In this document: positions 1-64,000 of the stretch, in pieces
Layout of the letters: every line of letters begins with the position of its first letter
Position numbering within the stretch: position 1 is the stretch's first letter
DNA from: a virus
Lineage: Duplodnaviria > Heunggongvirae > Uroviricota > Caudoviricetes
Length of the DNA: 64,000 nucleotides
Reading direction: 5' to 3' (one strand)
Virus record (IMG/VR): IMGVR_UViG_3300026122_000001
Notes under the pieces: model-generated
What the model was told of the DNA's origin: nothing
Database searches by the model: none
The model's input: the letters and a program-made list of their open reading frames with translations, nothing else
Program-made: the position numbers and the translations under genes

Positions 1-3000
1 GTGGCCACAAGGGTGTCGGCTGCTTGTCGGGCCAGACTGTACCCCATATCTAGGGCATGCGAGACCACCAGTGTGTCAGCACTGGCAACAGGGTATACGG
101 CTGTATACTCAGATGCACTGGACAGGGTCACGGTATTGGCCGGGAATCGACCAAAGATGCTTTGTGCAAAGGCGGCCCCGACTGTCAGTGTCAATGTGGA
201 CACACCTGATTTGTTCAGGCTGACCAACAGGCTCAAGGAGTCTGACATCAACATCGTTGAGTCAGCATCAAAGTGCAATGAGTATCCGAGGTTTAGATCG
301 TCAGTCAAGATGACTACCGACGTGCTTGCCCGTGGCAGTGCCGTTGCTGCCAGACTTTGATCTGTAAGAGCCAGGGTGTTGTTGCTACTGCGCGGGCGGA
401 CAGATAGCTGGTCAGCACTGGTACTGGCTACAATGGTGTTCGTCAGCAGATAATTCAGCACAGATGTTTCGGTAGCCTGATGACTGAGCACAAGGGTGTC
501 TGCCGCCACACGCGGGCGCACGGTTATTAACGCTCCGGCGTGTGTAACGGACAGACTAGCCACTCCCCCTCGCTGCATCTCAAGTAGATGCGACACTCCA
601 TCACTCAGTATCAAGCTTGTGGCAGGATCACGTTTCAGTGTATACCCCACCCCAATCGTTTGTGTGGTAACAAGAGACTCGGAAAGGCTGCGTGTCCAAA
701 CGCCAAGCTGCGTGACCAAGTCAGTTGCCACCAATGTATTTGATCCAGATTCGATCGACGCCAGCAATTCAGTTGTGGTGTCCGACAATGCTATCGCTGT
801 GACGAGCGTTTTGCCAAGGGTGTACCCAAGGCTAAGATCATCAGTCAGGGACGCACTAGATGAGAGCGACAAATCCACAAACTTGATACCAGTACCTGCG
901 GAGGTCAGGGTGAGAGTGGATGCCGCAGTTTGTTGCGTGGTAGCAATTCTGGCCAGCGTGTCGGATACAACCAACGTGCTGCTCAGAGCCTTGTTCAGCA
1001 CTGTATCCAGATCGAGAGTATCCGTGATGCTGACGGTGCTTGACAGACTGCGATCGCGCACTGTTAGGACAGACTCAGATTGGGTGACAACCAATGTGTC
1101 CGTGGCAGTTCGTGTGGCTACCCGATCCCGAGAAGCTGTGGATGTCAGCGTAAGCGTGTCCACCGCATCTTTTTGCACCGTGGTGGCAATATACACCGTG
1201 CTGCCCAGACTGATTGCATTTGATGCTGCCAGCGGTCGCACCGTGTCTTGGGTGGCACTGGCAGTGATTGCCACTGTTGATTCGGTCGATTGGCCGGACA
1301 CAATCAATCTTGTGACTACATCAGTGACCACCAATGTGTCGCTCAAAGCTTTTTGTAGCGTGGCAATCCTACCAGCGGCATCCGTTACAGCAAGGTCGTT
1401 GGAGGCAGGCTTCACCAATATCAGCCCGGCATCAAGATCATCTGTGATTGTTAGCGAATCACTGAGACTGCGGGGCCAAACAGTATCTTGTGTGGCGGCA
1501 TCCGTGACGGCCACTGTGGAACTTAGAGATGGTTGCAAAACTGCCAGACGATCGCCACTGGATGCGAGACTCAGAGTATGGGCGACGGATTGTACAAAGT
1601 CGGTATGCTCGGCCCCAACATCAGTCAACACCAGCGTTGATCCCGCACTGACGGAAAGCACAATGAGCCCAACCAACCCCTGTGTCACCACAAGTGTGTC
1701 GGTGCCCGATAGGTTGAGGATACTGGTCTCGTTGGCCACATCCGTGAGCGAGATGCTAGAAGTAGCAGCGGGGCTCACAAACGCCACTCGGTCCATAACC
1801 TGGCTGACCACCAACGTGTTGCTGGTAGGCCGGAGATACACTGGCGTTTGTGACGCTGTGTCTGACAATACCAATGTATGGGCTGGGTCTCGTGGCCAAA
1901 TTGCAACGAAGGCAGCAGCATCGGTTGGGGCCAATGTCGATGACAACGACAAACTCAGGGTGGCTGCCAAGTTCAATGCATCCGCCAGAGTCAGTGTCGA
2001 ACTTGTGGCCCGTGGCCATACAGAATCTTGTGTGGCCACGCTGGTGACGGCTAGCGTCGAATCTGTGGAAAGCGGAAGCACCCATGTGGTGTCTAGCGTA
2101 TGGGCCAAACTCAGATTGCTTGCCAGGCTTTTGCCGAGTGTTGCAATCCGACTTGTGGCATCAGTGCAGACGAGTGCTCCCTCCGCTGTTTTGTTTAGGA
2201 CAAATCCCACTTCGACACCATCGGTCATGCTCACCAGATGGGCATCACTCCGGGGCCAAACAGCCTGATAGCTGCTTCCGTCTGTTACACTGACAGAATT
2301 GCTTGTAGCATACGCGATGACTGCAAGACGGTCTCCGACACTGGTGAGACTTAGTGTAGTGGCGGGCGAGCGGTTCCAAGCTGTCCATTGAGCCGCACTG
2401 TCAGTCAGCAACACTGTGGTTGTCGCGGCACGAAGTACATCGCGTAATGCGGAGGCCGCATCGCTGACTACCAGCGTGCTTGAATCCGACCGGATAAGAA
2501 CAGCCGTGTATTGCAGTGTATCCGTAATACTGACAGTGTTGAGCCCAGCTTGTTGCAAGCTGTATCCAAGATCAAGACTGTCGCTTAGACTGAGAGCCTG
2601 TGATTGGGCCCGTGGGAATACAGAGACCTCCGTGGCGGTGTCCGCCAACACAAGCGTATCGACACTGTCACCAGTGACGGCTATTAGGGCATTGACCCCG
2701 TCGGTCAGCACCACAGTATTGGTCGCAACTCGGGTACCGATTCGGAGTCGGCTTGCGGTGTCGGTAATGCTTACCAACGATGTGCTGGCCAATTGCAATG
2801 TCCAGAGGGTGCCCACAAGATGGGTTATCGTGAGAGTATCAGAATCAGACTGGCTGCGCACACGGGTGGTTGCCACAGCAGAGGCAACCGAAATTGTATG
2901 CGAGAAGGCTGGCAAGAGTGCCAAGGCCACATCAATGCTGTCGCTAACACTTAGGGTGTCTGTGAGCGATCGCGTAAAAATACTCGCATACAAGGCTTGG

Positions 3001-4925
3001 TCAGTGACAGCCAACGTAGTAGTTGTTGACGGGGAAATAATGAATCCCGCCGATGCCGATTGAGTGGCTACCAGTGTGGATTCACCAAAACCGGTGATGA
3101 ATGTCTCGCCATCAACGATACTCTCCAGCGTCAGAATAGATGTCATTGCTCTCGGAATGAACGTCCGCAGCGGAAAGTAGTCGATACCATAGTATTCGGT
3201 GTTGACAACCGCATGGTGGATGATGCTTGTAATACCAGTAGACACGACAGTCTTCTTCACGTCTCGACCGGCAGTCCAGTACAGCGTGTCGTCGGTTTGG
3301 TTGTAACACATGTCGCTGGGGTTATTGGCATCCGTAAGCAATACGTCTCCGGTGCCGTCGATATCGGCCACATAGATGTCACCCTCAGAAATCCCACGGC
3401 TGAAGAACAGTCGCTCGTTCTCGTGGTCAATACAAATGGCTCTTGGGCTGGTCCAGCCCGTGATGAGGTCAGTAAGGTTGCTGCCGTCATAATCACATCG
3501 CTTAACGGTCCCATCATCAATGTCACAGATATACAACTGGTTGTTGTAAGTGGCCATCCCATACGGGCGGACAATATCATCGATGGTGGCTTCCAGAATC
3601 TTGGTGATATTGGACCCATCCAGGTCCATCCGATAGACAGCGTTGTTGGTACCTGACTCGTCGGTGAAGTAGATGTAATTGTTATACGAATCCACACACA
3701 TGCTAAGCATAGCTGTGTAGGTGGTGGCACCGTCCAGGACAGTCACATTCCCTGTGCCGTCAAGATTGGACCGACCAATGGTGTTGTCATCAATGTCGAC
3801 CCAATAGAGTTCGTACCGGTTCGCATGGATATCTGCATCGGTAGGCTTTGACCCGGTATCAAACATCGACCGGCGATTGTTGCCATCGAAATCCATTCGG
3901 GTGCAATCATCACCAATCCAGTCCATTACGAACAACCGCTCTGAAGCATGTGGCGCAATCCATGTCACCACGTCCTGAATGAGATCAGGGCTGTTGCTGA
4001 GATAACGGGTGTAGATATGGTCACCACCGGAGTTCAGGTGTTCAAAGGCCACAGTGTCTGTGATCTCAAGAACCTGAGTGGCTGGAATCTCCCGTGTACG
4101 TTGCAGAAACTGTGTGACTGTAAGCTGCGAGACCACGGTCTGCTGGTAGAGCAACGTAGATGGTCTGTACAAGAGGGCTTTCCAGCCATTGGGCAAACTA
4201 TCTTGTGCCGCATCTCGAATCTTTTCATACCCCGTGCCAACGGTACGCACGCGATAGATATCACCGATGCCAACCGAGTAGGTGAAGTACAGGTACTCAT
4301 CGTCCGGGTCATATTCCAGTCGAATGACGTTGGTACCTGATGTATCGATGTTGTACACTAAGGTGTCATTGCTACCATCCATGTCACAGACACGGAGTTG
4401 GTCGCCGTCAGAATAGTAAATCAAATCGTTGACGGTGTCGATAGTTGCCGATGGGCCATCCGGTGTTGCTGCGATGCCTGTTACGATTGCCGTCAGGTTG
4501 CTGCCGTCCAAATCGCTTGTGAGAATTTGACTATTGGTCAAATCGCATAATACCAGTTTCCCCTCGGTGGGATGTACAGCAATTTGTCCAATCCATCCAA
4601 TACCGCCAAAGATAGTATCGCCGTACCCGGGTCCGTCAATGTCGGCCCAGCGTACTCTGGGCGGCTCGTTGTCTTGATACCAGTATACTTTACCACCGGC
4701 GGGGTCTACAGTGATACCACCAGGGCCTGCCGAGCCAGTGTCTTTCCAAACTTCGCTGTTGCCACCATCTAGGTCGCATCGCTTGATTTCCGCGTTGGCA
4801 TCATTGGACCAGTAAATCTTACCATTGGTGATGTCCATCGCTGCGTCCTGGCAGCCGTCCACACCACTGCTGAGAATAACAGCAGCGTAGGCACTATCAG
4901 GTTTGATGCGTAGAATCTTACCCAT
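1..4925 (-). CDS. Giant virion fibre protein 2 (partial, >=1641 aa, runs off the left edge): two YWTD-like beta-propellers followed by ~20-aa repeats
   Basis: ATG at 4925 two nt after the upstream TAA gives MGKILRIKPDSAYAAVILSSGV...KIYWSNDANAEIKRCDLDGG. The same frame at positions 3-23 reads AADTLVA, the same repeat type. The ORF track lists no minus ORF in this frame, consistent with no internal stop. Confidence 0.9.
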   Translation of the reverse strand, partial: MGKILRIKPDSAYAAVILSSGVDGCQDAAMDITNGKIYWSNDANAEIKRCDLDGGNSEVWKDTGSAGPGGITVDPAGGKVYWYQDNEPPRVRWADIDGPGYGDTIFGGIGWIGQIAVHPTEGKLVLCDLTNSQILTSDLDGSNLTAIVTGIAATPDGPSATIDTVNDLIYYSDGDQLRVCDMDGSNDTLVYNIDTSGTNVIRLEYDPDDEYLYFTYSVGIGDIYRVRTVGTGYEKIRDAAQDSLPNGWKALLYRPSTLLYQQTVVSQLTVTQFLQRTREIPATQVLEITDTVAFEHLNSGGDHIYTRYLSNSPDLIQDVVTWIAPHASERLFVMDWIGDDCTRMDFDGNNRRSMFDTGSKPTDADIHANRYELYWVDIDDNTIGRSNLDGTGNVTVLDGATTYTAMLSMCVDSYNNYIYFTDESGTNNAVYRMDLDGSNITKILEATIDDIVRPYGMATYNNQLYICDIDDGTVKRCDYDGSNLTDLITGWTSPRAICIDHENERLFFSRGISEGDIYVADIDGTGDVLLTDANNPSDMCYNQTDDTLYWTAGRDVKKTVVSTGITSIIHHAVVNTEYYGIDYFPLRTFIPRAMTSILTLESIVDGETFITGFGESTLVATQSASAGFIISPSTTTTLAVTDQALYASIFTRSLTDTLSVSDSIDVALALLPAFSHTISVASAVATTRVRSQSDSDTLTITHLVGTLWTLQLASTSLVSITDTASRLRIGTRVATNTVVLTDGVNALIAVTGDSVDTLVLADTATEVSVFPRAQSQALSLSDSLDLGYSLQQAGLNTVSITDTLQYTAVLIRSDSSTLVVSDAASALRDVLRAATTTVLLTDSAAQWTAWNRSPATTLSLTSVGDRLAVIAYATSNSVSVTDGSSYQAVWPRSDAHLVSMTDGVEVGFVLNKTAEGALVCTDATSRIATLGKSLASNLSLAHTLDTTWVLPLSTDSTLAVTSVATQDSVWPRATSSTLTLADALNLAATLSLSLSSTLAPTDAAAFVAIWPRDPAHTLVLSDTASQTPVYLRPTSNTLVVSQVMDRVAFVSPAATSSISLTDVANETSILNLSGTDTLVVTQGLVGLIVLSVSAGSTLVLTDVGAEHTDFVQSVAHTLSLASSGDRLAVLQPSLSSTVAVTDAATQDTVWPRSLSDSLTITDDLDAGLILVKPASNDLAVTDAAGRIATLQKALSDTLVVTDVVTRLIVSGQSTESTVAITASATQDTVRPLAASNAISLGSTVYIATTVQKDAVDTLTLTSTASRDRVATRTATDTLVVTQSESVLTVRDRSLSSTVSITDTLDLDTVLNKALSSTLVVSDTLARIATTQQTAASTLTLTSAGTGIKFVDLSLSSSASLTDDLSLGYTLGKTLVTAIALSDTTTELLASIESGSNTLVATDLVTQLGVWTRSLSESLVTTQTIGVGYTLKRDPATSLILSDGVSHLLEMQRGGVASLSVTHAGALITVRPRVAADTLVLSHQATETSVLNYLLTNTIVASTSADQLSVRPRSSNNTLALTDQSLAATALPRASTSVVILTDDLNLGYSLHFDADSTMLMSDSLSLLVSLNKSGVSTLTLTVGAAFAQSIFGRFPANTVTLSSASEYTAVYPVASADTLVVSHALDMGYSLARQAADTLVA

Positions 4926-4927
4926 GA

Positions 4928-7900
4928 TTATTCCTTATCGATAACGTACAAGCTTCCCGACTCTGGTGGCTCGATGACGGCAGTGGCCTCCAGTGTGGCG
5001 AACAGGGTATTTGTTGCATCCGCTTCTTTCGTTTGTGGCCAAACACGATTGAGCCATGTGAGACCATTGCTGGCGGACCTAGCAAACACCATCGAGCGAG
5101 TAGCGGCTTGCGTGGGCTCCACAGTATTATCGGCCGATTCCACGGAGGCAATGTTGATCGCCGGGGTCTGTGTCAATTGTAGGTCGTTGTCCGCGACTCT
5201 CAGATGAGTAGTGAAATCATCACCGTTGTAGATGATACTGAGGGAGCCCAAATCATCCAGCGTGAGGTTGCTAAGTGTGTCCTCAACAATGGAGTCCCAA
5301 GCACGGCTTTGCCAGACCAACGTGGAGGTGGCGTCACGATTGTACACACTGGTTGCCAACGACAACGCTTGACCAAAGGCAGCCGTGGAACTCAAGGCGT
5401 GCAAGGATATCCGCACCTCCTCTGGACTGCTCGCCAATGTTACGGTGGTAGCTGCCTGGCGACTTCGTACCAAATTAGCACTGACTGAGTCGGTCAGGCT
5501 CAACACTGAGGTAGCCGGTCGCTGCAATGAATATCCGAGCCCGATTGTATCCGTCATGCTCAATGTATGCGGTATACTCCGGCCCCAGATTGTTTCTTGA
5601 TTGGCCAAATCAGAAAGCGTCATGCTTGTATACATGCTCTTTCGGTATACAATCAAAACATCCGAAGTTGTGGTGGGCTCGATAATGCTGGCCGCTGCTC
5701 GGCCCCAGACGCCCACGAAAGTCGGGGTGTCTGAAAGTATCAGCGTGGTGGCTGCATTTCTGACCACATCCACGGGAGCTTCGTCTGTGAGTGTGATGGT
5801 AGAACTCAAAGTCTGGTTGATGAAATGCTCGTGGGAAGTATCGCTTGACAGGGTCATGCTTGATTCTGGCAACTGACTGAGGGTGCTATTGAGATCACGG
5901 GCATAACTCAACTCCAGCGTATTGGCGAGTGACTGACTGAATACCGGCTGCACTGAACCAACGCTGTTGAGTGAGATTGTTGAGGACGCTGCCCGACTCC
6001 TGAACATTGCTGGTGTAGCTTCGTCGGTGCTACTTAATGTTGATGCCAATGCAGTTTTGTTCAGGCTGTAACCCAGTCCTAATAGATGTGTGAGGTCATT
6101 GGCGCTGGTGGCCGCCCGTGGTCGGACAACAGTATTGTCCGTTGCCTCAGTGAGGCTCAATGTCCCATCGGCCGGTGGTCCAAGAACGAATCCGGCCACA
6201 AACTCAAAGCTGAGGTCCAGGTTGTGTACGATTATTTCCACAAAGTTGGAGTCTTCGGCACCCGTATCGGTGAGTGATAGCGTGGCAGCCAAATCAAGCT
6301 GCGAGACCACATTACGATCGCCGACATCAGACATCGACAGACTATCCTGGCCAGCTAGCGATACAACAATCGTCCGGTCCCCATTGCTGGACAGCAACGA
6401 GAAGGTATTGGATGCCGACCTTGGCTTGTCGGTAATCTTGTCCGAGGTATCTGATACACTGATGAGCGAACTGCTTGCCAGCCCGACTACTGTGGTCCTG
6501 TTGCCCAGGTCAGTCAAGTCAAGTGCCGAGACAGCAGACCTACCGAGATATGCAAACTTGTTGCTGGTATCCGTGAGTGCAAGGTCGGACTCGAACCACC
6601 GCTGCCGAACGGTGATCTCGCCTGTGGAGGCGGTGGTGAGTGCCATGTTAGTTGTGGCCAATTCCAAGGACACGAGGCCTTCACCAACAGCATCGGACAT
6701 TGTCAATGTTGTGCTGGCTGCCCTTGGCCGGACGCTATTCTGAGCCGCAGCGTCAATCAGCACAAGCGTATCGGCTGCATCTTGGCGGGGCACAAAGACT
6801 GCACTAGCGGCATCATCAAGGCTGAGCGTGCCAGCTAGGGTGCGGGCCAAGGTAGTAGCCTGTGTGGCCGAAGTCGTCAACTCGAAGGTGTCTGCCGCAG
6901 CCCGTGGTGCAACATGACTGTAGACCAAGGCTTGCTCTGGGTCTAGGCTGCCAAGCAATTGACGAACACGGCTGTAACCTGTGGAGGTTGCAATTGCCAA
7001 ACCCCTGGGGGCTGCCCAACCATATCCAGCCGCAACTTGGGTATGCGTGTGCGGGGCTGATACCTTGACGCTATGCACACCCATGATGACGTCATTGGCT
7101 GGGTTATCAACTGTCGCAATCATGTAGATAGAATCATTTGCCGAACTGTAGGCGAGCCAACCGAAGGAACCTGCTGGGATCGAAATCTCTGTAGCAACGA
7201 ATGCGCCCACACCTGTTGTTGGGGCCCAGAATGCGCGGGTGTAACCAGTGGCTTCCGAGGTGTAGGACCAATACAGATTCGTGGTGGTTTCATCATAGTG
7301 CAACCAAATCTGGCTGTACAATAGATAGTCCGGGAGGCTTCCAATTTGGATTGTTTCGAGTTGCGTATCCAGATCGAATTCGATAAGTTTGCCTGGGCTG
7401 CTGACCGCCGAGTACCACATCTTCCTTGATGCAACATGCCCGGTTATCGTACTGAGCCACCCGTGCGGTGAGAAGTAGGTCTGTGGATCGGAACCGGTTA
7501 CATCGACTTTGAAACCACGTTGTGATGGCGGCCAAACTCCCAGGCCAGTAGCAGTGTTGTCAATGACATACATGTACCCAGTCTGGGTATCATAGAACGA
7601 GAATCCTTCGCGTTGAAGATTTGTCAGCGTCTCAAAGTTGGCACCATTCAAGTCACTGACCATTTCTAGCATATGCAGCCACGAGCCAAAATAGATTTGG
7701 TCATCATAGATACGCAAGTCATTCGTGTCCGTACTTGTCGGGAAGGTACCCACGGGGTACGGAAGATCGCTAAGTAAGAAAGCCGTTTCCGGTGCAGTAA
7801 GGTCAGCACGGAATTTAGTCACCTTGGTACGCAGGCGATCACCGGCAGGAGCCGATTCATCCCAGTATTGTTCACCAGTGTAAATTCGGCCATCACCTTC

Positions 7901-10900
7901 TACATGGATATCAAGGTCATACAAGACATATTGTTCGAGGTCCAACAGGTGTGAGTCTGACAAGTCGCGAGTCGCAAGTTGGGTGGCGCTGTCTGTGATA
8001 TCCAGGTCGGTGGCGGCCGAGATTGGAATCGACAACGTGATATCAACCTGCTGACTCATCGAGACAGCCGTTATTCCGTCACGATGCAGCCCAGTGTAGC
8101 CACGTCCGAGATCGTAAAGATCGATCGAACTGATAGGTGTTCGGTTGAAGACAGCTTCCAGAATCAAGCTGTCCGAGAGCGTCAGTGTATGGCTGTCTTC
8201 GCGTAGCCTGACTGCAACGACAGCAAGTTCGTGTGTGAGTTCCAAAGTGGCGGATGTCGTTGGACGTGTGATCCAATCTTGGTGGCCTAATGCAATCCCT
8301 GTATATATTGAGTCGTGATCGATACGCAAGATTTCTGACGTGGGGGCAACATCAGTGGTATGGATACGTCGTATTTCGCGACCAATCACATCGGCCGGGG
8401 TGTAATAGATGTACCCGTCTTCACGGTTGTAAACCATATCCAGGGCGTAAGTTGCAATGAATGCGACCTGGGTGACATTGCTACCATCAAGGTCAGCAGA
8501 CTTGATGTCCCGCTCTGTCATGTCTGACCAGTATAGCTTCTCGTTGTACTGGTCAATGGTAATGGCGATTGGTCCCGCAGGATCAGTGGAAGTCTGGACG
8601 ATATTTTCTAAGTTGGACCCAGTGAGGTCACAACGCTTGATGTATCCAGACCCGTTGTCGACGATATACAGTTTGTTACCATTGACTTCCAATCCACGCA
8701 CATGCGTTAGGGCCGCACCGGCCACGATCTGCTGGCGATTTGATCCATTGTAGTCGACCCGCCAGATGCCACGATCGGCTGAGTCTTCGTCATGCACGTA
8801 CACGAAAATGTGGTTGTTGGCATCATCAACTGCAACTGCATGGGCAACCGGGAAATTGGTAGCGGCGGTTGTCACGCCCGATCCGTCCAGGTTGGCCAGC
8901 TTGACCGCACCGGCTGTGGCGTGTGTCTCGGCCCAGAAAATCTTACCATCGACCAACGAGATGGTGGCATCTCCGGGCGTGGCTGGTACGCCAGACAAGA
9001 ATTGGTCACGTATGAACTCACCGTCCAATGTCATCACACGACAGCGGTTGTTTTGATCGTCCATCATATAGATGGCGAACCGGTCACCTTCTGTATGACC
9101 CATGTCCACGCCGTGTGTCAATGCTAGGCTGTGGCTGACCGATGGGGTGAATGTTCGTTGGGCGAGGTCAGACAGGCTAAGCGAATCGGTTAGGGTGCGA
9201 CTAGAGACGGTGACTTCTTGCAGTCCCTGCGAGAGGTTCATGGTGGAATCAGTGCTACGGGGCCAGACAGCATCGTGAGCCAGTGTGTCCGTGGTGGCAA
9301 GTGTACTGAATGGATTCTGGGAGGTGAATGCTGTTCGGTCCAAATCGTGGGTGAGGCTGACAGTGGAGAACGGGAACGTGACGAAAGTTTTGATAGCTGC
9401 ATCGTCTGGTTCCAGCGTGTTTTCAGCACTGCGGGCAGCAACATGGTTCATGCTAGCAACTTCGCTGAGTGTGAGACCCTGCACGACATCCCGGGTCTCC
9501 CAGGTCACGGCTCGGACAGCCATGTCTGACATGACCAAAGTTGTGACACCATCTTGACCCAATGTTTTGTTGACATCCAGGCTGTCGGACAGCGATAGCG
9601 ACAGCGGGGTGCGTGCGTGCAGCGAGTACAACGCATCGGCTGACTGGCTCAGAGACATGTCGCTAACGGCACCTCTGGGACGAATGAGGTACGAGCCAAC
9701 ATCATCATTGAGCGCGACGGAACGGAAGAAGGATTGTGTGCCATCACCTGCTGGGGATGTGTTTCGGATGATCTGGACAGCGTTGAGTGGGTTGGTGGTG
9801 TCAAGCGAGTACACAGATTGGTAACCAGCGATATACAGGATGTCAGTTTCGTTGTCATATTCCAGTCCCAAGATACCCTCGGTACCACCCTCGCCATACA
9901 CGATGGCCCTATGGTACAGGTTGTATGGGGCCGTTTTGTTGACACGCCAAATGCTGTTGTCAGTCGACGCACCAAAGTACACATAGTCGTTGTTGTTATC
10001 CAACGCGATGGCATCAAAGTGATCCAGGACCGACATCCCCTCAACCTTGATCCAATCCTGGCCGCCATTACCCACCAACAAGTTGTGTGGCATACTATAC
10101 GATTCGGTATGCCCATAGCAATAGAATAGGCCGCTTGTCTGGTCGTACCGCAAGCAGTATCCAAACACATCATAGTAGCTGTCTTCGACCAGTAGGATAT
10201 GATCGCCACCGTCAGACATTCTGACACTGAACATCGTCGCATCGCCGCTGCCCTGTGCAACGAAGTACAATCTACCAGTGGCGGGGTTGATATCGAATGC
10301 TTGTATACTGGCGATACTGTATTCCCCAGGCCATGAACCATCATTCAGATCGACCAGTCCCCGCACGTCCGAGCCGTCCATTGCCCAACTGTTAATAGTT
10401 TTTGGCCCCGAGCCTAGACCATAGACACGATTGCCAGCAGTATCGATACGTAGCTCGGAGGAAGCTTCAGAACCAAAGATGTATTTCATTCGGCCTTGCA
10501 GATTCATCCCATAGAAGCCATCGCTGGGCCCGTTAGCTCCACCCTGCGTACCCAGCCACAATGGACCAACACCAACTTGGATGTCATAATAGGCATAGTC
10601 AGATAGGAGGAGGACGTTGGATTCTGCGGAGACTGGCTCTGGGAAGTAGACGTTGCTTACCAGGTCCAGTTGGCTTTCAGCCGCGCGTGTCAAGGATGAG
10701 CCAATGGTACCAGTTGCATCCGACAGGGTCAGTGTATTGGCTGCTGTCTCAACACGATTGACAGTATAGACTGCGGAATCTGATGTGTCAATTGTGCTGG
10801 TACCTAACCTGGCCAATGTGTAGCCCAGATCGATGGACTGCGCCAGTAGGGTAAGTGTCGACTCGGCCAAACCAACGTGTACCCGAACAATTTCGTCCGA

Positions 10901-13900
10901 CAGGTCTATTGGGCTAACAAGATCACGGGCGTATGTCGGTGCTGGGTCAGCATATGTGCTGAGGTAAATTGTGGTGCTGATGGCTTCAACGGTGCTGGTT
11001 AGTTCGGTGGTAGAATCAGTCAACTCCAGCGTGGATGAAGCATCATGCGAAACTGTGGCGATACGGTCCGCTGCATCGCTTGGTGACAACGTCGAGGTCC
11101 CCAGCCGTGGGCTCTCCGTCTCTTCTGTCACCAAATGCGTGAGTGTGGCAGACAACAGCGATGTGGCAAACATATCGCTGACCAACCGCAAGTCTTGGCC
11201 CAAATCGATGGGTGTTTCCGCACCGGTGGTGACGACGAAATTGTAATCCAGTGCGTCAGCGATGCCGATCGTGGACAGAAGGTCCTTGTTGAGAATACTG
11301 TCAGTGAGAGCTATTTGCTGTGTCAGTGTCAGTGTGTCTTCAATTGCCCTGGTTCGGATACCGGACGGGAGAATGTCGATGGCCACGCTGCGGAGCGTGG
11401 TGGTATCAACGTCATGTATAACTGTGTCACCGGTACCGTTCAGATGAATCTTCCTGACGGTAGTCTCGTTGGAGGCTGCCTTACTGATAAAGTACACGAA
11501 GTTGTCATGCGGGTTGTAAGCTAGATCAAGAATCTCTTCGCCAGCACTCATCTCTTTGATAAGCACTGGTGTACCAGTGGCAACGTCAGCGTAATACAGC
11601 CGGTAAGGCGAGCTTGCTTCGGCCCAGACCAGATAGCCGTATTCATCAGCAAACTCGCTGAAGGCGACGGGCGACGGGGTATTCACAAAGGTAGCAAGGC
11701 TGCCACCGGCTGTTGTGCATTCGTAAATATCCGTACCGATCCAGTCGTTGATATAGAGCATGGAGGATGTGCTATCAACTGATATCCCGGCTGGCAGCCC
11801 AAGAGACAAGAACCCGACTGGTGTGATGTCAGCCTGGGCAGTACCGGCCAGATTGTTCTGGTATAGTTTATGCTGGGATGTACTGGTGTTGTAAACCACA
11901 TAGTACAGTTTCTCGTTGTCTGCATCGATCGTAAGACCAGCAAGGCGGCTCGTCCCTGTAGTCGGTAACCCTGATGCGATGGCGACAATGTTGGTGCCAT
12001 CAAGGTCAGCACGCATGACCTTGCCTTCCAATGCCTCAGTCCAATAAATCTTGTCATTCACTGGGTCAAGGACAGCATAGGTGGCAGACGTGATGCTGTA
12101 CTCGAATACCTGGTTGACACTGTTGCCATCCGCATCCATGCTGATGCATTCGTCGGCACCGCTGTCCAGAACGTAGATTTCTGCACGAACGGCGTCGACT
12201 TTCTCGGCGCTCGCTGACTGTGAGAGCACTATGTATGCTTCGTAGGCTTCCTCATAGGTTGGCTGTGGTAGCAATCCCAACGTCAGCGTATGCTCGATGC
12301 CATGGTTGAGTGTGGCCGTTCGGTCACCAGTATCTGATGGCGACAGCGTGCTGCTCAGTGCCCGCTCGATAATGTGCAGTACCTCGACGGCATGCGAGAT
12401 TGGTACTACAAACTCGCTGGTACCCGAGTGTATCTTGACAGTATTGTCTGCTTCAGCAGATTGCGTAAGGGTTGCGGACAGATCGCTCTCGCCAACCCAC
12501 TGTGTTGTTGGGATGACTTCAAGTGCATCGCTCGGGAAGAGGTAGCTGTTTGCAATTCCAAATCGAATCGGCAACACAGAAACTTCTTGCGAGAGATCGG
12601 CGATGGTGTGGTTCAGGTTACGGGTGGCCCAGAATGTATCCTGCTCTGGGATACTTTCCAGACTTAGCGTATCGCTTAGACCCTTGCTGACCACGATGTT
12701 TCTGTCCACCGTGCTGACCATCTCGGGTGCCGAGGCACTCAGTCTGTTTAACACGCTGGTCTCTGCCACTGTGTCAGTCAGTGCCATGTCCGAGAACGGG
12801 TCTTTGTTGAGATCAAAGACAGTATCGAGGGACCATGTCAAGCTAAGATCATCGACACCCGCCCTTGGCCTGACCATCACGCCAGAGAATACCTGTGAGA
12901 TGTCAGCGACAGTGTGGGAGACATCCTTGTTGAGCACAAAATTAGTCGACAGTTGTTGGCCACCAACAATCGTTGATCCGCTACCACGTACAAGATCAAT
13001 CACCCGACCCAATGTGTGCGAGGGCGTCAAAGTCCCGGCTAACCATTTACCAAGAATTGCAATCCGTCCCATTTGATCGGATAGTGCCAGCGAGGATTCC
13101 ATAGCCCTTGGCCGTACAGCAACCTGCGAGGTGGCCTGTGCGGGTTCCAGGGTGGTAGCAGCACTCCGCAACCATACACCGAGGAAGCTCGCGGCATCGC
13201 TATCAATGACGGTGCTTTCAAGGGCCCGATCAAAGATGCTGGTCTCGGCCGCTGTGCTACCAAGCACCAGAGTATGGCTGAGCGGTTTGCCTAACGTGGC
13301 AGTGTGGTCAACAACTTGTGTGGGCCCGATGGCATCAATGATCTGCTTTGCGAACTCCGAATCTTGGACTGCCGTTTGGTCGAGGTCCAATGAGTCTGCG
13401 AGGCTTTTGCTTAGTGTAGCAATGCGATCAGCCGTGTCGGATGGCTCAAGTGTAACAGACACAGACAACGGGCGTATGGCATTCTGGGTGGCCATATCCG
13501 TAAGCTCGGTCGTGGATGCCAATGACCGATCGAACACGGCCAGATATACGGCAGTTGTTGAGGCTTCGATTGTTGTGGAGGCGGCCCGCCCCATTTCAAT
13601 TTCACGATCTGAGGCCACAGACAGGTCTAACGAGCTACTGGCCGCCCTGAGGTATGCCCAGATTGTGTCGATGGTCGAGGTTAGTTCGAGTGTTGAACTT
13701 TCATCCTTTTGGACAATGATGGTTCTGTCAGCAACATCGGTTGGGTCAAACGTATCGGCAGAGGCTCGTGGGCGGACCAGCGGGTACACCAAGACATCAG
13801 AGAGGTCGAGCGTATCAGCATGCTGGCGTTGTAAGATGTAACCTACACCCACAGCCTGGGTGAGCGTTAATGGTTCTGTCAGGCTACGTGGTCGAACCAG

Positions 13901-16900
13901 CGGGTTCTCAATACCCTGAGCAGCTATGATGGTCGAGACAAGAGTTTTGCCCAGGGTGGCAATTCTGTCTACTGTATCGGTCAAACTCGGACTTGATATG
14001 CTGGTTCGAGGGAGGGTTGCCGTATAGGCCAGAATGTCGCCAACAACGATTGTGGTGGTCTCATACCGGTCATATATTGCCAAATATGTGGCCACCTGAG
14101 TCGGATCAATAGTATCAGAACTACTGCGTGGCCGACTCAGATAGCCAGTAAACTCATCCGTGAGGTTGATGCTGTTACTATAGGACTGCCCGTACACGCC
14201 ATTGAAGAACAGTGTGTCGTTCACCACCAGGGTGTCGGCAGAGCTACGTGGCCTGATAGCCATAAAGGTAGCTGTAGCTGTCGGGAGTAATTCGTTGTCA
14301 AGCTGGCGCTGTAGGCTATAAATAACATCTACAGAGTGTGTCCATGTTTCGGTACTGCCCACTGAAAGTGGTCGTGACACATTTTGGGCGGCGATACTAC
14401 CGGGGTCGAGGGTAGAAATTCCGACATGGCTAACAGCAACCAGACGTGATAGCCCGTCGGTTATCTCCAATGTGTTTTCACCACTCCGTGGACGCACCAT
14501 ATCCCGCGAGGCCGAGTCGGCCAAGCTGCTGAGCGTGTCTTCCATGACCCGGTCAAAGATTGCCAGGTACGTGGCTTCGAGTCCGAGGTCTATGGTTGTA
14601 GCAACCGTGCGTTGCCATACCGTGTCCTGGGTAGCAAGCTGTGATGGCAACCAGGTACTGGTGGCAGGTTGTTGTAACGTGACAGCCCTATCGGTAAGGT
14701 CATTCAAACCAGACAGGGTGTTGGCCGCATACCGATCAAATACTATCAGGCGTGTGATGGTGCTAGATGGCGTAAAGCTGGAGGCCAGTGCTTTACTCAC
14801 CATGATTGTCCTGGCCAGGGGGTCAGTGACTCCAATGGTATGTGTTTCGGTCCGGATGTAAATTGCCACACGGCTGGCAGCATCTGTGATTGACAGGGTG
14901 TCGGCAACACTGCGGTCAAAGACCGCCAAGTACAGGCCGGTGGTACTCAGCGATATGGTGTTTTCTGTCGACCGTACATATGACCCTAAGAAGGACGCAG
15001 CTTGGGTCGTGTCTATGCTGGTGGCCAACTGTTTGCTGAGCGTTGTTGTGCGATCGCCAACCACGAGCATATCCAGCGTGCTGGTAGCACTTCGTGGCCA
15101 CACTGTATCCTGAGTCGCTGTGCTGCCGATGACCAACGTCCCAGAAAGGTCTTTACTCACGACAATCAAGCGATCTGGTACGTCGGTAACCGTGATTTCA
15201 GATACAGCCGACAGCGGGCGGGTCATATTCTGTGTGGCTGTCTGAGTGAGCAGCATGGAATTGCTCGGCTGCTTTTGCAACGTAGCAATTCTAGTGGCCG
15301 TCATGGTAAGGGACAGTGTGTCTGCTACACCTCGTGGCCAGACAGTGTCTTGTGCTACTGTGTCTGTGGCCACGATGGAGTTGGCTGGCTGCTTTTGAAG
15401 CGTGGCAATTCTTGTGGCCAACTCGGAAATCGACAGATCGTTGTAGGGGTCCTTGGTCACAAAAACAGTGTCGCTTTCGCTGGCACTGGAGAGTTCCAGG
15501 GTGTTGGCTCCGGCTCGGTTCAGGATGCTCGTCTCGCTGGCCACGTCAGTGAGGGACATGGTGACATCAGGCTGGCGGTCAAAGATCGCCACACGAGCCA
15601 GACTGTCGGTAAGCTCGACCGAGTTATCGAGTGTTTTGCTGAGGGTTGCAATCCTGTCCCCCGCCTGTGACAGGTCGAGGTTATGGGTCACCCATCTGGG
15701 CCATTGCGAATCCTGTGTGGCCAGCGTGGTCAAGGTCAGCGTGTCAGCCAACGATTTGTTCAGGGTTGCTATACGGTCAACCGCCGATGTCAGGGACAAC
15801 GTGTCACTGAATGCCCGTGGGCGGATCATATTTTGAGTGGCGGTGCTACTAACGTCCAGCGTGGTTGTCGCATACCGCAACCACACCATCAATCGAGTTG
15901 CTGTGTCAGTTAGAACCACATTGTTAAAGAGGTCTTTGGCTACAGCAATGATGACATCAGGTAGCTGGCTCATATCCAGACTGGTAACACTGTTTCTGGG
16001 CCATACCGCATCCTGGCTTGCCACGATGTCCAGGGCCAGGGTGTTGAATGGCCCCTTGGCCAAAGTTGCAATTCGGCCACTAACATCGAACACTGACAGC
16101 GTGCTGACCGAAGCTCGCGGCCATACTGTGTCCTGGTCGGCAGTAGACAATATCGTGAGGGTACCAGCTTCGCTTTTGGATACTACGATCGAACGATCCA
16201 GCGAATGGTTGATACCAATGGTGACGCTAGCAGACCTGGGCCAGACTACATCCTGTTCAGGCACAGAACTCAAGACCAGTGTATGTTCCAGATTCTTCCC
16301 AAGGATGGCCAGTCGGTCACCCACGCTAATGGATTCCAAAGTATTGGCAGTGGCCCGGCTCCACACAGTAGTTTGAGACGAGGTTGCAGTCATGTCCAGC
16401 GTAGTGACTGGGTTGCGGACAAATATGGCCAGATACACCGATGTGCTGGACATGTCCATATCAGTCGTGGCCGCACGGTTGAAGTCACCAGTATACGCTA
16501 GTTCCTGTGAGACCACCAGCGTGCTCACCAATGTCTTGCCAACACTGATGTTGCAATGGTGCGAGTGTGTCAGTTCCAGATCGTGCGTAAGCAACCGTGG
16601 GAAGGTGGCAATGTAATCCACCTGATGCCCCAGTGTGTTTGATACCAAGCCTGTGGACAACAGCAACAAATTCAATACGACATTTCGGTGCAAAATGTCA
16701 TCGACTTCCAACGTGGAAACTGTCGGGCGATCAAACGTCATTTCCCGCTCGACGCTGGTGTCCAAGGACACCAAATCGTTGTCAAGCGGCCTGACAAAAA
16801 TGGCAACCCGTGATGTTTCCGCATCGGGGTAGAGTGTATTTTCCAGCAGCCGGACAAATACACTGTCCTGCACTGCCAGGTGATCCAACAGGATCGTGTC

Positions 16901-19615
16901 GCTCACATCCGGACTGAGTATATAGTTCGTATGCAACACATCTGACACGGTCAGGGTGCTGACAGATGCTCGGGGCCAAACTGTATCCTGGGCGACAGTG
17001 CTGGTGGTCTCAAGTGTACTGTCGGTATCTTTGTGTAACGTAGCAGTCAGATCGAGGAGTTGGGTAGTCTCGATGAGGTCGGAACCCTCGCGGGGTCGTA
17101 CCATATAACCTTCAACGGCATGGGTGATTAGCGAATCCGAACCAGCGGGCCGGAGTGCAGAAACGATAATCACTACTTGGGCGCTAGCGACAATATCGTT
17201 CTCTGCAAATCGCGGCCTACCAGTATCATGTATGACAGCATCGGTAAGGGCTAGACCCTGAATGGCTGGTCGGTCAAAGACCGCCAGGAAACTGGCCCCA
17301 TCTGTGACGGCAAGTGTGTCGGTAGAAAACAGCAGCCGGTCAACAATTTGTTCGACAGTTTGGGTTATTGTGAACAGATTGGACTGACTGTATCGGTCAA
17401 AGACGGCATCGAATGTGCAAACATCATGTATCGTTGACAGTGTATGTGACACCACCACGGTGTAAATGTCCGCCATCTCGGCGTCAATTTCAACACTAGC
17501 TGAAAGCCCATATCGTTTGTCCCGCACGATGGGTTCCTGTGGCGAGACAATCACACCACGCCATTCCCGGTTCTCCCAGTCAATGAATCCGATTTCCTTG
17601 CCCAAAGTTAGCAGACAGAAGTCTAGGAATTCTTGTGACTCGGCTTCGTTCAACCCATTGAATTGGAACCCCAGGTGGGCGATCTTAGGCCAAATCGGAT
17701 CAGCATACAAGATCAACGTCCCGCCACGACTTTCGCGGTTGACACGATGGAAAGAGAGTCTGTCGGTGTTGTCTAGCTCAGGCCCCCTCAGGTGTATCGA
17801 GGTCGTGGGATTGATGGCCGGGAAGAAGAAAGTGATGCCACTGGCAGTCTCGCTGATTGTCGGTTGGTTCCACTTGGGCGGGACAGGGGCGTTAGGGTCA
17901 GTGGAGGTACCAACAAATGGTGCAAACTCATTGAGAGTATTGTCTTTCAGAATCGAGTAGCCCAGCGTGCTGTAAAGCTGCAAACTGTTTTCTGTCAGGA
18001 TTGGATTCGCACGGAGAATGACACGGCCGGATGCATCTGATAGGCTCAGTGTGTTGGCGGCAAATTCACTGATGTCTATCGTAACTGACTGGCTAAAGTT
18101 CAGTTGTGAGATGGCCTCTTCCGAGGGTCCGTATATCACACCGGAAGTTATGGCTAGTGTACTCTCTGCACTTATTGGTGTGCCTGTTGTTTGCACATGC
18201 GCAACAGTTGCTGTGTGCGCGAATGAAACATACTGTGGGGCCAACACGGGTGTTGGGATGCTTGTGTAAGCTACAGCTTGGTCCAGTGTCCATGCGGGGC
18301 CATACAAGTAATCCCCGAGTTCTTCGTCCCAGTACCAAACATCTGGTCCGTAAAGATCAGAGGAACCAGCCAGCGACTTGATACTCGATCGACCAATTTG
18401 GGTCATGTCGAGATTGGTTGTTGCCAAGAGATCAATGTATTTACCAACATATCCTATGTCCGTCATGTCCAAGGATGATGTGGCGGTCGCAGTTCGTAAT
18501 GGCTGTAGAGCCCAACTGTCAAAGAACAGGAGACTCATGGCGCTGACATTGAAGGGCACCACAATGTGTGGCCCCTGTACCCAATTGGCCGTGTCTAGTT
18601 CGCTGACAGCAGTTGGAAAATACCAATTCGTCCGACCAGAATGGAGCACATGGAGAGTTGATTCTGCTTCGGGGTGATATGTCCTTGGGGTGTAGGCAAC
18701 CATCAACCAACTAAACTCATCATTGGTCGCATGGGCAAAAATCCAGTTATGCTTGCCCTCATCGGTCATGGCCAAAGTGTTTTCGGCCACAGCATAAATT
18801 ATGGCCGGCGTGTGTGCGGTTTGACTTAACGTGATGGGGCTGATAATTTCAGCCAGGTACCAATCAGCCTCGGCGGCATCATTGAGAGACACTGAGAGAT
18901 CAGAGGTCCCCGCACCATACTTGGCCAATGTGTAGTCAGCGGCATCATCCAGACTAAGCAACTCGTTGTCTACTGACTGGTAGGCACCACCCGGCAAGGC
19001 CTCATCACCCAATGATATACTGCTGGATGCGTCACCATAACGTGGCCCGACGGCGTTGGCGGCGTCGGTCAGGCCAAGCGTGTGGTCTACAATGAAACGA
19101 TCCAGAATACCACGGGTCTCTACAGACAACGATCCTGAGAGATCGCTTTCTGCCGACACAGAATACCAGTGGTGGTATATCAAATCTGAGAGGCTCAGAC
19201 TATTTTCGACCCATATCTGGAAAATAGGCTGGCGGGCGACGACAGTCATCGCGAGATCGTTTGAAGTATCTCGCTTCAAACTTCCGTAGGCGAGGCCGAC
19301 AGTTTGGGCCAGAGAAGCGCCCAAGTCGGTGGTGGGGATTTTGCTCAGTATGTCGGGTGCCACATAAAGCACTTCGACCGCCAGGCTGGTGACCCTAAGC
19401 GGACCAGTGGCGGCACCCAAGACATCAATGTGCTGGCTTGATGCTCGCAGGACTCCTGGAGCTACTTGACCCAGCACATCTATTCGCTGGCCAGATATGC
19501 GCAAAAGCCCTGGGTCGGTTTGACCCAGGACCATAATTGACTGCATACTGACATGGAGGTCAGATGGTATTTCCGCAAATACCATGACCGATTGTTTTGT
19601 CACCCGAATCGACAT
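4928..19615 (-). CDS. Giant 4895-aa virion fibre/adhesin: ~20-aa tandem repeats, four YWTD-like beta-propellers, one tail-hub-like domain
   Basis: Uninterrupted ORF translationally coupled (TAATG) to the upstream tail gene; motifs KIYWTEALEGKVMRADLDG and KLYWSDMTERDIKSADLDG; periodic R/K-xxx-[DST]-TL-x-L-[ST]-D units. Confidence 0.9.
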   Translation of the reverse strand: MSIRVTKQSVMVFAEIPSDLHVSMQSIMVLGQTDPGLLRISGQRIDVLGQVAPGVLRASSQHIDVLGAATGPLRVTSLAVEVLYVAPDILSKIPTTDLGASLAQTVGLAYGSLKRDTSNDLAMTVVARQPIFQIWVENSLSLSDLIYHHWYSVSAESDLSGSLSVETRGILDRFIVDHTLGLTDAANAVGPRYGDASSSISLGDEALPGGAYQSVDNELLSLDDAADYTLAKYGAGTSDLSVSLNDAAEADWYLAEIISPITLSQTAHTPAIIYAVAENTLAMTDEGKHNWIFAHATNDEFSWLMVAYTPRTYHPEAESTLHVLHSGRTNWYFPTAVSELDTANWVQGPHIVVPFNVSAMSLLFFDSWALQPLRTATATSSLDMTDIGYVGKYIDLLATTNLDMTQIGRSSIKSLAGSSDLYGPDVWYWDEELGDYLYGPAWTLDQAVAYTSIPTPVLAPQYVSFAHTATVAHVQTTGTPISAESTLAITSGVIYGPSEEAISQLNFSQSVTIDISEFAANTLSLSDASGRVILRANPILTENSLQLYSTLGYSILKDNTLNEFAPFVGTSTDPNAPVPPKWNQPTISETASGITFFFPAINPTTSIHLRGPELDNTDRLSFHRVNRESRGGTLILYADPIWPKIAHLGFQFNGLNEAESQEFLDFCLLTLGKEIGFIDWENREWRGVIVSPQEPIVRDKRYGLSASVEIDAEMADIYTVVVSHTLSTIHDVCTFDAVFDRYSQSNLFTITQTVEQIVDRLLFSTDTLAVTDGASFLAVFDRPAIQGLALTDAVIHDTGRPRFAENDIVASAQVVIIVSALRPAGSDSLITHAVEGYMVRPREGSDLIETTQLLDLTATLHKDTDSTLETTSTVAQDTVWPRASVSTLTVSDVLHTNYILSPDVSDTILLDHLAVQDSVFVRLLENTLYPDAETSRVAIFVRPLDNDLVSLDTSVEREMTFDRPTVSTLEVDDILHRNVVLNLLLLSTGLVSNTLGHQVDYIATFPRLLTHDLELTHSHHCNISVGKTLVSTLVVSQELAYTGDFNRAATTDMDMSSTSVYLAIFVRNPVTTLDMTATSSQTTVWSRATANTLESISVGDRLAILGKNLEHTLVLSSVPEQDVVWPRSASVTIGINHSLDRSIVVSKSEAGTLTILSTADQDTVWPRASVSTLSVFDVSGRIATLAKGPFNTLALDIVASQDAVWPRNSVTSLDMSQLPDVIIAVAKDLFNNVVLTDTATRLMVWLRYATTTLDVSSTATQNMIRPRAFSDTLSLTSAVDRIATLNKSLADTLTLTTLATQDSQWPRWVTHNLDLSQAGDRIATLSKTLDNSVELTDSLARVAIFDRQPDVTMSLTDVASETSILNRAGANTLELSSASESDTVFVTKDPYNDLSISELATRIATLQKQPANSIVATDTVAQDTVWPRGVADTLSLTMTATRIATLQKQPSNSMLLTQTATQNMTRPLSAVSEITVTDVPDRLIVVSKDLSGTLVIGSTATQDTVWPRSATSTLDMLVVGDRTTTLSKQLATSIDTTQAASFLGSYVRSTENTISLSTTGLYLAVFDRSVADTLSITDAASRVAIYIRTETHTIGVTDPLARTIMVSKALASSFTPSSTITRLIVFDRYAANTLSGLNDLTDRAVTLQQPATSTWLPSQLATQDTVWQRTVATTIDLGLEATYLAIFDRVMEDTLSSLADSASRDMVRPRSGENTLEITDGLSRLVAVSHVGISTLDPGSIAAQNVSRPLSVGSTETWTHSVDVIYSLQRQLDNELLPTATATFMAIRPRSSADTLVVNDTLFFNGVYGQSYSNSINLTDEFTGYLSRPRSSSDTIDPTQVATYLAIYDRYETTTIVVGDILAYTATLPRTSISSPSLTDTVDRIATLGKTLVSTIIAAQGIENPLVRPRSLTEPLTLTQAVGVGYILQRQHADTLDLSDVLVYPLVRPRASADTFDPTDVADRTIIVQKDESSTLELTSTIDTIWAYLRAASSSLDLSVASDREIEMGRAASTTIEASTTAVYLAVFDRSLASTTELTDMATQNAIRPLSVSVTLEPSDTADRIATLSKSLADSLDLDQTAVQDSEFAKQIIDAIGPTQVVDHTATLGKPLSHTLVLGSTAAETSIFDRALESTVIDSDAASFLGVWLRSAATTLEPAQATSQVAVRPRAMESSLALSDQMGRIAILGKWLAGTLTPSHTLGRVIDLVRGSGSTIVGGQQLSTNFVLNKDVSHTVADISQVFSGVMVRPRAGVDDLSLTWSLDTVFDLNKDPFSDMALTDTVAETSVLNRLSASAPEMVSTVDRNIVVSKGLSDTLSLESIPEQDTFWATRNLNHTIADLSQEVSVLPIRFGIANSYLFPSDALEVIPTTQWVGESDLSATLTQSAEADNTVKIHSGTSEFVVPISHAVEVLHIIERALSSTLSPSDTGDRTATLNHGIEHTLTLGLLPQPTYEEAYEAYIVLSQSASAEKVDAVRAEIYVLDSGADECISMDADGNSVNQVFEYSITSATYAVLDPVNDKIYWTEALEGKVMRADLDGTNIVAIASGLPTTGTSRLAGLTIDADNEKLYYVVYNTSTSQHKLYQNNLAGTAQADITPVGFLSLGLPAGISVDSTSSMLYINDWIGTDIYECTTAGGSLATFVNTPSPVAFSEFADEYGYLVWAEASSPYRLYYADVATGTPVLIKEMSAGEEILDLAYNPHDNFVYFISKAASNETTVRKIHLNGTGDTVIHDVDTTTLRSVAIDILPSGIRTRAIEDTLTLTQQIALTDSILNKDLLSTIGIADALDYNFVVTTGAETPIDLGQDLRLVSDMFATSLLSATLTHLVTEETESPRLGTSTLSPSDAADRIATVSHDASSTLELTDSTTELTSTVEAISTTIYLSTYADPAPTYARDLVSPIDLSDEIVRVHVGLAESTLTLLAQSIDLGYTLARLGTSTIDTSDSAVYTVNRVETAANTLTLSDATGTIGSSLTRAAESQLDLVSNVYFPEPVSAESNVLLLSDYAYYDIQVGVGPLWLGTQGGANGPSDGFYGMNLQGRMKYIFGSEASSELRIDTAGNRVYGLGSGPKTINSWAMDGSDVRGLVDLNDGSWPGEYSIASIQAFDINPATGRLYFVAQGSGDATMFSVRMSDGGDHILLVEDSYYDVFGYCLRYDQTSGLFYCYGHTESYSMPHNLLVGNGGQDWIKVEGMSVLDHFDAIALDNNNDYVYFGASTDNSIWRVNKTAPYNLYHRAIVYGEGGTEGILGLEYDNETDILYIAGYQSVYSLDTTNPLNAVQIIRNTSPAGDGTQSFFRSVALNDDVGSYLIRPRGAVSDMSLSQSADALYSLHARTPLSLSLSDSLDVNKTLGQDGVTTLVMSDMAVRAVTWETRDVVQGLTLSEVASMNHVAARSAENTLEPDDAAIKTFVTFPFSTVSLTHDLDRTAFTSQNPFSTLATTDTLAHDAVWPRSTDSTMNLSQGLQEVTVSSRTLTDSLSLSDLAQRTFTPSVSHSLALTHGVDMGHTEGDRFAIYMMDDQNNRCRVMTLDGEFIRDQFLSGVPATPGDATISLVDGKIFWAETHATAGAVKLANLDGSGVTTAATNFPVAHAVAVDDANNHIFVYVHDEDSADRGIWRVDYNGSNRQQIVAGAALTHVRGLEVNGNKLYIVDNGSGYIKRCDLTGSNLENIVQTSTDPAGPIAITIDQYNEKLYWSDMTERDIKSADLDGSNVTQVAFIATYALDMVYNREDGYIYYTPADVIGREIRRIHTTDVAPTSEILRIDHDSIYTGIALGHQDWITRPTTSATLELTHELAVVAVRLREDSHTLTLSDSLILEAVFNRTPISSIDLYDLGRGYTGLHRDGITAVSMSQQVDITLSIPISAATDLDITDSATQLATRDLSDSHLLDLEQYVLYDLDIHVEGDGRIYTGEQYWDESAPAGDRLRTKVTKFRADLTAPETAFLLSDLPYPVGTFPTSTDTNDLRIYDDQIYFGSWLHMLEMVSDLNGANFETLTNLQREGFSFYDTQTGYMYVIDNTATGLGVWPPSQRGFKVDVTGSDPQTYFSPHGWLSTITGHVASRKMWYSAVSSPGKLIEFDLDTQLETIQIGSLPDYLLYSQIWLHYDETTTNLYWSYTSEATGYTRAFWAPTTGVGAFVATEISIPAGSFGWLAYSSANDSIYMIATVDNPANDVIMGVHSVKVSAPHTHTQVAAGYGWAAPRGLAIATSTGYSRVRQLLGSLDPEQALVYSHVAPRAAADTFELTTSATQATTLARTLAGTLSLDDAASAVFVPRQDAADTLVLIDAAAQNSVRPRAASTTLTMSDAVGEGLVSLELATTNMALTTASTGEITVRQRWFESDLALTDTSNKFAYLGRSAVSALDLTDLGNRTTVVGLASSSLISVSDTSDKITDKPRSASNTFSLLSSNGDRTIVVSLAGQDSLSMSDVGDRNVVSQLDLAATLSLTDTGAEDSNFVEIIVHNLDLSFEFVAGFVLGPPADGTLSLTEATDNTVVRPRAATSANDLTHLLGLGYSLNKTALASTLSSTDEATPAMFRSRAASSTISLNSVGSVQPVFSQSLANTLELSYARDLNSTLSQLPESSMTLSSDTSHEHFINQTLSSTITLTDEAPVDVVRNAATTLILSDTPTFVGVWGRAAASIIEPTTTSDVLIVYRKSMYTSMTLSDLANQETIWGRSIPHTLSMTDTIGLGYSLQRPATSVLSLTDSVSANLVRSRQAATTVTLASSPEEVRISLHALSSTAAFGQALSLATSVYNRDATSTLVWQSRAWDSIVEDTLSNLTLDDLGSLSIIYNGDDFTTHLRVADNDLQLTQTPAINIASVESADNTVEPTQAATRSMVFARSASNGLTWLNRVWPQTKEADATNTLFATLEATAVIEPPESGSLYVIDKE

Positions 19616-20667
19616 TAAACCGCCTTAATACCGAATGTTGCGTTATTGATGCCCACTGGAGTCCATGCCACACCTGTGTCTGGGTCTACTGGAGAAACCC
19701 CAAAGTTGGCATGATAGTCCTGATGAGCAGAGTATTTGTCCCCAGAGTCGATGTCCTCGACAGTGCCGTTAGAGTCCACTCTGAAATACAAATCCCAACC
19801 GTGCGCCGCTAATGACTTCGTCATCGCTGTAACTTGAAGTCCGACAACCTCGAAGCTTGGATTCAAAGCTGCAAGGTCAAACATGTCTACGTTACCGGAT
19901 ACATCTGTCTGTATGTATCCAGTGTCTCCGTCTGTTGGCTGTTCATTCAGGAGAGCATAATGTGAGCCAGCCTCGCTGGCATCCCACTGACTTCCTGGTT
20001 GGTCGCCGTCTAGCACCAGCCCTGCCACTCGGCAGGACCCCAGAAAATCATCATGGCCAGTGCCGTCATCATATCCATCACAGATGTAGATGTCATCAAT
20101 CATGGATGCCTTGTTTGTATAAAATTGCACCTTGCCTACGGCCCCAGTATTTTGGTAATCAGTATCGATACCGGATGCCGAGAAAACAACACCCTCGTTG
20201 GCACGAATCTCGATCGATCCTGATATGGGATGGACAACGAGTTTGACTTCAATGTAGGTCCAATCATAGTCTGTTATTGCTGCACCGCTGGTGGTACCAA
20301 TGAGCGTGGTATACATGTACACTTGTAATTCACCGGCAGCAGTTCGCCGTAACCTGCATTGTAACGAATCTGTTGCAGTGCCATCCAACCGCAAGATGTA
20401 TGGGGTGTCAGGCAGTCCGGTAGCTCCTCGCCACCCAAACCCAACAACCACTGTATTGGTCTCTGGTATGAGCTTGTTCAATTCTAGCCAATAGTTGTTG
20501 ACACCCTGTAGTGCGGCACCATATCCGTTACGTCCGGCCACTATACTGATGGTATCGTTGTCTATTCTTACGCTGTCCCATTTTTGTGTCAGCATGCCGT
20601 GCAGATCGGCACCATAGGTACCGATCGGCCCAAAGTTTTCAAAGCCTTCTATCCAGCGTAGTGCCAT
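19615..20667 (-). CDS. Tail/baseplate-associated protein, paralogue 3 (lectin/ConA-like beta-sandwich inferred)
   Basis: MALRWIEGFENFG...NNATFGIKAV; colinear with the two upstream paralogues; TGATG overlap. Confidence 0.75.
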   Translation of the reverse strand: MALRWIEGFENFGPIGTYGADLHGMLTQKWDSVRIDNDTISIVAGRNGYGAALQGVNNYWLELNKLIPETNTVVVGFGWRGATGLPDTPYILRLDGTATDSLQCRLRRTAAGELQVYMYTTLIGTTSGAAITDYDWTYIEVKLVVHPISGSIEIRANEGVVFSASGIDTDYQNTGAVGKVQFYTNKASMIDDIYICDGYDDGTGHDDFLGSCRVAGLVLDGDQPGSQWDASEAGSHYALLNEQPTDGDTGYIQTDVSGNVDMFDLAALNPSFEVVGLQVTAMTKSLAAHGWDLYFRVDSNGTVEDIDSGDKYSAHQDYHANFGVSPVDPDTGVAWTPVGINNATFGIKAV

Positions 20668-21704
20668 CAGCCTACCTTCACACCAGATTGAATTGCATTA
20701 ACGCCTGCCACAGCCCAGTCGGCCGCTGTGTTGGGGTCTTGCATGTACACATCGAGATAGTAAATTCCGTCGTTGCCGGTAACCCGCCTGGTGTCCGCAT
20801 CTTGTTCAGTGGCACCTGACTTGAGCACAGGAATCATATCCAACGCTGAAGCGGCTGTCACCATCGCTACCGTTGAGACTTGTATGGCCACGATACCCGA
20901 GTCGATGTTGACCAGATTGCCAAAATCGTACAAATCTTTGTCGCCAGTGAGTGCGCCTTCTACGTAGGTTGTGTCATCCGAGTATTCGTTGTCTACCATC
21001 GCATAGTTGTCGCCACCAGTGCTCGGTGTCCAGTCTGCTTGAGCCGTATCGGCACTCGGGCGTAGAGTCTCTACTTTCAGTTCGCCCATAAAGTCCTGGC
21101 CAGCGGTATCATCCGCAAGGTAGATGTCTCCAAGCAGGCTGGAGTAGAAACCGGCACGGAATACGATCGTATCGCATTCGCCGCTACCATTGTTGTCGGT
21201 ATCCACGCCTGAGGCTGACAGTACCGTGTCGCCATTGACACGCACCTCGTAACTGCCAGCGTTATCACAGAAATACATCACTTCAATTCGATGCCAGGAA
21301 TTGCCACGCAATACTCTGGGCGCTGATTGTTCCAGCAGGACAGTGTTCCTATAGAATGCCAGACTGCCGTCATTCCAGGCTGCTAGCCGCATTTGCGTTA
21401 TACCACCTCTGTATATGTAGATGATGTAGTCCCCACCCGTGATGTTTCCGGGCACGAAGTAATTGAATCCGAAATACAGGGTTGAGATCGGTGTGAAGTA
21501 TTTCTTCAACCAATGATCTCGCCCGCTGTCGTTCCAGATAAGCGAGTTGCCCATCCCACCACGACCATCTGCAATCTTGGTATTCGATGATAGCGTGGTA
21601 CATTCAACGGCGTCCCAATGGCCAAGCAGTCGATCTTCCAACGTCTGGGCGTTGGTACCAACAGCCCCGTAGTTTTCAAAACCTTCAAGGAAAAAGATTG
21701 ACAT
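20667..21704 (-). CDS. Tail/baseplate-associated protein, paralogue 2
   Basis: MSIFFLEGFENYG...NAIQSGVKVG; SD AAGGAG upstream. Confidence 0.75.
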   Translation of the reverse strand: MSIFFLEGFENYGAVGTNAQTLEDRLLGHWDAVECTTLSSNTKIADGRGGMGNSLIWNDSGRDHWLKKYFTPISTLYFGFNYFVPGNITGGDYIIYIYRGGITQMRLAAWNDGSLAFYRNTVLLEQSAPRVLRGNSWHRIEVMYFCDNAGSYEVRVNGDTVLSASGVDTDNNGSGECDTIVFRAGFYSSLLGDIYLADDTAGQDFMGELKVETLRPSADTAQADWTPSTGGDNYAMVDNEYSDDTTYVEGALTGDKDLYDFGNLVNIDSGIVAIQVSTVAMVTAASALDMIPVLKSGATEQDADTRRVTGNDGIYYLDVYMQDPNTAADWAVAGVNAIQSGVKVG

Positions 21705-21714
21705 TGGCTACTCC

Positions 21715-22764
21715 TTACCCGATCTTGACGCCAAACTGCGCCGCATTCAAACCAGCCTCAGTCCAAGCCGAGGCCGTGTCTGGGTCCTGTGACATCAATC
21801 GATGTCTGGTGGTATAATCTGTCTCGGTTATCGTTTCTATGCTGCCACTGCTGTTGGTCGTACCAGATTTGCAGGTCACAATCAATGACTCGGACCCAAC
21901 AATATCCAGTGCAGTTTGTGTCCAAACATCAATGACCAAGATGCTTGTTGGTGTCACAGGCAGATCATCGTAGTCATACAAGTCTTCGTTGCTTGCGATG
22001 CTGTCGTAGACATAGTCGGTCTCGTTGCCCACAGTATCATCTATGGTCTGGTAATGGTTGCCCACAGGTTCTGCGGACCAGTCCAGTTGTGCGGTGTCCC
22101 CGTCAGGGAGTAAAGCAACAACCGTGTAGTTGTGGCCCAGCCAGTCATTGAACTCAGGGCCGGAATCATCACAGATGTAGATGTCATCCAGTTGCTGACC
22201 GTTGTAGCTCGCCCTGAACGAATGGGCACTCACTTCACCCTCGCCTGTCCAGTCGGTATCCACACCGGTTGCCGATAATACAGTTATCCCGTTGACTCGA
22301 ACCTCATAGCTGCCAGACGCACCAACGGTGTATTTTATCTCCACAAAATTCCATTGATTCGCACGGAGGGTATTTATGGCTGCCGCTTGGTGTACCGTTC
22401 CGTTGAGCCAGACCTGGAGGCCGTTTGCGGCACCAAGACCAAGCTTCAGTTGTTCACCGCCAAGATCATCCTTGGCCATATACATGTGGTAGCTGCCGTA
22501 GGCTTGTGACCCACCTTGTAGGTATACAGCAAATCCGATAATCCAAGTTTGGGCTTGAACACCACAATGATGGAGAAGCACGTTAGAGTTACTGTCCGGC
22601 ATATAGAGACAAGCGCCTGTACCACCACGTCCTGGACCGATGATATAAGCATCTGACCCCGAAGTCGGGGACGGATCAGACCAGATTTGTTCCATTGCAG
22701 TCTGCAAGGTGGCTCCCGTGAGCCCACCGTAGGTTTCAAAACCTTCAAGCAAATACAGAGCCAT
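21715..22764 (-). CDS. Tail/baseplate-associated protein, paralogue 1
   Basis: Start moved to MALYLLEGFETYG (22764) by alignment with the paralogues; ends NAAQFGVKIG. Confidence 0.75.
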   Translation of the reverse strand: MALYLLEGFETYGGLTGATLQTAMEQIWSDPSPTSGSDAYIIGPGRGGTGACLYMPDSNSNVLLHHCGVQAQTWIIGFAVYLQGGSQAYGSYHMYMAKDDLGGEQLKLGLGAANGLQVWLNGTVHQAAAINTLRANQWNFVEIKYTVGASGSYEVRVNGITVLSATGVDTDWTGEGEVSAHSFRASYNGQQLDDIYICDDSGPEFNDWLGHNYTVVALLPDGDTAQLDWSAEPVGNHYQTIDDTVGNETDYVYDSIASNEDLYDYDDLPVTPTSILVIDVWTQTALDIVGSESLIVTCKSGTTNSSGSIETITETDYTTRHRLMSQDPDTASAWTEAGLNAAQFGVKIG

Positions 22765-22780
22765 GGCATCATCTCTGGAG

Positions 22781-22819
22781 AACAAAAGAACCGGACGACA
22801 GCATCATGCTGCCGTCCGG
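22781..22819 (-). terminator. Rho-independent terminator
   Basis: Stem CCGGACG-a-CAGCA/TGCTG-c-CGTCCGG followed on the minus strand by TTCTTTTGTT. Confidence 0.75.
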
Positions 22820-22832
22820 GTTGGCGAGGATA

Positions 22833-23435
22833 TCACGCATTGACGGTGTAGGTAACCTTCAACTGGTCACCACTCTGCACCGCAACGTCACCACTGCCGA
22901 ACAAGGCGGTGGCCCAAAGGTTGCCGTCCGTGTCGTGGTCCGACTTTGTCATCGCGGCAGCACCGAGACCAACAACCATCACGCCCTTGACGGTACCGGT
23001 ACCGGTAATGTTGAAGATGGCGACGGACGAGTTGGTGATCGACTGCGAAGCCGCAGCGTCTTCCGGCCAAACCGGTCGAGTCGTGGCGTTGTCCGAGTTG
23101 TTACCGTCCGTGTAGGCGGTGAACTCGTCCCAGCCGTTCCCAGCCTGGTCGATGTCATCGTAGGTGTCATCGGCGGCCAACGCACTGTAACCAGCGTTGT
23201 CGATCAGGCCAATGTACCACGCCGCGGCGGCCGACGTGTTGTGGAACATCACGTCCAACAGCAGGTCTTTGCCTTGGTCGCTGATGCCGTTGGGGAAGTC
23301 GTGCGTACCAATGACTTCACCGTCACGGATGTGCTCGACGTTGAAACGACCAGCCATCTTGGCCGGGCTAGCCAGCTTCTGAGGGGCTTTGCCGAGGGAA
23401 ACGCCAGCGAACTGATTGAGCTTAACTTGGTTCAT
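22833..23435 (-). CDS. Abundant virion structural protein (200 aa, tail-associated)
   Basis: NGISDQGKDLLLDVMF...WYIGLIDN...VQSGDQLKVTYTV; strongly C/G-ending codons like the coat gene; SD AGGAG; followed by a terminator. Confidence 0.65.
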   Translation of the reverse strand: MNQVKLNQFAGVSLGKAPQKLASPAKMAGRFNVEHIRDGEVIGTHDFPNGISDQGKDLLLDVMFHNTSAAAAWYIGLIDNAGYSALAADDTYDDIDQAGNGWDEFTAYTDGNNSDNATTRPVWPEDAAASQSITNSSVAIFNITGTGTVKGVMVVGLGAAAMTKSDHDTDGNLWATALFGSGDVAVQSGDQLKVTYTVNA

Positions 23436-23712
23436 TATTGAACTCCTGCAAAAAAGGTATGGGCACTTGCCCAGGTTTAAGTCCGTTCCTCGTCACACGA
23501 AGAATACGGGTCGCAATATCTTTGGCCATACCAGTCAGGTCTACAGGACTCTTACTGGTTACAGCCGTCGGACAACGCTTAATGGGTTGCCCGGAGTTTA
23601 TTGCCAACAACCGCTGATAACCTGTTTCAGCAGCTTGGCGGCTAATCAAAGACTCTGATCGAAGTAACACTGGGGCTGTATCCATCAGTTCGTGGTCAGG
23701 TTTACTCATCAC
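23422..23712 (-). CDS. Hypothetical protein (96 aa)
   Basis: Fills the gap between tape measure and next gene; no motif recognised. Confidence 0.45.
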   Translation of the reverse strand: MMSKPDHELMDTAPVLLRSESLISRQAAETGYQRLLAINSGQPIKRCPTAVTSKSPVDLTGMAKDIATRILRVTRNGLKPGQVPIPFLQEFNNEPS

Positions 23713-23733
23713 AGATTCTCTGGTAAATGGGCA

Positions 23734-26700
23734 TCAGCCCAAGGTTGAAGATCGTCTTCGCAACTCGCGGCGAACACGGGTTACAATGTTTCTCGCAGAT
23801 TCGCGGTCAGTGGTGCCACCGGGCACGCTGATGTTGATGTCACCTACGTTGGTGACGGGCCCACCCTCTGAGCGATAAATCGGCTGCCTACCTGAATTCA
23901 TCGATACAAGCTGGGAGTAAAATCTACGTGTGGAACGTGCATTCATCACAAACTCTCCCGGTGATAGCATTGCCGGTATCGTATCGGTGCCTTTTGGCGC
24001 AAAACCACCGTTGGCAAAATAGTTCATCAAGCCACCACGGGCGGCTGTTTGGACCCCGCCCCCGCCAGTTGGTGGCGCAACTATTGATTGTGAGGCATTA
24101 GCCATTGTTACGAAGGACTGCGCGAGGGCCTGCGCGGCTGGTACAGCGGCTGATAGGGCCTGTGCGGTGGTCTGTGTATCGCTCGATGTGGATGTGGCAT
24201 CCGCTGACACATTATCCAGCGCAGGCACCATTTTGTTCATCTCGTTGACAGCCCCTTTTGATGCATTCTTGGTCGCCTCGATGTTTTGCAGAGCCTCGCT
24301 GCCAGCGGCCTCAATACCGGCACCGAACTGTTTCACATCCACAGTGGTACTGTTGATATTGGTAAGTTCGGCACGTAGTTTTTTGAGGTCAAGCAAAGCT
24401 GTGGGCAACCACGTAAACCCTGGTGTGTTGGAATAAGAGACAACTTGTGCGTTTGCTGCTTCGAGTCGAGTAAGCTCAACAGTGACAGCCTGTGTCTTTT
24501 CCTCAAAGTCAGCCATAGCTGCCGCACCCGCAGGGGTGTTCAGGAATTGCTGGTTGGCTTTTATCTTATCTGTCATCGCAGTGTGGGCCACGGCCATACC
24601 CACAACAGCATTCTTGAAAGCTACACCCTGTTTGTCAATCTGATGTGTGGCCACTTCAGAGAGGTTTGATGCAGCGTTGCCCATCGCTGCAAATCGGCTG
24701 TTTAGTTCCCCAACGCTTAGTACACGTTCAGCGATAACAGCAGAATCCACCTGGGCGGCCTTTTGAATTTTTGTTGCTGCCTCCATGGCTTGGGCCACCG
24801 TATCTAGTGGGTTCCAAACCAGCTTAAAACCTGTGGCGATCTCGTACATTTTCTCCACTTCTGCTTTGAACGCAGGTGTGAGTTTGTTTGCGAAAAGAGC
24901 CATGAGATCATTTATTGTGTCATCAGCATCAATCCGAATGATCCCTTTAATTTCCCCGATCTGCCTGGCTTGGAATTGAGACAGGGTGGCTTGAAGCTCC
25001 TGAAGACCCATGATGTTACCGAGCTTCAAGTCAGGATTCTTTGCGGCCCTGAGGGACATTTTGTCCAGTTCTGTGAATGCTTTCTCTACGCCCTTTCGGA
25101 TTTCGTCCGGGGTTTTCGTTTTCCCGCCTGTACCTGTTAGCTTCAGGGCATCGGCAATAACTCGTTGGGACTGAATATCAGCTTGCAGTAGCTTACGTTG
25201 GGCAGCCTTTTGGGCTTCTAGTCTCTTTGCGATAGCCGCCTCGTGGGACATTCTTTTTCTGGTGAGGTCCTCTTGCTGCTTCATGATGGAAAGCTCGTCG
25301 TCCTTTGCGCGCCGCAATAGACGTTGGTCCCCAAGTTGCCTGGCGAGACCTTGAGCTTGTTTTGACCCTGCTAACGCCGTGGCCAGTTCGGCCTCTTTAC
25401 GTTTTAGGGTGTCTTCAGTGACATTCTGATTGGCTCTTCTGATCCATTCATACTGCCCTGTCTGAGCGTTAAGCGTGCGGGTGAGGGTAGTCGCGCTTGA
25501 AATTCTTGTTTTGGCAGCCAGCTTGTTTGACCTTGCCAGAACTTCCAAAACCTGACGTTCTTTGTCCATATTTTCCAGTGAATGCTGGAAGGCACGGTCA
25601 TCTCTTGAGGCCTCTTGCTTGGCAAGGGTGTCTCGGTATTTTTGCTGTCGGCTATCAGAAGAATTTTGCCAGTTCTCAATTTTGTCAATGACATTTTGGC
25701 GTGCATCTGTAACCTTTTTGAGCATGCTATTCACGGATGTTACCGTGTCTTTATGCCGCTTCACAAGTGCTTCCCGCTCTGTTTGTGTTTCGAGATTGAT
25801 GGCCGCCAAACCAGACAACAAGTGCTGGGTGCGTTTTGACGAAGCCTCGACGTAGTAGGCGGCCATGTTTGCTGCTCGCGCGGCCCAGAACTCTCGATCT
25901 TTGGCGATACTTTGAGCCATCTGACTCTGCAACTTTGCTACATGATCCTGAGTAGACGTGAGGTACCGATCTGAAATTACCTCACCAAGTTTCCAGCCAG
26001 CCCAAAATGCCAGCAGGTAGGGGGCGATTGTCAGGAAGGCTTTCCCAATGCCGATCACCCCGGCTTGTACCTTTACGAAACCAGGGATAGAGGCCAACGC
26101 AGCTTTGTTCATGGACACAAAAGCAAGCGTCCCGGCGACCCCCATGGCAGTCAATGCCCCAGCCAAATCCTTACCCTGGCCTAGAATGGTATTCAGGACT
26201 TTAACCAATTTGGTAACAACCGGCAAGGCTATTTGCCCAAGTGACAGAATGGATATCTTTAGCTCATTGAAGGCCTTGATTGCTTTCCGCGCATCCGTTG
26301 ACTCCATGAGTGCAAACGCCTCTTTCAAGGCTGTTGGCCCTTCTTCACGCATGGCTTTCATGTTTTCAACAGCACGCTCAGCATTTGTTGAGGTCAGACC
26401 CAAAACACCGGCAACAGCCCGTACACGGTCAAACAACTCAGCCATCTCTGTGACATTGTCGCCTGTCAGTTTGTTCAATTCATGCAAGAACGGGAGCACG
26501 CCACCAAATTTCTGGACGGCTTGTACAGCATTATCAATACCGAGTTTGTCGTGCATCAATTTCTTGAGGTCTTCAGATGGTTTGACCAACTTCAGCATGA
26601 TCGCCCGCAACTGGGTCATGGCGGTATCGGCTTTAACACCGGTGACCGTCATGGTGGCCAATGCTGCGCTCATTTCCTCAAGGCTGCCACCCATCTGGGC

Positions 26701-27726
26701 ATACAACGGGGCAGTACGGCCAAAGATATCGGCCAGATCACTAACACGCAAACGGCCCTTTTCGACTGTCTTGAACAGGATACCACCAACTCGCTCGGCA
26801 TGCTCGGCACCGAGACCAAAACCATTCAAAGCGGCCGTCATGAGCCCGACTGCTTCTTCCGTCTTGGAGGACGTAGCAATCGCAAGTTTGTTAGATTGCC
26901 GGAACACATGCAAGGACTGAGCAGCATCACCCACTTGGTTGGACAATGTTTGGTACAAACCTTCAGCAGTTTGTTCGGTGCTCTTGCCGAACTCCAACGA
27001 CAGGCCTTTTACGGTGTCAGACATCTGGTTCAGATTGCCCAATGCCCCACCGGCGATCGTGCCAATTTCACCAATACGTTGCCCGTAGTCAATCGTAGCC
27101 TTGATGCCCTCTTGAACGGCTGTTCGCAGCGCGGACATCGCACGCACGATAATTTGTGTGACCACGATACGTAGCATGGTTTTCCAAGAGATCGTGAAAG
27201 TCTTGGTGTCTTTGGACATAGCCTTCATGCCATCCGAAACAGCATCCTGGTTCTGTTTCATCATTTCGCGGAGCCTGGCTTGAGGCTCGTTGAGACTCCC
27301 ACCAAATTCCTTCCATGATTGACCAACCTGCTTGAGCGTGAGCCCTTGGGAGTTAGCAAATTCAGCCATCAGGCGGATATTGTCCTGCACTGTTCGCTTG
27401 AGGGTTGCGCTGGCCTTTGCCGGAACTTCGCCCAGTTGTTTTTCGATCTCATTGGCGAAGGCCCTCAAGCTGGGTCTTGCGCTATCCAGCCCGCTGGTAT
27501 CCACCTTCAGTTTGCCCATCTTACCCATGGAAGCTTTTGCGCTCGATGCAGCCTTGCTCAGTTGGTCCATTGACTTTGTAGCATCAGAGCTATAGTCCGT
27601 CAGCGCACTGCTGTTGTCCTTCAGTGCCGAATTGAACTGGTCAAAAGCGCCATTCACGTCAGCAATTGACTTGATAGCATCGCTAACGTCAAAGCCCAAT
27701 TTTTGTTGGATCAAATTGTCGGCCAT
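23734..27726 (-). CDS. Tail tape measure protein (TP901-type core), 1330 aa
   Basis: Ala/Leu-rich helical protein; LYQTLSNQVG, LFKTVEKGRLRVSDLA and GVKADTAMTQLRAIMLKLVKPS core; hydrophobic mid-segment; C-terminal GGLMNYFANGG...GTDTIPAMLSPGEFV motif. Confidence 0.93.
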   Translation of the reverse strand: MADNLIQQKLGFDVSDAIKSIADVNGAFDQFNSALKDNSSALTDYSSDATKSMDQLSKAASSAKASMGKMGKLKVDTSGLDSARPSLRAFANEIEKQLGEVPAKASATLKRTVQDNIRLMAEFANSQGLTLKQVGQSWKEFGGSLNEPQARLREMMKQNQDAVSDGMKAMSKDTKTFTISWKTMLRIVVTQIIVRAMSALRTAVQEGIKATIDYGQRIGEIGTIAGGALGNLNQMSDTVKGLSLEFGKSTEQTAEGLYQTLSNQVGDAAQSLHVFRQSNKLAIATSSKTEEAVGLMTAALNGFGLGAEHAERVGGILFKTVEKGRLRVSDLADIFGRTAPLYAQMGGSLEEMSAALATMTVTGVKADTAMTQLRAIMLKLVKPSEDLKKLMHDKLGIDNAVQAVQKFGGVLPFLHELNKLTGDNVTEMAELFDRVRAVAGVLGLTSTNAERAVENMKAMREEGPTALKEAFALMESTDARKAIKAFNELKISILSLGQIALPVVTKLVKVLNTILGQGKDLAGALTAMGVAGTLAFVSMNKAALASIPGFVKVQAGVIGIGKAFLTIAPYLLAFWAGWKLGEVISDRYLTSTQDHVAKLQSQMAQSIAKDREFWAARAANMAAYYVEASSKRTQHLLSGLAAINLETQTEREALVKRHKDTVTSVNSMLKKVTDARQNVIDKIENWQNSSDSRQQKYRDTLAKQEASRDDRAFQHSLENMDKERQVLEVLARSNKLAAKTRISSATTLTRTLNAQTGQYEWIRRANQNVTEDTLKRKEAELATALAGSKQAQGLARQLGDQRLLRRAKDDELSIMKQQEDLTRKRMSHEAAIAKRLEAQKAAQRKLLQADIQSQRVIADALKLTGTGGKTKTPDEIRKGVEKAFTELDKMSLRAAKNPDLKLGNIMGLQELQATLSQFQARQIGEIKGIIRIDADDTINDLMALFANKLTPAFKAEVEKMYEIATGFKLVWNPLDTVAQAMEAATKIQKAAQVDSAVIAERVLSVGELNSRFAAMGNAASNLSEVATHQIDKQGVAFKNAVVGMAVAHTAMTDKIKANQQFLNTPAGAAAMADFEEKTQAVTVELTRLEAANAQVVSYSNTPGFTWLPTALLDLKKLRAELTNINSTTVDVKQFGAGIEAAGSEALQNIEATKNASKGAVNEMNKMVPALDNVSADATSTSSDTQTTAQALSAAVPAAQALAQSFVTMANASQSIVAPPTGGGGVQTAARGGLMNYFANGGFAPKGTDTIPAMLSPGEFVMNARSTRRFYSQLVSMNSGRQPIYRSEGGPVTNVGDINISVPGGTTDRESARNIVTRVRRELRRRSSTLG

Positions 27727-28241
27727 TAGAGTGCTTCTTCTTTAAGGAAAGCCATTGGACTCGGGAGCGTAACGTGCTCAGCAAAGAAACGGAAAACTTC
27801 TTGGCCCCTTAGCTGGAAATTGTACGGGCCAGGTCTGGTCAGACGGTAGAAAACTGTGGGGTCTTTCTCGGCATTTGCGTTGTGGTACTCGTTGTATGTC
27901 AGGTGGGGTAGTTTAGACTCGTAGTAGAAAAAGTATTGGCCCTTGTCCCCGACTGTAATCAACCCACCCTTTGCGTCAAACGTGAGTGCTAACCTGGATG
28001 ATTTGAGATATGAGCCCGCTGGTGTACTGGTGCCTTTTGTCAATGAAAATCCCGCCTCTTTTGCCAACGGGTGGAATGTTTGCATCGAAGCTCCACTCCA
28101 AACGGGGATGATATGGCCGGTGATGGCTTGAAGCCACAGTTGTGCAGCTTGGGTAATCTGCTCCACAAAATACTTGTGCAGTTCAGCAAAATATGCTTCT
28201 GCGTCGATCTGCAACGTCTTGTACTGTGGCTTCAATTCCAT
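27726..28241 (-). CDS. Tail completion protein, HK97 gp10-like (171 aa)
   Basis: True start MELKPQ at 28241 overlaps the TGA of the hidden GT frame; IPVWSGASMQTF resembles the gp10 PVxTG-type motif. Confidence 0.5.
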   Translation of the reverse strand: MELKPQYKTLQIDAEAYFAELHKYFVEQITQAAQLWLQAITGHIIPVWSGASMQTFHPLAKEAGFSLTKGTSTPAGSYLKSSRLALTFDAKGGLITVGDKGQYFFYYESKLPHLTYNEYHNANAEKDPTVFYRLTRPGPYNFQLRGQEVFRFFAEHVTLPSPMAFLKEEAL

Positions 28242-28504
28242 CAAAAGGTCTTTCGTTTCGCCATCCCGGCCGCAGACATGGCTTTCAATTCTTCCGCTTC
28301 TTCGTGGCACATAACTTGGTCGAAAGCCAACAACCTTGCCTGTGTCCATACATCACAAGTGTCCCAGTCATCCTTGACTCCCGGAGGCTTTATTCCGAAG
28401 CGGGCGCAGGCTCGCCAGACGGCGTAGTCTCCGGTTCTGCTTGGAGGCCAGAGGAAGCTTCGGCTTGCTCCTCCAGCCCACGTACAAAAGTCGCTCGGGC
28501 CTCG
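28241..28504 (-). CDS. Tail assembly chaperone T segment, reached by -1 frameshift (not in ORF track)
   Basis: Frame -1 to G, open 28504-28241: FLWPPSRTGDYAVWRACARFGIKPPGVKDDWDTCDVWTQARLLAFDQVMCHEEAEELKAMSAAGMAKRKTF*; its stop forms TGATG with the next gene. Confidence 0.75.
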   Translation of the reverse strand, partial: RGPSDFCTWAGGASRSFLWPPSRTGDYAVWRACARFGIKPPGVKDDWDTCDVWTQARLLAFDQVMCHEEAEELKAMSAAGMAKRKTF

Positions 28505-28920
28505 TCAAGCTTGGCTTCATCCAGCGAATTGGCCCGCATGACAGTCTGGACAATTCGGTTGGTCTCGATCTCGGTGATACCAGCCGCCTTGAGTTCTTCT
28601 TTCCAGTGCCGCCATGTTTTGGGATTGGCAATGTCGACCTTCTCCCATTCGATGTCACTGGGTTCCAATGACAGTATGCACATGTACGCCAACCGTTGGT
28701 CACCGTAGTGATCCACCATTTTCTTGTAGTTTTCGTCTTTGGTATTTGGGACAAAGCCGTCCTTTGTCAACCGCCCAGGTGCCTTGGGCTCAGGGCAAAT
28801 TTTCTCGAACTCGTCCATGTCGGCCACCGCTCGGGCTTTGAAAACAACCTGGTCTTCGCCACGGGGCAAGACAAGAAGTTCTTCGTGCAGTCCACCAATC
28901 TCTTTTCCACCGATTTTCAT
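28390..28920 (-). CDS. Tail assembly chaperone G
   Basis: Directly downstream of tail tube; acidic low-complexity C-terminus; overlapping -1 frame as in lambda G/GT. Confidence 0.8.
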   Translation of the reverse strand: MKIGGKEIGGLHEELLVLPRGEDQVVFKARAVADMDEFEKICPEPKAPGRLTKDGFVPNTKDENYKKMVDHYGDQRLAYMCILSLEPSDIEWEKVDIANPKTWRHWKEELKAAGITEIETNRIVQTVMRANSLDEAKLDEARATFVRGLEEQAEASSGLQAEPETTPSGEPAPASE

Positions 28921-28961
28921 GATTTTTCCTCGCTAAAGTAGTTGCAGTAAACCGGAGAGCA

Positions 28962-28980
28962 GGGCGGGCCTATCCCGCCC
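28962..28980 (-). other. GC hairpin downstream of the tail tube gene
   Basis: GGGCGGG-cctat-CCCGCCC; no clear U tract. Confidence 0.4.
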
Positions 28981-29000
28981 CACTCATTGACGGTTACAGA

Positions 29001-29747
29001 TTATTGATCCGATCGGGTGTGGTCAGCTTCCGTGATGTTACACCGGCCGGATGTCGAAATTGTCGCGTCACCGAGATTGAATTCCAGCGATTCGTACCGG
29101 AAGTCATTCAGGGTGGTAGTTTCCATCTGCGAGCCACCACAAGGCGGCACATGCTCGACGACCATATCCACTGCGTAAGGCTCGCAGGGATCGGCGGACG
29201 AGGAAACCCATTCGCCAGCTTCGTTCTTGCGCTTGAGGGCGTCCACCGGGGTGATTGATTCACCCGTCCCGGCCGACACGAACTCATACACAAAATCGAG
29301 GCTGACATCAACCGGCTGGGCATCGCCTTCCCGGACGGTGTCCAGGCTGCCACGATCCAGCAAGTAGTCATACTCTTTGGCCTCGGTGTATGTCAGGTTG
29401 CCGTCACCGATCTTGATTTCGATTTCCTGCGGCAGGAATGTGATGACCGCATCGTCAACCGGGGCAGTTCCCCATGCAGGCGTGAAATCAATCGATGTGG
29501 TGGGGCTGGCGCTCTCAGGCACCCGGGCCGTCACAACAAAGATTTGCTCACCGACTGGGGCACCAGCACCAACACACTGGAATCGGGCCCCAACAGGGAT
29601 CATTTCAACGTCATCGGTATTCAGGGCGACCGTGTCGACCCCAACGGTTGTGTCCAAAGCGTCTGGCGTGGCTTCATCCACGGCACCGCTGCCACTGAGG
29701 CCGTCCCTCAGGTAAATTGTCGCGTCTCTTAGTTCAATACGAGCCAT
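29001..29747 (-). CDS. Major tail tube protein
   Basis: 248 aa, between terminator-like gene and chaperone; beta-rich; EIEIKIGDGNLTYTEAKEYDYLLDRG; C/G-biased codons; SD AGGAG. Confidence 0.8.
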   Translation of the reverse strand: MARIELRDATIYLRDGLSGSGAVDEATPDALDTTVGVDTVALNTDDVEMIPVGARFQCVGAGAPVGEQIFVVTARVPESASPTTSIDFTPAWGTAPVDDAVITFLPQEIEIKIGDGNLTYTEAKEYDYLLDRGSLDTVREGDAQPVDVSLDFVYEFVSAGTGESITPVDALKRKNEAGEWVSSSADPCEPYAVDMVVEHVPPCGGSQMETTTLNDFRYESLEFNLGDATISTSGRCNITEADHTRSDQ

Positions 29748-29826
29748 TTGCTTACTCTCCTAGATCAAAGGAACCGGTTCATTCAGGTGTGTACATCACC
29801 TATGGGCTTCTCAGGCGTCCTGAGGA

Positions 29827-30318
29827 TCAAGCCCCAACAAGGAGGTCCATGTAAAACATGGCATCGACAGCGATCTGTCGAATTTCTTCGGTGCGACCGA
29901 CTTGGCCGAAATGCCAAATCTTAACACTGTCTCCCTTGTTACTGCGAGGCACCAAGCATCCCAGCAACAAATTATCATCTTCGGGACCATTCCCGTATCG
30001 TACGACTTCTATCTGTTCGCTCAAGAGTGACTGAAACTCACCTGCCCATATGTCAGGCTGGTACATGTTCTTGTCGCCGGTCATCGTGAATGTAATCAGG
30101 ATGTTGATTCCCACTTGTAGTTCGTAGAAATTGTGGCTGCGTTCCCGAACCCAGGGGCCATTCATTCGGAACTCGGCTCGGTCTTGGCACATCAAGTCTG
30201 CATCCCGCATATCGAGCCCTTCGATATGCAACTTCAATGATATGGCCTGGGCTGTTGCCCGGCACTGCTTTGCAGCGGATTGCAGAATCCATCGTGGCCA
30301 GTTGGGGTTGGATGCCAT
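29827..30318 (-). CDS. Tail terminator-like protein
   Basis: Position immediately before the tail tube; 163 aa. Confidence 0.55.
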   Translation of the reverse strand: MASNPNWPRWILQSAAKQCRATAQAISLKLHIEGLDMRDADLMCQDRAEFRMNGPWVRERSHNFYELQVGINILITFTMTGDKNMYQPDIWAGEFQSLLSEQIEVVRYGNGPEDDNLLLGCLVPRSNKGDSVKIWHFGQVGRTEEIRQIAVDAMFYMDLLVGA

Positions 30319-30827
30319 CAGATTTCCTCGCCTGTGTCAGTCAAGGCAAGCCAGCTATCGGCCACTAATGGAAAAATCTGCTCATGCACGCTGCCATATA
30401 CACGCTTGCCGGTAATCATCCATGCGCCACCAAGGTCGAACTCTTCCACCTGTTTCAGTTCGTACCTGTGGCCTTTGTAAACGATCCAGTCGTCCAGTTG
30501 TATGCCGTCCTCGTCTGGGACAGACCTAACGTCTCGTTTATCAATGATGAACACCCTGGAAGACGTGTCGAAGCTGCCGCCATACACCATGGCTTTGTTG
30601 GCCGAGATTTGTGAAATGCTCTGCAAGACTTCTCGCACGATTTTCGCTGGCAGCACGATGGCTCGCCGAACGGGGTGAACTTCCTTGATTGTGGTCTTGA
30701 TGCCAGTGTCAAGGTCAGTGTCGGAGTCCACGGACCGATACAAATCGATGGGCGCACCCCACTGACGCTTCAGTGAGTACATCACTTGCTTTCCGAGCCG
30801 ATCAATTTGTGCGTTGGGTCGTGTCAT
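30318..30827 (-). CDS. Head closure/stopper-like protein
   Basis: 169 aa beta-rich; DDWIVYKGHRYELKQVEE resembles head-tail joining proteins; position. Confidence 0.55.
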   Translation of the reverse strand: MTRPNAQIDRLGKQVMYSLKRQWGAPIDLYRSVDSDTDLDTGIKTTIKEVHPVRRAIVLPAKIVREVLQSISQISANKAMVYGGSFDTSSRVFIIDKRDVRSVPDEDGIQLDDWIVYKGHRYELKQVEEFDLGGAWMITGKRVYGSVHEQIFPLVADSWLALTDTGEEI

Positions 30828-31249
30828 TATCGGATTGAATCCAGTTTTCGACGGATGTCTCGCAGTTCAGACACGATGTCCACATCGAGAGTTGTGGCGA
30901 ATTTGGCCATGATGTCACAGAATCCCAGGCCTGCTTCATGCAGTGCAGTCGTAGCAAAGACCGAATTCGGGTCACCATGGGTCTTGGTCAACTCATGGAC
31001 TTCGTCATAGATTTTCGTTGTGAGTTGTGTCTGTGCGAGTTCGATCTGCATAAGCTGGGTTTGTGTCTCTGAGTTTTTGAGCATGACGCCCGCTGACTCG
31101 TCCACAAACTTGATGTGACGTTTTCCGACTTCGGTGATGATTCCGCCATCTCGTGCGAATAGCCGCCGCAGCGTCCAGACGCCAGACAACAAAATACAAC
31201 CCACCATCAGCCCCAGAAGTCCGTATTCAGTGAATGGTCCAAAGTTCAT
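30827..31249 (-). CDS. Membrane protein with one N-terminal TM and a coiled coil (holin-like?)
   Basis: EYGLLGLMVGCILLSGVWTLRRLF. Confidence 0.5.
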   Translation of the reverse strand: MNFGPFTEYGLLGLMVGCILLSGVWTLRRLFARDGGIITEVGKRHIKFVDESAGVMLKNSETQTQLMQIELAQTQLTTKIYDEVHELTKTHGDPNSVFATTALHEAGLGFCDIMAKFATTLDVDIVSELRDIRRKLDSIR

Positions 31250-31261
31250 GTCGTTATCTCC

Positions 31262-31927
31262 TTATTCGACACGCCTAATCCGTAGCCTACATCCACTTGC
31301 TGGGTACCGCCATGCAAGTGACCCAGATGTTCGCTGACTCACAATCGTAATTTCGTCTCCGACTGCCACTGCCAAAGATGATCGGCCCATACATATTGAA
31401 CTGGCTTCACCTTCGTGCAATACTGTGGCTCGCAATGTACCAGGGACAAATACCCCGTTGATGGCAAGCCATGATTCCATTCCGGACATCCCGGTACCGC
31501 TGTCACAGGCCACACTAATTTCAGCCTGTATGTCAATCGCGCCATCAAAGTTTATGTCGATATGTGCGTTTTCGGGTGCCAAAATTATGGCAGGTGTTTC
31601 AATTGACGTGGTGTCTAGTGGCTGTGCGGCCACGGCGTCAGTGTTATATGCTACGCTGTCTGCTGCGTTGTATGCCTCAAAACGTGGCCGGGTGCCAAAG
31701 ATGGCCTGCATCCAAAGTTCTGAGCCACCGGGGGCGATCAGAGTAGGAGTGTCATCATAAATCTCAAGCGTGCCTGCCATCAGTAGGATATTGAGGTCAA
31801 TCGACATTCGTATGGCTTGTAAATCCTCCACGTCCATGAGATCGAGACTGTCACCGGCTGGTAGTACCACCCCGAATGATGGGACGGCGAGTTCAGTGCT
31901 GCTAGCGTTCTTTAGGGTTCCGTACAT
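31262..31927 (-). CDS. Virion accessory/decoration protein
   Basis: N-terminus GTLKN shared with the two upstream genes; beta-rich C-domain. Confidence 0.55.
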   Translation of the reverse strand: MYGTLKNASSTELAVPSFGVVLPAGDSLDLMDVEDLQAIRMSIDLNILLMAGTLEIYDDTPTLIAPGGSELWMQAIFGTRPRFEAYNAADSVAYNTDAVAAQPLDTTSIETPAIILAPENAHIDINFDGAIDIQAEISVACDSGTGMSGMESWLAINGVFVPGTLRATVLHEGEASSICMGRSSLAVAVGDEITIVSQRTSGSLAWRYPASGCRLRIRRVE

Positions 31928-32592
31928 CAGTCAACATCGAATTGAAACTCAACCCGAACTTTCTTGAAATGTGATTTGTCTTTGTTGCCAGCTTTGCGAT
32001 AGATCACCAGTCCGTATTCGCCAACACTCAGAGCAAGGTTCAATGTGATGGTTGTGGCTGACCGCGAGTCTGACGGCAGTACCACAATGTCGTCATGTAC
32101 CAAAGTAGGCGTATCTGCTGGGTCACGGTAAAGTTGAATCGCGTATGTCTGGTCCTTGTCTGCTTTGTTGACAGTAATCGAGATGGCCTTCATGTGGCTG
32201 GCTTGCATAATCTGGAAACCAGACTCCAAATGACTATCATCCTCGGAATTTTTGAACCAATGTTTGAGGTCCTTTTTCACATGCCCCTTGAATATCGCGG
32301 TGCTCCTATAGGTTGGCTTACCAATACCGACTGCTTGCCCGGGTGGGCCAACTTCCCATTCAGTTGCGATCCAAGTCGCAACATTACCAGCAGCAATCGT
32401 TTGACCCGCTGCATCACGCAGTATGACTGTGCTGTTGGTAATACGGGCTTCTAGTTCGACCTCTGCGGATTTGATCTTGTGGTAACGTACCCCGTCTGGA
32501 ATTGTGACTGTATCGAGAGCAAGGACAAGCCACCCAAGATTTCGGATGTTGATTTGAGACAGCGTCAAATTCTCGATGCTTCCGCGCGACAT
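31927..32592 (-). CDS. Virion accessory protein (paralogue family with C-terminal DP..P.LV...GEYG domain)
   Basis: YAIQLYRDPADTPTLVH...GEYGLVIYR...KSHFK. Confidence 0.55.
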   Translation of the reverse strand: MSRGSIENLTLSQINIRNLGWLVLALDTVTIPDGVRYHKIKSAEVELEARITNSTVILRDAAGQTIAAGNVATWIATEWEVGPPGQAVGIGKPTYRSTAIFKGHVKKDLKHWFKNSEDDSHLESGFQIMQASHMKAISITVNKADKDQTYAIQLYRDPADTPTLVHDDIVVLPSDSRSATTITLNLALSVGEYGLVIYRKAGNKDKSHFKKVRVEFQFDVD

Positions 32593-33254
32593 TATTGTTC
32601 CTCGACTACAAGCAATACTGTTCCGTTGGCGAAAGTTGATTCCCCCGAACCTGTGAGCCGCTCGATTGCAATACCATACTCCCCAGCAGGTAGATCAACG
32701 CCTACCAAGTTATGGACTTGGAAAGTACGAGTCGACCCGGCTTCGATGGTTAGTTTGTTACTAACCACGAGGGTCGGTGATGCATCCGTTGGGTTCTCAT
32801 ACACACGGATGTCGTAGGTATTTGTGGGCTCGGCCTCATCCAGTGCCACATAGATTCGACGCAAACTCGAATCCACGTCAATTCCAAAACCAACATTGGA
32901 ATGTGGCGTCCCTTGGGCATGCGACAAGAACAGAAAACCAGTTGATGGTACCGGGGAATCAAAAACAGCCTCAATACGGTATGTTGCCGCTGGTATAGCC
33001 CGGTCAGCCTGCCAGTTTGACTCGATCCAGTCGCGGATGTCAGCCGGGTCCACAACTTGTGGGGTAGCCTCATCGTTTTCGATTTCGATATCCAAAGCCG
33101 TGCTTAGGCTCACGAGTTCGTCTTCAGCAGCCTCAACAGAACGGTAGTCAAAATCAGCATCAATGACATTCTCGCTGTATGCAGGCATAATCCAGCCCAG
33201 CCATCGTATGAGAACCGGGTAGTTTCGTAGGTTCTTGATTGTCCCCTTGGCCAT
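32592..33254 (-). CDS. Virion accessory protein (same paralogue family)
   Basis: YDIRVYENPTDASPTLVV...GEYGIAIERLTGSGESTF. Confidence 0.55.
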   Translation of the reverse strand: MAKGTIKNLRNYPVLIRWLGWIMPAYSENVIDADFDYRSVEAAEDELVSLSTALDIEIENDEATPQVVDPADIRDWIESNWQADRAIPAATYRIEAVFDSPVPSTGFLFLSHAQGTPHSNVGFGIDVDSSLRRIYVALDEAEPTNTYDIRVYENPTDASPTLVVSNKLTIEAGSTRTFQVHNLVGVDLPAGEYGIAIERLTGSGESTFANGTVLLVVEEQ

Positions 33255-33258
33255 ACTG

Positions 33259-33828
33259 TTACCCGAATGCTATCATGCCATAGCCGAATTTGAACTTTGA
33301 TTTCCCGCTACCGCTAATACGATCAACAAACAATCCGTACTCGCCGGGGCTCAGTGCCAAATTCAGTGAGTCGGTTCCAATCAATCTGGTGCTTACTGGT
33401 AAAGTCACCAAAGTGTGTACCAAAACGGGCGTGCCTGTCGGGTCCGAATACAGTCGTAACACAAAGCTCCTGTCGGGGTCGATTTCTGAAACTACCAAAC
33501 TGGCTTGGCGAATAATTGTTGTTTCGGTAATAGCAAATCCGCACACTGTGAACGGGATGAGATTGTCGGTGCCCAATGCTAGCGATCCTGTGTGTGGCAC
33601 GGCTGCGGAAAAGGTGGCATCCACACGCTGCTTATCAACCACCACGTCATAGTCAACACTAGCTGTTACTTCCCCAGTCCCTGTATCCCCACCTGTTTCG
33701 TCCAGTGTCACACCGGACCCCGCGACGAGGCGAGTTATCATCGCCTCGCCCGGGGTAACGATGTTCATGTCATCTCTAGTCAAGCCGCCGTCACGCACTT
33801 GATGTCCAGGGACTTGAGTTCTAGCCAT
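33259..33828 (-). CDS. Virion accessory protein (same paralogue family)
   Basis: Start MARTQVPGHQVRDG; FVLRLYSDPTGTPVLVH...GEYGLFVDRISGSGKSKF. Confidence 0.55.
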   Translation of the reverse strand: MARTQVPGHQVRDGGLTRDDMNIVTPGEAMITRLVAGSGVTLDETGGDTGTGEVTASVDYDVVVDKQRVDATFSAAVPHTGSLALGTDNLIPFTVCGFAITETTIIRQASLVVSEIDPDRSFVLRLYSDPTGTPVLVHTLVTLPVSTRLIGTDSLNLALSPGEYGLFVDRISGSGKSKFKFGYGMIAFG

Positions 33829-33842
33829 GACGCACCTCAGGA

Positions 33843-34634
33843 TCAATACTCGTAATCAACCATGACCACATCGGCAGCCGCCGCCGGACCAGGGTTGGTG
33901 AGGTTGAACGTAAACGTGATGACTCCGGTTGCCAGAACGATGGTATAGTCGTTCCCGGCACCCTCACGCTGTCGAACGCCATTCAGGTAAACGCGCTCGG
34001 TGCCAGAGATCACTGGCAGGTTACTCAGGGCCGCTACAGCAGCCGCTCCGTTGGTCACAGCGGGCTCTTCGCTGTACACATGGTTGTTACCGGCCGAGAC
34101 ATTCGAGAACTTGGCCCAAACAAGCGTGTCAGACCCGATTTCGTCGCCGCCCGTGTTGTTGGTGACAACCCAAGCGGTGTCAGCATACGCTGTACCTTCT
34201 TCGACGAAGCAAGCGTAGTTTGCAGCGAAGCCACCACTGGGCCAATCTAGGGCGCGTGTCCAAGCACCAGAGTGTGCTAGCCAGACACCATTCTCTGTTG
34301 GTGTGCCCTGGTCAGCGAGCAGAACACGATCACCTTCGGTATCGACGGCAACACCGTCAATGGTGAGTGCCAGCCCAGAAAGGCTGGCCTCGTCAGCGAT
34401 GGCGATAACCTTGACAGGCTCTTTCCAAGCGAGGCCGTTGACAAGGTTGTCAACATAGGACTTGATGGTGTAATCATTGGCATTGGTAGGTGTACAACCA
34501 CCAGTGATAACAGCATCGTTGTTCCCATTGGAATGATCCCAATCAGAACCACCTGTGAAGTCCAGTTCAAGGCGACCAACATCGACTGTGTTGTCCTTGA
34601 TCTGGGTCTTTCCGCGAATCGACGTAACAGCCAT
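33843..34634 (-). CDS. Head/tail fibre-like structural protein
   Basis: SYVDNLVNGLAWKEPV...TIDGV...GDRVLLADQ..TENGVW.AHSGAWTRA motif typical of phage fibre proteins; C-terminal VYLNGVRQ domain. Confidence 0.65.
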   Translation of the reverse strand: MAVTSIRGKTQIKDNTVDVGRLELDFTGGSDWDHSNGNNDAVITGGCTPTNANDYTIKSYVDNLVNGLAWKEPVKVIAIADEASLSGLALTIDGVAVDTEGDRVLLADQGTPTENGVWLAHSGAWTRALDWPSGGFAANYACFVEEGTAYADTAWVVTNNTGGDEIGSDTLVWAKFSNVSAGNNHVYSEEPAVTNGAAAVAALSNLPVISGTERVYLNGVRQREGAGNDYTIVLATGVITFTFNLTNPGPAAAADVVMVDYEY

Positions 34635-34645
34635 AGGTATACTCC

Positions 34646-35194
34646 TTATGTTACCAGATATTTAACAGTAATTTTGTCGTCCAACTCAAATACCCAGGTG
34701 GGGTGGAACACAATTGTTGAGCCGACAATGACGTAGTCTTCCGATGCGCCTCGCGTTTGTTGGTTTCCGTTCACCAACACCGTCTCGTTCCCTCGATCGG
34801 GGGTAGCCTGCAAAATAACAGAGTTTGACGCGAGTATTGTTCCGTCGACATAAAACACTTCTTCGACACGCGCAGCTTGTGGTTGTCCATGCTGTCCGCC
34901 CGCTACTGTATTCCCAGTGGTGAAGATCAATGTTGATGCCGCTTCGTGGTGGTGTATCTTTTGGCAGTCGGCTGCCTGGGCCAGACTTAACGAGTCCGGC
35001 AGACTCAATGGTTTGATGTCAGAGAGTCGTTGCGTAATCTCGATTGTGTTGGCCGCAGATCGTATAAGGGTTGCCGCCAGTATGACTGAGTGCGTCAAAT
35101 ACAAATCGTTGATCGGATCGGTGCCACCGGGACCCGTCGTGGCTGGCTGTATGCCGCGAAAGCGAACCGTGGCTGTCATCGAAGTTGTTTGCAT
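34646..35194 (-). CDS. Virion accessory protein
   Basis: C-terminal VLVNGNQQTRGASEDYVI domain paralogous to the C-terminus of 33843-34634. Confidence 0.5.
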   Translation of the reverse strand: MQTTSMTATVRFRGIQPATTGPGGTDPINDLYLTHSVILAATLIRSAANTIEITQRLSDIKPLSLPDSLSLAQAADCQKIHHHEAASTLIFTTGNTVAGGQHGQPQAARVEEVFYVDGTILASNSVILQATPDRGNETVLVNGNQQTRGASEDYVIVGSTIVFHPTWVFELDDKITVKYLVT

Positions 35195-35200
35195 GGTGTA

Positions 35201-35479
35201 TCATCGATAGAAAGAGATGTTAAGTTCTGCGCCCGCAGACACTTCAATGAACCGAATCTTTTTCACATCGCCTGTGTACCAAAAATCTTGCCCGGCTACT
35301 AGGAGCATTCCTACCGTCGGGGTCGGGTCTTCGCCATCATCACGCCATCTGACACGTCTGGATACAGCTTGGATCAAAGCAATCCGACCACCCTGTGGGT
35401 TCAGGCCTCGGACTGCACTAAGATCATTGATTTGTTGGTAACCGGTTGGTTCCAGGTTGCCGTCGGTAACTTGATACAT
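35201..35479 (-). CDS. Small capsid decoration/cement-like protein (92 aa)
   Basis: Directly after the coat terminator; VRWRDDGEDPTPTVGMLL; start moved to MYQV because the longer start lies inside the terminator. Confidence 0.5.
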   Translation of the reverse strand: MYQVTDGNLEPTGYQQINDLSAVRGLNPQGGRIALIQAVSRRVRWRDDGEDPTPTVGMLLVAGQDFWYTGDVKKIRFIEVSAGAELNISFYR

Positions 35480-35490
35480 GGTATTACCTG

Positions 35491-35531
35491 ATAGAAAAAT
35501 GTCTCTCGGCGGCACAATGCCGCCGAGAGAC
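35491..35531 (-). terminator. Rho-independent terminator after the major capsid gene
   Basis: 14-bp perfect stem GTCTCTCGGCGGCA-caa-TGCCGCCGAGAGAC followed on the minus strand by ATTTTTCTAT. Confidence 0.85.
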
Positions 35532-35547
35532 TGAGACTACAACGGGA

Positions 35548-36921
35548 TCAGCCAAGCACGATGGAACCGAGGTTCACGTCGAGCACGGCGACACCACACA
35601 GCATGTCCAGGGTCACAATCGTACCCTGCGCGTTGATGTCGTACTGCATCGAGACCCGCATGGCAACGTCATTGTAGACGCCAACCTGCGAGCGGACACC
35701 CGTGTCGCTCGGCGGCAAGGCCAGCGGACGCGAGACGAGAGCCAAAGCATCCCGATGGAACGCAAAGTTCAACGAACCAGCGGGGCCGGGGAAGGCCGCC
35801 TGGGCATTGACGAGTGCGACTTCCAGCGGACGATCGAGCAGGAGGTTGCCACCATCGGCTTCGATGATCGTGTAAACACGACGAGCACCACCCGCACCGA
35901 AGGCGATCAACTGACCAACCTGGGGAGCGTTCGTGTAGCCGGTCACGACGACTTCCTTGGCCCAATCGATGGCGAAACCACCGCTGACCGCACAGGCCGG
36001 GTAAGCTCGGACGGCACTGGCCGCCGCAACATCGTTGACCAGCGCGGCACTCAGCGTGACAGCAGTCGTGTCACCAGCACCGACGGTCGCGGCTGTGGCA
36101 TACGTCGGTTGCCCGTCGTCTTCCATAACCACATACTCACCGGCAACGACTTCGTGGCCGGTGATTGCAACGGTCTGCGAGGCAGCAACGCCAGCAGCCG
36201 CAGCATTCGTGACCGTACCCGCTGCGACATCGGCGTTGACGTTGCCGATCCCGGGCGTGTTCTGGTCCATGAAAGTGTCGAAGCCGAGAACCCGACCGAG
36301 ACTGGCATCACGCAGGGCAGTACCCTGGTCACCACGCTTCTCAGCCGAGATGAAGAGATCGTTCTTCAACATCTGGGTTTCCGCCTGCGGGCCCAACACG
36401 AGGTTGCGACCGTTCGGATACGCCTTGTTGATGTTCATGATCTCACGGGCTTCGAGCAGCACGTCCTTGGCATTGGACGAGTGTAGACCACCCAGACGGC
36501 CGACAGCATTCGGCAGGAACTGATGGACGCGACCCAACAGGGCACGATCCACCGATCGAGCGATACTCTGCATACCAGGCAGCAGGTAAATCTCGATCAG
36601 GTCCTGGAACGACTTGCTCGCTTCGCCGTCCTTGATGGTGAACGAAGTGTAGAAGTGCTGGTCAAGCGGGACCCGCACGTTCGTGGCACTTGCGTCCTGA
36701 AGGGTGATGTTGTCCGTGTCGGTCTTCCTCTTCGACTGGAACGTACCAGGTCGGCGAGTGTTGACCACATCGCCGTACTCAGCAACGATCGGCGAGAAAT
36801 CACGGTGGACCAAGCGGGACATGACCATATTCTCTTCGAGAATGGCCAGGCCTTCCATTGCCCACATCGCGGGGATGAGGGCACTGTTGTCGTTGGCGTA
36901 ACATACGTTAAAAGGATTCAT
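35548..36921 (-). CDS. Major capsid protein, P22 coat-like, with a central beta insertion (457 aa)
   Basis: SD GGGGAG before MNPF; MWAMEGLAILEENMV..LVHRDF..GDVVNTRRP; C-terminal AFHRDALALVSRPL...DMLCGVAVLD; strong codon bias. Confidence 0.9.
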   Translation of the reverse strand: MNPFNVCYANDNSALIPAMWAMEGLAILEENMVMSRLVHRDFSPIVAEYGDVVNTRRPGTFQSKRKTDTDNITLQDASATNVRVPLDQHFYTSFTIKDGEASKSFQDLIEIYLLPGMQSIARSVDRALLGRVHQFLPNAVGRLGGLHSSNAKDVLLEAREIMNINKAYPNGRNLVLGPQAETQMLKNDLFISAEKRGDQGTALRDASLGRVLGFDTFMDQNTPGIGNVNADVAAGTVTNAAAAGVAASQTVAITGHEVVAGEYVVMEDDGQPTYATAATVGAGDTTAVTLSAALVNDVAAASAVRAYPACAVSGGFAIDWAKEVVVTGYTNAPQVGQLIAFGAGGARRVYTIIEADGGNLLLDRPLEVALVNAQAAFPGPAGSLNFAFHRDALALVSRPLALPPSDTGVRSQVGVYNDVAMRVSMQYDINAQGTIVTLDMLCGVAVLDVNLGSIVLG

Positions 36922-36994
36922 GTTGTCTCCCCATTTTGGAGTTAAGGTTACAAAAATGTGTCTTAGTGACACAGACTTAGGAACCCCCTCTACC

Positions 36995-37981
36995 TCAACG
37001 AGTTTTGAGCCCGAGGGCTTCGGGGTTGTCTCTTCGGATTTTGTTATACTGTTCCTGGGTCAAGTTTGCAGGATCAATACGACCGCCTTTGCCCGGCGCG
37101 ACGCCGCCGGTAGCGGAGTTCCCTCCGATGCCTGAAACCACATTGGCTTTGAAGAGGTTGCCAAACATATCAGGCAACGCTTTCATCCGCGTTACAGCCT
37201 CCTCGGGGGTTCTCTGTGTCATGATTCGCTTCCCGGTTGTCTCATCGGTGTCCGGGAAATCGATCACGGGTACAAGGTTACCGGTGGCATGGCCAGCTTC
37301 GTCCAACTCATCGGCGATCTTCGTCATAGGACTGAGAAGCGTCACCACCTGCGAAGGATTGAAAGCATCAGCGGCCACTGCGGCATCTTGCAATGCACGA
37401 TCTCTGAGCGTGGTCTTGAAACGGTCCTCCCATTCGGTGGCTTTCGCCGTCAGGGATTCCACGTCGATCTTGGCCTGCTCTTCAACTTGCTTCTTTTCGT
37501 AAGCAAGCTGTTGCTCTTTGGAGCGGAATTGCTTCTGCAAGTCTTCCAACTGTGCCTGCAATTTGTCACGTTGCTCCGAACCAAGGTTTTGGTCCTGCAA
37601 GGCTTCCTTGTATGCAGCTTCCAAGCCCTCATACTTCTGTTGGTGCTTTCGACGGTCTTCAGCGAGGAACCGATTCATCTGTTCCTGTGAGAATCGCCCG
37701 TCTTGACTGGGTTGATCGAGCTTGGCTGATTCTGCCGCAATCTTTGCTTTGGCTGCGATTTCTGCCATCCGCATCTCGACCTCTTTGTCTTTGGCAGCAA
37801 GCTTGTCGGCCACAATCTTGTCAGCCATGGCAGCAATGTCTTGCTGTCGTTGGGCTTCCAATACCATGGGGTCCGGCAGGATACTTCCGCCACCACCGTC
37901 GCCAGCGTCGCCTGGATCAGCATCTCCGTCATAACAGACAACTTGTGGCATAGAACGAAGAATGTTTAGGTTAGTGTGCAT
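36995..37981 (-). CDS. Capsid scaffolding protein (328 aa)
   Basis: SD GGAGGT before MHTNL; long charged coiled coil; LFKANVVSGIGG C-terminus; directly upstream of coat. Confidence 0.8.
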   Translation of the reverse strand: MHTNLNILRSMPQVVCYDGDADPGDAGDGGGGSILPDPMVLEAQRQQDIAAMADKIVADKLAAKDKEVEMRMAEIAAKAKIAAESAKLDQPSQDGRFSQEQMNRFLAEDRRKHQQKYEGLEAAYKEALQDQNLGSEQRDKLQAQLEDLQKQFRSKEQQLAYEKKQVEEQAKIDVESLTAKATEWEDRFKTTLRDRALQDAAVAADAFNPSQVVTLLSPMTKIADELDEAGHATGNLVPVIDFPDTDETTGKRIMTQRTPEEAVTRMKALPDMFGNLFKANVVSGIGGNSATGGVAPGKGGRIDPANLTQEQYNKIRRDNPEALGLKTR

Positions 37982-37994
37982 GTGACACCTCCAA

Positions 37995-38507
37995 TTACGA
38001 AACCCTACTGAGTCGTAATGCATCGCTATCTCGCAGAAACGGTTTGAGTATTCGCCATGCCGTCGCGCTCGGCACACCGTTAATCAAATGTTCAATCGAG
38101 ATATTGGAACGGTTGTAGGTAGTCCGTACCGATGCATACCCTTGGCTTACAATCCCAAGGTTTTCCAATTCGGCATCAGGGTCCACCCCATCAAGCAGGG
38201 CGTACGCGATTTCGTAACACGCCTGTTGGATTTCAACAGGTACTTCTGTGTCTGTGTCACGGGGGAACTCTAATGCCTGAGTGGCCTCTGCTGCCCGAAT
38301 TTGCGCTGGTGTTGCGTCGGGGTTTTGTTCCAGCAGTTCGTAGACCGATCGTTTACACCCTGAATAGTTCAGCGTGTCAATGATTCGTGTAGCTTGCAGC
38401 AACGCCTTTGGGCGATCTGAAGCCCGAGCGGTTGACCATGCATATTCATGCAGTCTTTCCTCAAAATAAGCTTGTGCTTCAATCGTGGTGGCGTATGATT
38501 CGGACAT
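37995..38507 (-). CDS. Head-tail connector/adaptor (DnaT-like gp15/gp6-type)
   Basis: MSESYATTIEAQAYF...ALLQATRIIDTL.Y.G...QALEFPR...VPVEIQQACYEIAYALL; SD AAGGA. Confidence 0.75.
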   Translation of the reverse strand: MSESYATTIEAQAYFEERLHEYAWSTARASDRPKALLQATRIIDTLNYSGCKRSVYELLEQNPDATPAQIRAAEATQALEFPRDTDTEVPVEIQQACYEIAYALLDGVDPDAELENLGIVSQGYASVRTTYNRSNISIEHLINGVPSATAWRILKPFLRDSDALRLSRVS

Positions 38508-38517
38508 TGGCCGATCC

Positions 38518-38799
38518 TTATCTGGCGAGCCATGAGTATTTTTGGGACGCGATGCTTGCGATAACGTGCAGGGAAGCCCGGTCATCAATTTCGATGTCGA
38601 TTTCTTGGCCAGCACCCAGTTCAAAACCAGTGGCTGCTGTGACCCCTGCGCGCCCGACATAAATCAAACCAGCGTTTGTGGCCGCTGCTCTGATCCTGAT
38701 GCCATGGATGGGTGTCATGCCAAGTCCCGGTATGGCAGCAACTGCGGTTGCTCCGATGGTATTCTGGCCAGTCCGGATTTCGTTTGCTATTCTCAACAT
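38518..38799 (-). CDS. Small beta-rich virion protein (93 aa)
   Basis: IRAAATNAGLIYVG...GFELGAGQEIDIEI; located in the head module. Confidence 0.55.
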   Translation of the reverse strand: MLRIANEIRTGQNTIGATAVAAIPGLGMTPIHGIRIRAAATNAGLIYVGRAGVTAATGFELGAGQEIDIEIDDRASLHVIASIASQKYSWLAR

Positions 38800-38802
38800 G
38801 GG

Positions 38803-40632
38803 TTAGTCCTCGTTTGTTTTCTTACCCGTACCACGGGTCTTTGATTTGGTGTCGTCCGACAGTGTAGTGTCACGACTTTCGGCCTTCTCCTGGCGGGCAT
38901 CCTCAGCGGGGTCGCCCGACATATCCGGCAGGCCTCTTGAGCCCGCATTCTCCTCGGTGCCTGCACCAGCCCCAGCGGTTTGGGCTTGGGCAATACGTAG
39001 GATACGCTCCAGGTGGTCTTCCTTGGCCTGTTTGTACTCGTCCTCGTTAAATCCTAGTGCCACAGAGGCCACTTGCTCACCACATAAACCCGCATCGCGG
39101 GCCGCGATGATAATTTGGTGGTCACTGGTTGTATAGTCCGCAGCATCAATTTCGTCCATGATGGTCGCCATGATCTCGACTGAGGAACTACCACCAAGAA
39201 GCTTCGAGGCCACAAGTTTGGCCATCTCTTTCTTGACAGTACGGCCAGGAACTGTGGACATCAAGGCGACGAGCTTCTCTGATTCGTTGATTCGGTCCTT
39301 GTCTGATTTCAAGCTGTACCGGTCAGGGTATTTAACGGTGGCGATTTCACGCTGGGAGACGACTCGTTGCTCATAAGCTGCCCAGTGTTCAGCAACTTGT
39401 CGCTCGCCTGCCTCCAATACCAATCCAATGAACGACAGGCCTGCTTCTAGACCTTGGTTGTCCATTATCTTGGACTCAGCGGAGGCTCGCTTACCGGTCT
39501 TGTTGGCCACCGCCAGATTGACAAGCTTTCGGATGTCGTCTTCAAGTTTCTCTTGGAGGGCCATTGAGGCCTTGAGAGGTTCTGACGAGGGGTGGATAAA
39601 GCCAGGGGGCTCAGCTTTGAGATCATAGGCCCGACCCTGTGTCACGCCCACCTTGATGTCTTCGTCCGAACCGGGTTGGCCACCAGTCGTGGAGGTACCA
39701 TCGGCCGACTTGGGTCCCTTGAGGTGGTCGCCAGCGCCACGAAGGTCACGTTGTTCAACATAGAACGGGAAGTTGGCCAACAACGCATAGCTCACATCAC
39801 TGGATTGTAGATTCAGTAATGCAGCCTGGTGCTTTGACACGTCTTTCAGCAGGCTGTCACCAATATCCAACAGGGTAAACGGAATTCGATCCAATCCGGT
39901 CTCGATCGGTGCTTCCGTTGGCTGCTCTACACCAGCCGAGTTAATGGGTTTGGCATGGCTGTTGTAGAACTGGATGTTGACTTTACCGGTAGTCTCATCA
40001 ACCCATATCATACGATAACGCTCGAATGTCCCGTTTGGCAACGAAATGCCCAAATGGCTCTGGCTGCTAGTGTAACAGACACCATGGTCACGCAGTAACA
40101 AAGCTTGAAACTGATTTGGTGACTCTGGCATGGTACACGACCAGGACAAAATGTCCTCGGCACGGTACATGTACAAATAGGGTCGGGCGTCCCCAACCTC
40201 AGCCAGCGAGTCGCCATGCAGTGCGGGCATGTCTACATACACACCCACTTTACCCATAACGAGAAGCTCGGTCAGTAGATTGATACCAATGAACGAACTC
40301 ATGCTGGCACCACGGCGGTCGACCCCGCCACTTTGACCCTCTACAGCTTTCATGTAGTTGTCTGAACCGCCACGCCGGACGATGTCTCGCATGCGCTGGA
40401 AAATGGCATTGCGGATATCATGCAATGCAGCTTTGGCAAACGTAGGCGTCGGGCTTACCAGCTTTCGTTGCTGGAAGTCCTCGGGACTCTCACGTTTGGT
40501 GAATTGCTGTAGAAACCGGTTCAGATAGTTCTGACCGCCATCATAGGTCATTCGCCAAAGGTCCCACTGCCCCTGATCTTTCATATAGAGGGGGTGGCGG
40601 GTATCAATGAGTCTTGGTTGGTTCAATGCCAT
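38803..40632 (-). CDS. Portal protein
   Basis: 609 aa directly after TerL; RHPLY..W..W..TY.GG..Y...FL...RES..DF..R motif; IPFTLLD; acidic tail. Confidence 0.88.
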   Translation of the reverse strand: MALNQPRLIDTRHPLYMKDQGQWDLWRMTYDGGQNYLNRFLQQFTKRESPEDFQQRKLVSPTPTFAKAALHDIRNAIFQRMRDIVRRGGSDNYMKAVEGQSGGVDRRGASMSSFIGINLLTELLVMGKVGVYVDMPALHGDSLAEVGDARPYLYMYRAEDILSWSCTMPESPNQFQALLLRDHGVCYTSSQSHLGISLPNGTFERYRMIWVDETTGKVNIQFYNSHAKPINSAGVEQPTEAPIETGLDRIPFTLLDIGDSLLKDVSKHQAALLNLQSSDVSYALLANFPFYVEQRDLRGAGDHLKGPKSADGTSTTGGQPGSDEDIKVGVTQGRAYDLKAEPPGFIHPSSEPLKASMALQEKLEDDIRKLVNLAVANKTGKRASAESKIMDNQGLEAGLSFIGLVLEAGERQVAEHWAAYEQRVVSQREIATVKYPDRYSLKSDKDRINESEKLVALMSTVPGRTVKKEMAKLVASKLLGGSSSVEIMATIMDEIDAADYTTSDHQIIIAARDAGLCGEQVASVALGFNEDEYKQAKEDHLERILRIAQAQTAGAGAGTEENAGSRGLPDMSGDPAEDARQEKAESRDTTLSDDTKSKTRGTGKKTNED

Positions 40633-40648
40633 TGGTCAGTCCTGTGGA

Positions 40649-40822
40649 TTATTTCCTGAGCAAGCCCATGAGATACTTCCAACTTGCGCGGCGTCTTGCA
40701 CGGCGTTGTCGCCGCCGCTCTTGTCGCCTCTGCCTGGCTGCTTTACCAACCAGTAAACGCAGGAGTGGGAAATCCCAGCCCAACGTCAAGACAATGAAAA
40801 TGTGTTTGATAGCGAGTCGCAT
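40649..40822 (-). CDS. Small protein with hydrophobic N-terminus and Arg-rich C-terminus (57 aa)
   Basis: SD AGGAG 7 nt before ATG 40822; MRLAIKHIFIVLTLGWDF...RRQERRRQRRARRR. Confidence 0.5.
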   Translation of the reverse strand: MRLAIKHIFIVLTLGWDFPLLRLLVGKAARQRRQERRRQRRARRRASWKYLMGLLRK

Positions 40823-40925
40823 GGTTTGACTCCTGCGTGTCCGTGTTTGTTTGTGTACCCTGTCCATTAGTGGCTCCAAAGCGATGATGTCTCTTCTACG
40901 TTGTTGGTAGGCCTGCCATTGTCGC

Positions 40926-42599
40926 TTACAAAAATTTGCTGATGTCTTGGTGTGTTGTTTTGGCTGCGGCGAGTGGCAACGCAATTTCGCTATATGCCCT
41001 TGCATGCGAGAAATGGTCCGGCCCAGTCTCTGCATAAACCGCCCGCGCGTTGCCAAGGTCGTCTTTTTCATACGTGCGTGCCTGTGCCATAATGTGGTCT
41101 TTGTACGTTTGCGAGGTATCCCGTGGCAACCAAATCCGATCAGGAACATGGAATCGACCAAGGGCAGCATCTAGCCAGTTGGTGCGGTCAACGGTGGCAA
41201 TTGGGGCATCAGTATCATCGTCTTGGATCGAAATTTCTTTGCCCGTGACACCTCGGCGATACCGGCACAATGTTACATACCCCGGGAACCGTCGCGAAAA
41301 CCTCCTGGCTTCGTTGATCTGTGGATCAGCGTCTACAACACAATGAAGAACCTGCCATTCATGCATAAGCTGGTCGGCACGGTGCCATTCATTCTCAGTA
41401 AACATCCCTTCCCACAGAACTTTTGCAGTGGCGGCAACATTCAGGTCGCGGCCCCACTCGTCAATAAAATACTCCGTGACCTCAACGTAGTTCCATTTCC
41501 CTTGATCGACACCCATTGTTATGAGCCGTGAAGAATCTAGCGGTCGTGGGTCTCCCTTAACGTGTACCCGCAGACACAGATCGATCATCTCTTCACTTAC
41601 TTGGCCGCCTTCTGGTACGAATGGTATCCCGAGTTTTGAGTTATGGAATTCAACATTCGCTGCTTCGTCACCTAGACCTCGAAAATGTGCAACTACAATG
41701 TCGGCCGGGGTGACTGTGAAAGAATACAGTTGGTTGATATGGAATCCACGATTGTCTGGGTTGTCGGGTACAGTGGCGACCCACTTAGCGGTTTCGAGCC
41801 AGTCTGGTTTTTGTTGGTGTTCAAGTGTGCCTTTACATTCCTTGCAAATCAGAACTGAATCTTTGCATTTTGGGTCCCGTACCGATTCGCCATGAATCTC
41901 AATGCAATCAGGCCAGATTAGTTCCGTCCATCGCCCACAGCGGGGGCATTGAAACTTGTATTCCTCCTGTGTGCTGTCGAGGAATAGCTTATGGACGCCC
42001 TTCTTTGGTATTGTTGGTGTCGAAACCGCACAGATGTGTTTTTTCAGTTTACCGCTCAGACGTTCGAGGGCCAACCAAATCTGCTTTTGGTCCATCTCGT
42101 CTACTTCGTCCAAAATTAGCTCGGACACCGGGATGGATTTTAGGTTACTGTCTCCGCGTGATCCTCTGATATACAGGCAAATGCCACCAGCTTGTTTTAG
42201 GCCAACCGTGTTGGTGTCAGTGAAGATACTCTTCAGGTAGTCGCTTTCTACCAAGGCACCGCCAAATCTCGCTTTTGAAAAATCCGACGCTGTGGTGGCG
42301 GTTGGTAAAACGTAAAGCACATCTTGGTGCAAAATGTCGATGGTATAAAATGCTCGGTTGATGGCAACTTCCGTGACCCCCATCTGGGCAGCTTTCATTG
42401 CAACATTCCATGTCGCAGTCGAATCATGAATCTCTCGGCACCACGGGTGCAGTCTGAACGAAAACGGCGCAGAGATAGTAGGGTCTTCAAGCGTTGGTAT
42501 GATACGCCTGTATTCGGCCCACCGCGAGCAAGAAGTAAGCGTCTTACTTCTTAACCCGGATGCTATGGCCTCTGCGAATTCGTTTTTGATATCGCTCAT
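40926..42599 (-). CDS. Terminase large subunit (lambda GpA-like)
   Basis: MKAAQMGVTE Walker A, LILDEVDE Walker B, STPT coupling motif, CPRC/CKEC zinc site, GVDQG nuclease Asp, PDHFSHA. Confidence 0.93.
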   Translation of the reverse strand: MSDIKNEFAEAIASGLRSKTLTSCSRWAEYRRIIPTLEDPTISAPFSFRLHPWCREIHDSTATWNVAMKAAQMGVTEVAINRAFYTIDILHQDVLYVLPTATTASDFSKARFGGALVESDYLKSIFTDTNTVGLKQAGGICLYIRGSRGDSNLKSIPVSELILDEVDEMDQKQIWLALERLSGKLKKHICAVSTPTIPKKGVHKLFLDSTQEEYKFQCPRCGRWTELIWPDCIEIHGESVRDPKCKDSVLICKECKGTLEHQQKPDWLETAKWVATVPDNPDNRGFHINQLYSFTVTPADIVVAHFRGLGDEAANVEFHNSKLGIPFVPEGGQVSEEMIDLCLRVHVKGDPRPLDSSRLITMGVDQGKWNYVEVTEYFIDEWGRDLNVAATAKVLWEGMFTENEWHRADQLMHEWQVLHCVVDADPQINEARRFSRRFPGYVTLCRYRRGVTGKEISIQDDDTDAPIATVDRTNWLDAALGRFHVPDRIWLPRDTSQTYKDHIMAQARTYEKDDLGNARAVYAETGPDHFSHARAYSEIALPLAAAKTTHQDISKFL

Positions 42600-42711
42600 A
42601 CATTGTGTGGGAGATTAGCCCGGACTCGCACGGCCACGCAACGGTCGCGTTCAGTAGCTGGACGGTTGTTTGGAGTCTGGCGTTCATTCCGACTAATCTC
42701 GTGTTTCAGTG

Positions 42712-43161
42712 TCAGTTTCGAGGCTTGCGACGGAAATCAGAGAATGTGTCTCCGAGTTCCTTGGCGATCTCTTCGTGCGAGACCGGCTCGTCTTTTGGTT
42801 TGGCTTCCTGCGGAGGCTGCACCACTTCGGCGGCTTCCTTGGGCTCTTCCTTGGGCTCTTCCTTGGGCTCTTCCTTGGGCTCTTCCTTGGGCTCTTCCTT
42901 GGGCTCTTCCTTGGGCTCTTCGGGCCCAACCGACTGCGGGTCTACCCACTGGTCCTCTTGAAGCAACCAGCCTTCGCCGATCTTCTCGCCAGCGTCGGAG
43001 AGTCGGTGACATCGGATTTCACCGGGCTTGACGCCCTTTGGCACCGCGATTTCAACCTCACGGATTTCTTCAGCAAAGGCGTTACACCTCATCGAGCCCT
43101 TGTCTCCAAGTTCGATTTCGATTTGAACGGTACCGGTTGTGTTTGGAAGTTGGATTTTCAT
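42712..43161 (-). CDS. Hypothetical protein with (EEPK)7 tract
   Basis: ORF track; tight coupling to neighbours. Confidence 0.65.
   Translation of the reverse strand: MKIQLPNTTGTVQIEIELGDKGSMRCNAFAEEIREVEIAVPKGVKPGEIRCHRLSDAGEKIGEGWLLQEDQWVDPQSVGPEEPKEEPKEEPKEEPKEEPKEEPKEEPKEAAEVVQPPQEAKPKDEPVSHEEIAKELGDTFSDFRRKPRN
42835..42918. repeat. Perfect 12-bp tandem repeat x7 (TTCCTTGGGCTC)
   Basis: Counted directly; encodes EEPK on the minus strand. Confidence 0.97.
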
Positions 43162-43162
43162 A

Positions 43163-43471
43163 TCAGCTTGTCTCCTCTTGTGGGTCGTCGAGGAAGGCCA
43201 AGATCACCAAAATGAATCTGATAATCTCTGGGAGATTCTCAATGATCCAGTCAATCCAGGCCCGCCAATCGATGTCGATTTCAGTTAGGTCCAGTTCAAG
43301 CCGGACACGTTTCTCGATTTTGAGCACGACGTTAATCAACCGGCCATCGCGCGGGTCAACCCGCATGGGGCGGTCGAGAACTCGTTGCACAAGTCGCAAT
43401 CTTGGTCGTGGGATACGTCTGGCAAGCACAGCTTGGCGTTGGGCTGTTTGCAGTGCTTCTCTGAATGTCAT
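43163..43471 (-). CDS. Small protein with C-terminal amphipathic/TM helix
   Basis: IDWRAWIDWIIENLPEIIRFILVILAFL; basic N-half. Confidence 0.65.
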   Translation of the reverse strand: MTFREALQTAQRQAVLARRIPRPRLRLVQRVLDRPMRVDPRDGRLINVVLKIEKRVRLELDLTEIDIDWRAWIDWIIENLPEIIRFILVILAFLDDPQEETS

Positions 43472-43472
43472 G

Positions 43473-44075
43473 TTACCAGATATCATAATCGGGCTCCTCT
43501 GGGTCGTCTGGCGGTGGCGGGGGTATTATCTCGTCCGGCATCAGCAGATACCGCTTGATTCTATCGTTGCCAATCCATCCAACATACTGCTTCACGAGAC
43601 GTGGCGTCGACTCGCCTGGTAGTTGCTCAAAGATAAGGGTCTGTGGGATTTGGACAATGTTGTACTTACGTACCATCTCGTTGTGGTCGTCAGTGTTGAT
43701 AAGCGTGACTTTGTAACCTTCGTTGGCTAGTTGTTTGGCCACCGTTTTCATTTTGGGGCAATTGGCACACCAAGGTGCCCAAAACAGAAACATCTCGTTC
43801 GTTACCGGTTTGATTTCTTCGCCGGATCGTGGGGCTCGTCGTCTTGGTCGAGCTTCTTGTATCCCTCGATATCCATATACCGGTTGGCTATCGACACCAA
43901 CTCGGCCAGTCGGGGAATCCAGCCCATTTTCTTGCCCTTGCCGATATCGAGCAATAGCGTACGCAGCCATTTGACGAGGCTTCGCCAAAGCATCAATAGT
44001 TGCAACTTTTTCCCCATAACAGACCCCTATGACAAGTGTGAGGACGATCAGTAAATTTGTGACTTTAGACAGCAT
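43473..44075 (-). CDS. Exported thioredoxin-fold protein (CxxC)
   Basis: Signal peptide LLIVLTLVIGVCYG; FWAPWCANCPKM; cis-Pro loop QIPQT; TAATG coupling with the protease. Confidence 0.85.
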   Translation of the reverse strand: MLSKVTNLLIVLTLVIGVCYGEKVATIDALAKPRQMAAYAIARYRQGQENGLDSPTGRVGVDSQPVYGYRGIQEARPRRRAPRSGEEIKPVTNEMFLFWAPWCANCPKMKTVAKQLANEGYKVTLINTDDHNEMVRKYNIVQIPQTLIFEQLPGESTPRLVKQYVGWIGNDRIKRYLLMPDEIIPPPPPDDPEEPDYDIW

Positions 44076-45076
44076 TACCATATCCTGTAATCATCAATGT
44101 CTTGGCGAGGGTAACCGACATAACCACTCAAAGCGAAGCTGTCACCTTGTTTCAGTGCTGATTCGATGTTTCGTGCGTCTGCCCAGAAGGAACCTTCTGG
44201 TTGGTCCAGTCTTGTGGGACCCTTTACCCAGTTGTGACCCCATGAGTTTTGAATGCAGCCGCCCTTGCGGCTGGATTTGTCATCCACACCAATAAGCAGC
44301 ATGGCATGCATCCATGGCCGGGCCCGTCTTAGGAAGCCAGCCGAGTCGCGTTTGGAACTGTAACCGACGGAACTGCATATGGTCACTGGGTACCCGTTGG
44401 CAACGCTGTCACAGGCTTCATCCCAGGTAGTGACTAGCTTGGCAGTCTTGATTGGGTGCAGCTTGGTTAAAGGCTCCAACCCGTCCGGTACACCGTCTGC
44501 GCCCAGCTTACGGGCCTTGACGCCATTGTAGAACGAGAAGTCGTACTTCCCGTTCAGGTATGGCTGACGGAGCAGCAATCCGTATTGCTGGCAGTAATCG
44601 CGTGCCCAACAACCCATCGCGCCATCGCCTACGATACCGCCACCAATCTCTACCCGTGCTCCTGCATAGATGATTTCTGTGGCAGCTTTCGCAATCCAGC
44701 GCTCTTGGCTGTTGTGCATCGTCATCTGGACAGCCGTGAGTATGTCCCCACCGAGGCCCCAGGCATGCGAGACGCAATCGCCGATCTCTTGCAAATGTGG
44801 TACGAGTGGGCCGCCTGTTACATGCTCGAACAGTTTCCAAAGCAGCACACGCTTGCCACGGCCAGTACCTTGTATCGCAGCATTATGCTGCGACATCAGT
44901 GGGCGGTGAGTGTTTCGCAACGATTCCAGGCGGGCCGTCTTGTCGTCCAACCACCCAGCGTAAACCGGGGCACCACTGTAGTCGGCTGCTTGTACATGTC
45001 GCAGGATAGAGTTGCTGGTAACAGCGGCTATGGCTGCAACTCCTGATGTCTTTAAGAAATCTCTGCGTGTGAACAT
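44075..45076 (-). CDS. Tat-exported papain-like (C1) cysteine protease
   Basis: Twin-arginine TRRDFLK plus VQA cleavage site; Q..GDCVSHAW (oxyanion Gln, catalytic Cys), HAMLLIG (His), QNSWG (Asn). Confidence 0.88.
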   Translation of the reverse strand: MFTRRDFLKTSGVAAIAAVTSNSILRHVQAADYSGAPVYAGWLDDKTARLESLRNTHRPLMSQHNAAIQGTGRGKRVLLWKLFEHVTGGPLVPHLQEIGDCVSHAWGLGGDILTAVQMTMHNSQERWIAKAATEIIYAGARVEIGGGIVGDGAMGCWARDYCQQYGLLLRQPYLNGKYDFSFYNGVKARKLGADGVPDGLEPLTKLHPIKTAKLVTTWDEACDSVANGYPVTICSSVGYSSKRDSAGFLRRARPWMHAMLLIGVDDKSSRKGGCIQNSWGHNWVKGPTRLDQPEGSFWADARNIESALKQGDSFALSGYVGYPRQDIDDYRIW

Positions 45077-45085
45077 AGCGTCTCC

Positions 45086-46012
45086 TTACTCGGTCACAAT
45101 GTTGGTTTCCAATGGCCGACTGGCCTTGATGATGTCCCGTGAATCCGACGGGCCTGCGTACTTCGCCAGACCCCGACTGATCTCCATCCACAGGTTGTCA
45201 TATTGCTCCACAGTCTGTAGCTTGCCAGCTTTGGAGGCCGCCACCATCACGGCTTTCAGATGGGCCATGAAGGGTGTCCAAACTTCAGTGTGGTGTCCCA
45301 AAGCTGTGTGACTGGATTCTTTGGTCGCTGCGGAAATCTTGTCGATCGGAATCACGCCAGCACGAATCTGTGCCGCAACGCTCTCGAAGCTTTGTGCCAA
45401 CCGTTCGCAGTCATTCTTATTGGCGTCCATTTCAGCCAGCCAATGTGCCAGCTTCACGTCCAGCGGTGCGGACGGGTCCAGCGGCTCGGGCGCGGGCGGC
45501 TGCGGCCCAGGTGCGGGCGGCGTCGGATATTGGTCCAGCACTCGAATCACAATAATCTTGTGGTCCACTTCATCGTCCGCACAACATGACACGAAGAATG
45601 TATAGTCTCCGGGTACGCCGCTAGAAAATACAGCCACACGGCCTTCATCAAACACACGGAAATTAGGCGTCTCTGGCATCACGCTCCACTTGTATTTGTT
45701 CCCCGTGCTTTGGGACACATCAATGATGACAAGCTGCCCAATCTTGACCTCCAGTGTGGTCTCAACGACCAGCATGGCGTCTTCGTCGCGTTCAAGCAAC
45801 GACAGGTCAGTGTCTCCGTCGACAACTTGGGCCATGGCTGTCATTGACGATGACATAATCTGTGGCTGCGGGTTCATTGGGTACATGGTGCCCAACAGTT
45901 GTGTCGCCGGTGTGTCAACCGGTGTATCAACACTCGGTGGTGTGCCCATGAACAGCATACTGACAACCAGCAACACTGCTCCCAAAATGGTCCCTGTGAT
46001 AATCTTTTTCAT
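45086..46012 (-). CDS. Membrane-anchored/exported protein: PKD/Ig-like domain, Pro-rich linker, helical domain
   Basis: N-terminal TM; YKWSVMP..F..FDEGRVAVFSSGVPGDYTFFV; PTPPAPGPQPPAPEP linker. Confidence 0.65.
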   Translation of the reverse strand: MKKIITGTILGAVLLVVSMLFMGTPPSVDTPVDTPATQLLGTMYPMNPQPQIMSSSMTAMAQVVDGDTDLSLLERDEDAMLVVETTLEVKIGQLVIIDVSQSTGNKYKWSVMPETPNFRVFDEGRVAVFSSGVPGDYTFFVSCCADDEVDHKIIVIRVLDQYPTPPAPGPQPPAPEPLDPSAPLDVKLAHWLAEMDANKNDCERLAQSFESVAAQIRAGVIPIDKISAATKESSHTALGHHTEVWTPFMAHLKAVMVAASKAGKLQTVEQYDNLWMEISRGLAKYAGPSDSRDIIKASRPLETNIVTE

Positions 46013-46245
46013 GGCCGATCCTCGACTGTTGCTGCTTTGTGTAGGTCTACTGCTTGGCTGTGTCCGGAATATCTCATTTGGTCATCGGCCCAACAATTCT
46101 CGCATCGTGTTTCGTTGGAGTGCGTCACTGGGTTATGACATCCTGGCTTGGTGCAGTATAGGGTGAGTCCAATTTGTCGCGTTGGTTCCGTCTGTGCGAC
46201 AGGTTCGGGTTGTGATTTGACACCTGGTTTGAAGTATCGCGTCAT
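46009..46245 (-). CDS. Small zinc-finger protein (78 aa)
   Basis: SD GGAG; CTKPGC...CENC. Confidence 0.55.
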   Translation of the reverse strand: MTRYFKPGVKSQPEPVAQTEPTRQIGLTLYCTKPGCHNPVTHSNETRCENCWADDQMRYSGHSQAVDLHKAATVEDRP

Positions 46246-46263
46246 TCTTTTCTCCATCGGCCG

Positions 46264-46297
46264 AGGCCGGGGTGGCACCCAAGAACCACCCCGGCCT
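46264..46297. other. 12-bp perfect inverted repeat (hairpin) downstream of the holin-like gene
   Basis: AGGCCGGGGTGG-10 nt-CCACCCCGGCCT. Confidence 0.7.
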
Positions 46298-46375
46298 TCC
46301 TGCGCGTGCCTACAGCCACGGCACGCCAACCCGGTCCGTCACCCATGTCAATCATGGGGTCACCGGGGATGTGAT

Positions 46376-46561
46376 TTACACAATCGGTTTGTTGGTGACG
46401 AACCGCAACACGATGTTGAGAGCGCCAACGGCGGCACCCATGACGGCCACGATCTGCGGGTATTCCTGGATGACATCGTGCCCTTGGGCGTACCCAAGGA
46501 TACCAGCAGCCAGTACCAGCATGTTGACCCACAGGGTCTTTGATTTGAGAGGATTTTTCAT
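46376..46561 (-). CDS. Putative holin (61 aa, 2 TM)
   Basis: MKNPLKSKTLWVNMLVLAAG...GALNIVLRFVTNKP; ATGA coupling to TerS; SD AAGGAG. Confidence 0.6.
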   Translation of the reverse strand: MKNPLKSKTLWVNMLVLAAGILGYAQGHDVIQEYPQIVAVMGAAVGALNIVLRFVTNKPIV

Positions 46562-47091
46562 TTGTCGATACTCCTTTGTTCTGAGATACATTCAACGATA
46601 CGCTCTGATATGCGATCGACTACTTCTTCGTAGCCTGGCATGTCGTGGAGTTCTTCTACGATGACTTCGACAATTTGCCGACCCATGACGAGCACGGATG
46701 ACTTGGCGAGGAGGGAGCCAAGATTCTGTTCGATAGTGTGTGCGCTTTTTACGAGTCGCTCAACAGTGAGGAGGAGTGTGTTGAGGCCGCCAATAGCGGC
46801 TAATAGATCGCTCTCGTTTTCAATCACATTGAAGCGCTCTTCGATCAGTATCCGAGTAAGAGAAATTTCTTCTCGAAGAGATTTGATCTCTTCATGCTCG
46901 ACGAAACGGGCCAGCTTGTCGCGATGTTTCTGCTTGGCCAGCTTGTACATGTTACTTTTGAGCCGGTCGGCCAGCGTGGACCGACCGTGATGCAACGGGC
47001 AGAAATCAGACCCCTCTGCGGCGTCATGCGGGCATTGGCCCTTGTCGCCCGAGGCTTTACATCGATTTTGGCGTGCCGGATCAGCAGACAT
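46558..47091 (-). CDS. Terminase small subunit-like protein with N-terminal zinc finger (HGGxSTG-like)
   Basis: RC...GQC...FCPLHHGRST followed by helical oligomerisation region (SLREEISLTRILI); first gene of the late arm; SD GGAGG. Confidence 0.6.
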   Translation of the reverse strand: MSADPARQNRCKASGDKGQCPHDAAEGSDFCPLHHGRSTLADRLKSNMYKLAKQKHRDKLARFVEHEEIKSLREEISLTRILIEERFNVIENESDLLAAIGGLNTLLLTVERLVKSAHTIEQNLGSLLAKSSVLVMGRQIVEVIVEELHDMPGYEEVVDRISERIVECISEQRSIDK

Positions 47092-47285
47092 ATTAGAACT
47101 CCTCCATATAACATTACGGCACGAAGAGGCCAAAAATCCAGGAATTCTGGAAAAATTGTCAAAATAGTCATAATCCGCTTTACTGGTGCAACAATTATTT
47201 TCGGCATAATCGGTACCAAAGGGCTACGTTTAGGGCACCAACCACCAGGAGGTGGGGTATATTTGGCGATTTTCATCAATTTGGC

Positions 47286-47314
47286 TTGACTATCAGGGCC
47301 GAATATGCTAGAAT
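47286..47314 (+). promoter_or_regulatory. sigma70 promoter (extended -10)
   Basis: TTGACT-17 nt-TAGAAT with TG at -15/-14. Confidence 0.8.
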
Positions 47315-47352
47315 TGAGATGCCAGGCGTACCAAATCACCAGGAGCCGACCC

Positions 47353-48270
47353 ATGCTACTTGAAAAGCTGGCCGCAAAAGGCCTTATCAACCCGCCAGGG
47401 TTCGTGCGAGCCAATACGCAGTATCTTACCGTGATGGGCTCTGAGGCCTACGGAGTGGCCACAGACCACTCAGACTACGATTGCTACGGATGGTGCATTC
47501 CACCCATGGACATGATCTTCCCGCATCTCCGGGGCGAGATTCCCGGCTTTGGGACACAGATTCAGCGATTCGAGAACTGGCAGAAGCACCATGTTGATGA
47601 CGCCAAGGCCTTGAATGGCCGTGGGCGTCAGTATGACTTCGCGGTCTACAGCATCGTCAAGTATTTCAACCTGTGCATGCAGAACAACCCCAATATGATC
47701 GACTCGTTGTTCGTTCCACAAGAGTGCGTGTTGTTCTCCACGGTGGTTGGCCAGATGGTACGCGAGAAACGGCACAGGTTCCTCCACAAGGGCTGCTGGC
47801 ACCGGTTTAAGGGCTATGCCTATGCCCAGATGAAGAAGGCCGGGAGCACTAAAAGAACAGGTTCGCGGAAGGAAGGTGTCGAGGAACACGGCTACGATAT
47901 CAAGTTTGCCTACCACATCATCCGACTCCTCAATGAAGTCGAACAGATTCTCACGGAAGGCGACCTGGACCTGAGACGAAACCGGGAGCAACTCAAATCG
48001 ATTCGCCGTGGTGAATGGTCCTTCGACGAAGTGAAGCAATACTTTGCCAGTACGGAAGCTCAGTTGGAGAAGGTCTACACTGACTGCAAAATCCTCCCGT
48101 TCAGCCCCAAGGACGACGGGCTGGAGGGCGACATCCATACGCTGTTGTTGAACTGCCTGGAAGAGCACTTTGGCAACATGAGTGATGCCATCGTGAGCGA
48201 GGCGGCAGCCATTCAATCGCTGAGACGCATTCAGGACGAAGCCGAACGAACGCTGGGGAGACTAAGTTGA
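47353..48270 (+). CDS. DNA polymerase beta-superfamily nucleotidyltransferase (Nuc-transf/RlaP-like)
   Basis: VMGSEAYG..TDHSDYDCYG (GS + DxD); NNPNMIDSLF; FKGYAYAQ; YDIKFAYHIIRL; SD AGGAG. Confidence 0.85.
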   Translation: MLLEKLAAKGLINPPGFVRANTQYLTVMGSEAYGVATDHSDYDCYGWCIPPMDMIFPHLRGEIPGFGTQIQRFENWQKHHVDDAKALNGRGRQYDFAVYSIVKYFNLCMQNNPNMIDSLFVPQECVLFSTVVGQMVREKRHRFLHKGCWHRFKGYAYAQMKKAGSTKRTGSRKEGVEEHGYDIKFAYHIIRLLNEVEQILTEGDLDLRRNREQLKSIRRGEWSFDEVKQYFASTEAQLEKVYTDCKILPFSPKDDGLEGDIHTLLLNCLEEHFGNMSDAIVSEAAAIQSLRRIQDEAERTLGRLS

Positions 48271-48521
48271 GTGAACCACGAATACTGACACTGTTGGAGA
48301 CTCTGACTTTCATACCGGCGAGGCCAAAGGGCGGTCACCATACCCATGCCAAGCTTCTGGGCGGTTGGGCGGCTGTCTGTGGATACGCGACTTCGTCTCC
48401 GAATGCCTTCCGGATGCGGCCACGGGGCGGGTGGACACTGAACCCCGCAAATACACCCATCACTTGCCCCAACTGTTTGGCAAAACTGGCAAAGTTGCAG
48501 AAACCGAAGGATTCGTCTTGA
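48267..48521 (+). CDS. Hypothetical protein with H...C...CPNC (possible zinc site)
   Basis: GTGA overlap; ITCPNCL. Confidence 0.55.
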   Translation: MSEPRILTLLETLTFIPARPKGGHHTHAKLLGGWAAVCGYATSSPNAFRMRPRGGWTLNPANTPITCPNCLAKLAKLQKPKDSS

Positions 48522-48546
48522 CAAATGTGGCCTGGCCTGCTAAGGT
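48518..48546 (+). promoter_or_regulatory. sigma70 promoter
   Basis: TTGACA-17 nt-TAAGGT with TG extension. Confidence 0.65.
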
Positions 48547-48591
48547 ACAGGTTATGGTCGTTGATAATTGTTAGCTCTGAGGACCTTAGGC

Positions 48592-48762
48592 ATGGAAATT
48601 ACCTACCAAGAGGCCTACTGCATCGTCGAGATGGTCAGTGAAATGTGGTTCGGAACCTCCGAGGGGTTGCCGCAAGCCCATATGAAGCTGGCCCAGGATA
48701 TTCTTGGCTGGTTTCCAGACTTAGCGGACGTATTCCAACCACTATTTTTGAGTCTGCAATAA
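48592..48762 (+). CDS. Hypothetical protein
   Basis: MEITYQEAY; TAATG coupling to next gene. Confidence 0.45.
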   Translation: MEITYQEAYCIVEMVSEMWFGTSEGLPQAHMKLAQDILGWFPDLADVFQPLFLSLQ

Positions 48763-49139
48763 TGTCTGCGACAATGCAGGTACGCGCTATCGCCTTTTCT
48801 GTACTGGATGGCCAGATTGTTGATGTGCCGGTGTGGGTGGTGGACTTTTGGCGATTTACTACCATTGTTGGAGACGAGGGGCTGAGTTATTATCTCCGAA
48901 GCGGGTACCATAGCGAAACGGTTCGCGTCTATCTGGGGCTGTGGGATTCCGAACATGCGATTTTACGCGACTTTGCCAGGCTGCTTCGTGAGTTGACCGT
49001 TTCCCGGTCAGATTTAGACACCAATGGGTGGCTGTATGATGACTTGTTTATGGAATACCTGCGGACCCTGGAACTCCGCATACTACAATTCAATGTTGAA
49101 GAACTCTGTTCTGCTATTTTGGAGCACCTTGGGCTGTGA
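48762..49139 (+). CDS. Hypothetical protein
   Basis: Start at TAATG; GTGA overlap with the desulfurase. Confidence 0.55.
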   Translation: MSATMQVRAIAFSVLDGQIVDVPVWVVDFWRFTTIVGDEGLSYYLRSGYHSETVRVYLGLWDSEHAILRDFARLLRELTVSRSDLDTNGWLYDDLFMEYLRTLELRILQFNVEELCSAILEHLGL

Positions 49140-50299
49140 ATAAGCGACACGAAATCTATCTGGATCATAACGCGACGACTTTTATGTCCACTGAGGCCCT
49201 TGGAGCCATGCATGCTTGCACGTTCCTTGGTAACCAGTCAAGTCGGCATCATAAGGGCGTCAAAGCTGACGGAAGATTGTCACAAGATACCAACCTCATC
49301 CGCACCATCCTGAATATCCCGGATGATGCGCGTGTGATCTTCACCAGCGGGGCCACCGAAGCCAACAATATGGCTGTCTTGGGTTTCGGTCAATGGACCA
49401 AGCTCATTCCGTGCCCGATTCTTACCTCGGCGGTAGAGCATCCCAGCGTCTTGGCTGCTGTCGACGAACTTGGAATGAATGGTTGGGACATCCATGTGAT
49501 TCCAGTTGACACCTGCGGCCGGGTGAAGCTGGATGATTTGGAATGCATACTACAACACCACGTTACTCAACCAGTGGGGGTTGTCACAGTCATGTTGGCC
49601 AACCACGAAACTGGTGTGATTCAACCCATAGAGAAGGTTGCTCGCATTTGTACTGACCACAAATGTCGGTTGCATGTGGATGCGACCCAAGCAGTGGGCA
49701 AACTGGACATAGATTTCCAGGCCATGGGCGCAACATCAATGAGCTTCAGTGCCCATAAGTTTGGTGGGCCCGTCGGCATTGGTTGTCTCGTGGTACGCGA
49801 CGAGGCAGTACATGACATAAAGCCTTTGATGTTCGGTGGTCATCATCAAGGCGGACTGCGACCCGGAACTGTACCGGTGGCTATGGTGGCTGGCATGGCG
49901 GCCGCGCTAAAGCATCGCGATGACTTTGCAGGCAGCCTTATGAGCCGGGACAGTTGGCATCGGGCTATGCTTGAGACACAGTTGGTTAATGCAGGGTTAC
50001 CCATCACGATACATGGGGAGAAAGCAGCACGGGTCCCAAACACGACCAACTTGTCCATCCGTGGAATACGCGCCACCCAGTTTGTGTCCAAGCTGAACGA
50101 CCTGAAAGTCTATTGTTCGACTGGAGCCGCTTGCTCGGCTGAAAACGAACCCTCGCCCACCTTGAGGGCCATGGGCATAGGTAAGGAAGCGGAACGCAGC
50201 GCAATACGATTCTCTGTTGGCCTCTCAACCACAGAGGCTGAGATCAAAGAGGCCTCAAAGCGTATCATCGACGTGTACGCAAACATAGACAAGGATTGA
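49136..50299 (+). CDS. iscS: Cysteine desulfurase (IscS/NifS family)
   Basis: IYLDHNATT, FTSGATEANN, EHPSV, HVDATQAVGK, SAHKFGGP (PLP Lys), RPGT, STGAACS (catalytic Cys). Confidence 0.93.
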   Translation: MNKRHEIYLDHNATTFMSTEALGAMHACTFLGNQSSRHHKGVKADGRLSQDTNLIRTILNIPDDARVIFTSGATEANNMAVLGFGQWTKLIPCPILTSAVEHPSVLAAVDELGMNGWDIHVIPVDTCGRVKLDDLECILQHHVTQPVGVVTVMLANHETGVIQPIEKVARICTDHKCRLHVDATQAVGKLDIDFQAMGATSMSFSAHKFGGPVGIGCLVVRDEAVHDIKPLMFGGHHQGGLRPGTVPVAMVAGMAAALKHRDDFAGSLMSRDSWHRAMLETQLVNAGLPITIHGEKAARVPNTTNLSIRGIRATQFVSKLNDLKVYCSTGAACSAENEPSPTLRAMGIGKEAERSAIRFSVGLSTTEAEIKEASKRIIDVYANIDKD

Positions 50300-50300
50300 C

Positions 50301-50558
50301 ATGCCACAATTGACTGACTACGAGAATTTGGTTACTACATTGCATGCCATGGGGTTCGAGGAATGGTACGGGCCCGGTGACGATACACCAGCAATGGCTT
50401 TTGTGGCCCGGTCGTTCGCAGAGGGCTGGAAAGAAGTGACCATCTCGTCAAAGGGTAAGAACTTTGATGACGACCCTGACCCGGCCCACCTCTTTCGATT
50501 CACTTTTGCATCGGGCGGGCGACTTTGTGGTTACCGCCCAATACCAATAGGGGAATAA
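50301..50558 (+). CDS. Hypothetical protein
   Basis: ORF track, operon packing, SD AAGGA. Confidence 0.55.
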   Translation: MPQLTDYENLVTTLHAMGFEEWYGPGDDTPAMAFVARSFAEGWKEVTISSKGKNFDDDPDPAHLFRFTFASGGRLCGYRPIPIGE

Positions 50559-50561
50559 ACG

Positions 50562-50882
50562 ATGAATCTCAACCAAGCCATGGAATCACTCAACAAGAAT
50601 GTTGCTTTGGATTTCAAGTATCCAGAGCACTGGGATCAATGGGCCGCACAACCATGGTATGCCAGGGTCGCCTGCTGGTGGTCGGTTGCCATCATGGTGT
50701 TCATTGGGCTTATGGTTATCCCGATGATACGTGCAGAGGGTCGTGTGACTTACTGGGGCCAACTGGGCGGTATAGTTATTTTCGTCGACATGCTTTGCGG
50801 GCGGCGTACAAAAATGACACAACTTATGGCCGCAATGCAAGTCATGTCTGCTTTTAAGAAACAGGGTGATCTCAATGCATAA
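50562..50882 (+). CDS. Hypothetical membrane protein (2 TM)
   Basis: WWSVAIMVFIGLMVIPMI and LGGIVIFVDML. Confidence 0.55.
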   Translation: MNLNQAMESLNKNVALDFKYPEHWDQWAAQPWYARVACWWSVAIMVFIGLMVIPMIRAEGRVTYWGQLGGIVIFVDMLCGRRTKMTQLMAAMQVMSAFKKQGDLNA

Positions 50883-51931
50883 CCGCTATCGGGAAGCCCG
50901 GCTGCGAGCAGAACGGCTCCTTAAAGACTTCAGGTTGGAAGACAAGGTTGCGGAGCTAAAGGCCATCGAGACAAAGATGGCCGACCCTGCAAGCTGCATG
51001 GATGTGCCGCCGTCAATGATACAACGACACGGGGAGCTAACGGCCGAATTGGCCCCCATGGGTGTATATCAAGACACAGATGGAAGCCCTGGATTGCGTC
51101 GAGCAACAACTTGAAGACTTTGCAGAAGATGTAGTGGACTTCGACCGTATCACACGAAACATGGAATTCAAAGCCGTGATGACCGGGAAGTTTGCCCGCA
51201 ACTCAGCGATTGTTACCATCCATGCGCGTGACGGCGGGACCGAGGCATGTGACTGGTGCGACATGCTGTCCTGTATGTACATGCGGTGGGCCACTGACTG
51301 CGGGTATGCTGTCGGGATACAGTCACAGGATATGAGTAAGGGTGCTGGCATTTCATCCATCAGCTTCAAGATCACGGGCTCGTATGCCTATGGCTTCCTT
51401 GAGGGCGAGAACGGTCTGCATCGGCTGGTCCGGATCAGCCCGTTCAATGCACAGGGGAAGCGACAAACCAGTTTTGCTGCGGTGCAAATAGACCCTGTCA
51501 TAAAGAAGGAAGCACAACGGCCGATTACCCAGTCTGAGTTGATTTGGGATTATTTCATTGCGCCCGGCCCTGGCGATCAACACAAGGACAAAACAGAGTC
51601 TGGTGTGCGACTTAGCCACATCCCATCGGGTGTCGTGGTTACGTGTGTCACCGATCGAAGTCAAAACACAAACAAAGCTGGAGCCATGACGCTGTTGGTG
51701 GCACGCCTAGCAAAGATACAACTGGACACTGAGGCGTTGGAGAAAGCGGCCCGCCATGGCACCAAGCCACAGGTCGGCTTTGGGTCCCAGATCAGGTCGT
51801 ACTTTCGGCACCCGAAACAACGAGTAACGGATGCACGCACTGGCCATCAAGAGACGAACTTTCAGGCCATCTTGAACGGCGACATCCAATCGTTCATTGA
51901 CGCCTACCTGATTTGGAAGGCCCAGCAATGA
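50875..51931 (+). pseudogene. prfB: Peptide chain release factor 2 homologue, split by a +1 frame change (overlap 51041-51114), with GGQ changed to GDQ
   Basis: GGTEACDW..ML..MY, HRLVRISPF (SPF motif), RQTSF, TESGVRLSHIPSG, DRSQ, GFGSQIRSY; upstream ORF 50875-51114 matches the RF2 N-terminal helices; pseudogene versus programmed frameshift unresolved. Confidence 0.8.
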
Positions 51932-52440
51932 TCGAACAGTGGCGTGATGTAGTTGGGTACGAGGGACACTATGAAGTATCCGATCTGGGTCGGGTGCGAT
52001 CAGTGGATCGAGTTATCAAGCATCCCCGAGGTGGGTCAAAACGAAAAAGCCGAATCATGCGATGTAGGTTAAACCGCCCTAACGGATACCTTAAACTGGA
52101 TTTACGTAAAGATGGGGTCCGACAACTTGTGGCTGTTCATCGACTGGTAGCGGCTGCATGGATCGGTCCTTGTCCCGATGGCCAGCAGGTTAGGCACGGT
52201 CTGGGCGGTCATTTGGACAATTCCGTTGACAACCTTTCTTATGGCACACATAGTCAGAACGAACTCGACAAACGTCGGGATGGTACCCATTCTGGCAGGG
52301 CTGTCAGACGTAGCGATGGCGTGGAATTTCCGAGTATGCGTGTGGCCGGAGAAGCGAGCGATTGCGATCACGACAACATTTGGTCTGCTTGTAACGGTCA
52401 CTCCAAAACTGCTGGCGGCTACGGTTGGGAATACGTTTAA
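51928..52440 (+). CDS. NUMOD4-HNH-NUMOD1 homing endonuclease
   Basis: EQWRDVVGYEGHYEVSDLGRVRS (NUMOD4); VHRLVAAAWIG...VRH...DNSVDNL (HNH); IWSACNG..KTAGGYGWEY. Confidence 0.9.
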   Translation: MIEQWRDVVGYEGHYEVSDLGRVRSVDRVIKHPRGGSKRKSRIMRCRLNRPNGYLKLDLRKDGVRQLVAVHRLVAAAWIGPCPDGQQVRHGLGGHLDNSVDNLSYGTHSQNELDKRRDGTHSGRAVRRSDGVEFPSMRVAGEASDCDHDNIWSACNGHSKTAGGYGWEYV

Positions 52441-52455
52441 CACAAGGAGTTTGAC

Positions 52456-53298
52456 ATGCGATCATTTCTACTGCTACTGTTGTTTCTGCTACCACTGTCG
52501 ACCAGTGCCCAAGAGATCAAGTGCAAGCACTTCTTCATGGGCGAGCCGGAGGTGGTTGGCTGGATACCACGCGATATTATCGTGCGGGACTGCTACGCCA
52601 TGCTGCCCGACCCAGAGACGAAATTTGCTGCCTGGGTCGCCTACCGGTTGACACCCCATGAAGTCATCGGCACTCTCGATCTCAAACGTAAGTGGCGGGC
52701 AGACCCTTGGCTGCCAGCAGACATGACGTTGGAGCCGGGGCCCGATGACTACAAAGGCGCATCCAAATTGAAGTATGATCGTGGGCACCTCGCCCCGCTC
52801 GGTTCCTTCAAGGGCTCCAGGTTTGCATCACAGGTGAATTACTACTCCAACATTGTCCCGCAGCAATCCCGGCTAAACCAAGGACCCTGGCGGGAGTTGG
52901 AAACTGCTGTGCGTGACCTAGTTTTACAATCCGGGGAAGTCTTTGTAATCACAGGCCCGCTGTACGAAAAAGATATGCCGCCGTTGCCGAACGCCGACGA
53001 ACCTCATATTGTTCCGTCCGGATTCTGGAAGATAATCACTGTGCCAGAGGGTTTCGGTTTGACTATTGGTGTCGGCGCACCATACGGTCCAAAAGCAGTC
53101 GGGTTTATCATGTCCCAGGATGTGGATGACTACGATTCCCTGCGGGATTTCATTGTCCCGATTCAAGAAATCGAAACCAGGGCAGAAATCCGCGTCTTCC
53201 CGGAGATGCTCGACTCTATTCGACTTATCAAGGGTGAGGTGCCTTGGTATTGGATTGACAACAAGTTCCTCAAGGGAGGCTATTACAATGCAAATTGA
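52456..53298 (+). CDS. Secreted DNA/RNA non-specific endonuclease (NucA/EndoG family)
   Basis: Signal peptide MRSFLLLLLFLLPLSTSA; YDRGHLAP; SNIVPQ..RLNQGPW; VPSGFWKII. Confidence 0.92.
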   Translation: MRSFLLLLLFLLPLSTSAQEIKCKHFFMGEPEVVGWIPRDIIVRDCYAMLPDPETKFAAWVAYRLTPHEVIGTLDLKRKWRADPWLPADMTLEPGPDDYKGASKLKYDRGHLAPLGSFKGSRFASQVNYYSNIVPQQSRLNQGPWRELETAVRDLVLQSGEVFVITGPLYEKDMPPLPNADEPHIVPSGFWKIITVPEGFGLTIGVGAPYGPKAVGFIMSQDVDDYDSLRDFIVPIQEIETRAEIRVFPEMLDSIRLIKGEVPWYWIDNKFLKGGYYNAN

Positions 53299-53419
53299 TC
53301 CCGGGGCGGCTGATAAATTCTTTGCAGGTTATGGCGAGCCAGAGCCAAAGCTTGAACCGGCAGAGCAGACTATAATCCAAACCCTAGATATGCTACGAAG
53401 ATTGGATGAACTGCAATGA
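53288..53419 (+). CDS. Small hypothetical protein (43 aa)
   Basis: SD GGAGG; ATGA coupling to next gene. Confidence 0.4.
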   Translation: MQIDPGAADKFFAGYGEPEPKLEPAEQTIIQTLDMLRRLDELQ

Positions 53420-53856
53420 GTAAAAACGAATTGAAAATCATTGAGACCGTCAAGGCACTGTATAAGCGGTACCAACGCCTAAAGGTCGCCGTTGATGCCG
53501 TTGACGCTAGCAAACACCAATTCGTTACTGACTTGGATTTGTTCATCCTGGCCACCGGCATCGCTGAGGATATCGGTCTGTCACAACGAAGCATGGTCAA
53601 ATGGACCCAGGCGTGGGAGGTCCGCCTCAGCCGGGCAGAAGTCTACGTTGAGGGCAAACAGATCGAATATGGCATCGTGGTGACACCCGAGCCCGACAAC
53701 GAGCCGGAAGCCCCACCTGAGCCAGAAGTTGAAGCCCCGCCTGAGGTTGAAGCCACACCTGAAGCCACGCCTGATCCTGAGCCAAAGGTGAAATCTGACC
53801 CGACTGTGCCACGGGACTCAACCAGCAGGAACTATGCTGACCCGTCGCCGACATGA
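53416..53856 (+). CDS. Hypothetical protein with Pro/Glu-rich tail
   Basis: PEPDNEPEAPPEPEVEAPPEVEATPEATP. Confidence 0.6.
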   Translation: MSKNELKIIETVKALYKRYQRLKVAVDAVDASKHQFVTDLDLFILATGIAEDIGLSQRSMVKWTQAWEVRLSRAEVYVEGKQIEYGIVVTPEPDNEPEAPPEPEVEAPPEVEATPEATPDPEPKVKSDPTVPRDSTSRNYADPSPT

Positions 53857-53864
53857 CCTGGGTC

Positions 53865-53933
53865 GCGTTAAAATTTCCGGCCTGATATTTTAACGCCTCC
53901 TGAACCCTTAAAATTTTGAGCCGAAAATTTTAA
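53865..53933. promoter_or_regulatory. Two adjacent AT-rich 10-bp inverted repeats (operator/origin-like)
   Basis: GCGTTAAAAT-12-ATTTTAACGC (53865-53896) and TTAAAATTTT-6-AAAATTTTAA (53908-53933). Confidence 0.55.
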
Positions 53934-53947
53934 CCTAGTGGAGCCCC

Positions 53948-54334
53948 ATGAATTACTCAGACACCCGGATTGCCGTGGAGCAGTTAGATCGCATGTTTGC
54001 CAAGACTGACGAGGACCTTCGAGCCTGTGCAGGCGGAGATAGCACCAAGCTACCGTTGTGCCGCTTTCGATACCTGGTCCGGGTTGTTACTGCAGAGGGG
54101 GCGGTACATGACTGGGAGAACGCATATGCATTCTGGCTTGATGGCTGGTTCTGCATCGTGCCCGAGCATGGGCTTGTGGAGGCATACCCCAAGGATGAAT
54201 TGCTTTGGCATGGTATCTACGAACGCATCAATGCGCCAGATCACACCGTGTATTATGGCCACAACTTTTGCCCACCGGCAGGGCCTAAACTGCATGACCC
54301 GGGAGAATCGGAAGAACCAGAACAACCGGAATAA
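53948..54334 (+). CDS. Hypothetical protein
   Basis: SD GGAG; ORF track. Confidence 0.6.
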   Translation: MNYSDTRIAVEQLDRMFAKTDEDLRACAGGDSTKLPLCRFRYLVRVVTAEGAVHDWENAYAFWLDGWFCIVPEHGLVEAYPKDELLWHGIYERINAPDHTVYYGHNFCPPAGPKLHDPGESEEPEQPE

Positions 54335-54357
54335 CCCCACCTAGTGAAGTTTACTGC

Positions 54358-54387
54358 TTGACATCACCACCCCTTACCGAGTAAACT
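54358..54387 (+). promoter_or_regulatory. sigma70 promoter
   Basis: TTGACA-18 nt-TAAACT, intergenic, just upstream of ATG 54394. Confidence 0.65.
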
Positions 54388-54393
54388 AGAAGT

Positions 54394-54582
54394 ATGTCGA
54401 ATGAACCAACCAAAGTCGTGTTCCGTTTGGAACTCAGCGTTATGACGATCCTGTTCGGATGTGTCATGTTTTCCATGGGCTGGTTTCTTTGTGACCTTTC
54501 GCCGTTTTTCCACATGCTGATCGAGTCCATAACAGAACCATACTGGTCGTCAGTACCGCCGTACCCACCACCACCCTGCTAA
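54394..54582 (+). CDS. Small membrane protein
   Basis: One TM, Pro-rich tail. Confidence 0.5.
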   Translation: MSNEPTKVVFRLELSVMTILFGCVMFSMGWFLCDLSPFFHMLIESITEPYWSSVPPYPPPPC

Positions 54583-54591
54583 GGAGCAACC

Positions 54592-55026
54592 ATGCAACGC
54601 ACTTTCATTATCATCAAGCCCGACGCTATCGAACGGGGACTGGTGGGCGAGATCATTACACGACTTGAGCGGAAGGGGCTGTCCGTGGTACGGATGGACC
54701 TTCGACGTAAGAAGGCCGACTGGTGTGCCGCCCATTATGACCAGTTTGATTTGCGGAAAGAAGAAGGCCGCGAGATTTTTCGGCGGTTGCAGCAAGCAAT
54801 GATCTACCAACCACTGATTGGGGCCGTCATTGAGGGCGAGGAAGCCATTCAAGTCGTTCGGCAGCTAGTTGGGGCCACTGATAGCCTACAAGCTGCTCCT
54901 GGCACCATTCGCGGCGACTTTGGCACTCGCCCCATCCATCGCAACCTTATTCACGCTGCCGATAGCATCGCCAATGCGGCCCGCGAGGAGGCACTGTTCT
55001 TTGCAACGACTACGGACTGGGACTGA
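54592..55026 (+). CDS. ndk: Nucleoside diphosphate kinase
   Basis: RTFIIIKPDAIERGLVGEIITRLERKG, RQLVGATD, PGTIRGDFG, RNLIHAADS; SD AAGGAG. Confidence 0.93.
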   Translation: MQRTFIIIKPDAIERGLVGEIITRLERKGLSVVRMDLRRKKADWCAAHYDQFDLRKEEGREIFRRLQQAMIYQPLIGAVIEGEEAIQVVRQLVGATDSLQAAPGTIRGDFGTRPIHRNLIHAADSIANAAREEALFFATTTDWD

Positions 55027-55278
55027 CCTACCTGCCATGCACAAACTCATGTACCTGGTGGAACATACGGTTCCCTACAAATCACGATCTACTTGGTGGA
55101 ACCCCATTGAAGGGCCAACCATGTGACGTTCTTCTTTGAGAGAGACCCCGATGACTACTTGGACTTTACGATCCTACGCAACGGGGCTTACAAAATCGTC
55201 AACGGTGGCGTACACTTAGGCACTTGGCCGCTCAGGAATCTACCTGATTTCTTTCACAATCTGTTTTTGGAGTACGGT

Positions 55279-56016
55279 ATGAAGACGCAGACCTTGACGA
55301 AACTTCTTGAACCCGCTTTCGATGCTTATCGCATGCAGATGATGCCGGGCATCGCCCATGGCATCCGTTTGAGTCTGCGATCAATCGAAGGTGTCATAAC
55401 TGAACGGGATTACAAAATGAGTCTGTCTTGGCGCGACCGGCTCAACAATGTTGCGGCCGCGTTGATGCAGAATTCTGGCCTGGACATTGTGTTTGCTTAC
55501 GTCTTCGGCAACGAAATACATCTGTTGGTTTCGGGCGATTGCAATTTCCTGCGCCGAGATGTGCAGCGAACTGTGGCCTCGCTTACCAGCTTGGCAGCAT
55601 TGACGTTCTCTCAAGGCGATGATGACCAGGGCATCTTCGACTGCCGCATTGCTGCCTTGCCCACCTGGGATTTTGTCCAGGATTACTTCAGTCATCAACG
55701 AACGAACTGCCGCGACCGGGCGATTACCATCTTGTGCGAGAACAGCATGTCGCTCACGTTCCCAGAATTGACGGCCTCCCAGGTGAGTCAGAAGACGGGT
55801 GGGATGAACCATGGCCAACGGCTGGCCTATGCCGAAGCCTACGGGACACTGCATGGTGCAGGACCCCATATGGACACCTGGTACGAATTCGGTCACATGC
55901 TTCAGCGGATGGAACCCAACCTGTCTGCCCATGTTGCAATCAGCCCATGCCCGGCTGACATTGAGGCATTCAGCATTGTGCTCGACTCAGCTTCGCAAGG
56001 CGAGTTGGTCGGCTAA
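55279..56016 (+). CDS. tRNA(His) guanylyltransferase (Thg1)-like protein with degenerate catalytic motifs
   Basis: SD GGAG before ATG 55279; IRL.., AYVFGNEIHLL, VASLTSLAA, FDCRIAALP..DFVQDYF pattern; canonical RLDG and SDE read RLSL and GNE. Confidence 0.65.
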   Translation: MKTQTLTKLLEPAFDAYRMQMMPGIAHGIRLSLRSIEGVITERDYKMSLSWRDRLNNVAAALMQNSGLDIVFAYVFGNEIHLLVSGDCNFLRRDVQRTVASLTSLAALTFSQGDDDQGIFDCRIAALPTWDFVQDYFSHQRTNCRDRAITILCENSMSLTFPELTASQVSQKTGGMNHGQRLAYAEAYGTLHGAGPHMDTWYEFGHMLQRMEPNLSAHVAISPCPADIEAFSIVLDSASQGELVG

Positions 56017-56022
56017 GATGCC

Positions 56023-56096
56023 CGGGGTGTAGCGCAGTCTGGCAGCGCGCCTGGTTTGGGGCCAGGATGTCGAAGGTTCAAATCCTTTCACCCCGA
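56023..56096 (+). tRNA. tRNA-Pro(UGG), CCA not encoded
   Basis: Acceptor CGGGGTG/CACCCCG, discriminator A, anticodon arm CCTGG-TTTGGGG-CCAGG, T arm GAAGG-TTCAAAT-CCTTT. Confidence 0.93.
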
Positions 56097-56115
56097 CTTT
56101 CGTTCTTCTACAGAG

Positions 56116-56448
56116 ATGACTATGAAAGTCCATGAGTTGATAACGGTGTTGCTTACGTTTCCGCAAATGGCAGAAGTTCTGGGCACCCGTGAGGGTACTC
56201 GGGTCCCGTTTGAGGCTTACCTGGCCTCTGACGGGAGCGCTATGATGGACACCGAAGATGCCCGATTCAAAATGCTGCACCAAAGCACCCAGTGCGAGGT
56301 GTGTGGCATGCTGGCGAGTGGCCGCCCATGGGGCGACCATGCCGTCTGTGGTAAACATTGGACTAAGTTCAACCCGGGTAACTGGGGCCTACCACCGATC
56401 GAAGCCTTTAACAAAGCCTTTAATGGAGACACACATGAGAGCCCGTGA
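56116..56448 (+). CDS. Hypothetical protein with zinc ribbon
   Basis: MKVHELITVLLTFPQMAEV; CEVC...CGKH. Confidence 0.55.
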   Translation: MTMKVHELITVLLTFPQMAEVLGTREGTRVPFEAYLASDGSAMMDTEDARFKMLHQSTQCEVCGMLASGRPWGDHAVCGKHWTKFNPGNWGLPPIEAFNKAFNGDTHESP

Positions 56449-56602
56449 CATTGCGTTGGACGAACTCAAGGTCGCCGCCCGCGACCATTACCAACACCTA
56501 CTCAACAGGCTACAGAAGCCACTTTACTCAGCTTGGGGGAAGTGTGTGCTGGCCACAGTCAACATCGCCGCCTTGGCCATCGTAGGGTTGCTGCACGCAT
56601 GA
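56435..56602 (+). CDS. Small hypothetical protein with C-terminal TM
   Basis: SD GGAG; ATGA coupling. Confidence 0.45.
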   Translation: MRARDIALDELKVAARDHYQHLLNRLQKPLYSAWGKCVLATVNIAALAIVGLLHA

Positions 56603-57030
56603 GCTTCGAGAAGCAGTATCCCAATCGCAAGGATCACCGGGCCCCATACACATTCCGTGATGGCTCGCAGCGATTCGATAAGTCTTGTCGCCCTGGTGGG
56701 TGTTGCCCGTATTGTAAGTCGGGCCGCCACCATGCGCAACACCGTGACGAAGCGGATGCTGACGCCCAAATTGAAGATTTCCACAACCGTGAGGCTATCG
56801 AAGCCGACGAGCAAGCCCAGCTAGAATGGGATCAAATGTGGGACGACATGGAGGCCCAAGATCAGGATGAATTGCGTGCGTGGGAAGACTGGCAGTACGG
56901 CAAATCCTGGGATGACGAAGATCGCGTAGACTACTACGACGATTGGACGTTCCGCTGCAACATGGAGAACGACCTAGACATTTTGGACCCCTTGGATGAT
57001 GAGTTAGGAGACAATCATGACTCTGGATGA
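56599..57030 (+). CDS. Hypothetical protein: basic Cys/His N-domain plus very acidic Trp-rich C-domain
   Basis: FDKSCRPGGCCPYCKSGRHH; DEW-rich tail. Confidence 0.6.
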   Translation: MSFEKQYPNRKDHRAPYTFRDGSQRFDKSCRPGGCCPYCKSGRHHAQHRDEADADAQIEDFHNREAIEADEQAQLEWDQMWDDMEAQDQDELRAWEDWQYGKSWDDEDRVDYYDDWTFRCNMENDLDILDPLDDELGDNHDSG

Positions 57031-57922
57031 TTTTCTCCAGTTGGAACCCTGGGACCAGTACCGTGCCTACCTGCAACTGAAGGCTTCGTTGCACTCTTAT
57101 GGTCCCTGCCTACTTTGGAATGAGCAGGACGTGGAGCTTATTCCCGGGATGGGCCGGAACCTTGCCCGCCAGGTATTGTATTACTTCGCGAGCGGGGAGA
57201 AGGTCAAAACTGTACACCCAGTATGCAACCATCGTGAGTGCGTCAACCCATCACACTGCTACCCGATCGAAAACATCGCGGTGCGGAAAACCTGTTGGGA
57301 TCATATCCGGAAGTTTTCTAAGAAGCTTGGTGACTGCAATATCTGGTGTGGTGGGCCCGTCAAGAGTTTTCAGACCTACTATGACAAGCCTTCTAGCTGC
57401 TCTATTGCACAACTCGCCTACGAGCTTCATTATGGTGTGAAATTCTTTGCCAAAGCTAGATTCACCACGACATGTGGTGTGCCCAATTGTATCACACCTT
57501 CGCATTTGATGCCTGTCAGCCCTGCGTTTGTGCAGCACTGGCAAGAACCTACAAACGAAACCTTGGCCCAATCCTTGTTGTGGTATGTCACCACCAAACT
57601 CAAGCCGACACCCGAGACGGGATGCAGAATCTGGCCACATGGTACAAATAACGGGCGCAGCCCAGTTATCAAGATAGGCGAGAAGCGATTCAGTGTACAC
57701 AAACTGCTGCACTATTATGCTTATGGTCCCCCAACATCTGATGCTATGCTGACCACCAACACCGCATGCAAAAACAAAATGTGTGTGGAACCAAACCATC
57801 TCAGCGTGCGGGGTTTATATCACACCGACCAAAAGCTGGGCATGCCCACAGAAATAGATTTGTCAGCCGCACCCGATCTGGTCAACCTACAACAATCAGA
57901 GAGTGTCGTGAAAACTGCTTGA
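57017..57922 (+). CDS. Protein with three tandem degenerate HNH/His-Cys (beta-beta-alpha-Me-like) repeats
   Basis: CLLW..., CNHRECVNPSH; CNIWCG..., CGVPNCITPSHL; CRIWP..., CKNKMCVEPNHL. Confidence 0.7.
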   Translation: MTLDDFLQLEPWDQYRAYLQLKASLHSYGPCLLWNEQDVELIPGMGRNLARQVLYYFASGEKVKTVHPVCNHRECVNPSHCYPIENIAVRKTCWDHIRKFSKKLGDCNIWCGGPVKSFQTYYDKPSSCSIAQLAYELHYGVKFFAKARFTTTCGVPNCITPSHLMPVSPAFVQHWQEPTNETLAQSLLWYVTTKLKPTPETGCRIWPHGTNNGRSPVIKIGEKRFSVHKLLHYYAYGPPTSDAMLTTNTACKNKMCVEPNHLSVRGLYHTDQKLGMPTEIDLSAAPDLVNLQQSESVVKTA

Positions 57923-57947
57923 CATCAAAACGCAACCAGAATATAAT
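57919..57947 (+). promoter_or_regulatory. Perfect consensus sigma70 promoter
   Basis: TTGACA-17 nt-TATAAT; the -35 box contains the upstream TGA stop. Confidence 0.9.
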
Positions 57948-57978
57948 GGACTTGAACTAACACCCCAAAGGATTACGC

Positions 57979-58359
57979 ATGAAATATCTCGCCTCCCCAT
58001 ACACACATGGTAGTGCCAGCGTGCGAGCACTTCGATACGAGTGGGCTTGCAGTGCTGCTTCGCATTTCATGTTGCAGGGTACACACATGTTGTCACCGAT
58101 TGCATTCTCGCATCCGGTTGCCAAGTATGGGCTCCCCACTGACTGGGCCTACTGGGCTGACTATGACTCTTGGTGTCTGGAGGTGTGCGATGAACTCTGG
58201 GTCCTGATGCTAATTGGCTGGGAAGACAGCGTCGGAGTGACTGCGGAGATCGAACTGGCGACTCAACTTGGCATGCCTATCAGGTATATCAAAGTGAACG
58301 GCACAATCGACCAACCTGTGTTCCAGATGTTTGACCCCTCCGACCCCGAGGCATCATGA
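57979..58359 (+). CDS. DUF1937 / nucleoside 2-deoxyribosyltransferase-fold protein
   Basis: YLASPYTH...LSPIAFSHP...WADYD...CDELWVLMLIGWEDSVGVTAEIELA. Confidence 0.75.
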   Translation: MKYLASPYTHGSASVRALRYEWACSAASHFMLQGTHMLSPIAFSHPVAKYGLPTDWAYWADYDSWCLEVCDELWVLMLIGWEDSVGVTAEIELATQLGMPIRYIKVNGTIDQPVFQMFDPSDPEAS

Positions 58360-58706
58360 GCATCAAAAAGACACATCATGTTTCGGTCCAGTTTGATTGT
58401 ATGGTACGGGGCTGCACGGCCAAAGAGGCCAAGGTCTTACTGAGGCAATGGTTCGGTGACCGGGAGTATTTTCGGTTGGTGGTGGAATTTGAACTGCTGT
58501 CAGTGACCATACTCAATCAACAGCATGTTGGCGAATACTTTGAGATCGAAGCTCGTGTAGACTGGAACATTCGAGGTCTGGTGGATGACGAATTCATGGG
58601 AGGAATTTTCAAGACCATTTGTAGCACAACCTGTGGCCCGACAGACACGGTGCTTGTTAATGCCTGGGATATCCCCATAATGGAGGAGCGACAGTGTTCT
58701 CCCTAG
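58356..58706 (+). CDS. Hypothetical protein
   Basis: ATGA coupling. Confidence 0.55.
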   Translation: MSIKKTHHVSVQFDCMVRGCTAKEAKVLLRQWFGDREYFRLVVEFELLSVTILNQQHVGEYFEIEARVDWNIRGLVDDEFMGGIFKTICSTTCGPTDTVLVNAWDIPIMEERQCSP

Positions 58707-59146
58707 ACCATGCTTCACTGCGGTTGGAAGACGAGCTTGTCTGGCTGGGTATCGCTCCAGTTGGGTTGGCATGGGTATTTCAGGCTCAGATTTTGGCACC
58801 CAATCGTGCAGGCGGTGTCGACAGACGGACTCACATGGGTTGCGAGATTGTTGGCTACACCAGTTTGAAGCCCGACTCACTACCTGCCCCATATGTGCAA
58901 ACACCCGCAGGCGGGCCCTTGTTTTTGAGACGTGTGTTTTACCTGTCACCAGATTGGGACCACGCCTTCACCCCTGACGAACTACCGGACGATCTTGTGG
59001 TGAAGCCTGATACCATCGAACCCGGACATGTGGGTTTGATGCCCTGGAGCACTGAGGAATGGATCGTCAGCGATGACTTTGATGACGATGATTTCGATGA
59101 CGATGACGAGGATGAGGATGGCGATGCGGATACCAACGGCATATAG
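58694..59146 (+). CDS. Hypothetical protein with poly-Asp tail
   Basis: IVGYTSL...RRVFYL; DDFDDDDFDDDDEDEDGD. Confidence 0.6.
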   Translation: MFSLDHASLRLEDELVWLGIAPVGLAWVFQAQILAPNRAGGVDRRTHMGCEIVGYTSLKPDSLPAPYVQTPAGGPLFLRRVFYLSPDWDHAFTPDELPDDLVVKPDTIEPGHVGLMPWSTEEWIVSDDFDDDDFDDDDEDEDGDADTNGI

Positions 59147-59824
59147 ATACAGCACGGCGGCCAAGACCATCGCGGCTCTCCAGTGGTTGAAGTTAGCAAA
59201 ACAGTATCGCCGGGTTCGGGTAACGATCCCGGTCACGATTCTTAGGGGTATCAGTCACAAAACTGGCTGGCCACCCAGCCTGACGTTGGCTCGGGGTGAA
59301 GCAGCCATAGAGGGAGCCAATCAGTATTGGAAACAGTACGGGATTCGCTTCAAAGTTGTCGGCAAACATACCTACACACTTTGTAGCTGGGCGGCTGTTT
59401 TTGGCGACCACCTCGGAAATGGCAATTTACCTCGCGTCATACGCAACTATGAAGCTCAGTACAACTCATTGATTGTCTTGTTGCCTGAGCGTTTCACAAT
59501 GGCATCAAGGTTGCTAGGAATCGCGAGACTGTTGGTACTTGCTCCAGCGACAGGAATGGCATGGCGATTACGCACCCTGCATGGCAAATAGCGTCCCATG
59601 AACTTGCCCATATATTATGTGGCACTTACCATCTCAACTTCCCGGATGGTGATAATCATAACGTCTTGGCGGGTAATGGCGATGCCAGTCTTACACAGAC
59701 TAAGGAAGACATCCCGCTACTAGCCTGGCAAGCTTATGAAGCCCACCACCATGCGCGGATGCTTGCCGCCCGATATAACTCCCAGGAGGTTACGAATGTT
59801 GCGCAAGCTACGGAAGCTGCTTAA
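59124..59824 (+). pseudogene. HExxH zinc metalloprotease paralogue 1, split by a -1 frame change near 59489-59530
   Basis: N-part (to LLPERF) and C-part (TVGTCSSDRNGMAITHPAWQIASHELAH) are each colinear with 59796-60470. Confidence 0.7.
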
Positions 59825-60470
59825 CGCCAAACCACGATACACCCCCACCCCCACGCTGTGTATCCTGATTGTCGGGGCATTGTATTGGTGGTATCCGGCA
59901 AGTCATGTGGCGGTGGAAACTGTCATACCTGTGACCGTGGTTCGACTCTGTGGGCATCATAGTGCTTTTTGTATGTCCCATCAGCAAGGTATCGCGGCCG
60001 TGGAGGGTGCAAGCCGTTATTGGGAGCAATACGGGATCAAACTGCAAGTTGTGGGTGTCGATACCATCAATAGCTGTGCCTGGTCGCAAATTTCAGGCAA
60101 CGGTAAGGGGCTAGGCGAGACGACTCGCATCACCAGGATACTCGAAGCCGAATACAACACGCTGGTGGTGGTACTGCCAGAAGGTTTTACTGAACTTGAC
60201 GGGTCAGGTGCGCCCTATATCGCTGGGCTTGCTTCCGTGGGTCGCAATGGGTTTGCGTTGGCTATGACAGACTGGCGGGTCGCGGCCCACGAGATGGCTC
60301 ATGTGCTTTGTGGCTGCTACCACACCCGTTGGTTTATTCAACCAAACAACATCCTGGAATCCGGATTGTCTAACGATCACTTACCAAAGGAGGAAATACG
60401 GTTGACGGCATGGCAAGCCTATGTGGCTCGCAAACATGCAAAGAAACTCGCGGCAAGATACAGCCAATAA
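59796..60470 (+). CDS. Membrane-anchored HExxH zinc metalloprotease (metzincin-like), paralogue 2
   Basis: SD AGGAGG; TM TLCILIVGALYWW; AAHEMAHVLCGCYH. Confidence 0.75.
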   Translation: MLRKLRKLLNAKPRYTPTPTLCILIVGALYWWYPASHVAVETVIPVTVVRLCGHHSAFCMSHQQGIAAVEGASRYWEQYGIKLQVVGVDTINSCAWSQISGNGKGLGETTRITRILEAEYNTLVVVLPEGFTELDGSGAPYIAGLASVGRNGFALAMTDWRVAAHEMAHVLCGCYHTRWFIQPNNILESGLSNDHLPKEEIRLTAWQAYVARKHAKKLAARYSQ

Positions 60471-60492
60471 CCAACGCCACAAGGAATTCGCA

Positions 60493-60891
60493 ATGGCCCG
60501 CAATTTTACAAAAGCTGATGTACGCGAACTGCTCAAAGTCTTAGCAGACAGTATGGTCCCACTGGATGTGATGACAAGCCGGTCAGCAAGAAACACAACA
60601 AAGAAACGCATGCTGTTGGCCAACAAAATCGCTGGCCGGGAGGTTTATAAGCGGCGTTTCCTCTCACAGGGTGAGTTTATGTTTCTGAAACTGGTATATC
60701 GGGCCACGGGCCCGGCTATTGGTGCCCAAAAGGTCCGGTACAGTCGTCTTCAGACGACGAAACGTAAGTATGCGACACAATTCCTGGCCGCCGGGCTGGT
60801 GGAACTGACAGAAGACCCAATGTTCGGCAATGACCCTGATGTACTCAACATCACCGACCTGGGTATGGCAACACTTTTCATGCGGAGGTAA
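60493..60891 (+). CDS. Basic hypothetical protein (possibly winged-helix)
   Basis: SD AAGGA; FLAAGLVELT...LNITDLG C-terminus. Confidence 0.55.
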   Translation: MARNFTKADVRELLKVLADSMVPLDVMTSRSARNTTKKRMLLANKIAGREVYKRRFLSQGEFMFLKLVYRATGPAIGAQKVRYSRLQTTKRKYATQFLAAGLVELTEDPMFGNDPDVLNITDLGMATLFMRR

Positions 60892-60893
60892 CG

Positions 60894-61370
60894 ATGGGCG
60901 AACAACGACGGCTAATCATTACGGTTGGATACCCCCGGTGTGGCAAATCAACTTGGGCACTGGACACTGGGCTGCCCATTGTGTCCAGTGATGCCATCCG
61001 GTTGGCGCTGTTTGGTAGCCTGTGGAGTGAAGCCCACGAACATCTGGTGTTGCCGTTGGCAAAGACCATCGTGCATTCGTTGTTCCATGCTGGGCATGAC
61101 CGTGTGATTTGGGACTCGGTCAATATCACCAAAGCCCTCCGGTCTTTCTGGCGGCCGACGCCTGAATTGTTGTGGGATCGCACCTACAAGATTTTTGACG
61201 TGTCCCCAGAAGTCTGTAAGCAACGGGCAGACGACACACACCAATCTTACCTGAAGGGTGTGATTGACCGCATGGAGGCTCAATTTGAGCCCGTTACTGC
61301 CGATGAGTACGGAAACGAGTCTGTTTGTGGCCGTGGCGAGGAAGATTTTGTCCCACAGGTGCCTGAATGA
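60894..61370 (+). CDS. P-loop kinase (AAA_33 / polynucleotide kinase-like)
   Basis: TVGYPRCGKSTW, IVSSDAIR, VIWDSVNI, EVCKQRA. Confidence 0.85.
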   Translation: MGEQRRLIITVGYPRCGKSTWALDTGLPIVSSDAIRLALFGSLWSEAHEHLVLPLAKTIVHSLFHAGHDRVIWDSVNITKALRSFWRPTPELLWDRTYKIFDVSPEVCKQRADDTHQSYLKGVIDRMEAQFEPVTADEYGNESVCGRGEEDFVPQVPE

Positions 61371-62428
61371 TCGAATTGGAGCTATTTTCTGCATGCGTGC
61401 AGGCCAATGGTGCCGATAGCTGTTGGCCCTACCAGGGTGGTCCGACCTTTTTGATCGACGGGAAGCATCACACACCCGATCGAGCTTGCTTGATCCTGCA
61501 TAAGGTCAACATCCATGGCAAGCGTGTTACGCATACATGTGGGAATCCCATGTGTGTCAACCTGAAACATCTGCGGGTGAATGGGCGATACATTAGGGTG
61601 CTGCCAAAACTGTTCCCCATGACTGATATCGAACGGTACTGGTTCGATGTGGACAAGACCGGCCCGCATTGGACTTGGCTGGGTCCGCCACGGATAGAAC
61701 GTGGCAAAAAGAAGATGGCACCAAAGGTCTACATGGCCGAGCTTTATGGCCGTCCTGGTTGCAAAGCAAAAGACATCACGTCGACTTGCGGTGACCCAAA
61801 ATGTGTGGACCCAAAACACTTGTTGCTGAATGGCGAACCGTTCAAAAAAGCTTGCCCAGGTTTGGCCATGGCTACCAAGGAAGACAAGTTCTGGGGTAAC
61901 ATCACGGAAATGCCCTATGATGGCTGTCATATCTGGACGGGTCAGACTACACCCACTGGAGAGCCCAAGTTCTGGAATGTGTTTGAATACATACCAGCCC
62001 GCTTTTTGGTCGCCAAATACCTTGATCTCGGTTTCTTACCGGCAAAAGGGGCTGCCGGGCGTACATGTGGTGATATCCGTTGCGTAAAATCCACACATTT
62101 CGTTGATCCACGACCCCTTGAAGAGAAATGGCGTGCGCATTTCCTCGTTCGAGACTGTGGCCATACGCTTGAGGGTCGCCCCTCCCCATGCTGGTTGTGG
62201 GCTGGCGGAACCCGCTACCGCATATGGCGTGGATTTGTCCCGGACGAATTCGAGCTTAGGAAACCCATTTCTCCCGAGCGTGTATCGCTGCTGGTGGCAG
62301 GCCGTGGTGCATACATGGGCAAAATAACACACGAGTGTGGCCAGGAAACGTGCGGCCATCCGGATCATCTTACCCGTGTCCGGGGTCTATCGTTCGATCA
62401 ACGGGAATTAAGAGAAGATAGAGCTTGA
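61367..62428 (+). CDS. Protein with four tandem degenerate HNH/His-Cys repeats (paralogue of 57017-57922)
   Basis: CWPYQG..VTHTCGNPMCVNLKHL; WTWLG..TCGDPKCVDPKHL; CHIWTG..TCGDIRCVKSTH; CWLWAG..THECGQETCGHPDHL. Confidence 0.72.
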   Translation: MIELELFSACVQANGADSCWPYQGGPTFLIDGKHHTPDRACLILHKVNIHGKRVTHTCGNPMCVNLKHLRVNGRYIRVLPKLFPMTDIERYWFDVDKTGPHWTWLGPPRIERGKKKMAPKVYMAELYGRPGCKAKDITSTCGDPKCVDPKHLLLNGEPFKKACPGLAMATKEDKFWGNITEMPYDGCHIWTGQTTPTGEPKFWNVFEYIPARFLVAKYLDLGFLPAKGAAGRTCGDIRCVKSTHFVDPRPLEEKWRAHFLVRDCGHTLEGRPSPCWLWAGGTRYRIWRGFVPDEFELRKPISPERVSLLVAGRGAYMGKITHECGQETCGHPDHLTRVRGLSFDQRELREDRA

Positions 62429-62452
62429 CATTCTGATTTTTTGTGGTAAGCT
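62425..62452 (+). promoter_or_regulatory. sigma70 promoter (extended -10)
   Basis: TTGACA-16 nt-TAAGCT with TG extension; the -35 box contains the upstream TGA stop. Confidence 0.65.
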
Positions 62453-62489
62453 ATAGTAAGGAACCGCCGCATAGGTCAAGGAACACATT

Positions 62490-62690
62490 ATGCCCAATCC
62501 GCCAGTCGTTACTGTCAGCCTCGGAAAAGAAGCTGAATTTGAGAACCGCTGTGAAGAGCTTATCTGCCAGGGCTACAAGCTCTCGTCGACCAGTTGTGGT
62601 TTTGCGAATTCAGAACAGTACGACTTCTGTGGCGTGTACCAGGCGATATTTGTCGACCCGGAGGTCATGGCCCGATGGAAAAGCTACTGA
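62490..62690 (+). CDS. Small hypothetical protein
   Basis: SD AAGGA; first gene after the promoter. Confidence 0.55.
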   Translation: MPNPPVVTVSLGKEAEFENRCEELICQGYKLSSTSCGFANSEQYDFCGVYQAIFVDPEVMARWKSY

Positions 62691-62986
62691 AACTCATAGG
62701 ATATATGTTGGTTGGGACGATTGTAGGCCTTATCAGCATCAGCGTGTGCGAAATGATCTCCGTTGAGTCTGCCAAGGAATACCGAGATGCCATTTTGGTT
62801 GTGGGGCCTATTCTCACGGGGGGTGTTTATCTTTATGAATTGGGATTTACTGACATAAGGGGGCAGCAATGCTTCGAGACCTTGAGTGGAACACGACACA
62901 CTACACAAACTACAAAGCCATCGTTGGCTATTTTGCAATGTGGTCAGTCCGGCAGCTTGAATTCTCGCATGTGCCGCCAAATCTGA
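62675..62986 (+). CDS. Putative 2-TM membrane protein
   Basis: LIGYMLVGTIVGLISI and AILVVGPILTGGVYLY; 3-prime end overlaps the next ORF. Confidence 0.35.
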   Translation: MEKLLKLIGYMLVGTIVGLISISVCEMISVESAKEYRDAILVVGPILTGGVYLYELGFTDIRGQQCFETLSGTRHTTQTTKPSLAILQCGQSGSLNSRMCRQI

Positions 62987-63228
62987 CGGAGGTCGTTGAG
63001 TATCTTTCTGAGTCACTCCGCAACGATACGATCTTTGACGACGCCGGGTGGGCCAATCTCACGCTGAATGACATCGAAAAGAAGCTGCGTGACATTTTGA
63101 TGGCCTATCGGCCGTTTCTTCAATGGAATAACATCGAGGCGTTGGCCGACTGGCTTGATTTGGATGCATTGATCCGCAATGTGCTGGTTTCGCTCCGTGA
63201 CGAAAACAGAGGCTACGAGGAATCATGA
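62869..63228 (+). CDS. Hypothetical protein
   Basis: ORF track; ATGA coupling. Confidence 0.55.
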   Translation: MLRDLEWNTTHYTNYKAIVGYFAMWSVRQLEFSHVPPNLTEVVEYLSESLRNDTIFDDAGWANLTLNDIEKKLRDILMAYRPFLQWNNIEALADWLDLDALIRNVLVSLRDENRGYEES

Positions 63229-63548
63229 CACACTCCATCGTAATCACCGGCTCGCCGTGCCACCACTTCCGGTTCTTTGGCCCCTTCAACTCGCATGAGG
63301 CCGCGACCGACTGGGCGAAGAAGTATGCGCCAGCCGGGGAGCCCTACTGGGTTCAACCGCTGATTAACGCTGTGGATCATCGTAGCCACCTGAATGCCAA
63401 TATGATTGTGACTGGCAACATTGTCGACGGGTTGACGTACTATGGCCCGTTCACCACCGAGAAGGACGCCATGTCCTGGGCCAGAAAGAACATTCAGGAC
63501 CGCGAATTCCTACATGAGCGGCTAACTCATGTCAAGGAGCCCACATGA
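63225..63548 (+). CDS. Hypothetical protein with an internal duplication
   Basis: IVITG....FRFFGPFNSHEAATDWAK repeated as IVTGN....LTYYGPFTTEKDAMSWAR. Confidence 0.6.
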   Translation: MTHSIVITGSPCHHFRFFGPFNSHEAATDWAKKYAPAGEPYWVQPLINAVDHRSHLNANMIVTGNIVDGLTYYGPFTTEKDAMSWARKNIQDREFLHERLTHVKEPT

Positions 63549-63636
63549 GAGTACAAATTCTAGTTGGTATAGCAATAATAGCCCTGGTATTGGGCCTAGT
63601 GACCACCGTTCAAGTCATGATGAGGGGATTTCACAA

Positions 63637-63966
63637 ATGATTGTACAACCGATAGTAGGGCAACGCTACTGGTGGCCGCACCTTCATCAAGTCCTGGAAA
63701 TTGTGGTCGAGCAAGTTTTCAGCCACCCACGGGACGGCTTGATAGTGCGATTCCCGGTGCCCCATGATTTGTGCGCGACCATGCAACCGAATGGGACCCA
63801 TATCAATGTGAGCCATCGCCACATATTTAACACCCAATCAGAGGCATTGCAAACTGCATTGGACCACACGCGACAAGCATTACGCAACCATGAGACCGAC
63901 GGTGTAATCCTTCGAGTGCGGCTCCAGGACCTTGAACAACTAGAATCCGAACTGGGGACTACATAA
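63637..63966 (+). CDS. Hypothetical protein
   Basis: SD GAGGGG before ATG 63637. Confidence 0.55.
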   Translation: MIVQPIVGQRYWWPHLHQVLEIVVEQVFSHPRDGLIVRFPVPHDLCATMQPNGTHINVSHRHIFNTQSEALQTALDHTRQALRNHETDGVILRVRLQDLEQLESELGTT

Positions 63967-64000
63967 TGGCACGCGCTTACTCAATCTGGATTTGTCGACT

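Follow-up and report, generated by a model that had tools for sequence, protein, structure and literature searches.

The window analysed here is the whole 64,000-nucleotide stretch of a Caudoviricetes virus deposited in IMG/VR as IMGVR_UViG_3300026122_000001, and one giant gene, coding for the protein P0001, occupies much of its left part. The features relevant to this gene are the following.

23734..27726, minus strand: tape measure protein of 1,330 aa, upstream of the P0001 gene (PHROGs families, E down to 5.8e-34)
19615..22785, minus strand: three tandem paralogues of 350, 345 and 356 aa, between the tape measure gene and the giant gene
4928..19615, minus strand: P0001, a giant modular fibre-like protein of 4,895 aa (ORF list and translation)
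17408..17935, minus strand: P0001 non-repeat island directly upstream of the rod, aa 561-736 (identity to the orthologue P0003)
12578..17407, minus strand: P0001 main rod, aa 737-2346, about 80 unit lengths (local lag-20 profile, unit-HMM anchors and spacing, tiling)
12578-16609, minus strand: strictly phased core of the rod, aa 1003-2346, 67 units with four one-residue insertions
12236..12577, minus strand: aa 2347-2460, where the main rod ends in degenerate form, two units being still recognisable (aa 2414 and aa 2434; unit-HMM matches)
11366..12235, minus strand: P0001 globular insert 1, aa ~2461-2750, a YWTD / LRP1-like beta-propeller (Pfam, BLASTP)
10718..11359, minus strand: rod segment 2, aa 2753-2966, about 7 recognisable units (unit-HMM matches)
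9152..9685, minus strand: rod segment 3, aa 3311-3488 (unit-HMM matches and lag-20 profile)
7961..8215, minus strand: rod segment 4, aa 3801-3885 (unit-HMM matches)
5033..6907, minus strand: rod segment 5, aa 4237-4861, about 28 units in looser phase (unit-HMM matches and lag-20 profile)
3..4925, minus strand: next gene, at least 1,641 aa, running past the window edge, with the repeat from aa 648 on (unit-HMM scan)

Nearly half of the 4,895 residues of P0001 consist of about 112 copies of a 20-residue unit, which recurs between four globular inserts and not in the main rod alone. Counted in unit lengths, the five rod segments come to about 80, 11, 9, 4 and 31 units. Insert 1 matched the Pfam families Ldl_recept_b (E 7.4e-10) and DUF5050 (E 1.1e-9) and is paralogous to insert 3 (BLASTP E 3e-13); at least two of the four inserts, and probably a third, are propellers of the YWTD type. 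The island that precedes the rod is the best-conserved part of the protein, with 68% identity to P0003 compared to 44% for the rod, and is a candidate attachment or nucleation domain. The gene that follows P0001 carries at least 46 units in a single phase, its 40 anchors being spaced by 20 residues 26 times and by 40 residues nine times. An earlier reading of the sequence, hereafter the first-pass annotation, had placed the rod at 11370-17450; this range captures the main rod, but it also covers the first propeller (~11366-12235) and omits the four downstream rod segments.

The 20-residue repeat is real. Autocorrelation of the whole of P0001 with BLOSUM62 gave peaks at lags 20, 40, 60 and 80 only, and the lag-5 signal expected of a pentapeptide repeat was absent. 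Within residues 737-2460, the lag-20 score reached z = 19.6 against 300 shuffles, and identity amounted to 15.6% at lag 20 and 18.7% at lag 40, compared to 6.4% at lag 17. Anchors placed by the unit HMM along residues 1003-2307 drifted by just 4 residues in total, and tiling of the rod core returned 67 units, 63 of them with 20 residues and 4 with 21, in line with the proposal of more than 60 consecutive units of 20, sometimes 21, residues. Likewise, the phased core at 16609-12578 matches the extent of 16.4-12.5 kb that had been given for the rod.

A super-period of 40 residues had also been noted, and it is present in P0001, where identity along the rod is 0.21, 0.19 and 0.185 at lags 40, 80 and 120 and 0.163-0.164 at lags 20, 60 and 100, and where units of the Lys type avoid adjacency (P about 0.02). 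The alternation is, however, imperfect and lineage-specific, being interrupted at many sites in P0001 and absent in the paralogous giant P0004. At the DNA level, Tandem Repeats Finder reported no tandem array of 60 or 120 nt and the best dispersed copies in the repeat region were 60-73% identical, which bears out the low DNA identity among units described at first pass.

A unit profile was built from 2,332 units of 187 proteins, and its conserved positions (R5, D9, T10, L11, L13, S/T14, D15, A/V17 and R19) agree with the consensus of the first-pass annotation. Hydrophobic residues account for 96% at position 11, 88% at position 13 and 77-83% at positions 3, 7 and 17, and charged residues for 84% at position 5, 61% at position 9 and 65% at position 15. 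The unit is made of two 10-residue halves that share one pattern and have their charges inverted, the odd positions reading phi1-phi3-R5-a7-D9 and L11-L13-D15-a17-R19 (phi, large hydrophobic residue; a, small hydrophobic residue). Residue-class identity between half-units is accordingly raised at lag 10 (z = 4.9) and lag 30 (z = 6.7), and charges are opposite in 44 of 52 pairs taken at lag 10, and alike in 91 of 97 pairs taken at lag 20. Judged from this pattern, each unit is predicted to comprise one acid-capped strand (D-T-L-x-L-S-D) and one base-capped strand (R-x-phi-x-phi-x-R), and short links, each with a small, buried hydrophobic residue at its centre, would connect the two strands. At the sites of the turns known from triple beta-helices and beta-spirals, the 2,332 units show no conserved Gly, Asn or Pro, and family-wide Gly does not exceed 12%, nor Pro 11%, at any unit position.

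Ser and Thr occupy 33-77% of the even unit positions 2-18 in the same 2,332 units, and their autocorrelation alternates in sign, positive for even and negative for odd lags, as beta-strands would show; this placement points to beta structure. It also weighs on the idea of an alpha-helical repeat, i.e. a 40-residue helix-loop-helix resembling designed helical repeat proteins. Such a fold would accommodate the spacing of the hydrophobic positions 3, 7 and 11, which are four apart, as well as the 40-residue steps of the large rod indels in the orthologue, and the 160-column family profile does match the designed protein DHR14 (PDB 5h7c, E 6.6e-9) and related designs. The DHR14 match is worth 19.5 bits per 142-residue domain, however, with the low E value arising from summation over two identical copies, and we judge it an artefact of periodicity and composition. 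The rod contains 25% Ser+Thr and few Glu, Lys and Gln, with Ser/Thr at every even position and hence a period of two, and no helices came out of the structure predictions, although helical repeats as a rule are readily modelled. We consider a helical rod extremely unlikely.

The array can be followed well beyond this genome. The orthologue P0003 (5,090 aa) is collinear with P0001 and aligns along its full length, and the indels that separate the two rods comprise four 40-residue steps and four one-residue slips, and nothing else. A profile search of 1.84 billion proteins yielded 173 relatives, none of which carried a functional name where checked, and across the family the unit spacing was 20 residues in 456 instances and 40 in 151. 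Since unit length is kept in 187 proteins and between orthologues that are 44% identical, the array must be old and structurally constrained, as had been supposed at first pass. In one divergent subfamily, the base-capped half alone is shortened, giving units of 18-19 residues. Several relatives alternate the repeat with LamG lectin, GDSL esterase, right-handed beta-helix and Ig domains, the domain matches in relatives being LamG, GDSL, Beta_helix, Ig_3 and BNR_2.

The family is confined to viruses as far as recorded. The nearest ESM Atlas clusters are 92-100% viral, and feature searches of the same resource returned viral hypothetical clusters only. Among 50,697 GenBank phage records, no clear family member was found in a cultured phage, and tblastn against GenBank phages with the rod, P0037 and P0008 (two of the relatives) produced nothing beyond one faint similarity between P0008 and a hypothetical protein from Methanosarcina virus MetMV (E 4e-5, 27% identity). 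The MetMV protein, whose LxLxD motif is looser, receives a negative score from the unit model and was not accepted as a member. Sequence and profile searches of Pfam, PHROGs, NCBIfam and the PDB provided no real match to a named family, in keeping with the first-pass impression of a repeat without a name; within the repeat there was no Pfam or NCBIfam match even at E <= 1, and family-profile searches of all PDB chains recovered no fibre protein. Our literature searches on a 20-residue phage fibre repeat or on YWTD propellers in phages found nothing relevant. The repeat family is thus very probably undescribed, and the present analysis adds to its description the charge inversion between half-units, the rule of 40-residue indels and a census of the family.

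The genomic setting suggests a role for the protein. Upstream of P0001 and on the same strand, PHROGs identified the large terminase, portal, major head protein and tape measure, so that the gene order runs terminase, portal, capsid, tape measure, three paralogues and then P0001. All three paralogues match phrog_2448, of unknown function (E 1e-27 to 1e-31), and none has a Pfam family. P0001 is consequently encoded behind the tape measure within the tail module, and a related 177.6-kb contig preserves the synteny of four giant genes. Modules that bind or act on carbohydrates accompany the repeat, namely the YWTD/DUF5050 propellers in P0001 and LamG, GDSL, Beta_helix, Ig_3 and BNR_2 in relatives. 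The lectin, esterase or beta-helix domains of the relatives fit a shaft that spaces binding domains, and we regard it as probable, from sequence and gene context, that the repeat forms the fibre shaft of a virion protein. The proposal of a long shaft that distances adhesion domains from the capsid is in this respect supported by the tail-module site and by the domains of the relatives, with the amendment that the rod would project from the tail tip and not from the capsid.

P0001 might instead be a secreted or cell-surface phage protein, encoded at the end of the late operon and, for example, modifying the surface of the infected cell without being part of the virion. In favour of such a role, no Dit, Tal or baseplate domains were recognised in P0001. 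Against this stand the position of the gene behind the tape measure and the three paralogues, on their strand and with overlapping start and stop codons, the conservation of this gene order in a related phage, and the relative P0037, which is embedded among baseplate genes, adjoining Phage_base_V, sheath, tube and baseplate genes. A non-virion role is therefore very improbable. The relative P0008 is encoded two genes upstream of a terminase, and PHROGs searches of its neighbours showed nothing more.

How the rod folds is a harder question. AlphaFold2 monomer predictions of 240 aa with 34 aligned rows and of 160 aa with 63 aligned rows reached a pLDDT of 54 and 44, respectively, values at which no fold can be claimed. 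By DSSP, both of these low-confidence models contain strands and no helix, and the first (pLDDT 54) has two strands per unit across its better half and links of 2-4 residues between alternate strands. An ESM Atlas model of P0008 had a pLDDT of 0.56, and ESMFold2 with three copies of aa 1083-1322, run without controls, gave an ipSAE of 0.00 and a chain pLDDT of 54, which counts neither for nor against a trimer. Foldseek of the first, low-confidence AlphaFold2 model against the PDB found no match at E <= 0.001; its weak rows (GlmU/LpxA, pectate lyases, tailspikes, FapC) were all solenoids with TM 0.1-0.3 and were treated as meaningless. Mean-field coevolution analysis of 874 three-unit and 494 five-unit windows yielded no contacts; the top couplings joined the same position in different units with equal strength one to four units apart, and this lack of decay indicates differences between subfamilies, not contacts.

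Obligate-trimer fibre shafts tend to model poorly as monomers, whereas single-chain solenoids, including orphan solenoid repeats, usually model well. As confidence stayed low in four independent monomer-type predictions (the two AlphaFold2 runs, the P0008 model of the ESM Atlas and the chain pLDDT of 54), we favour a trimer-dependent rod fold, tentatively and at slightly less than even odds. A trimerisation module, such as the intramolecular chaperone Peptidase_S74, was not found in P0001 or in the relatives scanned.

A single-chain, two-sheet beta-solenoid, a beta-arcade like that of curli CsgA or the ice-nucleation repeat with one coil per unit, would serve the same function as shaft and spacer. 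Acid-capped strands would build up one sheet and base-capped strands the second, with R5-D9 and D15-R19 paired across the two arcs and the core filled by positions 1, 3, 7, 11, 13 and 17; each chain would be a rod of its own, rising 0.48 nm per unit to a main rod of about 38 nm. The six hydrophobic odd positions, with the small ones exactly midway between charge pairs, are compatible with a flattened coil, a strictly kept unit length is what solenoids typically show, the repeat adjoins domains that are usually monomeric (LamG, GDSL, Ig and YWTD), and the weak Foldseek rows of the low-confidence model all concern single-chain solenoids. AlphaFold2 (34 and 63 rows) and the ESM models, however, gave no confident solenoid, like charges would stack every 0.48 nm, and the 18-19-residue units of the divergent subfamily, with their shortened base-capped half, are awkward for a closed coil, all of which makes this fold rather unlikely.

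The palindromic charges, which set Arg opposite Asp on neighbouring antiparallel strands, and the short links between alternate strands in the first AlphaFold2 model would also suit an antiparallel beta-meander ribbon. Each half-unit would then be one strand of a continuous hairpin ladder, rising about 0.96 nm per unit, with Leu/Phe and rows of Arg-Asp on one face and Ser/Thr on the other, and pairing or tripling of ribbons would bury the hydrophobic face. The would-be hairpin tips at positions 7 and 17 are, however, 79-83% hydrophobic and almost devoid of Gly, Asn and Asp, which is atypical of tight loops, and this arrangement likewise has no confident model; we consider it improbable.

Taken as a whole, the reading that we prefer, with a probability of roughly 45%, is that this region codes for the shaft of a giant host-attachment protein, a phage tail fibre, in which an undescribed beta repeat of 20 residues with a trimer-dependent fold occurs in about 112 copies. 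In this shaft the half-units would pack side by side, with Leu/Phe forming a continuous core and Arg-Asp pairs zipping the edges, to give a stiff rod with a fixed rise per unit. Folding would most likely involve three chains in an intertwined trimer resembling a triple beta-helix, in which about 0.96 nm per unit would bring the main rod to about 77 nm and all units together to roughly 110 nm. The rod segments may then act as rigid spacers that set the four globular inserts and the C-terminus at fixed distances from the tail tip. More speculatively, and we think the odds are against it, the rod could represent a new fibrous fold, distinct from the triple beta-spiral, the known triple beta-helix and the standard solenoid, in which acid- and base-capped 10-residue strands are interlocked by Arg-Asp ladders round a Leu/Phe core, forming a ruler whose length would change in 40-residue steps only and with which the phage lineage would hold at least twelve sugar-binding propellers as far as 100 nm, or further, out from the tail tip.

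The fibrous folds used in viral attachment are few, and each new one has been useful for studies of host recognition and as a source of building blocks for protein materials. The present repeat is unusually regular, in that 67 units follow one another in phase and 187 proteins share the unit length. It has resisted the structure predictors applied, and a fragment of 20 units would be a well-defined target for structure determination, while the rules of charge-inverted half-units and of 40-residue indels constitute testable design principles. A lineage of uncultured phages with genomes of roughly 150-180 kb appears to spend about one fifth of the genome on four consecutive giant genes for rod-based fibres.

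Three groups of known systems invite comparison. The triple beta-spiral repeat of adenovirus fibre and reovirus sigma-1 spans about 15-16 residues and comprises a variable loop and a turn in which Gly/Pro is conserved. Like it, the present repeat would be a short tandem strand-turn-strand element in an adjustable-length shaft of a viral attachment fibre; unlike it, the unit has 20 residues in two charge-inverted halves, with at most 12% Gly and 11% Pro per position. The sequence thus lacks the defining marks of a triple beta-spiral of the adenovirus type, the period being 20 and not about 15 and a conserved Gly/Pro being absent. Units of CsgA/FapC and the ice-nucleation protein measure about 16-23 residues, the ice-nucleation repeat having 16 residues and a multi-unit super-period. 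They resemble the present array in being very long and strictly phased and, as predicted for it, in having strand-arc-strand units and a Thr/Ser ladder face, and differ in that the array described here is viral, has no sequence relation to them in Pfam and lacks a confident solenoid model; the Pfam and NCBIfam models of solenoid families (CsgA/FapC, ice-nucleation, RTX beta-roll and pentapeptide repeat) gave no match. Among PDB chains, no solved triple beta-helix (T4 gp5C, gp12 and gp34, and the endosialidase stalk) showed a sequence or profile match. In gp34, the proximal long tail fibre protein of T4, and also in gp12, wider domains interrupt a triple beta-helix that is trimeric and 2 nm thick, and the gp34 beta-helix has no clear sequence motif and turns rich in Gly, Ser and Asn (PMC5537660). 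A thin trimeric beta rod with wider domains is thus an established design for a fibre (PMC5537660). Unlike gp34, P0001 keeps an exact 20-residue period over 67 units, has no turn Gly, conserves its Arg/Asp caps and carries YWTD nodes; like gp34 and gp12, it is predicted to form a long, thin beta rod with globular nodes and a Leu/Ile-rich hydrophobic core that serves as a spacer in a phage fibre for host recognition.

BLOSUM62 autocorrelation of the entire giant protein, P0001, gave peaks at lags of 20, 40, 60 and 80 residues and was otherwise flat, and a sliding profile placed the repeat signal at residues ~750-2400, with returns at ~2750-2970, 3250-3500, 3750-3900 and 4200-4800 and signal-free blocks between them. 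Over residues 737-2460 the lag-20 score lay 19.6 standard deviations above shuffles, and identity was 15.6% at lag 20 and 18.7% at lag 40, compared with 6.4% at lag 17. A unit HMM made from the protein's own sequence yielded 115 matches, with an anchor-to-anchor spacing of 20 in 70 cases, 40 in 12 and 21 in 6; when in-phase filling is included, ~112 recognisable units account for 46% of the protein. The phase drifts by four residues only between residues 1003 and 2307, and residues 1003-2346 tile into 67 units, 4 of them 21 residues long. Tandem Repeats Finder reported no 60- or 120-nt array in the DNA of the repeat, and its best dispersed copies are 60-73% identical. The first-pass annotation had described a 20-residue repeat, consensus included, with low identity at the DNA level, and the autocorrelation, phase, tiling and DNA-level results show that this description was correct. 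It had also proposed a 40-residue super-period, which is real but imperfect and lineage-specific. Identity at lags 40/80/120 is 0.21/0.19/0.185 in P0001 and 0.29/0.27/0.24 in its 5,090-aa orthologue P0003, as against 0.163-0.164 and 0.19-0.20, respectively, at lags 20/60/100, and Lys-type units are rarely adjacent in either protein (P ~0.02 in P0001, 0.002 in P0003). The Lys-type alternation is, however, frequently interrupted, and the super-period does not extend to P0004, the paralogous giant, in which identity is equal at the two sets of lags.

The anatomy of the unit was derived from a profile pooled from 2,332 units of 187 proteins. Its odd positions read phi1, phi3 (F/L/Y), R5, a7 (A/L/V), D9, L11, L13, D15, a17 and R19, where phi is a large and a is a small hydrophobic residue; position 5 is 71% R and 10% K, position 11 is 96% hydrophobic, Ser/Thr make up 33-77% at even positions 2-18, and no position in the 2,332 units is rich in Gly or Pro. 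Autocorrelation of the Ser/Thr indicator along the rod is positive when the lag is even and negative when it is odd, which, as judged from sequence, is how residues alternate in beta strands, with a period of two. Residue classes in the unit match significantly at lags of 10 (z = 4.9) and 30 (z = 6.7), and charge is opposite in 44 of 52 pairs 10 residues apart and the same in 91 of 97 pairs 20 apart. This identity, together with the charge inversion, shows that the unit consists of an acid-capped strand (D-T-L-x-L-S-D) and a base-capped strand (R-x-phi-x-phi-x-R), linked by three residues of which the middle one is small and hydrophobic; each unit is thus an internal pseudo-dimer. In three of the four 21-residue units, tiling and an alignment of rod sequences place the extra residue apparently at position 12, within the acid-capped strand. 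Four relatives (P0026, P0039, P0061 and P0063) form a divergent subfamily with units of 18-19 residues that retains the acid-capped half (S-D/N/H-T-L-S-L-T-D/Q/H-x-A), only the base-capped half being shortened and variable.

A word-indexed search among giant proteins returned P0001 itself, P0003 and P0004 (3,604 aa), each encoded on a contig of between 107 and 178 kb. In a global alignment P0001 is collinear with P0003 from end to end, with 44% identity in the rod, and their length differences over the main rod (aa 737-2346) comprise four 40-residue insertions in P0003, one of which the aligner divided 25+15, and four single-residue slips. Because indels of 40 residues or one residue accompany collinearity, the rod units are individually orthologous; the array is old and did not arise by recent expansion. 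An exhaustive HMMER search of 1.84 billion representatives with a 40-column double-unit profile found 173 proteins at E <= 0.001, of which 43 also reach E <= 1e-10; the majority of these relatives are 400-1,900 aa long and have 4-19 matched 40-column stretches. None of the relatives checked bears a functional name, the entry being "hypothetical protein" wherever the source names them, and the closest clusters in the ESM Atlas are 92-100% viral. Scans of the giant and its relatives found no model for the repeat in Pfam, PHROGs and NCBIfam, profile searches found no fibre or solenoid protein among all PDB sequences, and GenBank phages held no clear family member. A looser ~20-residue repeat, phi-x-L-x-L-x-D without the Arg caps, occurs in AZF89921.1, a hypothetical protein of the cultured archaeal virus Methanosarcina virus MetMV (MK170447.1, nt 7473-8873); it matches the relative P0008 by tblastn at E 4e-5, its unit-model score is below zero, and it may be very distantly related to the family.

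The giant gene and its immediate neighbours are as follows:

4928..19615, minus strand: giant gene (P0001), an ORF of 4,895 residues
19615-22785, minus strand: three tandem paralogues (350, 345 and 356 aa), all matching phrog_2448 (unknown function)
3..4925, minus strand: next gene, at least 1,641 aa and open at the window edge, with a propeller-like start and then the repeat

The large terminase, portal, major head protein and a 1,330-aa tape measure lie upstream of the giant on the same strand; the tape measure is followed by the three phrog_2448 paralogues and then the giant, whose start codon overlaps the stop of the preceding gene. No Pfam family was found for the three paralogues, which occupy the expected place of distal-tail or baseplate proteins. 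Since tails usually measure 0.15 nm per tape-measure residue, this one should be ~200 nm long. From aa 648 the next gene contains at least 46 units that share one phase, without a slip up to aa 1568. A four-gene giant fibre-like block is kept in a related phage (nt 1-30815 of a 177.6-kb metagenome contig), in the order 5,067-aa orthologue, P0004, 775-aa LamG protein and 2,408-aa LamG protein.

Four non-repeat blocks break up the rod of P0001. Block 1, a YWTD-type beta-propeller, matches Ldl_recept_b and DUF5050 in Pfam; block 3 is its paralogue (E 3e-13), and block 2 is weakly similar to both. Block 4 (window 6990-7900, minus strand, aa ~3890-4230) showed no BLASTP similarity to blocks 1-3 and no Pfam match. 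In the smaller relatives the repeat stands before, after or between LamG lectin, GDSL esterase, right-handed beta-helix and Ig domains, and one relative is flanked by capsid genes on one side and by Phage_base_V, sheath, tube and baseplate genes on the other. With these partners and this neighbourhood, the repeat behaves as a rod or spacer module that moves between phage structural proteins with sugar-binding or sugar-cutting domains. Ahead of the rod, P0001 has further features. Its N-terminus (window 19352-19615, minus strand, aa 1-88) holds five copies of a separate ~17-residue repeat, x-V-S/T-x-Q-x-I/V-x-V-L-G-x-x-x-P-G-x-L, which is directly visible in the translation and gives a signal at lag 17; it matched no family and could be the tail-attachment end. 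A degenerate core motif, x-L-x-L-x-D, then recurs at irregular spacings of ~20-45 residues (window 17936-19318, minus strand, aa 100-560), and the strict 20-residue unit may be this looser, older motif in compacted form. Directly before the rod lies a non-repeat island (window 17408-17935, minus strand, aa 561-736), the best-conserved part of P0001: it is 68% identical to P0003, whereas the rod reaches 44% and aa 1-560 reach 36%.

Structure prediction gave AlphaFold2 models of low confidence (12 units, 34 aligned rows, mean pLDDT 54; 8 units, 63 rows, pLDDT 44), the former free of helices and with two strands per unit in its better half; for P0008 the ESM Atlas model reached pLDDT 0.56. Coevolution analysis was uninformative on contacts, as couplings between equivalent positions do not decay with unit distance. 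The family profile also matched designed helical repeat proteins (E 6.6e-9), which we regard as an artefact of a common 20-residue periodicity and Ala/Leu/Thr/Asp content: the match amounts to 19.5 bits per domain, Ser and Thr together account for 25% of the rod and occur at every even position, and the predictors show no helices. The sequence rules require that acid- and base-capped half-units adjoin, so that Leu/Phe would form a core strip and Arg-Asp pairs would close the edges. We tentatively favour a trimer-dependent fold (probability about 0.45) on two grounds of general experience: phage fibres are as a rule trimers, and monomer predictors failed repeatedly, as they typically do on trimeric shafts but seldom on solenoids. 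A serious though less probable rival is a two-sheet solenoid formed by a single chain, each unit making one coil; Foldseek returned no significant match for the 12-unit AlphaFold2 model, and its weak rows are single-chain solenoids. An antiparallel meander also satisfies the sequence rules. The favoured trimer would be of the intertwined triple-beta-helix type, with one face per 10-residue half-unit and the strands adjoining on a face contributed by opposite-type half-units. The main rod would measure ~77 nm at ~0.96 nm per unit or ~38 nm at 0.48 nm per unit, a factor of two, and at either length the rod would keep the propellers at set positions on a fibre that extends from the tail tip.

This analysis newly provides exact statistics on the phase, the charge inversion between half-units, the rule that orthologues differ by 40-residue indels, a census across 1.84 billion proteins and negative results from every family library; the repeat offers a clean, well-bounded structural target with an ordinary presumed function. 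The closest functional analogue of the rod is T4 gp34, whose 2-nm triple beta-helix is interrupted by wider domains and, according to its authors, has no clear sequence motif (PMC5537660). With the triple beta-spiral of adenovirus and reovirus the rod shares a short tandem shaft repeat, but it differs in period and lacks the conserved Gly/Pro turn and so falls outside that family. Among single-chain proteins, curli and ice-nucleation repeats come closest to the rod, but they are unrelated to it in sequence. The repeat is an undescribed family, then, within an already known kind, the periodic shaft of viral attachment fibres.

What the first reader, a model, noticed from the sequence alone, without database searches (positions are those of the whole stretch)
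43163..46561. Candidate non-canonical lysis/envelope-attack cassette: Tat papain protease + exported thioredoxin + holin, inserted between TerS and TerL
Seen: between TerS and TerL lie a 2-TM holin-like gene, a zinc finger, a membrane-anchored Ig/PKD-like protein, a C1 protease with a perfect Tat motif and intact Gln/Cys/His/Asn, a signal-peptide CxxC thioredoxin coupled to it by TAATG, and an amphipathic-helix protein. No peptidoglycan hydrolase or spanin is recognisable anywhere in the window. Established: lysis cassettes often sit next to terminase genes; Tat exports folded proteins; papain-family enzymes need a reduced Cys; some bacteria (e.g. Planctomycetota) have Cys/Pro-rich proteinaceous envelope layers. 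Inference: the phage may exit by reducing disulfide cross-links and proteolysing a protein wall or S-layer instead of using an endolysin. The host is not determined from this sequence.
Basis: partly seen in the sequence, partly recalled or inferred. Interest (0 to 1): 0.85.

Follow-up and report, generated by a model that had tools for sequence, protein, structure and literature searches.

The report
Phage exported cysteine-protease and thioredoxin cassette
A large group of uncultured phages, probably of Planctomycetes and their relatives, has no recognisable cell-wall-cutting enzyme; just ahead of its DNA-packaging genes it carries a conserved set of exported proteins built around a papain-type protease and a thioredoxin, which may be an undescribed way for a phage to open its host.

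Summary
On the minus strand, 43163-47133 is one tightly coupled operon start. It holds a 2-TM holin-like gene, a 4-Cys protein, a membrane-anchored PKD/helical protein, a Tat-signal peptidase with a papain (C1A) fold, a CxxC thioredoxin joined by TAATG, and two small ORFs. TerL and portal follow. TerS is not verified.

The anchor-peptidase-thioredoxin trio is conserved. It lies upstream of TerL in 39 of 47 informative TerL-selected contigs. A thioredoxin follows the peptidase in 72 of 80 loci.

New here:
- Inteins sit at all three catalytic motifs.
- In two planctomycete loci, one a twice-copied prophage of an isolate, the 2-TM protein is fused to the anchor protein.
- Peptidase and thioredoxin share a C-terminal DYxIW tail.
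- 18 peptidoglycan-hydrolase or peptidoglycan-binding Pfam families are absent from nine related, near-complete genomes.

Hosts point to the Planctomycetota/Verrucomicrobiota group.

A lysis role is the best reading (about 0.45) but rests on inference only; no activity, timing or substrate is shown. Many thioredoxins in the clade lack a signal peptide, so "exported thioredoxin" is not general.

The scan noted this module on at least six other genomes, with similar readings. I found no paper describing it.

The parts
46558..47133 (-). First gene of the minus-strand late operon: a 191-aa (or 177-aa) protein with an N-terminal Cys/His cluster and a helical rest.
   Evidence: ORF. No Pfam or NCBIfam family. 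One weak PHROG hit of unknown function. The Atlas places it in a large viral family without a name; TerS clusters score only 0.77-0.78. Conserved in 28 of 80 loci by tblastn.
46376..46561 (-). 2-TM holin-like membrane protein (61 aa from the ATG that overlaps the upstream stop codon).
   Evidence: A profile of 30 homologues matches the N-terminus of the anchor-protein homologues in Planctomyces L102 (E 1.5e-8) and in the Planctomicrobium prophages L098/L099 (E 1.9e-7), so the two genes are fused there.
46009..46329 (-). Small 4-Cys (zinc-ribbon-like) protein; a variable accessory gene.
   Evidence: Weak 4Cys_prefix hit, E 0.019, below the cut-off. Found in only 3 of 80 loci.
45086..46012 (-). 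Anchor protein: N-terminal TM helix, disordered linker, PKD-like beta-sandwich, Pro-rich linker, C-terminal helical bundle.
   Evidence: Alignment A2. AF2 model. Foldseek PKD matches. It lies directly upstream of the peptidase in 64 of 80 viral loci and in 12 of 22 cellular loci.
44075..45076 (-). Tat-signal C1A-like cysteine peptidase (333 aa). Signal is about residues 1-30. Q96; C101 (44774-44776); H257 (44306-44308); N277 (44246-44248). C-terminal tail D-Y-R-I-W (44078-44092).
   Evidence: Inteins at C101, H257 and NSWG in homologues.
43473..44081 (-). Thioredoxin with an N-terminal hydrophobic anchor or signal, C105-x-x-C108 and a C-terminal tail D-Y-D-I-W. Its start overlaps the peptidase stop (ATG at 44081, or TAATG at 44073-44077).
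   Evidence: It is the only thioredoxin in each of four related genomes, and it lies beside the peptidase. Present within 2.5 kb downstream of the peptidase in 72 of 80 loci.
43163..43486 (-). 107-aa basic protein with a C-terminal hydrophobic segment; overlaps the end of the thioredoxin gene by 14 nt.
   Evidence: No family. Found in 13 of 80 loci.
42712..43161 (-). 149-aa protein with EEPK repeats; the last gene before TerL.
   Evidence: No family. Found in 2 of 80 loci by tblastn.
40926..42599 (-). Large terminase subunit (GpA type).
   Evidence: PF05876 E 4.9e-31 and phrog_675 E 1.8e-88.
38803..40632 (-). Portal protein.
   Evidence: phrog_145 E 7.9e-31.

Best explanation
This is the envelope-attack (lysis) module of an uncultured clade of tailed phages and prophages of Planctomycetota-type (PVC) bacteria. 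It is transcribed at the head of the late operon.

Proposed mechanism:
1. The C1A-like cysteine peptidase folds in the cytoplasm and is exported by the Tat pathway.
2. It works at the outer face of the cytoplasmic membrane together with the membrane-anchored PKD/helical protein.
3. The thioredoxin, translationally coupled to it, keeps or makes the catalytic Cys101 reduced in the oxidising periplasm. It may also reduce disulfide-linked envelope proteins.
4. The 2-TM protein, which is fused to the anchor protein in some prophages, is the membrane component that times or triggers the event.
5. The peptidase then cuts envelope proteins, so the cell opens without a classical muralytic endolysin.

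Shown: the folds, the catalytic residues, the export signals, the synteny, the co-occurrence, the gene fusion and the lack of recognisable murein hydrolases.

Inferred: export itself, the redox coupling, the substrate, the timing and lysis.
For: 1. Enzyme. The peptidase has a papain fold. Q/C/H/N are invariant. Inteins lie exactly before C101, after H257 and after N277-S-W-G in homologues. About a quarter of the top 150 of 1,837 family clusters carry insertions. This marks a conserved active site in a gene under strong selection.

2. Extracytoplasmic location. The Tat signal is above both curated cut-offs, and an RR motif is present in 63 of 80 homologues. Other phage lineages carry Sec-type signals or anchors instead. 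Stand-alone cellular homologues carry none.

3. Module.
- The anchor protein lies upstream of the peptidase in 64 of 80 loci.
- A thioredoxin lies downstream in 72 of 80 loci.
- That thioredoxin is the only one in each of four related genomes.
- The peptidase stop and thioredoxin start overlap as TAATG.
- The shared DYxIW tail occurs on exactly these two ORFs out of 433 in the window and 1,160 in G001.
- The 2-TM protein is fused to the anchor protein in Planctomyces and Planctomicrobium loci.

4. Position. The module is at the start of the late operon, just upstream of a GpA-type terminase. This holds in the main clade (75 of 80 loci) and in an unrelated Mu/lambda-like prophage of Planctomicrobium sp. 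SH661. That is the place of S-R-Rz in lambda (own knowledge).

5. Penetrance. Among loci picked by TerL alone, 39 of 47 have the peptidase. Five have a different Cys/His protein instead, and none has both.

6. No murein hydrolase. None is recognisable in the window. Across nine related genomes, 18 Pfam families gave no reportable match: 15 were searched in all nine genomes and three in five of them. Eight of the nine genomes are rated at least 96% complete and one has terminal repeats. The only hit was one sub-threshold Amidase_2 match in G007. A positive control worked.

7. The coat protein is P22-like and has a scaffold protein, so no head protease is expected.
Against: - No functional data exist: no activity, substrate, timing or lysis phenotype.
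- The 2-TM protein matches no curated holin family. In many relatives it lies several kb from the peptidase.
- About 26 of the 72 thioredoxins are 86-107 aa with no signal peptide. The redox partner is therefore not always exported. It cannot ride on the peptidase where the peptidase uses a Sec-type signal (L052-L054).
- Planctomycetes have peptidoglycan (PMC4432640). C1A peptidases are not known to cut D-amino-acid peptides (own knowledge). How murein would be breached is unexplained.
- Most ORFs of these genomes have no family, so a cryptic muralytic enzyme may exist.
- Cytoplasmic stand-alone homologues occur in Mucilaginibacter, Tundrisphaera and jumbo-phage contigs. The family is therefore not intrinsically a lysis enzyme.
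- No spanin-like gene was recognised.
Confidence: 0.45

Rival explanations
1. Non-lytic periplasmic role. The exported peptidase-thioredoxin pair remodels the host envelope during infection or lysogeny. It might destroy receptors (superinfection exclusion), process host or phage periplasmic proteins, or disarm an envelope-based defence. The cell would be opened by something else.
For: The export signals and the membrane anchor place the proteins in the envelope. The clade includes prophages, where exclusion functions are common. No muralytic activity is expected of a C1A fold (own knowledge). The thioredoxin stays in the sister subclade that lacks the peptidase, so the redox function is not tied to this enzyme alone.
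Against: The genes are translationally coupled inside the late packaging/structural operon. They are not next to repressor or early genes. They behave as near-core genes of the clade. The 2-TM holin-like partner, and its fusion to the anchor protein, suit a membrane-triggered event. This reading leaves the missing endolysin unexplained.
Confidence: 0.2
2. The peptidase is a true endolysin. It would be a papain-fold endopeptidase that cuts peptidoglycan stem peptides or cross-links, as CHAP, NlpC/P60 and PeiW/PeiP enzymes of the same superfamily do. It would be exported ahead of time by Tat and kept inactive until triggered.
For: Papain-superfamily cysteine peptidases are common phage lysins (PMC10318531). 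The gene sits in the lysis position, and no other murein hydrolase is recognisable. An exported enzyme that is held in check has a precedent in SAR endolysins (own knowledge).
Against: The structural matches are to protein-cleaving C1A enzymes (xylellain, cathepsins, Lpg2622), not to CHAP or NlpC/P60. PF05257 and PF00877 give no hit. No peptidoglycan-binding domain was found.
Confidence: 0.12
3. Accessory (moron) gene set that benefits a lysogen: a secreted protease for nutrient acquisition or for interaction with other organisms. This would resemble phage- or transposon-borne C10 proteases with adjacent inhibitors in Bacteroides fragilis.
For: Mobile elements do carry papain-like proteases with small partner genes (PMC2873492). 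Stand-alone homologues exist in bacterial chromosomes.
Against: The position is syntenic and near-universal in the late operon across more than 300 viral contigs. Inteins at the catalytic motifs are typical of conserved, important genes. No promoter or terminator of its own was seen.
Confidence: 0.08
4. Virion maturation or assembly protease acting on head or tail proteins.
For: The gene lies next to terminase and portal. Inteins are frequent in packaging and structural genes (own knowledge).
Against: Tat or Sec export signals are conserved across lineages. The coat is P22-like with a scaffold protein, a head type that matures without a protease (own knowledge). The partners are membrane or periplasmic proteins.
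Confidence: 0.03

Closest known systems
Lambda-type lysis cassette (holin S, endolysin R, spanins Rz/Rz1) at the start of the late operon, upstream of the Nu1/A terminase
   Same: The position is immediately upstream of a GpA-type terminase. It includes a small 2-TM membrane protein, an N-terminally anchored periplasmic protein with a helical domain (reminiscent of an i-spanin), and one enzyme gene.
   Different: The enzyme is a C1A-like protease, not a muralytic enzyme, and it carries its own Tat signal. A thioredoxin is an integral member. No outer-membrane lipoprotein spanin was seen.
SAR endolysins with pinholins (P1 Lyz, phage 21 R)
   Same: A lysis enzyme is exported before lysis and held at the membrane. 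In P1 Lyz the catalytic Cys is caged in a disulfide and freed by thiol-disulfide exchange (own knowledge). This is a precedent for redox control of a periplasmic lysis enzyme.
   Different: Those enzymes are Sec-dependent lysozymes with an internal isomerising Cys. Here there is a Tat-exported protease and a separate thioredoxin protein.
Bacterial C1A peptidases xylellain (PDB 3OIS) and Legionella Lpg2622 (PDB 6A0N)
   Same: These are the best structural matches (E 4.6e-11 for xylellain). They show the same order of Gln/Cys/His/Asn.
   Different: Only 12-18% identity. The Pfam C1 model is sub-threshold. Those proteins are cellular enzymes with no phage context, no Tat signal, no thioredoxin partner and no DYxIW tail.
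Pseudomurein endoisopeptidases PeiW/PeiP of methanogen phages, and CHAP/NlpC-P60 endolysins
   Same: They are cysteine peptidases of the papain superfamily used by phages to open the host wall (PMC10318531).
   Different: They belong to different families (C71, C51, C40), act on wall peptides and are not Tat-exported. None was detected here.
Baculovirus V-CATH (viral cathepsin) with chitinase
   Same: A virus-encoded C1A cathepsin-like protease, made as an inactive form and used late to break down host barriers for virus release (own knowledge).
   Different: It is a eukaryotic virus enzyme retained in the endoplasmic reticulum and acting at tissue level, with no thioredoxin partner.
Cysteine protease-inhibitor gene pairs (staphopain-staphostatin; Bacteroides fragilis Bfp-Bfi on mobile elements)
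   Same: A papain-like protease is co-transcribed with a small beta-rich partner (PMC2873492). The PKD-domain anchor protein could play a comparable holding role.
   Different: No similarity of the anchor protein to staphostatins or chagasin was shown. Binding is untested.

Membership tests
Peptidase family C1 (papain), C1A-like | Two-lobed papain fold | tested here: met
   AF2 model with pLDDT 84.8 and pTM 0.86. Foldseek gives 274 PDB chains at E <= 0.001; the top hits are xylellain, cathepsins K/B/S/L and Lpg2622. Swiss-Prot cathepsins also match.
Peptidase family C1 (papain), C1A-like | Gln, Cys, His and Asn(-Ser-Trp) in family order and conserved | tested here: met
   Q96, C101, H257 and N277-S278-W279-G280 are invariant in 32 homologues. 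The His and Asn-Ser-Trp region aligns with the same motif of chymopapain and cathepsin K. Inteins mark all three sites. The Cys assignment rests on order and motif; it was not checked by superposition.
Peptidase family C1 (papain), C1A-like | Sequence match to the curated family model (PF00112) above its gathering score | tested here: not met
   E 0.15; 12.6 bits against a cut-off of 20.7. Best treated as a distinct, unnamed family of the papain clan that is close to C1A.
Peptidase family C1 (papain), C1A-like | Thiol-dependent proteolytic activity | not testable with these tools
   Needs an enzyme assay.
Tat (twin-arginine) substrates | S/T-R-R-x-F-L-K motif, a moderately hydrophobic h-region and an AxA-type site | tested here: met
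   The protein starts M-F-T-R-R-D-F-L-K. PF10518 scores 24.9 bits (cut-off 22.7). TIGR01409 scores 27.2 bits (cut-off 16.7). RR is nearly invariant and present in 63 of 80 homologues.
Tat (twin-arginine) substrates | Export dependent on TatABC | not testable with these tools
   Needs fractionation in a tat mutant or an RR-to-KK variant.
Thioredoxin family | Thioredoxin fold model and a CxxC active site | tested here: met
   PF00085 scores 37.3 bits (cut-off 23.5). TIGR01068 gives E 5e-9, below its equivalog cut-off. W-C-A-N-C lies at residues 104-108. CxxC is present in 72 of 80 neighbouring ORFs.
Thioredoxin family | Periplasmic location (signal peptide or anchor) | tested here: inconclusive
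   The window protein and the other long forms have an N-terminal hydrophobic segment. About 26 of 72 relatives are 86-107 aa and have none. No signal-peptide predictor was available.
Holins | Small membrane protein with 1-4 TM segments in a lysis cassette | tested here: met
   61 aa with two hydrophobic segments; it is the second gene of the operon.
Holins | Match to a described holin family | tested here: not met
   No Pfam, PHROG or NCBIfam hit. The only link is an Atlas feature similarity of 0.91-0.95 to clusters auto-named holin, one of which has Phage_holin_1 on 34% of its members. This is a lead, not a test.
Holins | Timed lethal membrane permeabilisation | not testable with these tools
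   Needs an expression experiment.
Holin-endolysin-spanin lysis cassette | A muralytic enzyme | tested here: not met
   None in the window. Eighteen peptidoglycan-hydrolase or binding families gave no reportable match in nine related genomes; three of the families were searched in only five of them.
Holin-endolysin-spanin lysis cassette | Spanin (an inner-membrane and outer-membrane lipoprotein pair, or a unimolecular spanin) | tested here: inconclusive
   No ORF with a lipobox was seen in the cassette on reading the ORF list. The anchor protein has an i-spanin-like layout (N-terminal TM, periplasmic helices). No spanin model was available.
Holin-endolysin-spanin lysis cassette | Late expression next to the packaging genes | tested here: inconclusive
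   The position is met and no internal promoter or terminator stands out. Expression data could not be obtained.

The most novel reading that the evidence does not exclude
A whole clade of tailed dsDNA phages of Planctomycetota/PVC bacteria (at least 470 IMG/VR contigs, plus prophages) lyses its host without any muralytic endolysin. It would use a Tat-exported C1A-type cysteine protease, a dedicated thioredoxin, a PKD-domain membrane anchor and a holin-like trigger. A shared C-terminal DYxIW tag would bring the two enzymes to a common docking site. The thioredoxin would reduce disulfide-linked envelope proteins or the enzyme's own thiol, and the protease would then dismantle the protein scaffold of the envelope.
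Probability: 0.3. Interest if true: 0.9.

Novelty: new variant of a known kind. Interest (0 to 1): 0.72.

Why it matters
All tailed dsDNA phages studied so far open the cell with a murein-degrading enzyme. A large, widespread clade that relies on an exported protease and a reductase would be a new solution to lysis.

It would say something concrete about what holds the envelope of Planctomycetes and their relatives together. These bacteria have thin murein, Cys-rich wall proteins and an unusual set of wall hydrolases.

It would also give tools for a phylum that is hard to lyse and to manipulate.

Independently of function, three features are new and testable:
- a Tat-exported phage enzyme;
- inteins at all three catalytic motifs of a protease;
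- a shared C-terminal tag on two unrelated folds.

An isolate with two prophage copies (Planctomicrobium sp. SH661) makes the question experimentally accessible.

Tried and rejected
- Complex prediction of the peptidase (residues 36-333) with the anchor protein (60-308) gave no verdict (score 0.05). It is evidence neither for nor against binding.
- No whole genome is held for the window, so the remaining 92 kb of the 156-kb contig could not be searched. Related complete records were used instead.
- GenBank phages hold no homologue of the peptidase. The TerL is only 25-30% identical to any cultured phage, so there is no host or annotation to borrow.
- Cluster look-ups gave almost no organism names.
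- Pfam, PHROG, NCBIfam and the Atlas gave nothing useful for the 107-aa, 149-aa, 106-aa and 191-aa proteins.
- The idea that signal-less thioredoxins ride out on the Tat-exported peptidase was dropped as a general rule. In L052-L054 the peptidase has a Sec-type signal and no tail, while its thioredoxin is short and carries the tail.
- The ~205-aa protein that replaces the peptidase in a sister subclade looked to me, from its motifs (HVGI ... FCSEWV), like a permuted NlpC/P60-type hydrolase. This could not be verified. It has no Pfam hit and no PDB sequence hit, and its only PHROG hit is a family labelled enoyl-CoA hydratase-like. It is therefore reported only as a mutually exclusive alternative gene.
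- The head-maturation protease reading was rejected because of the export signals and the P22-type coat with scaffold.
- Paper searches found no description of this cassette.

Full report
**What is there**

The minus strand from 47133 down to the portal gene is one tightly packed operon. The gene order is:
- a 191-aa Cys/His-cluster protein (46558-47133);
- a 61-aa 2-TM protein, whose ATG overlaps the preceding stop (46376-46561);
- a 4-Cys protein (46009-46329);
- a 308-aa anchored protein (45086-46012);
- a 333-aa peptidase (44075-45076);
- a 202-aa thioredoxin (43473-44081);
- a 107-aa and a 149-aa ORF;
- TerL of the GpA type (40926-42599) and portal (38803-40632).

The peptidase stop and the thioredoxin start overlap as ATATGGTAATG, read directly. 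A simple scan shows no convincing internal promoter or terminator on this strand. The divergent promoter region lies at 47134-47305.

**The peptidase**

- Pfam sees only the Tat signal (24.9 bits against a cut-off of 22.7). Peptidase_C1 is sub-threshold (E 0.15). TIGR01409 confirms the Tat signal (27.2 against 16.7).
- An AF2 model built on 32 homologues is confident (pLDDT 84.8, pTM 0.86). It matches C1A enzymes: xylellain 3OIS at E 4.6e-11, then cathepsins K/B/S/L and Legionella Lpg2622.
- Q96, C101, H257 and N277-S-W-G are invariant, and R4-R5 are nearly so.
- The family is large. A profile search finds 1,837 clusters at 50% identity, 838 of them at E <= 1e-30. None carries a functional name.
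- About a quarter of the best 150 clusters are 430-1,200 aa long because of inteins (Intein_splicing, Hint and LAGLIDADG domains).
- The inteins sit exactly before C101, which is then the +1 residue, directly after H257, and after N-S-W-G. One protein has inteins at two of these sites. Inteins settle in the most conserved sites of important genes. This supports the active-site assignment independently and argues against a dispensable accessory gene.

**The partners**

- The 308-aa protein has a TM helix, a disordered linker, a PKD-like beta-sandwich, a proline-rich linker and a helical bundle.
- The thioredoxin passes PF00085, has W-C-A-N-C and carries an N-terminal hydrophobic segment.
- The 2-TM protein has no curated family. 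A protein-language-model search places it next to viral clusters auto-named holin (0.95). This is a lead only.

**Conservation**

- The peptidase occurs on 334 IMG/VR contigs.
- In the best 80 loci, TerL lies downstream in 75, portal in 67, and the anchor protein directly upstream in 64.
- With a profile built here, a CxxC thioredoxin ORF lies within 2.5 kb downstream in 72 of 80 loci.
- In four related complete genomes, Pfam's thioredoxin model hits once per genome, at that gene.
- Selecting loci by TerL alone gives 472 contigs. Of the 47 with at least 2.5 kb upstream, 39 have the peptidase with the anchor protein. Five have an unrelated ~205-aa protein with an invariant His and Cys instead. 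None has both, and three have neither. The thioredoxin is kept in that sister subclade.

**A gene fusion ties the 2-TM protein to the module**

The anchor-protein homologue begins with a copy of the 2-TM protein in two cases: the Planctomyces sp. contig L102, and the two identical prophages of Planctomicrobium sp. SH661 (L098/L099). The profile E-values are 1.5e-8 and 1.9e-7 over the whole profile, and pairwise BLASTP gives 3e-5 and 2e-4. The fused protein has three TM segments followed by the PKD and helical domains. This fits an N-in/C-in 2-TM protein joined to an N-in/C-out anchor.

**A shared tail**

- The peptidase ends D-Y-R-I-W and the thioredoxin ends D-Y-D-I-W.
- These are the only two of 433 ORFs in the window, and of 1,160 in the 177-kb relative, with such an end.
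- The tail recurs on most thioredoxin homologues (DYKIW, DYRIW, DYQIW, EYEIY and similar) and on 64 of 80 peptidases.
- The tail region of the model is disordered.
- What it binds is unknown.

**The missing endolysin**

- No murein hydrolase was found among about 70 ORFs of the window.
- The window covers only 64 of 156 kb, so I searched nine related records in six frames. They span 82-178 kb. Eight are rated at least 96% complete and one has terminal repeats.
- Families searched: Phage_lysozyme, SLT, Amidase_2, GH19, GH108, GH25, Amidase_3, M15_3, M15_4, VanY, M23, NlpC/P60, CHAP, Lysozyme_like, Phage_lysozyme2, Muramidase, Hydrolase_2 and PG_binding_1. The last-named Phage_lysozyme2, Muramidase and Hydrolase_2 were searched in five of the nine records only.
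- None is present. The only hit is one sub-threshold Amidase_2 match in G007. For three of these families (GH19, GH108 and Muramidase) the control genomes gave no hit either, so their absence is uninformative.
- These phages therefore also lack the usual virion-borne wall hydrolases.

**Host**

- Of 22 loci in bacterial genomes, 13 are Planctomycetota.
- The anchor-peptidase pair occurs in 12 of the 22, and 9 of those are Planctomycetota.
- In the isolate Planctomicrobium sp. SH661 the pair, followed by a thioredoxin, lies a few genes upstream of a GpA terminase, a lambda-type portal and a Mu-like coat protein. So an unrelated head module has the cassette in the same place.
- A prophage with the window's own head module sits in a 4.2-Mb contig. 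Named homologues of its flanking gene come from Verrucomicrobiota and Planctomycetota.
- A homologue of the alternative 205-aa gene is on a 203-kb Thermoguttaceae contig.
- The host is thus most likely a PVC bacterium. It is not proven for this phage.

**Interpretation**

The data fit a lysis or envelope-attack cassette best (about 0.45). The supporting points are the late-operon position upstream of the terminase, a holin-like membrane partner, an exported and anchored enzyme, and no other lysin.

A thioredoxin makes chemical sense for a thiol protease in an oxidising periplasm. The TAATG coupling would give roughly equal amounts of the two proteins.

Three points count against an over-reading:
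- Planctomycetes do have murein (PMC4432640), and a C1A enzyme is not expected to cut it.
- About a third of the thioredoxins have no signal. They could act before export, or reach the periplasm only through a membrane lesion.
- Cytoplasmic stand-alone homologues exist.

The rival readings, weighed in their own section, are a non-lytic periplasmic role, a true peptidoglycan endopeptidase, a lysogen-benefit gene and a virion protease.

**Relation to earlier notes and to the literature**

The scan has noted the same kind of module on at least six other genomes, with similar readings. Those are unchecked AI notes and I do not count them as evidence. My own reading was filed before I saw them.

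- the intein sites;
- the 2-TM/anchor fusion;
- the mutual exclusion with the 205-aa gene;
- the signal-less thioredoxin forms;
- the 18-family absence test.

Full-text searches found no paper on such a cassette.

Noticed in passing
homologues P0049, P0052, P0120, P0128, P0129, P0154, P0159, P0165 of window 44075-45076: The peptidase family is unusually rich in inteins. Insertions sit exactly before the catalytic Cys, right after the catalytic His and after the Asn-Ser-Trp-Gly motif. Some proteins carry two inteins with LAGLIDADG endonucleases.
   Followed up: yes
window 44078-44092 and 43476-43490: Peptidase and thioredoxin share a C-terminal D-Y-x-I-W tail. It is conserved on both families across the clade and found on no other ORF of the window or of a 177-kb relative. 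The binding partner is unknown.
   Followed up: partly
L148:4000-4617, L155:3221-3835, L181:4319-5041 (also L149, L159, L169): A sister subclade with the same TerL lacks the peptidase and the anchor protein. In the same operon region it has a ~205-aa signal-less protein with an invariant His (HVGI) and Cys (FCSEWV). It has no Pfam family. The two genes never occur together (39 / 5 / 0).
   Followed up: partly
L148:6546-6968, L181:6973-7326: In that sister subclade the thioredoxin is kept. Its N-terminus ends in a lipobox-like F-V-G-C or V-T-G-C, which suggests a lipoprotein thioredoxin.
   Followed up: no
L187 (4.2-Mb contig), L120/L121 (Planctomicrobium sp. SH661): The clade includes integrated prophages. 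One, with the window's head module (TerL, portal, DnaT_2-like protein, P22-type coat), lies next to a PVC-type arabinofuranosidase/DUF1080 gene. The Planctomicrobium isolate carries two nearly identical prophage copies.
   Followed up: partly
G010 (Planctomicrobium sp. SH661 genome): The host-type genome itself gave no hit to Phage_lysozyme, SLT, Amidase_2, GH19, GH108, M15_3, M15_4 or CHAP. It gave one NlpC/P60 hit and one weak M23 hit. This is an unusually poor set of classical wall hydrolases.
   Followed up: no
window 51062-51931 (+): A phage-encoded class I release-factor homologue (PCRF and RF-1 domains), although the genome reads open under the standard code.
   Followed up: no
window 4928-19615 and 3-4925 (-): Two giant ORFs (4,895 aa and at least 1,641 aa) downstream of the tail genes. 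They contain beta-propeller repeats (DUF5050, LDL-receptor class B).
   Followed up: no
window 62869-63228 (+): Homologue of the anti-Thoeris protein Tad5 (PF25190, E 3.6e-12).
   Followed up: no
window 47305-56016 (+): An early-arm cluster holding a RlaP-type nucleotidyltransferase, an IscS/NifS-like aminotransferase, HNH endonucleases, a non-specific endonuclease, nucleoside diphosphate kinase and a Thg1-like protein.
   Followed up: no
window 37995-38660 (-): A DnaT_2-like ssDNA-binding domain protein sits between the portal and scaffold genes. It is conserved at that place in relatives (L122, L123, L187).
   Followed up: no
L119 (226-kb viral contig): A signal-less homologue of the peptidase lies in a jumbo-phage-like contig beside split multisubunit RNA polymerase genes. 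The family therefore also has cytoplasmic phage members.
   Followed up: no
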